This document shows, in pieces, positions 1 to 24,103 of a stretch of 24,103 bases of DNA. The translations under genes and the position numbers were made by a program. The stretch covers positions 1-24,103 of the forward strand of contig DSDZ01000059.1 in assembly GCA_011048475.1 (NCBI GenBank), read 5' to 3'. Source of the DNA: Bacteroides sp. (GTDB lineage: Bacteria; Bacteroidota; Bacteroidia; Bacteroidales; GCA-2748055). Under the pieces are notes generated by a model. It did not search any database and had not been told where the DNA came from. It saw only the letters and a program-made list of their open reading frames with translations. Numbering within the stretch: the stretch's first letter is position 1; each line of letters opens with the position of its first letter.

Positions 1-705
1 AAACACATCCAGAACTGTTCCTGCAAGCCTTCCCTTCCGGATCCCCTCCAGGAGTGCGGACTCGTCGACCACCTCACCCCGGGAGGTATTGACCAGGATG
101 GTTCCCTTTCTGACCCGTTCCATAAAACGCCTGTCGACCATCCCCGCGGTATTGTCCCTGCCTCCCCGGTTCAGGGGCACATGCAGGGTGATGATATCGG
201 CCTCTTCCAGGAGCCGGTCCAGTCCGGTGAACTGCGCTCCCCCTTCGGCACGCTGCCTGGGGGGATCGTTCAACAGCACGTTCACCCCCAGGGCTTCTGC
301 AGCCTCTGCCACCAGGCTCCCCACATGTCCCACTCCCACCACACCCAGTGTCAGGTCCCTCAGATCAAATCCCATCCTGAGCGCCAGGTGGAGAAGCACC
401 GACACCATGTATTGCTGCACGGAGGACGCGTTGCAGCCCGGTGCATTGGTCCACCTGATCCCTGCCTTGCGGCAATATTCCGTGTCGATGTGATCAAAAC
501 CGATGGTGGCCGAGGCGATCATCCGGATACCGGTATGCTCCAGAAGGGTCCGGTCGCACCGGGTTCGCGTCCTCGTGATCAGGCATTCCGCATCTTTCAG
601 ATCCGGTTGCCTGATTTCGCTCCCCGGCAGGTACGACACCTTCGCCACTTCTTCAAAAGCGCCCCTCAGGAACGGGATCCGGTCATCTGCCACGATCCGG
701 ATCAT
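1..705 (-). CDS. pdxB: 4-phosphoerythronate dehydrogenase (D-isomer-specific 2-hydroxyacid dehydrogenase family); 3' end truncated by window edge
   Basis: Hand translation from ATG at 705, open to base 1 (235 codons): MIRIVADDRIPFLRGAFEEVA...LITRTRTRCDRTLL...SATIGFDHIDTEYC...NAPGCNASSVQQY...LGVVGVGHVGS...LLNDPPR...DIITLHVPL...LVNTSRGEVVDE...VLDVF. RTRT, SATIGxDHID, APGCNA and NDPP are PdxB-type motifs. The start overlaps the upstream stop as ATGA. Confidence 0.88.
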   Translation of the reverse strand, partial: MIRIVADDRIPFLRGAFEEVAKVSYLPGSEIRQPDLKDAECLITRTRTRCDRTLLEHTGIRMIASATIGFDHIDTEYCRKAGIRWTNAPGCNASSVQQYMVSVLLHLALRMGFDLRDLTLGVVGVGHVGSLVAEAAEALGVNVLLNDPPRQRAEGGAQFTGLDRLLEEADIITLHVPLNRGGRDNTAGMVDRRFMERVRKGTILVNTSRGEVVDESALLEGIRKGRLAGTVLDVF

Positions 706-1979
706 CCGCGGGCAAATTTATCCTTCCAGGACCAGAGTCCCAGGGCAGGATTGGACACGAAATAAATCTCCTCCCCGTCTGCCAGTCGGTTATATCCCTC
801 CTCCAATTTAGCGGGATTGTACCGGGATATCATTTCGCCAAGATCCGCATACTGGTAATTCACCGATTCAATCTCTTCCTTTGAAAGGTGACCCGGGCAG
901 TAGGTGACCCCGAACCTCCCCTCCGAAGAACCATGGATCAGGTGTGCCGCGGCACTCAGGTTCTGCCTCAGTTCTTCATGGTGTTCCACCGCATCCAGGA
1001 TCTCCGGTGTGGTTTTGTACCCGTATTTCCTGATGAGCCTGTCAATCTCCCTGTCCTCCCCGAATTCCTTGAGTCCGGGTGCCAGTACCAGCAGTTCTCC
1101 CCCTCCGGCCAGTGCCATCCGGGTCCTGTAGATGCTTTTGTTCCCGAGCCACGTGCTTCTGAATTCTTCGGGCTCGAGGTACACCACGATCTTTTCCAGG
1201 GGTTTGTCCAGCATCACAAAATTTACCTCCAGGGAGAGTTCAGACGCCCTGAGGAAACACTGTGCATCGTCCCCGATAAACAGACCCCGGACGACCAGGC
1301 GGCCCGACCGGTCCCTGCCCACGACGGTCAGGACATACAGCAACGGCAGATCGGACGTAAAATGTCCGGAGGCATAATTGAGCACTTTTCTCACAGGTGT
1401 GTCGGCCCGTCCCATGATCCGTTCCAGTCCGTATGCAGCCCCCAGGAAATGACTCTTGTTGATCCCCTCAGGGCCCCCGGTCCCCACAAAAATATTCTTG
1501 TTGTAGTTTGCCATTCCGGCCACTTCGTGGGGGACCACCTGACCGACGGATACGATCAGGTCATGTCCCCCCTTTACGATCATGGTATTCAGCTGTGCGG
1601 GCCAGCTGTAGGAGACCATTCCCTCGGATACCTCTTTCAGAAAGCTTCCCGGCACCTCACCCACGGTGACCACATCATTCCTCCAGTCATGCACCCGGAA
1701 CAGGGAAACCGGCACGTCCGGGAACATTCTGTGAATCTCCGGCTCGGTCATGGGTTCATGGGTGCCGATGGCGGGCAGGATGTCGGTGAGCTTCTCTCCG
1801 TAGTATTCATGGACAAACCGTGTGATCAGCCCGGCCCTGCTGTAAAATCTTGTGATATCCGGCGGGATGGCAAGCACCCTGTTCCGGCGGCCCGCTTTGT
1901 CAAGAGCCCGGAATAATCCCTCCCTGATCTCCCCGTCGGTCAGGGCCACCTCTGGCCCGCCCTTTTCAAAATAGATCAT
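702..1979 (-). CDS. LarA/DUF2088 (lactate racemase superfamily) protein; probable sugar-acid 2-epimerase (GntE-like D-mannonate/D-gluconate epimerase)
   Basis: 425 aa. Motifs PPDITR (D41/R44), AIGTH (H74), VVPHEVAGMANYNK (H151, K161), INKSH (H177) and WLGNK (K281). His-10-Lys-16-His spacing equals LarA H174/K184/H200. Lies directly downstream of uxuB. The family call is strong; the substrate is inferred from context. Confidence 0.82.
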   Translation of the reverse strand: MIYFEKGGPEVALTDGEIREGLFRALDKAGRRNRVLAIPPDITRFYSRAGLITRFVHEYYGEKLTDILPAIGTHEPMTEPEIHRMFPDVPVSLFRVHDWRNDVVTVGEVPGSFLKEVSEGMVSYSWPAQLNTMIVKGGHDLIVSVGQVVPHEVAGMANYNKNIFVGTGGPEGINKSHFLGAAYGLERIMGRADTPVRKVLNYASGHFTSDLPLLYVLTVVGRDRSGRLVVRGLFIGDDAQCFLRASELSLEVNFVMLDKPLEKIVVYLEPEEFRSTWLGNKSIYRTRMALAGGGELLVLAPGLKEFGEDREIDRLIRKYGYKTTPEILDAVEHHEELRQNLSAAAHLIHGSSEGRFGVTYCPGHLSKEEIESVNYQYADLGEMISRYNPAKLEEGYNRLADGEEIYFVSNPALGLWSWKDKFARG

Positions 1980-2032
1980 CTGTACATTGTTTTGGTAAGC
2001 TTACATGGTTACAATCCATGGCCTTCAATCCC

Positions 2033-2884
2033 CTATACTCCTCCGTATGCGCTGTATCCTCCGTCCACCGGGATGCATATTCCGGTAATGAACCGGCTCA
2101 TATCCGAAAGCAGGTAGAGGACGGTCCCGTTGAGATCGTCAGGATCCCCGAACACCCCCATTGGCGTACTGGCGATGATCTTTTCTCCCCGTGGGGTCAG
2201 TTTGCCGGTTTTCTCGTCCAGCAGGAGGAACCTGTTCTGACTGGTCAGGAAAAAACCGGGTGCAATCGCGTTCACCCGCACGCCAACCTTGGCTAAATGC
2301 ACCGCTAGCCACTGGGTAAAATTGTTGATGGATGCTTTCGCGGCCGAATATGCCGGGATCTTCGTCAGCGGTCTGAAGGCGTTCATGGAAGAGATATTCA
2401 GCACCACCCCGCTCTGCCGGGTGGCCATCTCCCGGGTAAATACGAGGGTGGGCAGCAGCGTTCCCGTAAAATTCAGGTCAAACACTTTACGGAAACCATC
2501 CAGCTCAAGCCCGAAAAATCCTTCGTCCATCCGGTTCAGGTCCTCTTCGGTGATCTGTTCCAGCCGGGTGGTGGCACTGGGCGAATTTCCGCCCGCTCCG
2601 TTGATCAGGATGTCCACCCTGCCCGCCTCCCGTAGAATCTTTTCCCGCACCGCCTCGAGAGATCCCCTGTCCAGTACATCGGCTTTGTATCCGAAAGCAT
2701 CCACACCGGTCTCTGAGCGGATCTCTTCCGCAAGGCGGGAGGCCGCCTCTTCGTTGATATCCAGGATGACGGTGACCACCCCCGCCGAGGCCAGTCCCCG
2801 CGCTATCGATGATCCAAGCACACCCCCGCCGCCGGTGATCACACAGATCTTGTCTTTCAGGTCTACGAATGATAATTGTTCCAT
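2033..2884 (-). CDS. uxuB: D-mannonate oxidoreductase / fructuronate reductase (SDR family)
   Basis: Start reassigned to ATG 2884 (283 aa), 1 nt after the lacI-1 stop. TGGGGVLG, NGAGGN, YSAAK, RVNAIAPGFFLTSQNR match the SDR-type UxuB; next to uxaE/uxaC. Confidence 0.85.
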   Translation of the reverse strand: MEQLSFVDLKDKICVITGGGGVLGSSIARGLASAGVVTVILDINEEAASRLAEEIRSETGVDAFGYKADVLDRGSLEAVREKILREAGRVDILINGAGGNSPSATTRLEQITEEDLNRMDEGFFGLELDGFRKVFDLNFTGTLLPTLVFTREMATRQSGVVLNISSMNAFRPLTKIPAYSAAKASINNFTQWLAVHLAKVGVRVNAIAPGFFLTSQNRFLLLDEKTGKLTPRGEKIIASTPMGVFGDPDDLNGTVLYLLSDMSRFITGICIPVDGGYSAYGGV

Positions 2885-2885
2885 G

Positions 2886-3947
2886 TCAGTGTTGTGATTT
2901 GGGTTCGTAAAATGCCAGGTTTTCCCTGGTAATGATATCGATGGGAAGAAACTGCTTCCGCTCGGGCTCCCGGTTAAAGGCAACCAGGTTAAACAGCGAT
3001 GTAAGTCCCCTGAATGCCTGTTCTTCAGGCCTCTGGGAAATCAGAAAATCGATGTAATCCCTTTTCAGATATTCGATGCTCTCCGGGAGCAGGTCGTATC
3101 CCACCAGCCGGATGTTCATAATGCCGCGGGAGGCCAGGTACCCGGCAACCAGGTGGACCCGGGAATTGGTCACAAAGATCCCCGCAATTTCATACCTTGC
3201 AAATGCCTCCTCCAGCCGCTCCTCCAGCTCGTGATCACCTGCTCCGTTCAGATCAATGGTGAGAAGATGGTCCGGCCGGCCGCCATGTTCCTCAAAAAAA
3301 CTCCTGAATCCTTTTTCACGCTGGATGATATGGGCATAATGATCCTTCCGTGCAGAAAGGTTCATGATGAGCACATCCTTCCCGGGCAGCATCCCGTAAT
3401 CGATGAGCCTGGCTGCCACCATTCCGCTGTGAAAGGCATCCTGACCCACAAAACTCCTGACGGCCGGAGACTCCAGCATGGAATTGAAAAGGACCACCGG
3501 CAGATTCCACCGGCCGCACTGTTCAAGGAATTCCACCGACTCCTTCTGAAAAACGGGAGCGAACAGGACCCCGTGGAGTTGTTCAAAGGGAAATCCATTC
3601 ACCAGCTTGAGGAAATCTTTCCGGTCGATCTGGTCGAAATTGAAATGCTCCACCTGGAGATGGTAATGGGACAGTTCATCAAGGGCCCGGTCGATCCCTT
3701 TCCGGGGCAGTTTCCAGAAAACGTGTTCGTTCACGATCTTCGGCATCACCACCGCCAGGCGGATCTCCCGCTTTAAAGCCAGCGAACTGGCCATAAAATC
3801 AGGCTTGTAGTTGTATTCGCGCAGCAGTTTCTGGATCTTTTCGCGGGTAGCATCGGACACTTCGCCCCGGTTATGGATCACCCGGTCCACCGTTCCGATG
3901 GATACCCGGGCGATTTCAGCGATATCCTTGATCCTGATTCTCTGCAT
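2886..3947 (-). CDS. LacI-family transcriptional regulator (lacI-1; UxuR-like hexuronate regulator)
   Basis: N-terminal HTH RIKDIAEIARVSIGTVDRVIHNRG plus periplasmic-binding-protein-like sensor domain; divergent from uxaE-uxaC. Confidence 0.92.
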   Translation of the reverse strand: MQRIRIKDIAEIARVSIGTVDRVIHNRGEVSDATREKIQKLLREYNYKPDFMASSLALKREIRLAVVMPKIVNEHVFWKLPRKGIDRALDELSHYHLQVEHFNFDQIDRKDFLKLVNGFPFEQLHGVLFAPVFQKESVEFLEQCGRWNLPVVLFNSMLESPAVRSFVGQDAFHSGMVAARLIDYGMLPGKDVLIMNLSARKDHYAHIIQREKGFRSFFEEHGGRPDHLLTIDLNGAGDHELEERLEEAFARYEIAGIFVTNSRVHLVAGYLASRGIMNIRLVGYDLLPESIEYLKRDYIDFLISQRPEEQAFRGLTSLFNLVAFNREPERKQFLPIDIITRENLAFYEPKSQH

Positions 3948-4009
3948 AATTATTTATTATGAGATGCTTACGCAGATTTTCCTTCTCACAAAGAGTGGTT
4001 CATTCCCAC

Positions 4010-4017
4010 CAAAATTA
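4010..4017 (-). promoter_or_regulatory. Putative Bacteroidota -7 promoter element for the lacI-1/uxuB/larA-like/pdxB operon
   Basis: TAATTTTG on the minus strand fits TAnnTTTG, about 60 nt upstream of the lacI-1 ATG; no clear -33 TTTG. Confidence 0.4.
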
Positions 4018-4027
4018 ATGAAAATAT

Positions 4028-4059
4028 TTTGTAAATAAGAAGAAAATTGCCTATTTTCG
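4028..4059 (+). promoter_or_regulatory. Putative Bacteroidota sigma-ABfr-type promoter for uxaE-uxaC
   Basis: TTTG (4028-4031), 20-nt spacer, TATTTTCG (4052-4059; one mismatch to TAnnTTTG), 38 nt before the uxaE ATG. Confidence 0.6.
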
Positions 4060-4075
4060 TGTTCGTACACGGAAA
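4054..4075. promoter_or_regulatory. Putative LacI-type operator (probably for lacI-1)
   Basis: TTTTCGTGTTCGTACACGGAAA: CG-centred palindrome, 18/22 positions symmetric, overlapping the predicted -7 box and start site of uxaE. Confidence 0.65.
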
Positions 4076-4097
4076 CAATCAGATAATCTTCAGATTC

Positions 4098-5345
4098 ATG
4101 AAACTTGAAAAATATTCCTTCGGGATTGGCGACAGGTTCGCGCAGCAGGGAGAGGCACAGCTCAGTGCCATCATGAAAGCCGCTGAAAAAGGAGTGGAGA
4201 TCGTTCCGGTCTGGAACAAATCCAACCGCGAACACCAGAACATCCATTCTTCCCCTTCAGACACCAGGAAGGAAGCCGATGATGCGGTGCGGAAACTGGG
4301 CTGGGAGCATTCCTATTACGTGGATGCGGACCACATCAACCTGGACACGGTGGACCGGTTTCTTCCCCACTCCGATTTTTTTACCCTGGACGTGGCCGGA
4401 TATCTGGGAAAGGAAGTACCAGCAGAAGAGCTGAATAGGTTCCTGGACGCCGCGGAAGGGATGACGGGCAGGCTGCAGATCCCGGGGATCAGCGAGCCAT
4501 TTCAAATTTCCGTGGACATCCTGAAAAGGATTGCCGGAACATTCCTAGGGGCAGTGAAGGAGGCATCGGCCATCTACAGGCACATCGCATCCGGAAAGGG
4601 AGCAGAGCAATTTGTTGCGGAGATCTCCATGGACGAAGTAGAGGAGCCGCAGACACCCGTGGAACTTTTCTTTATCCTGATGATGATCAGCCACTTTGAT
4701 ATTCCAGTACAGACGATCGCACCAAAATTCACGGGAAGGTTCAACAAAGGAGTGGATTACGTGGGGGATGTGGTGCAGTTCCGTAAAGAATTTGAACAGG
4801 ACCTGCTCGTCATCGATCATGCCGTCAAATCGTTCGGGCTCCCGGAGAACCTGAAGCTGAGCGTGCACTCTGGCAGCGACAAATTCACCATTTATCCGAT
4901 CATGGGGGAGCTGATCCGTAAACATGACAAAGGCATCCACGTGAAAACAGCGGGCACGACCTGGCTGGAAGAGGTGATCGGACTGGCGCTGTCGGGTGAC
5001 GATGCGCTTCAGATGGCAAAGACCATCTACGCCCGTGCGCTCGAAAGGCGGGAGGAGCTGTGCGCACCCTATGCCACCGTGATCGATATTGATCCGGACA
5101 CCCTTCCGGCTCCGGACGAGGTCAACGGCTGGAACGGTGAGAAATTTGCCGGAACCCTGCGGCACGTGCCGGACCATCCCCATTACAATCCGGGATTCCG
5201 GCAATTGATCCACGTGGGATACAAAGTGGCCGCCGATATGGGCGAGCAGTACCTTTCCATGGTGAGGAAATACAGACGGGTGGTCGGGGATCAGGTAGAG
5301 ACCAACCTTTTCGACCGGCATATCAGGCGGCTGTTCGGCATCTGA
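4098..5345 (+). CDS. uxaE: Tagaturonate/fructuronate epimerase
   Basis: Start reassigned to ATG 4098 (415 aa). SFGIGDRF, VWNKSNREH, DADHI, KLSVHSGSDKF and HVKTAGTTWLE are UxaE-family motifs; precedes uxaC. Confidence 0.88.
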   Translation: MKLEKYSFGIGDRFAQQGEAQLSAIMKAAEKGVEIVPVWNKSNREHQNIHSSPSDTRKEADDAVRKLGWEHSYYVDADHINLDTVDRFLPHSDFFTLDVAGYLGKEVPAEELNRFLDAAEGMTGRLQIPGISEPFQISVDILKRIAGTFLGAVKEASAIYRHIASGKGAEQFVAEISMDEVEEPQTPVELFFILMMISHFDIPVQTIAPKFTGRFNKGVDYVGDVVQFRKEFEQDLLVIDHAVKSFGLPENLKLSVHSGSDKFTIYPIMGELIRKHDKGIHVKTAGTTWLEEVIGLALSGDDALQMAKTIYARALERREELCAPYATVIDIDPDTLPAPDEVNGWNGEKFAGTLRHVPDHPHYNPGFRQLIHVGYKVAADMGEQYLSMVRKYRRVVGDQVETNLFDRHIRRLFGI

Positions 5346-5402
5346 TCCACGGATTGGGACACTCCCTGTGAATGAAACTGAGAAAATCTAATAATCACTC
5401 GA

Positions 5403-6827
5403 ATGAAAAAATTTTTGGACCAGGATTTCCTGCTGGAAAATGAAACGGCCCGCAGGCTCTATCATGAATGTGCCAGCAAGATGCCGATCATCGATTACCA
5501 TTGCCACCTGAATCCCGAACAGATCGCAGGGGATGTGAATTTTGAGAACCTGACCAGGATCTGGCTTGCGGGAGATCATTACAAGTGGCGGGCCATGCGG
5601 GCAAACGGAGTGGACGAAAAGTACTGCACGGGCGATGCGCCGGACAGGGAAAAATTCATGAAATGGGCGGAAACCGTGCCGGACACCATCCGCAATCCAC
5701 TCTACCACTGGACACACCTGGAGCTGCAGCGGTATTTCGGTATCTCTGAACTGCTTCATCCCGGGTCGGCGGAAGGGATCTACCGGCAGGCAAACGAACT
5801 GCTGGCCACAAAGGAGTTCAGCGTCAGGCAACTCATCCGGAAAATGAATGTGGAGGTGATCTGCACCACGGATGACCCGGTGGATACCCTGGAACACCAC
5901 CGGAAAATCCGTGGGGACGGATTCGAGACCCTGGTCCTGCCCGCCTGGCGTGCCGACAAAGCACTGGCGGTGGAGGATCCCGACCAGTACAACCAGTACC
6001 TTGGAAAGCTTGAAGCCGCCTCGGGCATTTCCATATCCACCTACATGGATTTGCTCACGGCCTTGAGCAACAGGCATGACTTTTTCAATGAAATGGGCTG
6101 CAGGGTCTCGGACCACGGGATGGAGACCTTCCATGCAGATGATTTTGATCACCAGGACATCGAAAGGATCTTTCTGAAGATCAGGAAAGGAAGGAAACCG
6201 AACAAGCAGGAAATAAGTCAGTTCAAATCAGCCATGCTGATCGAGCTGGCAGTCATGGACCACGAGAAGGACTGGGTGCAGCAGTTCCATGTGGGGGCGA
6301 TCCGGAACAACAACACCCGGAGGTTCCACGAAATGGGTCCGGATACCGGTTTTGACTCTATCGGGGATTTCAAAATGGCAAGGACCCTGTCCAGGTTCCT
6401 GGATACGCTCGATCAGCGCGAACAGCTGGCAAAGACCATTCTTTACAACATCAATCCCGGCGACAATGCGCTGATGGTGACCATGGCCTGCAATTTCAAC
6501 GACGGGATTACACCGGGCAAGATGCAGCACGGTTCCGGCTGGTGGTTTCTCGACCAAAAATACGGAATTACAGACCAGATCAACACCCTCTCCGCGCTCG
6601 GACTGCTCAGCCGTTTCGTGGGCATGCTGACGGACTCACGAAGTTTCCTGTCCTATCCCAGGCATGAATATTTCAGGAGGATCCTCTGCAACCTGGTGGG
6701 AACGGATGTGGAAAAGGGAGAGATCCCCGATGATCCCGCGATGCTGGAGAACCTGATCAGCAATGTTTGTTACCACAATGCGAAAAATTACTTCGGGTTT
6801 CGACCGGGTCCGGTAGCTGGTTCATGA
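5403..6827 (+). CDS. uxaC: Glucuronate (uronate) isomerase
   Basis: 474 aa. FLDQDFLL, PIIDYHCHL, GDHYKWRAMR, GSGWWFLDQ, FVGMLTDSRSFLSYPRHEYFRRILCN. Confidence 0.97.
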   Translation: MKKFLDQDFLLENETARRLYHECASKMPIIDYHCHLNPEQIAGDVNFENLTRIWLAGDHYKWRAMRANGVDEKYCTGDAPDREKFMKWAETVPDTIRNPLYHWTHLELQRYFGISELLHPGSAEGIYRQANELLATKEFSVRQLIRKMNVEVICTTDDPVDTLEHHRKIRGDGFETLVLPAWRADKALAVEDPDQYNQYLGKLEAASGISISTYMDLLTALSNRHDFFNEMGCRVSDHGMETFHADDFDHQDIERIFLKIRKGRKPNKQEISQFKSAMLIELAVMDHEKDWVQQFHVGAIRNNNTRRFHEMGPDTGFDSIGDFKMARTLSRFLDTLDQREQLAKTILYNINPGDNALMVTMACNFNDGITPGKMQHGSGWWFLDQKYGITDQINTLSALGLLSRFVGMLTDSRSFLSYPRHEYFRRILCNLVGTDVEKGEIPDDPAMLENLISNVCYHNAKNYFGFRPGPVAGS

Positions 6828-6868
6828 GGATATATTCGTATTTTAGCCGCGGAACAGAGATTTGATCC

Positions 6869-9472
6869 GTGCGAACAACCATTCTTATTGCAATCCTTGC
6901 CTGCTTTCTGCAGCCCCTGTATTCCCAAGGCATCCGCGGGGAAATCAGGGACCAGCAGGGTGAGCCTGTTCCCTACGCGGCCATCTACATCAGGGAACTG
7001 ACCCGGGGCACCACCTGTAACGCCCTGGGATCATTCAGCCTGCCGCTACCCCCCGGCCGGTACACGATCTATTTCAGAAGCCTGGGATATACCGAGGTGG
7101 CCCGCACGGTCACCCTGGAAGAAGAATACCTGGATCTTCAGATTCAGCTGCCCCCCAGAACCTATATGATCCCGGAGGTCAGGATCAGTGCCAGCGGGGA
7201 GGATCCGGCCTACTGGATCATGAGAAAGGCCATCGGGCTGGCCAGTTACCACCTGAATGAAGTGGCGGGATACCAGGCGGAGATCTATATCAAGGGAACC
7301 GCATATTTCGAGAGCTTCCCCAGGGCCATCGCGCGAAGGATCGAGGTGGGTGATATCAGGGTAAAGGAAGACCAGGTCTATCTACTGGAATCAATGAACC
7401 AGGTGACCTATAACGCTCCGGACAAATATGAAATGAAGGTGCTCGCCTCCCAGAATACCATTCCCGGATACAGCCAGAATGTGAATCCAATGGATTACAT
7501 CAATGCGAGCCTCTACCAGGAAAGGATCCAGACCTTCGTCTCCCCGCTTGCCCGGAATGCATTCTTCTACTATCAATTTCATTTCGAAGGAACCTTTGTG
7601 GAGGGGTCCCATGTGGTCAACAAGATCAGGGTTACCCCGAAACGAAGCAGCCAGCAGTTGTGCGAGGGATACCTATACATCGTGGAGGATCTCTGGTGCC
7701 TCCACTCCTCCGACCTGCAGATAAAAACCATCGCGGGCACCCTGTTCCTGCAGCAGCTCTATGCCAATGTGATCATGGATGCCTGGCTTCCCGTGAACCA
7801 TAAGATCAGGGCCGATGTGGAGATTGCAGGTGTGAAAGGGGAAATCACCTATGTCTCTTCGCTGGAGTATTCCGATGTGTCCCTCAATCCAAACCTGCCC
7901 GAGGTCTACTTTACACCGACGGAAGATCCGGGGGAGGAGGCCGGGAAGGAAGAGCAGCCTTCAGAGGAACAGAAAAAAATCATGGAGCTTCTGGAGAAAG
8001 AGGATCTGACCGACCGGGATGTGGCCCGTCTGTCCAGGCTCATGGAGAAGGAAGCGGAACAATCAGACACCGGGGAGGGACAGGACCTGCACCAGACGGG
8101 AACCACATTCACCGTGGCGGAAAATGCCGTCAAAAACGATTCCCTCTTCTGGAACCGGGTGCGTCCCATCCCCCTGACCCCGAAGGAACAGATGCAGATG
8201 AGGGAGCGGGACTCAATCATCGGGATCACCCGGAAAGCGGCAGCGTCGGACAGCATGGGTTTCGTCCCCCGGAGGGCCCGTCCGCTCAGGGGACTGGTCC
8301 TGGGCAGGACATACAGGGCTGATTTCGGGCGGTTCCGGTTTACCCACGGGGGACTGGCCGATCCGGAGATGCTGGGGTACAATACGGTGGACGGGATCCA
8401 CTACGGGCAGGATTTCAGGCTCTACTGGAAACCCGACAGCCTCCATACGGTCAGGTCGCGCCTGGCGGCGGGATACGCATTCCACCGCCGCGCCCCGATG
8501 GTCACCTGGAACTCCGATCTGCTCTACGCTCCCATGAGAAGAGGTAAAATTGCCCTCTACCTGAACTACACTTCGTCAGACTTTCACGCCGCATCGGGGA
8601 TCCCGGCGCGTACGAACCTGGTCTATACGCTGTTCCTGAGGGAGAATCATCTGAAGAAGTACGAGCAGATCGACGCCACCCTGTACAACCGCATTGATCT
8701 TGTGAACGGACTGGTACTTACCGCCGAAGTCGCCGGAGGGATCCAGGAGCCGCTGACGAACCACAGCGACTTCTCCATCCTGTTTACCCGAAAAAAGGAG
8801 TTCTCGGAGAATTTACCGGCCGGAATCCAGGCGGGCGATCCGGCCCTGGAGCGAAGGAAGAAAATGACCACCGCGGTCCGGCTCGACTTTACACCCAGGC
8901 ATTATTTCGTGGTGAGAAATGCTCGGAAGGCGATGGAGGATTCCCGGTGGCCCACCTTCTCGCTCCTTTACAAAACGGGGATCCCAATGCAGGAAAACGG
9001 ATGGTCCCGTTTCAGCATGCTGGAATTCGGGGTGGAGCATACCGCCGGGGTGGGACTGCTCTCCGAACTGGACTGGCAAGTGAATACGGGCTATTCCCCT
9101 GCCGGCGGGTCCCTGCATTTTTCGGATTTCAGGCATTTCAAATCATACCCGCTGGCAGTCGACATGGCCGGTTTTGACGGGGGACTGATGCTGATGGACT
9201 ATTATGAAGCAAGTACGGATGAGTGGTGGGTGAATGCAGATGTGACCCTCACCTCCTCTTACCTGCTTCTGAAATTCCTTCCCTGGTTCAGTGAAAGATT
9301 GTGGAAGGAATCCATCGGGATCGGCTATCTCCTTACCCCTGCCATCCCTCATTACCTGCAAATCGGATACAGTCTTGAGGAGATCTTCTTCCTGGCGGAC
9401 CTGGGGATCTATGCCGCATTCCAGGATTTCTCATGGAAGGGATTCGGCGTCAGGGTCAACTTCCGTTTCTGA
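6869..9472 (+). CDS. DUF5686 and carboxypeptidase-regulatory-like domain protein; probable outer-membrane protein
   Basis: GTG start, 867 aa, signal peptide. N-terminal IRGEIRDQQGEPVPYAAIYI..GTTCNALGSFSL..LGY (CarboxypepD_reg-like), then EIYIKG and WNRVRPIPLT as in DUF5686 proteins. Ends in amphipathic VRVNFRF with terminal Phe. Confidence 0.75.
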   Translation: MRTTILIAILACFLQPLYSQGIRGEIRDQQGEPVPYAAIYIRELTRGTTCNALGSFSLPLPPGRYTIYFRSLGYTEVARTVTLEEEYLDLQIQLPPRTYMIPEVRISASGEDPAYWIMRKAIGLASYHLNEVAGYQAEIYIKGTAYFESFPRAIARRIEVGDIRVKEDQVYLLESMNQVTYNAPDKYEMKVLASQNTIPGYSQNVNPMDYINASLYQERIQTFVSPLARNAFFYYQFHFEGTFVEGSHVVNKIRVTPKRSSQQLCEGYLYIVEDLWCLHSSDLQIKTIAGTLFLQQLYANVIMDAWLPVNHKIRADVEIAGVKGEITYVSSLEYSDVSLNPNLPEVYFTPTEDPGEEAGKEEQPSEEQKKIMELLEKEDLTDRDVARLSRLMEKEAEQSDTGEGQDLHQTGTTFTVAENAVKNDSLFWNRVRPIPLTPKEQMQMRERDSIIGITRKAAASDSMGFVPRRARPLRGLVLGRTYRADFGRFRFTHGGLADPEMLGYNTVDGIHYGQDFRLYWKPDSLHTVRSRLAAGYAFHRRAPMVTWNSDLLYAPMRRGKIALYLNYTSSDFHAASGIPARTNLVYTLFLRENHLKKYEQIDATLYNRIDLVNGLVLTAEVAGGIQEPLTNHSDFSILFTRKKEFSENLPAGIQAGDPALERRKKMTTAVRLDFTPRHYFVVRNARKAMEDSRWPTFSLLYKTGIPMQENGWSRFSMLEFGVEHTAGVGLLSELDWQVNTGYSPAGGSLHFSDFRHFKSYPLAVDMAGFDGGLMLMDYYEASTDEWWVNADVTLTSSYLLLKFLPWFSERLWKESIGIGYLLTPAIPHYLQIGYSLEEIFFLADLGIYAAFQDFSWKGFGVRVNFRF

Positions 9473-9474
9473 AC

Positions 9475-10809
9475 ATGACAGGCACTACCTGCATACGCAT
9501 CCTGCTCTGCCTGATGTACCTGGTGTTTTCCCCGGTGTCGCCGGGATGCAACCTCGCTGCACAGGAAAATGAAACAGACGGCTGGATCGAGGATATCGAT
9601 CTGCTCGGCAGGGCGCTTGAGGAAAAACACCCGGACCTGTACCTCCGGATGGATCAGTCTTCATTCCGCCAGGAACTTGCCGCCGTGGCGGCACGCGCCG
9701 GGGAGCAGTCCCTCTTCGGCCTGGCTGTAGGGCTCCAGCAGGCGGTTGCGGGGCTGGGAGATGCCCACACAGCAGTCAACTACCATTTTCTCATCAACAA
9801 GGAAAATATTCTTCCGCTGGAGTGTTTCTGGTTCGAGGAGGGGATCACCGTCATGGAAACCACCCGGCCCTGCTCCCGGATTCTCGGAAAAAAACTGGTC
9901 TCCGTCAACGGTTTTCCCGTTGAACAGGTGATCGATTCCCTCTCCACCCTTCTGGCTTCTCAAAATCCATCCCTCATCAAAGCTGAAACAGTCAGAATGA
10001 TCCCCTGGGCACAGCTCCTGCAGCACTTTGGCTTTGCCGGAGAAGAAGGAGTGACCATGGGATTCGGGGATACGGACGGGCAGGTAGAGCGGGTCCACTT
10101 TCGGCTGCCTGTATCGGAAGACCATTCCGTTGGGGTTGAACCGGATTCCGTTCCCGAGGGCTGGAAAGAGAGAAAAGCGTATTTCAGGGACCGCTATTAT
10201 CCGGGTGAAAAACTTTACTACATTCAGTACAACCATTGCTGGAGCAGGGAGGTGGAAGAGAAACACGGTTCCGGAGCCGGTGCACTTTTCATGCCGTCGT
10301 TCCGGGAATTTGAAAAGCGTGTGTTCCGCCATCTCCGCAGGGAGGAGATCGACAGGCTGGTAATTGACCTGCGGTTCAACGGGGGCGGCGAGGGATCCCA
10401 GGGCAGCGCGTTCATCGAAAAACTGAGCCGGTCGAAAATCAACGGGAAAGGAAAGATCTGCCTCATCCAGGGCCGGAATACCGCTTCGACGGCAATGATC
10501 CACCTGGACGAACTGCGCCGGAAGACCGATGCGGTGACCGTGGGGGAGCCCACCGGCGGACGTCCGAATCATTTCGGGGAGGTCCGCAGGTTCGTGCTGC
10601 CTGAAACAGGACTGGTGGTCAATTATCCCACCCGGTATCACCGGCTGGTTGCGGGGGATCCGCCCACCATCCTGCCTGACGTGGAGGTGCCCCTTTATTA
10701 CAGGGATTATATGAGCGGGATCGATGCCTTTCTGCAGGCAGCCAGGAAACCTGGCACCTATTCCTCCAGGGTCAGACCGCGCATGATCAGGTACTGGGCA
10801 GGGATGTAG
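9475..10809 (+). CDS. Secreted S41-family peptidase-like protein
   Basis: Start reassigned to ATG 9475 (444 aa), 2 nt after the upstream stop. Hydrophobic N-terminus; GDAHT, IDLRFNGGG, RNTASTA (S41 nucleophile motif, cf. TASSAE) and GEPTGG. Confidence 0.72.
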   Translation: MTGTTCIRILLCLMYLVFSPVSPGCNLAAQENETDGWIEDIDLLGRALEEKHPDLYLRMDQSSFRQELAAVAARAGEQSLFGLAVGLQQAVAGLGDAHTAVNYHFLINKENILPLECFWFEEGITVMETTRPCSRILGKKLVSVNGFPVEQVIDSLSTLLASQNPSLIKAETVRMIPWAQLLQHFGFAGEEGVTMGFGDTDGQVERVHFRLPVSEDHSVGVEPDSVPEGWKERKAYFRDRYYPGEKLYYIQYNHCWSREVEEKHGSGAGALFMPSFREFEKRVFRHLRREEIDRLVIDLRFNGGGEGSQGSAFIEKLSRSKINGKGKICLIQGRNTASTAMIHLDELRRKTDAVTVGEPTGGRPNHFGEVRRFVLPETGLVVNYPTRYHRLVAGDPPTILPDVEVPLYYRDYMSGIDAFLQAARKPGTYSSRVRPRMIRYWAGM

Positions 10810-11435
10810 GTGAGCATCACCCAGAAACCGCCCAGGGGGATCCCGCCATGGAACCGGTCCACCGCGATCAGACTGTCAGATATGACAAACAGCAGGGAAC
10901 CAATGAACACGAGCAGATAGCTTGTACGGTTCACCCTCCCCTTCCGGTTCAGCGCCATCATGGACATTCCGATCAGGGAGAGGGCATAGAGGAGAATGAT
11001 GGGCCGCATGATCCCTTCCAGGCCGGGCAACAGCAGAATGTAAATGCCTGCCACATAGGCTATAAACAGCAATCCCACGAAGGGGTGCTGCTGAAGATAT
11101 CCCCTTTCCCCCGTTTCACTGAAACGGAAAAAAACATAGATATAACACAACTGGGCAAGGAAGAAGCCGCCCACTCCGGCATAAAAGAACAGCTCGTTCC
11201 TTTCTGAGAACATCAGGAAAATATCACCCGCCCATGAAAAAAAGAAAGCCAGCAGAGCGGGGACGGTCAGGGACTTCTTTTTTCTGAACAGAAGAAAGAA
11301 GGCAGCCATCCATGGCATGATCAGGGGTTTTACCGGATATTCCAGATATATCACATCCGTTATTCTTCCCGCCAGCTCGACGATCACGATGATCAGCAGC
11401 AGCAGGTGGAGCAGCAAGGAGGCTTTATTTTTCAT
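10758..11435 (-). CDS. YhhN/TMEM86-family membrane protein (lysoplasmalogenase-like)
   Basis: Start reassigned to ATG 11435 (225 aa). About 7-8 hydrophobic segments; KPLIMP, SWAGDIFL, FFLAQLCYI, LFVISDSLIA, TYIPAQYLI. Confidence 0.85.
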   Translation of the reverse strand: MKNKASLLLHLLLLIIVIVELAGRITDVIYLEYPVKPLIMPWMAAFFLLFRKKKSLTVPALLAFFFSWAGDIFLMFSERNELFFYAGVGGFFLAQLCYIYVFFRFSETGERGYLQQHPFVGLLFIAYVAGIYILLLPGLEGIMRPIILLYALSLIGMSMMALNRKGRVNRTSYLLVFIGSLLFVISDSLIAVDRFHGGIPLGGFWVMLTYIPAQYLIMRGLTLEE

Positions 11436-11491
11436 GACAGGGAGGGGTATGGACAGGTAAATATATGAAATCGGTTTCTTTTTTCCCGTTT

Positions 11492-11511
11492 TTGTGCAAT
11501 CGATTGTACAA
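11492..11511. promoter_or_regulatory. Putative LacI-type operator upstream of lacI-2/kduI operon
   Basis: TTGTGCAATCGATTGTACAA: 18/20 symmetric and CG-centred. The core GTGCAATCGATTGT recurs exactly at 18021-18034. Confidence 0.75.
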
Positions 11512-11518
11512 GATTTCA

Positions 11519-11526
11519 TATCTTTG
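11519..11526 (+). promoter_or_regulatory. Bacteroidota -7 promoter element for lacI-2-kduI-kdgF-kduD-DUF4861
   Basis: TATCTTTG is a perfect TAnnTTTG, 9 nt before ATG 11536. Confidence 0.65.
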
Positions 11527-11535
11527 CCTGCAGAG

Positions 11536-12561
11536 ATGAAGAAGCAGCATGTGACCATCCATGACATCGCCCGGGAGCTGAACATTTCAGCTTCCACCGT
11601 CTCCCGAGCGCTTCACAATCATCCGAGGATCAGCAGGGCCACACGTGAGGCCGTGCAGCAGCTGGCACTGAAATACAATTACCAGCCCAATGTGATGGCC
11701 TCCTCACTCAGGAAGGGCAGGAGCAAAACGGTCGGGGTGATCGTCCCCAGGATCAACCGGAATTTTTTTGCCAACGTGATCGGCGGAATGGAAGAGGTAC
11801 TCACCTCTGCCGGCTACCATATGATCATCTGCCAGACCCTGGAGAAAGTCAACCACGAAATGTTCGCACTGAGGACCCTGGTCAATGCCCGCGTGGATGC
11901 AATCATCATGTCCATTTCCATGGAAACGAAGGACCACGAACACCTCAGGATCCTGGTGGATAAAGGGATCCGCATGTTTTTTTTCGACCGGATCTGCGAG
12001 GAGATCCGGGCGGGATCGGTGGCCATCGACGACCGGCTGGGGGCCTACCAGAGCGTCAGGCACCTGCTTGACCAGGGTTACCGGAACATCGTGCACGTGG
12101 CGGGAGCAGGCCACATCAACATATACAGGGCCAGGAAGCAAGGGTATCTGGAAGCCTTGAGGGAAGCAGGGATCCCTGACAGGGATTCCTGGATCATTGA
12201 GGAGTCACTCATTCCCGAAGGGGGGAAGGCCGCCTTCGAGATAGGCATGAAACTTGCTCCCAGGCCGGATGCCTATTTCTGCGCGGGAGATTATGCCGCA
12301 CTGGGGATCCTGCAGGCAGCCCGGAACCGGGGATTGAAAGTGCCGGATGACCTGGGCATCACCGGATTTGCCAACGAACCCTTCACCGAATTCACTGAAC
12401 CGTCGATGACCACCGTGGATCAGCGTGCAGGCGAGATGGGTGTAATGGTGGCAGACATGTTCCTGAAGGATGTGGACCAATCAGATGGCGCGAACCCCGT
12501 GGAGCGGATCATGCTGAAGCCGGAGCTGATTATCCGGAATAGTTCAATGTTAAACAAATAA
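11536..12561 (+). CDS. LacI-family transcriptional regulator (lacI-2; KdgR-like for the unsaturated-uronate branch)
   Basis: Start reassigned to ATG 11536 (341 aa). VTIHDIARELNISASTVSRAL, YQPNVMASSLR, sensor domain with PDDLGITGFAN; heads the kduI-kdgF-kduD operon. Confidence 0.92.
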   Translation: MKKQHVTIHDIARELNISASTVSRALHNHPRISRATREAVQQLALKYNYQPNVMASSLRKGRSKTVGVIVPRINRNFFANVIGGMEEVLTSAGYHMIICQTLEKVNHEMFALRTLVNARVDAIIMSISMETKDHEHLRILVDKGIRMFFFDRICEEIRAGSVAIDDRLGAYQSVRHLLDQGYRNIVHVAGAGHINIYRARKQGYLEALREAGIPDRDSWIIEESLIPEGGKAAFEIGMKLAPRPDAYFCAGDYAALGILQAARNRGLKVPDDLGITGFANEPFTEFTEPSMTTVDQRAGEMGVMVADMFLKDVDQSDGANPVERIMLKPELIIRNSSMLNK

Positions 12562-12573
12562 AAACTGTTGATT

Positions 12574-13416
12574 ATGGCAATTCATTATGAAGTAAGACTT
12601 TCGCATCATCCCGAGGATACAAAGCAGTACGGGACGGAAAAGATCCGGAAGGAGTTCCTTGTGGAGAAACTGATGGTCGGCGGTGAGATCAACCTGGTCT
12701 ATTCGCTGTACGACCGGTTTATCGTCGGCGGAGCGGTTCCGGGAAAGGAGAAGCTTGAGCTGACCACCATCGATCCGCTGAAATCTGAGCATTTCTGTGA
12801 TCGCCGGGAACTGGGGATCATCAATGTGGGAGGGGATGCCGCAATCCGCGTGGACGGGGAAACCTATTCCCTCGGATACAAAGATGCCCTCTACGTGGGG
12901 GCCGGCTCAAAAAAGATTGCATTCACGAGCAGGGACGAGAGCAGACCCGCACACCTGTACCTCAACTCGGCACCCGCCCATCATGCCTATCCCACAAGGC
13001 GGATTACCCTGGCTGACGCCGAGGTGGTTGAACTGGGTGCCCCGGAACAGTCCAATGCACGCAGGCTGAACAAATTGCTTGTGAACAGCGTGGTGGATAC
13101 CTGCCAGCTGCAGATGGGGATGACCGAACTGAAAACGGGCAGTGTCTGGAACACGATGCCTCCCCATACGCACACCCGGCGGATGGAGGCCTATTTCTAT
13201 TTTGAGGTGCCGGAGGACCAGGCCATCTGTCACCTGATGGGAGAACCCGACGAAACCAGGCTCATCTGGCTCAAAAATGAACAGGCGGTCATCTCCCCGC
13301 CCTGGTCCATTCATGCAGCCGCGGGAACCAGCAACTACATCTTCATCTGGGGAATGGCCGGTGAGAACCTGGATTACGGCGATATGGACGTGGTCAAGCC
13401 CTATGAACTCAGGTAA
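12574..13416 (+). CDS. kduI: 5-dehydro-4-deoxy-D-glucuronate isomerase
   Basis: 280 aa from ATG 12574. DRFIVGG, RRELGIINVGG, CQLQMGMT, WNTMPPHTHTRRMEAYFYF, QAVISPPWSIH. Confidence 0.96.
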   Translation: MAIHYEVRLSHHPEDTKQYGTEKIRKEFLVEKLMVGGEINLVYSLYDRFIVGGAVPGKEKLELTTIDPLKSEHFCDRRELGIINVGGDAAIRVDGETYSLGYKDALYVGAGSKKIAFTSRDESRPAHLYLNSAPAHHAYPTRRITLADAEVVELGAPEQSNARRLNKLLVNSVVDTCQLQMGMTELKTGSVWNTMPPHTHTRRMEAYFYFEVPEDQAICHLMGEPDETRLIWLKNEQAVISPPWSIHAAAGTSNYIFIWGMAGENLDYGDMDVVKPYELR

Positions 13417-13429
13417 TACAAGCATACCC

Positions 13430-13786
13430 ATGGACAGTCATGTTTTAGCCGGCTCTGACCCGGGCTGGCAGGAGATTGCGCCAGGCGCCAGGAGGAAACT
13501 GATCCATACCGACCACCTGATGATGGTCATCGTGGAGTTCACCGGCGGACCGGCAGAGGTACCGGACCCGTTCCACGACCATCCCCACGAACAGGTTTCC
13601 TTCGTGGCCGAGGGCAGGCTCAGGCTCTTGATGAAAGGATACGAAGAGCGGGAACTGCAGGAGGGGGACATGTTCGCTGTCCCCTCCGGGATCCCCCATG
13701 CCATCCAGACCCTGTCGCCCGTGGTGAGGCTCGTGGATTGCTTTACACCGCTGCGGCAGGATTTTTTAGAAACCAACAGAAAATAA
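13430..13786 (+). CDS. kdgF: Cupin protein, KdgF-like (ring opening of unsaturated monouronates)
   Basis: 118 aa from ATG 13430. Cupin metal motif HDHPHEQ...PSGIPH, C-terminal DCFTPLRQDFL, between kduI and kduD. Confidence 0.8.
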   Translation: MDSHVLAGSDPGWQEIAPGARRKLIHTDHLMMVIVEFTGGPAEVPDPFHDHPHEQVSFVAEGRLRLLMKGYEERELQEGDMFAVPSGIPHAIQTLSPVVRLVDCFTPLRQDFLETNRK

Positions 13787-13793
13787 AGCAGAC

Positions 13794-14582
13794 ATGTCAG
13801 TAAAACGATTCGATCTAACAGGAAAACGGGCGCTGGTAACCGGCGGAACCCATGGCCTTGGTATGGCCATCGCCACCGGGCTTGCCGAAGCAGGCGCCAC
13901 CATCATTGTCAACGACAGGTTTCCCGAAAAGCTTGAAACCGCCAGAAAGGAATATGGTGAAAAGGGCATCACGGTCCATACCTATGTCCTGGATGTCACC
14001 GATGAGGATGCCGTGACCCATGCAATCCCCCGCATCGAAAAGGAAGCGGGTCCCATTGACATCCTGGTGAACAATGCCGGGATCATCAAGCGGGTCCCCA
14101 TCCTTGAAATGAAAGCCGACGAGTTCCGGGAAGTCCTCGATGTGGACCTTACGGGACCATTCATCATGTCAAAGGCGGTGGCCGCCGGGATGATCAAACG
14201 CGGCCACGGGAAGATCATCAACATGTGTTCCATGATGAGCGAACTGGGAAGGGACACGGTTTCCGCCTATGCCTCTGCAAAAGGAGGACTGAAGATGCTC
14301 ACCCGGAGCATGGCCACCGAATGGGCCAAACACAACATCCAGATCAACGGCATCGGTCCCGGTTACTTTGCCACGGCGCAGACGGCACCCATCCGTGTGG
14401 ACGGGCATCCTTTCAATGACTTTATCATCAACCGGACCCCGGCGGGCCGGTGGGGCAACCCGGAAGATCTGGCCGGCACGGCCATCTTCCTCGCTTCCTC
14501 CGCCTCCGATTTCGTGAACGGGGTCGTGGTCTATGTGGATGGCGGCATCCTTGCCACCATCGGAAAACCCATGAATGAATAA
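13794..14582 (+). CDS. kduD: 2-dehydro-3-deoxy-D-gluconate 5-dehydrogenase / gluconate 5-dehydrogenase-type SDR
   Basis: 262 aa. TGGTHGLG, NNAGIIKR, SMMSELGR, YASAK, NGIGPGYFAT, RTPAGRWG. Sequence is of the type often labelled gluconate 5-dehydrogenase; the KduD role is inferred from linkage to kduI. Confidence 0.8.
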   Translation: MSVKRFDLTGKRALVTGGTHGLGMAIATGLAEAGATIIVNDRFPEKLETARKEYGEKGITVHTYVLDVTDEDAVTHAIPRIEKEAGPIDILVNNAGIIKRVPILEMKADEFREVLDVDLTGPFIMSKAVAAGMIKRGHGKIINMCSMMSELGRDTVSAYASAKGGLKMLTRSMATEWAKHNIQINGIGPGYFATAQTAPIRVDGHPFNDFIINRTPAGRWGNPEDLAGTAIFLASSASDFVNGVVVYVDGGILATIGKPMNE

Positions 14583-14592
14583 AACGACGCAT

Positions 14593-15846
14593 ATGAAAAC
14601 GACAGCACTGATCATCACAGGAGCAGCCCTGGCGCTGACAGCCTGCATGCAGGAACCCGAGCTGAAGCTCGTGGTGGAAAATCCGCTGGATGCGGCACGG
14701 GATGACGCCCGGATCCTCATTACCAGGAGTGAATTATCCGGACACCTCTCTGCCATTCCTGCACATTCCCTTCCGTTGCTCACCGACCAGCAGGGGACCC
14801 CTGTCCCCTGCCAGGCGGACGATGTGGATGGGGACGGGAGCTGGGACGAACTCTTTGCTCTGACGGACCTGGGGCCGGGTGAAACGAAAACCCTTACCCT
14901 GACCTTCAAAGGTCCCGATGAGTACCCTGCATTTGCAATCCGGACGAACATCAGGCTGGGTGCCAACCAGTCAGGGTATCCCGAGCTGGAAAGCGCTGAA
15001 CGGCTGGAAGGAGTCAGCTATGACAACCACGCCCTTACCGAAGAGGCGTACCAGATGGAAGGCCCCGCCTGGGAGAACGACCTCGTGGGATTCAGGAACT
15101 ACCTGGACCAGCGGAACGGGATGGACATCTTCGGAAAGCGCACTTCTGAAATGGTCCTCGACAGTGTGGGGATCGCAGGCAGGCAGAGTTATCACGAACC
15201 GGACTGGTGGGGAATGGACATCCTCAAGGTAAACACCAGCCTGGGAGCAGGATCCATCGCCTGTATGGTTGAGGACTCCCTGTACCGGGTGGGCGACAAC
15301 GGTTCGGGCATGTACCGGCTGGTGTTCGAGGGTCCTGTGCGAAGCAGGATGAGCCTGGACTACACCGACTGGAAGGTAAACGGGCGCTCACTTGCAGTGG
15401 AGCACCAGATTGACATTGTGGCCGGCACACGCTGTTACGAAAGCATGGTCACCTTCCCGGGCACCCGGGAGCGTCCGGATCTGGTCACCGGCATCGTGAA
15501 CATGCACAGTGATCAACTTTTCGTGGAACCTCTGAATGACCGGTACACCATGTTGATGACCCATGATGTGCAGGCGGAGGACACCTCCCTGCTGGCCATG
15601 GCACTGGTCGTTCCTTCCCAGCTGCTGGTGGAGCACGGCGTCACCAGGGACGAGGGGGAAGGGATCACCCAGACCTACTATGCGAGGCTGGATGCCTCCG
15701 GGGACCATCCTATTCCCTACCGCTTCTATGCACTGTGGGAGAAAGAGGACCCCCGCTGGGCTTCACCCGATGAGGTCATCGCCTACCTGAAAAAAGAAGC
15801 CGAATGCTGGTCGCATCCGGCCTCTGTTCAGTTCCAGGAGGACTGA
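14593..15846 (+). CDS. DUF4861-family lipoprotein
   Basis: Lipoprotein signal MKTTALIITGAALALTAC (alternative start 14575 overlaps the kduD end). EGPAWENDLVGFRNY, GMDIFGK, WGMDILKV..SLGAG match my recollection of DUF4861; DVDGDGSWDE is a Dx[DN]xDG Ca-binding-type loop. Confidence 0.7.
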   Translation: MKTTALIITGAALALTACMQEPELKLVVENPLDAARDDARILITRSELSGHLSAIPAHSLPLLTDQQGTPVPCQADDVDGDGSWDELFALTDLGPGETKTLTLTFKGPDEYPAFAIRTNIRLGANQSGYPELESAERLEGVSYDNHALTEEAYQMEGPAWENDLVGFRNYLDQRNGMDIFGKRTSEMVLDSVGIAGRQSYHEPDWWGMDILKVNTSLGAGSIACMVEDSLYRVGDNGSGMYRLVFEGPVRSRMSLDYTDWKVNGRSLAVEHQIDIVAGTRCYESMVTFPGTRERPDLVTGIVNMHSDQLFVEPLNDRYTMLMTHDVQAEDTSLLAMALVVPSQLLVEHGVTRDEGEGITQTYYARLDASGDHPIPYRFYALWEKEDPRWASPDEVIAYLKKEAECWSHPASVQFQED

Positions 15847-15849
15847 GAA

Positions 15850-17835
15850 CTATTTGTTGGTATCCCCCAGCGCATTGTTCTGGTAGGTGATCCCGTTCAG
15901 TTCCGGATTTGCGTTGTTTGCCAGGTAGATGCCGTAAGCTCCCGAATGGGAGATCTCGCAGTTGGAAATGAGCGGCACATTGGCAGTGGAGTTCCTGACG
16001 ACCACGTTACCGCTGTTGCTGCTGTACCCCCCGGCATAGGAGATCACGCAGTGGTCGAGGACCGAGCCGTTTCCCGTGCCGCTGTCAAACCAGATCCCGT
16101 CCCAGTCCCCCGGCGCTTCAAAACCTGCCAGGGCGCCCGATGTGAAGGTGATCTGGTTTCCCGGTTCGCCGTCTGCCACCAGGACGCCGAATGTACCGGA
16201 CCTGTATCCCACGTAGAGCTGCGATCCTTCGGAGAACTTCACCGTGGTCCCGGGGTCGATGGTGAGCCTGGACCCCGTGGCGCTTCCGATATAGAGGGTC
16301 CCGTCAATAAGGTACGGGATATTTTGCCTGTGCCAAGTGACGTCGGACTGTTCAAGGTCGTCACCCTTGACCAGGATCGATGTCCCGGTTTCGAACGTAT
16401 TGCCCGGTCCGATCGTATGGACAAAATTCCCGTAGATCTCGACCGGCACCGTCGCATTGTTCCCCAACGAGTTATCCGAGAAACTGGCGAATGAAGCATC
16501 ATTCCTGAGGGATACCCCCTGGCTCCCGGATAAAGTGACCGAGCAATGGGTCATGGAAATGCGGGAACCATCAACGTGGATCATCCCGTAATTGCCGGAG
16601 TACCCTCCCCCGTATGAAAAATCGCAGTAGGAAAGGGAGGAATTGTTCCCCGCTCCTTCATAAAAAGCCAGGTAATCCCAGTCGCCCGGAGATCTGGCAG
16701 CTTCAGGAGCGGACGAGGTGAATACGATGTGCTCCGATTCGGTGCCTTCGGCCACAAGCCGGCCGAATTCGCTGCTGCCGTAACCCACGTGCAAACCTGT
16801 TCCGCTGCCCATCCGGAGTTCCGTCCCGGGCAGCAGGGTAAGGGTGGTCCCGGTGACCGATCCCACATACAGGTCTCCCCCCACCACGTAAGGCGCATCC
16901 AGTTTCTGCCAGGTGGCATCCTCCATTTCAACATCATCTCCTTCCACAAATACCCCCCGTTCGGTGCTGATCTGGTTCCCTTCCCCGATGGTGTGGACAT
17001 AATTTCCGTATATATTGATGGGGTGGGTTGCAATGTCAGACAGGGTATTTCCTGTGAAGGACCGGAACCATCCGTCATTGGTCAGGCCGAGCCCCACCGT
17101 GGAAGAATTCCTGATGGTGCAGTTGTCGATGGACACGGATGTGCCGTCAATGTAGACTTCCCCGTATTTCTGACTGTATCCCCCGCCGTATTCCACAATG
17201 CAGTACTGCATGGACGAGTTGGAAGATGCTCCCGCATAGAACCCGATGAAGTTCCAGTCACCGGGCGATTGATTGGCTGCCGCGGAGGTAAAGGTGATCG
17301 GTTTCTCTGCGGTTCCGTTGGCGATCAGGACCGCCCCTGCGGAATTGCTGCTGTTTCCTATGTAAAGCCCCCTGCCGGCAGCGAAGCGGATCACTGCACC
17401 GGGTTCGATGGTGAGGATGGCACCGCTTACCGAGACGTCGGAGGTGATCAGGTGCATTCCTTCAGGCCAGGTCTCATCCTCCACGATGTTCCCCGAATGC
17501 TCATACACCTCCGGGGCCGTCACGGTCACTGAAACGCTGAGCTGATCGGTGTCTCCCTCCGGACCGGTGACAGTGAGGGTTACCGTGTAGGATCCCGCTG
17601 CATCGAATGTGTACTGGGGATTGGGATCCTCGGAAGTCCCCTCCTCTCCGAATTCCCAGAAATAGGACAGCGCATTCGAGGAGCAGAAGCTGTTAAAAAT
17701 AACAGGTGTTCCGGCAACGATCGCATCCGGAGCCGTGAAGCACGCGTCCGGCGAATCCGGGTTCTGTTTTTCGCATGACGTGATCAGCAATGCGGTTGCG
17801 AAAGTGGCTGTGATGATCTTGGGCAAATTTTTCAT
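15850..17835 (-). CDS. Lipoprotein with PKD domain and tandem right-handed parallel beta-helix repeats
   Basis: 661 aa. Lipobox LITSC (C21); PKD domain about aa 30-107 (SYFWEFG, YTFDAAGSYTVTLTVT); then repeats rich in LTIxPG, ITFTS, PGDW and YGGGYS. Confidence 0.8.
   Translation of the reverse strand: MKNLPKIITATFATALLITSCEKQNPDSPDACFTAPDAIVAGTPVIFNSFCSSNALSYFWEFGEEGTSEDPNPQYTFDAAGSYTVTLTVTGPEGDTDQLSVSVTVTAPEVYEHSGNIVEDETWPEGMHLITSDVSVSGAILTIEPGAVIRFAAGRGLYIGNSSNSAGAVLIANGTAEKPITFTSAAANQSPGDWNFIGFYAGASSNSSMQYCIVEYGGGYSQKYGEVYIDGTSVSIDNCTIRNSSTVGLGLTNDGWFRSFTGNTLSDIATHPINIYGNYVHTIGEGNQISTERGVFVEGDDVEMEDATWQKLDAPYVVGGDLYVGSVTGTTLTLLPGTELRMGSGTGLHVGYGSSEFGRLVAEGTESEHIVFTSSAPEAARSPGDWDYLAFYEGAGNNSSLSYCDFSYGGGYSGNYGMIHVDGSRISMTHCSVTLSGSQGVSLRNDASFASFSDNSLGNNATVPVEIYGNFVHTIGPGNTFETGTSILVKGDDLEQSDVTWHRQNIPYLIDGTLYIGSATGSRLTIDPGTTVKFSEGSQLYVGYRSGTFGVLVADGEPGNQITFTSGALAGFEAPGDWDGIWFDSGTGNGSVLDHCVISYAGGYSSNSGNVVVRNSTANVPLISNCEISHSGAYGIYLANNANPELNGITYQNNALGDTNK
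15853..17484 (-). repeat. Intragenic tandem repeat, about 2.8 copies of a 192-aa (576-nt) unit
   Basis: PGDW at aa 191/383/575 (nt 17254-17265, 16678-16689, 16102-16113); Y[GA]GGYS at 216/408/600; YGN[YF]VHTIG at 276/468. Confidence 0.9.
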
Positions 17836-17989
17836 ACCAGATGTAATTAATTAATAATCTGCAAATAAAGCATATTTAAATATATTTGGATCCTTTTTTC
17901 TTCTTTATTTTATAAAGCAGTCGTTTTCCTTGATGAGAAGGCGCTGCCGCTTGATGGAATGAATCATTCCCGGATTCTAATTTAAATTC

Positions 17990-17997
17990 TATCTTTG
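17990..17997 (+). promoter_or_regulatory. Bacteroidota -7 promoter element for the kdgA-TRAP-xylBA operon
   Basis: TATCTTTG is a perfect TAnnTTTG, 47 nt before ATG 18045. A second match, TATATTTG, lies at 17881-17888. Confidence 0.55.
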
Positions 17998-18020
17998 TCA
18001 GATTATCGTTAGTTTTGAAG

Positions 18021-18034
18021 GTGCAATCGATTGT
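18021..18034. promoter_or_regulatory. Second copy of the lacI-2-type operator
   Basis: GTGCAATCGATTGT is identical to 11494-11507 and lies between the -7 box and the kdgA ATG, a repressor position. Confidence 0.72.
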
Positions 18035-18044
18035 GCAAACGACC

Positions 18045-18707
18045 ATGAAAAGAATTGATGTGGCCTTGAAAATGAGGGAAATCGGTGTGGTTCCCCTGTT
18101 CTACCATCCTGACATCGAGGTCTGCAAAAAAGTAATTGCCGCGTGTTACAGGGGAGGCATGACCCTCTTCGAATTCACCAACCGGGGCGATCATGCCCAT
18201 GAGACCTTCTCGGAACTTGTCAGGTGGGCCAAACAGCAGATGCCCGACCTGGTGATGGGCATCGGTTCGGTGGTGGACCCCGGCACATGCTCGCTGTACA
18301 TCCAGCTGGGGGCAAAATTCATCGTCTCTCCCCTGCTCAACGAAGAGATGGGCAGGATATGCAACCGCAGGAAAGTATTATGGATCCCCGGCTGCGCCAC
18401 GGCATCTGAGATCAGCCGGGCGGAGGAAGCCGGGGCGGAGATCATCAAGATATTCCCCGGTTCCACCGTGGGAGGTCCTGCATTTGTAAAAGCCTACCTG
18501 GGGCCCTGTCCGTGGTCAAATCTCATGCCGTCAGGCGGTGTGTCACCCACCAGGGAAAACCTCACGGAATGGTTCAGTGCAGGGGTTTTTGCTGTGGGGA
18601 TGGGTTCCCGGCTGATCACCAGAGAGATCCTTACGGAACAGAATTACAGGAAACTGGAAGAAGCCGCAAGAAATGCGGTGGAGACCATTCAGAAAATCAG
18701 AAGTTAA
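18045..18707 (+). CDS. kdgA: KDPG/KHG aldolase
   Basis: Start reassigned to ATG 18045 (220 aa). GVVPLFY, FEFTNRG, GAKFIVSP, WIPGCAT, KIFPG (Schiff-base Lys), MPSGGV. Confidence 0.92.
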   Translation: MKRIDVALKMREIGVVPLFYHPDIEVCKKVIAACYRGGMTLFEFTNRGDHAHETFSELVRWAKQQMPDLVMGIGSVVDPGTCSLYIQLGAKFIVSPLLNEEMGRICNRRKVLWIPGCATASEISRAEEAGAEIIKIFPGSTVGGPAFVKAYLGPCPWSNLMPSGGVSPTRENLTEWFSAGVFAVGMGSRLITREILTEQNYRKLEEAARNAVETIQKIRS

Positions 18708-18720
18708 ATTCCCATTTTGC

Positions 18721-19752
18721 ATGAAGATCAGAACCTGCCTTTACCTGACCCTGCTGATCCTGCCGCTGATGGGCTGCCGGAACCAGCAAGAAGGCCGGGT
18801 GCTTAAACTGGCCCACGGGCTGGATCCTTCCCATCCCGTTCACCATGCCATGGAGTTCATGGCAGACCGCTGCAAGGAGATATCCGGCGAGCAACTGACC
18901 CTCGAGATCTACCCGAGCGGACAGCTGGGCTCCGAACAACAGTGCGTGGAACTTCTGCAGATCGGCAGCCTTGCCATTACAAAAGTGTCCTCCGCGGTCA
19001 TGGAGAGTTTCACGGAAGACTTCCAGGTGTTCGGGCTCCCATATATTTTCAGGTCCCGGGAACACTATTTCAAGGTGCTTGACAGCGAGATCGGTGATGA
19101 TATCCTGCGGAGCGCGGAGCCATACTGGATCAGGGGGCTCTGCTTCTATGATGCGGGCAGCCGCAGCTTCTACACCATCGACCGGCCCATCAATCACCCG
19201 GATGACCTGAAAGGATTGAAGCTCAGGGTGATGAAGAGCATCACCGCGATGAACATGGTCAAATCCCTGGGAGGCTCCCCCACTCCCATCTCGTGGGGTG
19301 AGCTGTATACGGCACTGCAGAGCGGCGTGGTGGACGGTGCCGAAAACAATCCCCCGAGCTTCTACACAAGCCACCACTATGAGGTATGCAAATTTTTCAG
19401 CCTGAACGAACACACCTCCATCCCCGATGTGCTGATCGTCTCCCTGAAGGTGTGGGAAAAGCTTTCCGACCAGGAAAAAATGTGGCTTCAGCAGGCGGCG
19501 GACGAATCGGTGCAGGTGGAGCGTGAGCTGTGGGCCGAATCGGAAAAGAAGTCCCTTGAAATCGTACAGGAGGAGGGTGTCACCGTGGTCTATCCCGACA
19601 AGGAACCGTTTGCGCGCAAAGTGGAACCCCTTCTTGAGTCTTACAGGGACAACAGGAAGATCTATGACCTGATCACCCGCATCCGGGAAGTGCAGGCGGA
19701 TGAAGAACCAAAAATCACCATAGATGGAAAAGATAGCATACTGGTTGAATAA
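18721..19752 (+). CDS. dctP: TRAP transporter substrate-binding protein (DctP family), lipoprotein
   Basis: 343 aa from ATG 18721. Lipobox LMGC; LKLAHGL, IYPSGQLG, LKGLKLRVM (carboxylate-binding Arg), ELYTALQSGVVDGAENN. Confidence 0.93.
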   Translation: MKIRTCLYLTLLILPLMGCRNQQEGRVLKLAHGLDPSHPVHHAMEFMADRCKEISGEQLTLEIYPSGQLGSEQQCVELLQIGSLAITKVSSAVMESFTEDFQVFGLPYIFRSREHYFKVLDSEIGDDILRSAEPYWIRGLCFYDAGSRSFYTIDRPINHPDDLKGLKLRVMKSITAMNMVKSLGGSPTPISWGELYTALQSGVVDGAENNPPSFYTSHHYEVCKFFSLNEHTSIPDVLIVSLKVWEKLSDQEKMWLQQAADESVQVERELWAESEKKSLEIVQEEGVTVVYPDKEPFARKVEPLLESYRDNRKIYDLITRIREVQADEEPKITIDGKDSILVE

Positions 19753-20197
19753 GATCCTGGAAGCAACACTTGTCATCCTGATGTCCGTACTGGTCATTGA
19801 TGTGCTTTGGCAGGTGATCAGCCGTTACCTGCTGAGTTCTCCCAGCTCCTTCACAGACGAACTGGCAGGATTCCTGCTCATCTGGGTCGGTGTCCTGGGC
19901 GCCGCTTATGTGGCGGGGAGACAGGAGCACCTGGCCATTGATATCCTGGTCCAGCGGTCACCTCCCGGGCGGCAGCGAAAATTGCTCTTTTTCATCCGGT
20001 CGCTGATTTTCCTGTTTGCCCTTTTCGTGATGGTCATCGGCGGGATCGTGCTCATGTACACCCGCTTTTTGCTGGATGTGAAATCGGCAGCCCTTCAGCT
20101 TCCGCTGGGATATGTGTACATCGTGCTACCGCTGAGCGGACTGATCATTATGTTCTATGAAGTGGTGCATCTTAGCGAACTAAAAAAATCCAGATAA
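19724..20197 (+). CDS. dctQ: TRAP transporter small permease
   Basis: 157 aa, four TM segments; QVISRY, TDELA, IWVGVLGAAY, HLAID. Overlaps the dctP end by 29 nt. Confidence 0.92.
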   Translation: MEKIAYWLNKILEATLVILMSVLVIDVLWQVISRYLLSSPSSFTDELAGFLLIWVGVLGAAYVAGRQEHLAIDILVQRSPPGRQRKLLFFIRSLIFLFALFVMVIGGIVLMYTRFLLDVKSAALQLPLGYVYIVLPLSGLIIMFYEVVHLSELKKSR

Positions 20198-20198
20198 C

Positions 20199-21656
20199 AT
20201 GGAAGTACTCGTCCTGGTGCTCTCTTTCGTGATCCTGCTCGCCATCGGCGTTCCCATTGCTTTCAGTATCGGCATCTCGGGCATCCTGACCATGCTCATG
20301 TCCATCGATTTCATTCCCGCCTTTACCACATATGCACACCGGATGGCCACCGGGCTGGACAGTTTCGCCCTTCTGGCGATCCCGTTCTTCGTGCTCGCCG
20401 GGTCCATCATGAACAGCGGCGGGATCGCCATGAGGCTGATTGACTTTGCCCGGGTGCTGGTGGGCAGGTTCCCCGCCGGACTGGCATTTGTGAATGTGAT
20501 CGCCAACATGCTGTTCGGCGCCATCTCAGGTTCCGCAGCGGCCTCCTCCTCGGCCATCGGGACCATTATGACCCCGGAGATGAAAAAGGAGGGATATGAG
20601 CCCGGATTCAGCGCCGCCGTGAACATCACATCGGCCACGACAGGACTGACCATCCCACCCAGCAATGTGCTGATCGTCTATTCGCTTGCCAGTGGCGGCG
20701 CATCCATCACGGCCCTGTTCCTGGCGGGGTATGTACCGGGAATCATGACCGGTTTCGGGATCATGCTCGTGGCACTGGCCATGGTCGTGTTCAAGAACAG
20801 GGGGATCAGGGGCGTCGTGCGCGTGCTGGGCAAAATCGTCCTGCTGTCCGCCGTGCTCCTGGGGATCGGCATCGGTCTCAAGGCCCTGCATGATCATGCT
20901 TCAGGGCTGATCTTCAAACTCGTCATCTACGCCCTGCTCGGGATCCTGCTTGCCTGGGTGGTATACAAATCCGTGAAACACTGGAAAGGATTCAAATTCG
21001 CATTCCGCAAATTCATTGACGCGGTACCCTCCCTCCTGATGCTGGTCATCGTGATCGGCGGGATCGTGGCCGGGTATTTCACGGCCACCGAGGCCTCCGC
21101 CGTCGCCGTGCTGTATGCCCTGATCCTGGCTTTGATCTACAGGGAGATCACCCTGAAGGATTTGCCAGGGATCATCCTGACCTCCATCAGGACCACCTGC
21201 ATCGTCCTCCTGCTGGTCGCCACCAGCATCGGGATGTCATGGATCATGTCCTACGAGAACATTCCCCAGAGCGTGAGTGCCGGGCTGCTCAACCTGAGCG
21301 ACAACCCGTACATCATCCTGCTGATCATCAACCTGATCCTGCTGTTTGTCGGGATTTTCATGGACATGACGCCCGCCATCCTGATCTTCACCCCCATTTT
21401 CCTGCCGATCGTCACATCCCAGCTGGGGATCGATCCCATCCATTTCGGGATCATCATGGTTCTGAACCTCTGTGTGGGGCTGTGCACGCCCCCGGTGGGA
21501 TCTGTGCTGTTTATCGGTTGCAGCGTGGCCAACCTGAAGATCGAACAGGTCATCAAGCCGCTTCTGCCCATGTTCCTGATCATGATCGTGGTGCTGATGC
21601 TGGTCACTTATATCCCTGCACTCAGCATGTGGATCCCTAATTTACTTATGAAATAG
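20199..21656 (+). CDS. dctM: TRAP transporter large permease (with internal hydrophobic insertion)
   Basis: 485 aa. LLAIPFFVLAG, FGAISGSA, IPPSNVLIVY, FTATEASAV, TPPVGSVL. Confidence 0.94.
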   Translation: MEVLVLVLSFVILLAIGVPIAFSIGISGILTMLMSIDFIPAFTTYAHRMATGLDSFALLAIPFFVLAGSIMNSGGIAMRLIDFARVLVGRFPAGLAFVNVIANMLFGAISGSAAASSSAIGTIMTPEMKKEGYEPGFSAAVNITSATTGLTIPPSNVLIVYSLASGGASITALFLAGYVPGIMTGFGIMLVALAMVVFKNRGIRGVVRVLGKIVLLSAVLLGIGIGLKALHDHASGLIFKLVIYALLGILLAWVVYKSVKHWKGFKFAFRKFIDAVPSLLMLVIVIGGIVAGYFTATEASAVAVLYALILALIYREITLKDLPGIILTSIRTTCIVLLLVATSIGMSWIMSYENIPQSVSAGLLNLSDNPYIILLIINLILLFVGIFMDMTPAILIFTPIFLPIVTSQLGIDPIHFGIIMVLNLCVGLCTPPVGSVLFIGCSVANLKIEQVIKPLLPMFLIMIVVLMLVTYIPALSMWIPNLLMK

Positions 21657-21683
21657 TGACAAACCGTTTAATTGAAATGCCTT

Positions 21684-23186
21684 ATGTACTTATTGGGCTA
21701 TGATGTGGGAAGTTCCTCGGTAAAGGCGAGTCTGGTGGATGCGGATACGGGACGTTGTGCTGCCACCTCCTTTCATCCCAAGAAGGAGATGAAAATCGAT
21801 GCCCCGAGGGCCGGCTGGGCGGAACAGGACCCTGAACAGTGGTGGTCCAACCTGATCCTGGCCACTACCGATGTGCTGCAGTCAGCCGAAATCGATCCTT
21901 CGGCCATCGGAGCCATCGGCATCTCATACCAGATGCACGGACTGGTCATGGTTGACCGGAAGCACCATCTGCTGCGGCCGGCCATCATCTGGTGCGACAG
22001 CAGGGCGGTCCCCTTCGGGGAACATGCCATGCAGGCCATCGGCGAGGAAAAATGCCTTGCCCACCTGCTCAACTCACCGGGAAATTTTACCGCTTCGAAG
22101 CTGAGCTGGGTGATCATGAATGAACCCGGGACCTACGAGAAAGCATATAAAATCATGCTTCCCGGCGATTACATCGCCATGAAGATGACAGGCGAGATCA
22201 ACACCACCATCTCGGGGCTTTCGGAGGGCATCATGTGGGACTTCAGGAACAACTCCATTGCCGATTTTCTGCTGGAATACTACGGCATCCACCGGCACCT
22301 GATCCCGGAGATCGTCCCCACCTTCTCGGAACAGGGCCGGTTGTCGGCCCGGGCCGCGGATGAGCTGGGGCTGGTTCCCGGCATACAGATCTCCTACAGG
22401 GCGGGAGACCAGCCGAACAATGCATTTTCACTCAATGTGCTCAATCCGGGAGAGATCGCAGCCACGGCCGGCACTTCGGGAGTGGTATACGGGGTCAGCG
22501 ACGAGGTGAAATATGATCCCCGGAGCCGGGTTAACACCTTCGCCCATGTGAACCACAGCCAGGAGGTGAACCGCCTGGGCGTCCTGCTGTGCATCAACGG
22601 GTCCGGGATCCAGTATTCCTGGCTCAAGCAGAACCTCTCTGCTCCGGAAATGAATTATCCCGCGCTGAACGACCTCGCCATGGAAGCGCCCGTCGGCTCA
22701 GAGGGCCTGATCATGCTTCCTTTCGGCAACGGGGCGGAACGCATGCTGGGAAATCTGAATGTGGGCGGTACGGTCCGGAACATCAACTTCAATATACACG
22801 GATCACCACACCTGGTCAGGGCCGCCCAGGAAGGGGTTGTGTTTGCCATGCATTATGGAATACAGATCATGAAAGAGATCGGGATCCATCCCAGGGTGAT
22901 CAGGGCGGGACTCTCCAACATGTTCCTGAGCCCTGTTTTCAGGGATACCCTGGCCGGAATCTCCGGCGCCACCATCGAACTATACGATACGGACGGTTCC
23001 GTCGGAGCCGCCAACGGAGCCGGGATCGGATCGGGTACATTCAGCTCTTTTGAAGAAGCTTTTGAGAACCTCAACAAAATGATGGTGGTGGAGCCAGATG
23101 AAAAACATACAGGCAGTTACCAGGAAGCCTACCAGCGCTGGTCGGAGGTCCTCGGGGAATGCCTGGAACATCAACCGGAACCATAA
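21684..23186 (+). CDS. xylB: Xylulokinase (FGGY family)
   Basis: Start reassigned to ATG 21684 (500 aa). [45 protein letters not shown]; adjacent to xylA. Confidence 0.9.
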
Positions 23187-23197
23187 ATTTCAAGAAA

Positions 23198-24103
23198 ATG
23201 GAATATTTAAAAGGAAACAAAGAGTACTTCCCGGGAATCGGGAGGATCAGATTTGAAGGCAGGGAATCGGACAATCCGCTGGCCTTCAAGTTCTATGATG
23301 AAAACAAGGTGATTGCCGGCAAGAGCATGAAAGAGCATCTGCGCTTTGCTGTTGCCTACTGGCACACTTTCTGCGGAACGGGACTGGATCCGTTTGGTCC
23401 GGGTACAAAGGACTTTCCCTGGGACAGGGGTAAAACCGACCTGGACAGGGCAAAGGATAAGATGGATGCAGCTTTCGAGTTCATCACCAAACTGGGAATG
23501 CCCTATTTCTGCTTCCACGATGTGGACCTGGTAGCCGAAGGGGATTCGGTACGGGAATACGAATCCAACCTCTCCGCCATGGTGGATTATGCCAGGCAGA
23601 AAATGGCCGATTCGGGTGTCAAATTGCTGTGGGGGACCGCCAATGTCTTTGGCAACCCGAGGTATATGAACGGGGCGGCCACCAATCCGGATTTCAAAGT
23701 ACTGCCCTGGGTGGCCACCCAGGTGAAGAACGCCCTGGATGCCACCATCGCCCTGGGCGGAGAGAACTATGTTTTCTGGGGAGGTCGTGAAGGGTATATG
23801 ACATTGCTGAACACCCAGATGAAGCGCGAGCAGGAACACCTGGCCCAGTTCCACATGGCCAGGGATTATGCCCGCAGCAACGGATTCAACGGTCCGTTCC
23901 TCATCGAGCCCAAGCCCATGGAACCCACCAAGCACCAGTATGACTACGATGCGGCCACGGTGGTGGGGTTCCTGAACAAGTATGGTCTGGAAGGGGATTT
24001 CAAACTGAATATCGAGGTGAACCATGCCACCCTGGCCGGACACACTTTCCAGCATGAACTGCAGGTAGCGGTGGACAATGACCTCTTCTGCAGCATTGAT
24101 GCA
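23198..24103 (+). CDS. xylA: Xylose isomerase (class II); 3' end truncated by window edge
   Basis: Hand translation from ATG 23198, open to the end (302 codons): [86 protein letters not shown]. Confidence 0.96.

Follow-up and report, generated by a model that had tools for sequence, protein, structure and literature searches.

Background

Hexuronates enter central metabolism in the canonical isomerase pathway through UxaC, then UxaB and UxaA or UxuB and UxuA, and finally KdgK and Eda. Routes that leave out the dehydratases UxuA and UxaA have been described in other bacteria. The hexuronate locus of Thermotoga maritima contains gnd, uxaE, a gene for an SDR reductase, gntE and gntK, and a route through these enzymes was proposed (Rodionova 2012, as described in PMC6978723 and PMC7583248). 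In extracts of Lactobacillus suebicus the conversion of mannonate to 6-phosphogluconate has been shown biochemically (Valk et al. 2020, PMC6978723). There, mannonate made by UxaC, UxaE and UxuB reaches 6-phosphogluconate and Gnd without UxuA, KdgK or KdgA; both key steps are known as extract activities, and what lies downstream is the phosphoketolase pathway.

GntE enzymes belong to the LarA superfamily, in which GntE activity has been demonstrated for LarAH groups 19, 20 and 15 (PMC7583248, PMC11770544). For LarAH group 18 ("G2E3", putative hexonate epimerase) the function is a prediction (Desguin et al. 2020, PMC7583248), and its describers name the substrate only as "a hexonate". The gene context catalogued for group 18 comprises an SDR, 6-phosphogluconate dehydrogenase, a ribokinase-family kinase, glucuronate isomerase and KduI (PMC7583248, supplement).

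Here we investigate a stretch of 24,103 nt (the window) from a hot-spring Bacteroidales genome whose own metagenome-assembled genome (MAG) is 69.7% complete. An initial annotation had proposed that mannonate is epimerised to gluconate at this locus by a LarA-type enzyme, a pathway of which it knew no characterised example in Bacteroidota. None was found in the literature that we searched either, although both the family and the route have been published for other bacteria (PMC7583248, PMC6978723).

Organization of the locus

The central operon has the gene order lacI-uxuB-larA-pdxB-gnd and is divergent from uxaE-uxaC. The first, for a LacI-family regulator (2886–3947, minus strand; PF00356 and PF13407), has a position that is conserved in relatives, and 1 nt separates its stop from the start of uxuB (2033–2884, minus strand). 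The uxuB product is an SDR-type fructuronate reductase/D-mannonate oxidoreductase of 283 aa (NF006132, 384 bits against a cut-off of 281). Read from the sequence, its true start is the ATG at 2884, and the listed TTG open reading frame that reaches 2983 is over-extended; the orthologues in relatives are also 283 aa. After a gap of 53 nt (1980–2032) comes the larA-like gene (702–1979, minus strand), which encodes 425 aa and is predicted from NF052594, PF09861, its residues and its context to be an NPN-dependent hexonate 2-epimerase of group 18. Its stop overlaps the start of pdxB in an ATGA at 702–705. The pdxB gene, for a 4-phosphoerythronate dehydrogenase-type D-2-hydroxyacid dehydrogenase, is truncated by the contig edge, so that the window holds its 5' part of 235 codons (1–705, minus strand; NF001309, 309 bits, model positions 1–233). 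Searches with tblastn located the 3' half elsewhere in the same assembly (G000:C156:3-443), followed after about 46 nt by gnd (G000:C156:493-1944), the product of which is 85% identical to the Gnd of a congener.

On the plus strand, uxaE (4047–5345; PF16257, 177 bits) encodes a tagaturonate/fructuronate 3-epimerase. Relatives have orthologues at the equivalent position that are 60–73% identical; these are 413–416 aa long, and the start of uxaE is uncertain. The uronate isomerase gene uxaC (5403–6827; PF02614, 690 bits; NF002794, 653 bits) comes next. Farther along the same strand are kduI and kduD (12568–14582; NF002091, 420 bits; NF005488, 443 bits, with a KduD model at 263 bits) and then, at 18015–21656, eda for KDPG aldolase (NF005499, 336 bits) followed by the TRAP genes dctP, dctQ and dctM (TIGR00787, TIGR00786), which are likely to form a uronate uptake system. 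Profile searches gave no uxuA, uxaA or uxaB among the genes of the window. These calls, and the spacing of 53 nt between uxuB and the larA-like gene, agree with the initial annotation.

Family and active site of the larA-like protein

The product of 702–1979 belongs to LarA superfamily group 18, and on family membership the sequence is decisive. It scores 651.5 bits with NF052594 ("nickel-dependent putative hexonate epimerase"), for which the curated equivalog cut-off is 500; the next best models are those of malate racemases, at 34 and 21 bits. The LarA N-terminal domain, PF09861, is found at 33.9 bits (cut-off 23.3). The best relative of solved structure is Thermotoga GntE2 (4NAR), with 122 bits, an E-value of 2.7e-34 and residues 12–356 aligned, against 12.7 bits for LarA itself. 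As judged from these HMM and PDB scores, the protein groups with GntE and not with the lactate or malate racemases, as had been anticipated.

All seven of the active-site residues first listed are present (D41, R44, H74, H151, K161, H177 and K281) and the H-10-K-16-H spacing is kept. These catalytic and NPN residues align with their equivalents in GntE2/4NAR and are invariant in 8 orthologues. The group 18 signature (H-E-V, W-L-x-N-K-S and A-A-x-L-I-H-x-S), compared with the entries for that group in the supplement to Desguin et al. (PMC7583248), is seen in the loop H151-E-V, in helix 11 as W277-L-G-N-K-S and in helix 14 as A344-A-H-L-I-H-G-S. The protein thus lies in group 18, outside the assayed GntE groups 15, 19 and 20. 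The family is not new, having been catalogued as NF052594 and as Desguin group 18, and nothing sets the window protein apart from it at the family level; it shares both the signature residues and the tabulated neighbours. With T. maritima GntE2 (LarAH20) it has in common the fold family and the catalytic and NPN residues, but GntE2 is of a separate LarAH group and the sequence similarity is remote.

Conservation of the gene context

The SDR and Gnd of the catalogued group 18 context are both present in the operon itself, and 17 of 18 congeners have a ribokinase-family kinase. We counted same-strand neighbours up to 4 genes away at 72 group 18 larA loci from many phyla. UxuB was found at 50 of these and Gnd likewise at 50, a KdgK-like PfkB kinase at 27 and UxuA at 4. 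Amid otherwise shuffled neighbours, a core of UxuB, epimerase and Gnd is seen again and again in Bacteroidota, Ignavibacteriota, Planctomycetota, Verrucomicrobiota and Acidobacteriota, and the full order lacI-uxuB-larA-pdxB-gnd was found in five families of the order. The search for gnd that had been suggested was therefore answered within the operon, and the single gnd copy of the genus is the one in the larA operon. Since most congeners also have Zwf, Gnd is a housekeeping enzyme as well, and its adjacency could in part be inherited synteny.

All 18 congeners have LarE, which with LarB and LarC is needed for the nickel cofactor; the 6 sampled genera that lack the group 18 gene gave none. LarC was found in 5 of 5 congeners, and an operon nikR-larE-larC-larB was confirmed in one of them (G018). 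The expectation that larB, larC and larE would accompany the epimerase was thus borne out in congeners, but not in the window's own assembly, where at 69.7% completeness LarB, LarC and LarE were not found.

Dehydratases

Are the mannonate and altronate dehydratases absent from this genus, or hidden? A full UxuA gene was found in none of 18 congeners. One of them gave a partial match and the other 17 gave no UxuA; many of these genomes are 95–100% complete. UxaA was found in none of 5 congeners. The single IlvD/Edd-family gene of the genus leaves no Edd paralogue. In these genomes the proposed lack of uxuA and uxaA therefore extends beyond the window. Some relatives carry UxuA inside the epimerase operon, so that the two enzymes are not plain alternatives to each other.

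Enolase-superfamily genes were considered as hidden mannonate dehydratases. Six of the seven in G018 are of epimerase, OSBS or other types, and the remaining one is ManD-like (386 bits, cut-off 550). Such a ManD-like protein, present in some congeners, could dehydrate mannonate; it falls under both curated cut-offs, lies far from the locus and is not seen in every congener. The enolase-superfamily gene of the window's own genome adjoins rhamnosidase and RraA-like genes and was rejected as a dehydratase.

A candidate for the kinase

The gluconokinase for which a search had been suggested was not found in canonical form in the genomes searched. No match to TIGR01313 lay above cut-off in 31 genomes, and no FGGY kinase reached the cut-off of TIGR01314 (gntK_FGGY) in 5 genomes; the phosphorylation step is for this reason conjectural. 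Weak TIGR01313 matches close to a second LarA paralogue (about 24 bits) are APS kinase by Pfam and not a divergent gluconokinase. FGGY kinases were also set aside: the best scorer is missing from several genomes that have the group 18 gene, and the FGGY kinase of the window sits with xylA.

The likely pathway kinase is a divergent KdgK-like PfkB protein that co-occurs with the epimerase. Of 18 congeners, 17 have an orthologue of at least 70% identity, as do 5 of 6 other genera with the group 18 gene and 0 of 6 genera without it; in many loci the kinase directly adjoins the epimerase. In this genus it is encoded outside the operon, after fucosidase and sulfatase genes. Thermotoga, by comparison, has a canonical gluconokinase beside gntE where the genus studied here has the KdgK-like PfkB kinase. 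KdgK itself is present in congeners; at 69.7% completeness, the window's own assembly yielded neither KdgK nor the candidate kinase.

Proposed route and alternatives

We consider it likely that the protein of 702–1979 (minus strand) is an NPN-dependent C2 epimerase of the GntE-like LarA branch, acting in a shunt from mannonate through 6-phosphogluconate to Gnd that replaces dehydration. The proposal draws on family membership, the active-site residues, the layout of the operon, synteny across phyla and phyletic patterns; from these we infer which substrate is used, which way the flux runs and which protein is the kinase. UxaC would convert galacturonate to tagaturonate and glucuronate to fructuronate, UxaE tagaturonate to fructuronate, and the SDR UxuB fructuronate to D-mannonate. 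Inversion at C2 by the epimerase and phosphorylation at C6 by the kinase would then give 6-phosphogluconate, which the co-transcribed Gnd would decarboxylate to ribulose 5-phosphate. In the genus the shunt would stand in for mannonate and altronate dehydration, leaving the branch of KDG kinase and KDPG aldolase to serve only the products of KduI and KduD. UxaC, UxaE, an SDR reductase, an epimerase and Gnd are shared with the logic of the Thermotoga pathway, and UxaC and UxuB with the canonical pathway. Of the later enzymes of that pathway, KdgK and Eda remain to process what KduI and KduD make, and neither dehydratase, UxuA or UxaA, turned up as a full gene in the congeners searched. Because kduI and kduD represent an unsaturated-uronate branch yielding KDG, the KDG/KDPG route coexists with the shunt.

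The predicted substrate of the epimerase is D-mannonate/D-gluconate or their 6-phosphates. The order mannonate, gluconate, 6-phosphogluconate first suggested for this locus agrees with context and phyletic pattern as far as the overall route is concerned, but the kinase may instead act first, in a route that leads to the same product. The KdgK-like PfkB protein would then be a D-mannonate kinase and the group 18 LarA a 6-phosphomannonate 2-epimerase, a reading that we regard as a serious but minority possibility. In L. suebicus extracts free mannonate was not epimerised, while 6-phosphomannonate was made with ATP and interconverted with 6-phosphogluconate (PMC6978723); the candidate kinase is not of the gluconokinase type and is often encoded immediately upstream of the epimerase; and the characterised GntEs have Km values of 9 to 120 mM for free mannonate (PMC7583248, PMC11770544). 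Yet the nearest assayed relatives, GntE2, GntE1 and LarAH15, do act on free mannonate, and no phosphate site is apparent in the epimerase sequence. We slightly prefer epimerisation before phosphorylation, as in the Thermotoga model. That the group 18 LarA and the KdgK-like kinase are the very enzymes behind the two L. suebicus activities, 6-phosphomannonate 2-epimerase and mannonate kinase, is a tentative suggestion, a little more doubtful still.

Might the epimerase instead serve a side branch, with most mannonate still dehydrated to KDG by a ManD-like enzyme, or by a UxuA on a missing contig, and then passed to KdgK and the Eda of the window? Eda, KduI and KduD are all encoded here, congeners have KdgK, the ManD-like protein of G018 reaches 386 bits, several relatives have UxuA adjoining the epimerase, and the window's assembly is incomplete. 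We think this unlikely, given the searches for UxuA and UxaA in congeners, the patchy, distant and sub-cut-off ManD-like protein, and the rhamnosidase and RraA-like setting of the genome's own enolase-superfamily gene. It is less probable again that the substrate is some other compound (L-gulonate/L-idonate, altronate/allonate or an aldarate) and that the adjacency of gnd and pdxB is inherited synteny of no pathway meaning. The predicted status of the group 18 function and its loosely named substrate would allow this, the native substrate of GntE1 was doubted by those who described group 18 (PMC7583248), gnd is the only copy in the genome, and pdxB resembles a housekeeping gene. However, the core of UxuB, epimerase and Gnd persists in five phyla among shuffled neighbours, D-mannonate is the product of UxuB, and the cluster has no conserved enzyme that makes another hexonate.

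If the preferred shunt operates, uronic acids derived from pectin and other glycans would yield ribulose 5-phosphate, CO2 and NADPH and not pyruvate and glyceraldehyde 3-phosphate, which would alter the predicted redox and carbon balance of many uncultured polysaccharide degraders. Pathway calls keyed on UxuA and UxaA would mark this genus as a non-user of hexuronates. Where a group 18 LarA homologue adjoins uxuB and gnd, it should be annotated as an enzyme of hexuronate catabolism that needs nickel and LarBCE, and the cassette supplies named candidate genes for the kinase step and for the order of the steps. Should the enzymes match those of L. suebicus with the kinase first, 6-phosphomannonate would be a real intermediate wherever the cassette occurs in the five phyla, and the epimerase would be the first NPN enzyme to act on a phosphorylated substrate.

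Regulatory region and pdxB

Between the divergent genes lacI and uxaE lies an intergenic region (3948–4046) in which both promoters and an operator are presumably located; no clear palindrome was seen there, and a repeat scan and a motif search gave no consistent result. A LacI operator common to the locus and to the kinase gene of congeners was also sought and rejected: the palindrome GGAATGAATCATTCC, which precedes eda (17956), is not consistently repeated at other sites.

The pdxB gene was considered as a further pathway enzyme and rejected. Of 31 relatives, 26 have a single copy, and pdxB is found apart from the cluster in genera that lack the group 18 gene; for these reasons we treat it as a vitamin B6 gene. 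The distribution of pdxB only partly tracks that of pdxJ.

Gene content of the uronate locus and its continuation

In the direction of transcription, the minus-strand string is led by a LacI regulator (2886–3947), the stop of which lies 1 nt from the true start (ATG 2884) of uxuB, encoding an SDR D-mannonate oxidoreductase (NF006132, 384 bits). The LarA homologue (702–1979, minus strand) is 53 nt downstream of uxuB, as originally described, and its stop is overlapped by the ATG of a pdxB-type dehydrogenase gene, of which only the 5' part (1–705, minus strand) precedes the contig end. Divergent from lacI, on the plus strand, are uxaE (PF16257, 177 bits) and uxaC (690 bits). To the right of uxaC lie kduI, kduD, a DUF4861/BT3233-family gene, a PKD/beta-helix protein gene, eda, a TRAP transporter, and xylB-xylA. 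The initial annotation saw a hexuronate unit lacking uxuA, uxaA and uxaB, and indeed none is among the window genes. The closest public relatives of the window, among the matches listed, are Bacteroidales MAGs. Directly 3' of uxaC is a gene for an 867 aa CarboxypepD_reg and DUF5686 protein (6869–9472), a pairing conserved both among congeners and at three further Bacteroidales loci (L031, L034 and L046). This protein may be an outer-membrane component linked to uronate use.

The window is contig C1 of a MAG (G000; 3.06 Mb, 532 contigs, 69.7% complete) that probably comes from a hot-spring metagenome. The MAG carries the missing 3' half of pdxB on contig C156 (C156:3–443), together with a gnd whose product is 85% identical to that of a congener. 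All five genes of the relatives' string are therefore present in this genome, separated by the contig end. In ten relatives the LacI-UxuB-LarA-PdxB string is followed by a 484 aa gene, identified as 6-phosphogluconate dehydrogenase (TIGR00873, 750–769 bits). The gnd that was to be sought in the genome is thus in the same operon string, and in five good genomes the operon copy is the single canonical Gnd. Neither zwf nor pgl is present after gnd.

At 24/72 loci, from Bacteroidales, Ignavibacteria and a single gammaproteobacterial MAG, pdxB separates the epimerase gene from gnd. It is present in one copy per genome and occurs in 7/7 genera with the epimerase versus 2/6 without; pdxJ, unlike the more narrowly distributed pdxB, is in 12/13. 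It may be a vitamin B6 gene that simply happens to lie here, or its product may be involved with phosphorylated 2-hydroxy acids. In the congener G018 (10 contigs), pdxB, kduI, kduD and a second lacI each appear as two ORFs (L016:10300–11540, L027:12195–14790), which is more suggestive of indel errors in a long-read assembly than of genuine pseudogenes.

Identity of the LarA homologue

Against NF052594, the "nickel-dependent putative hexonate epimerase" model (cut-off 500), the LarA homologue scores 651.5 bits, compared with 34 and 21 bits for malate racemase models. From its name, NPN_18_hexonate, the model would correspond to group 18 in the classification by Desguin et al. 2020, and the group's signature residues, compared with that supplement, are present. 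Among solved structures, Thermotoga GntE2 (4NAR, E 2.7e-34) is the only significant relative; lactate racemase gives E 0.38. This sole structural match and the group membership place the protein with GntE within the superfamily, away from the lactate and malate racemases, as first proposed. The seven LarA active-site residues and their spacing were likewise correct on re-check. Judged from its sequence, the protein is a GntE-side LarA homologue in a catalogued group, with a predicted function. Group 18 is labelled "G2E3" in the supplement and has 25 members, the commonest neighbours being SDR (36%), 6-phosphogluconate dehydrogenase (32%) and ribokinase-family kinase (16%), with glucuronate isomerase and KduI also included (PMC7583248).

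Conservation of the neighbourhood

When a single genome was scanned for each species, a close relative of the epimerase was encoded in at least 585 species. Cultivable carriers include Saccharicrinis sp. FJH62 and Limisphaera sp. VF-2. The best 80 of these loci (62–73% identity) come from Bacteroidota, Ignavibacteriota, Planctomycetota, Verrucomicrobiota, Acidobacteriota, Spirochaetota and others. Neighbours were counted in the 72 where the epimerase gene was callable. Within four genes on the same strand, UxuB and Gnd are each found at 50/72 loci, a KdgK-like PfkB kinase at 27, PdxB at 24, UxaC at 16, UxaE at 14 and UxuA at 4. Extended to six genes on either strand, UxaC is at 32 loci and UxaE at 33. 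The UxuB-epimerase-Gnd core is constant while the remaining neighbours are shuffled, as one would expect if the core works as a unit. At 14 loci a Gfo/Idh/MocA oxidoreductase of 325–357 aa is encoded directly between the epimerase gene and gnd (e.g. L055:9649–10665, L061:11269–12252; also L018:2171–3178), and most of these have no PfkB kinase in the neighbourhood.

The proposed route and the dehydratases

It is probable that the NPN epimerase connects the mannonate made by UxuB with the 6-phosphogluconate used by Gnd. Both the literature and NCBI annotation models already cover the family, along with its predicted function and gene context, and the route has been published for other phyla. New here are the genus-level evidence that UxuA, UxaA and Edd are absent, and the match of LarE and PfkB kinase distribution to that of the epimerase within one order.

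No UxuA (PF03786) turned up in the MAG or in 17 of the 18 congeners, many of which are 95–100% complete; the remaining congener has a partial match of 90 bits. UxaA was not found in the five congeners searched. The absence of both genes noticed in the window is matched across nearly all congeners searched. In five congeners the IlvD/Edd family is represented by one gene apiece, leaving no spare Edd or gluconate dehydratase, and a short Mannitol_dh-family gene, distant from the locus, is present in 4/5 genomes. The main caveat to a dehydratase-free reading of the genus is a ManD-like enolase-superfamily gene in G018 (386 bits, cut-off 550), perhaps also present in some other congeners. The expected occurrence of the epimerase where UxuA is absent held for the genus, but G019 and G028, from other families of the order, have UxuA inside the epimerase cluster. 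The epimerase route can therefore coexist with dehydration; in the window's genus it appears to stand alone. Elsewhere in the MAG (L118, G000:C40:5943–11680), a 468 aa enolase-superfamily protein, below all curated cut-offs, is encoded beside an RraA-like aldolase, an SBF-family transporter and an alpha-L-rhamnosidase. This cluster may serve a non-phosphorylative deoxy-sugar-acid route.

The kinase and the order of steps

The gluconokinase sought in the genome did not materialise: no thermoresistant-type score was above cut-off in 31 genomes, and no FGGY protein in 5 genomes reached the gluconokinase cut-off. Weak matches, considered as a divergent gluconokinase, are APS kinase. A PfkB protein of 357–362 aa does co-occur with the epimerase; examples are L026:16319–17392 and L017:7636–8724. 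It scores 123 bits against Thermotoga KdgK (2AFB), versus 327 bits for the genus's canonical KdgK. Orthologues (at least 70% identity) are in 17/18 congeners and 5/6 other genera with the epimerase, versus 0/6 genera without it, among them G024, in which UxuA and KdgK are both present. At many loci the kinase gene directly adjoins that of the epimerase; within the genus it is 20–30 kb off, downstream of fucosidase and sulfatase genes. It was not found in our 69.7% complete assembly.

Is mannonate epimerised before phosphorylation, or after? For Thermotoga, Rodionova et al. 2012, as cited in PMC6978723 and PMC7583248, proposed conversion of mannonate to gluconate by GntE, followed by GntK and then Gnd. 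Mannonate/gluconate epimerase activity was shown for groups 19, 20 and 15 by Desguin 2020 and Urdiain-Arraiza 2024, with Km of 9–120 mM (PMC7583248, PMC11770544). In L. suebicus extracts, by contrast, mannonate is phosphorylated and 6-phosphomannonate then epimerised, the genes not being identified (Valk 2020, PMC6978723); no other paper in the literature searched mentions a mannonate kinase or 6-phosphomannonate. The cluster described here fits either order, and we lean only slightly towards epimerisation first.

Some of the lineages whose epimerase gene has no PfkB kinase gene beside it carry other genes there, either for a PFK-family kinase plus a HAD-like protein or for a Gfo/Idh/MocA oxidoreductase. 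The PFK-family kinase (PRK14072-type, 369 bits) and HAD-like protein (~296 aa) are encoded just upstream of the epimerase (L067:4525–6717, L035:7581–9780, L068, L089, L053, L079), in the PfkB kinase position of other lineages, and may be a non-orthologous kinase solution. Many congeners have a tandem paralogue (33–35% identity) of the KdgK-like PfkB kinase; the G017 pair (L028:6031–8263) sits with MFS, aldo-keto reductase, zinc-ADH and Gfo/Idh/MocA genes. A 7-bladed beta-propeller lactonase (PF10282, 335 bits; L030:8777–9940) is encoded in G008 between xylA and the gene for the PfkB kinase.

Cofactor supply

The search for larB, larC and larE gave a divided result: none was found in the MAG, but LarE is in 18/18 congeners and LarC in 5/5 good relatives. 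At 69.7% completeness, their absence from the MAG says little. LarE is also in 5/6 other genera with the epimerase, the exception being 82% complete, and was found in 0/6 sampled genera without it. G018 has a nikR-larE-larC-larB operon (L011; G018:C3:428063–432199), followed by a gene with an HxxxxDH motif (putative metal-binding) and no NCBIfam family match, possibly a nickel permease. In Saccharicrinis sp. FJH62 (L060), larC-larB-nickel permease-nikR adjoin the epimerase cluster.

The MAG (L120, G000:C471:455–1684) and G018 (L122:3713–4945) each encode a further LarA paralogue of more canonical type (PF09861, 144 bits, plus LarA_C), so at least two NPN-dependent enzymes are encoded in G000. 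The paralogue is followed by a family-less protein of ~400 aa, and in congeners an APS kinase gene is 2–3 kb away.
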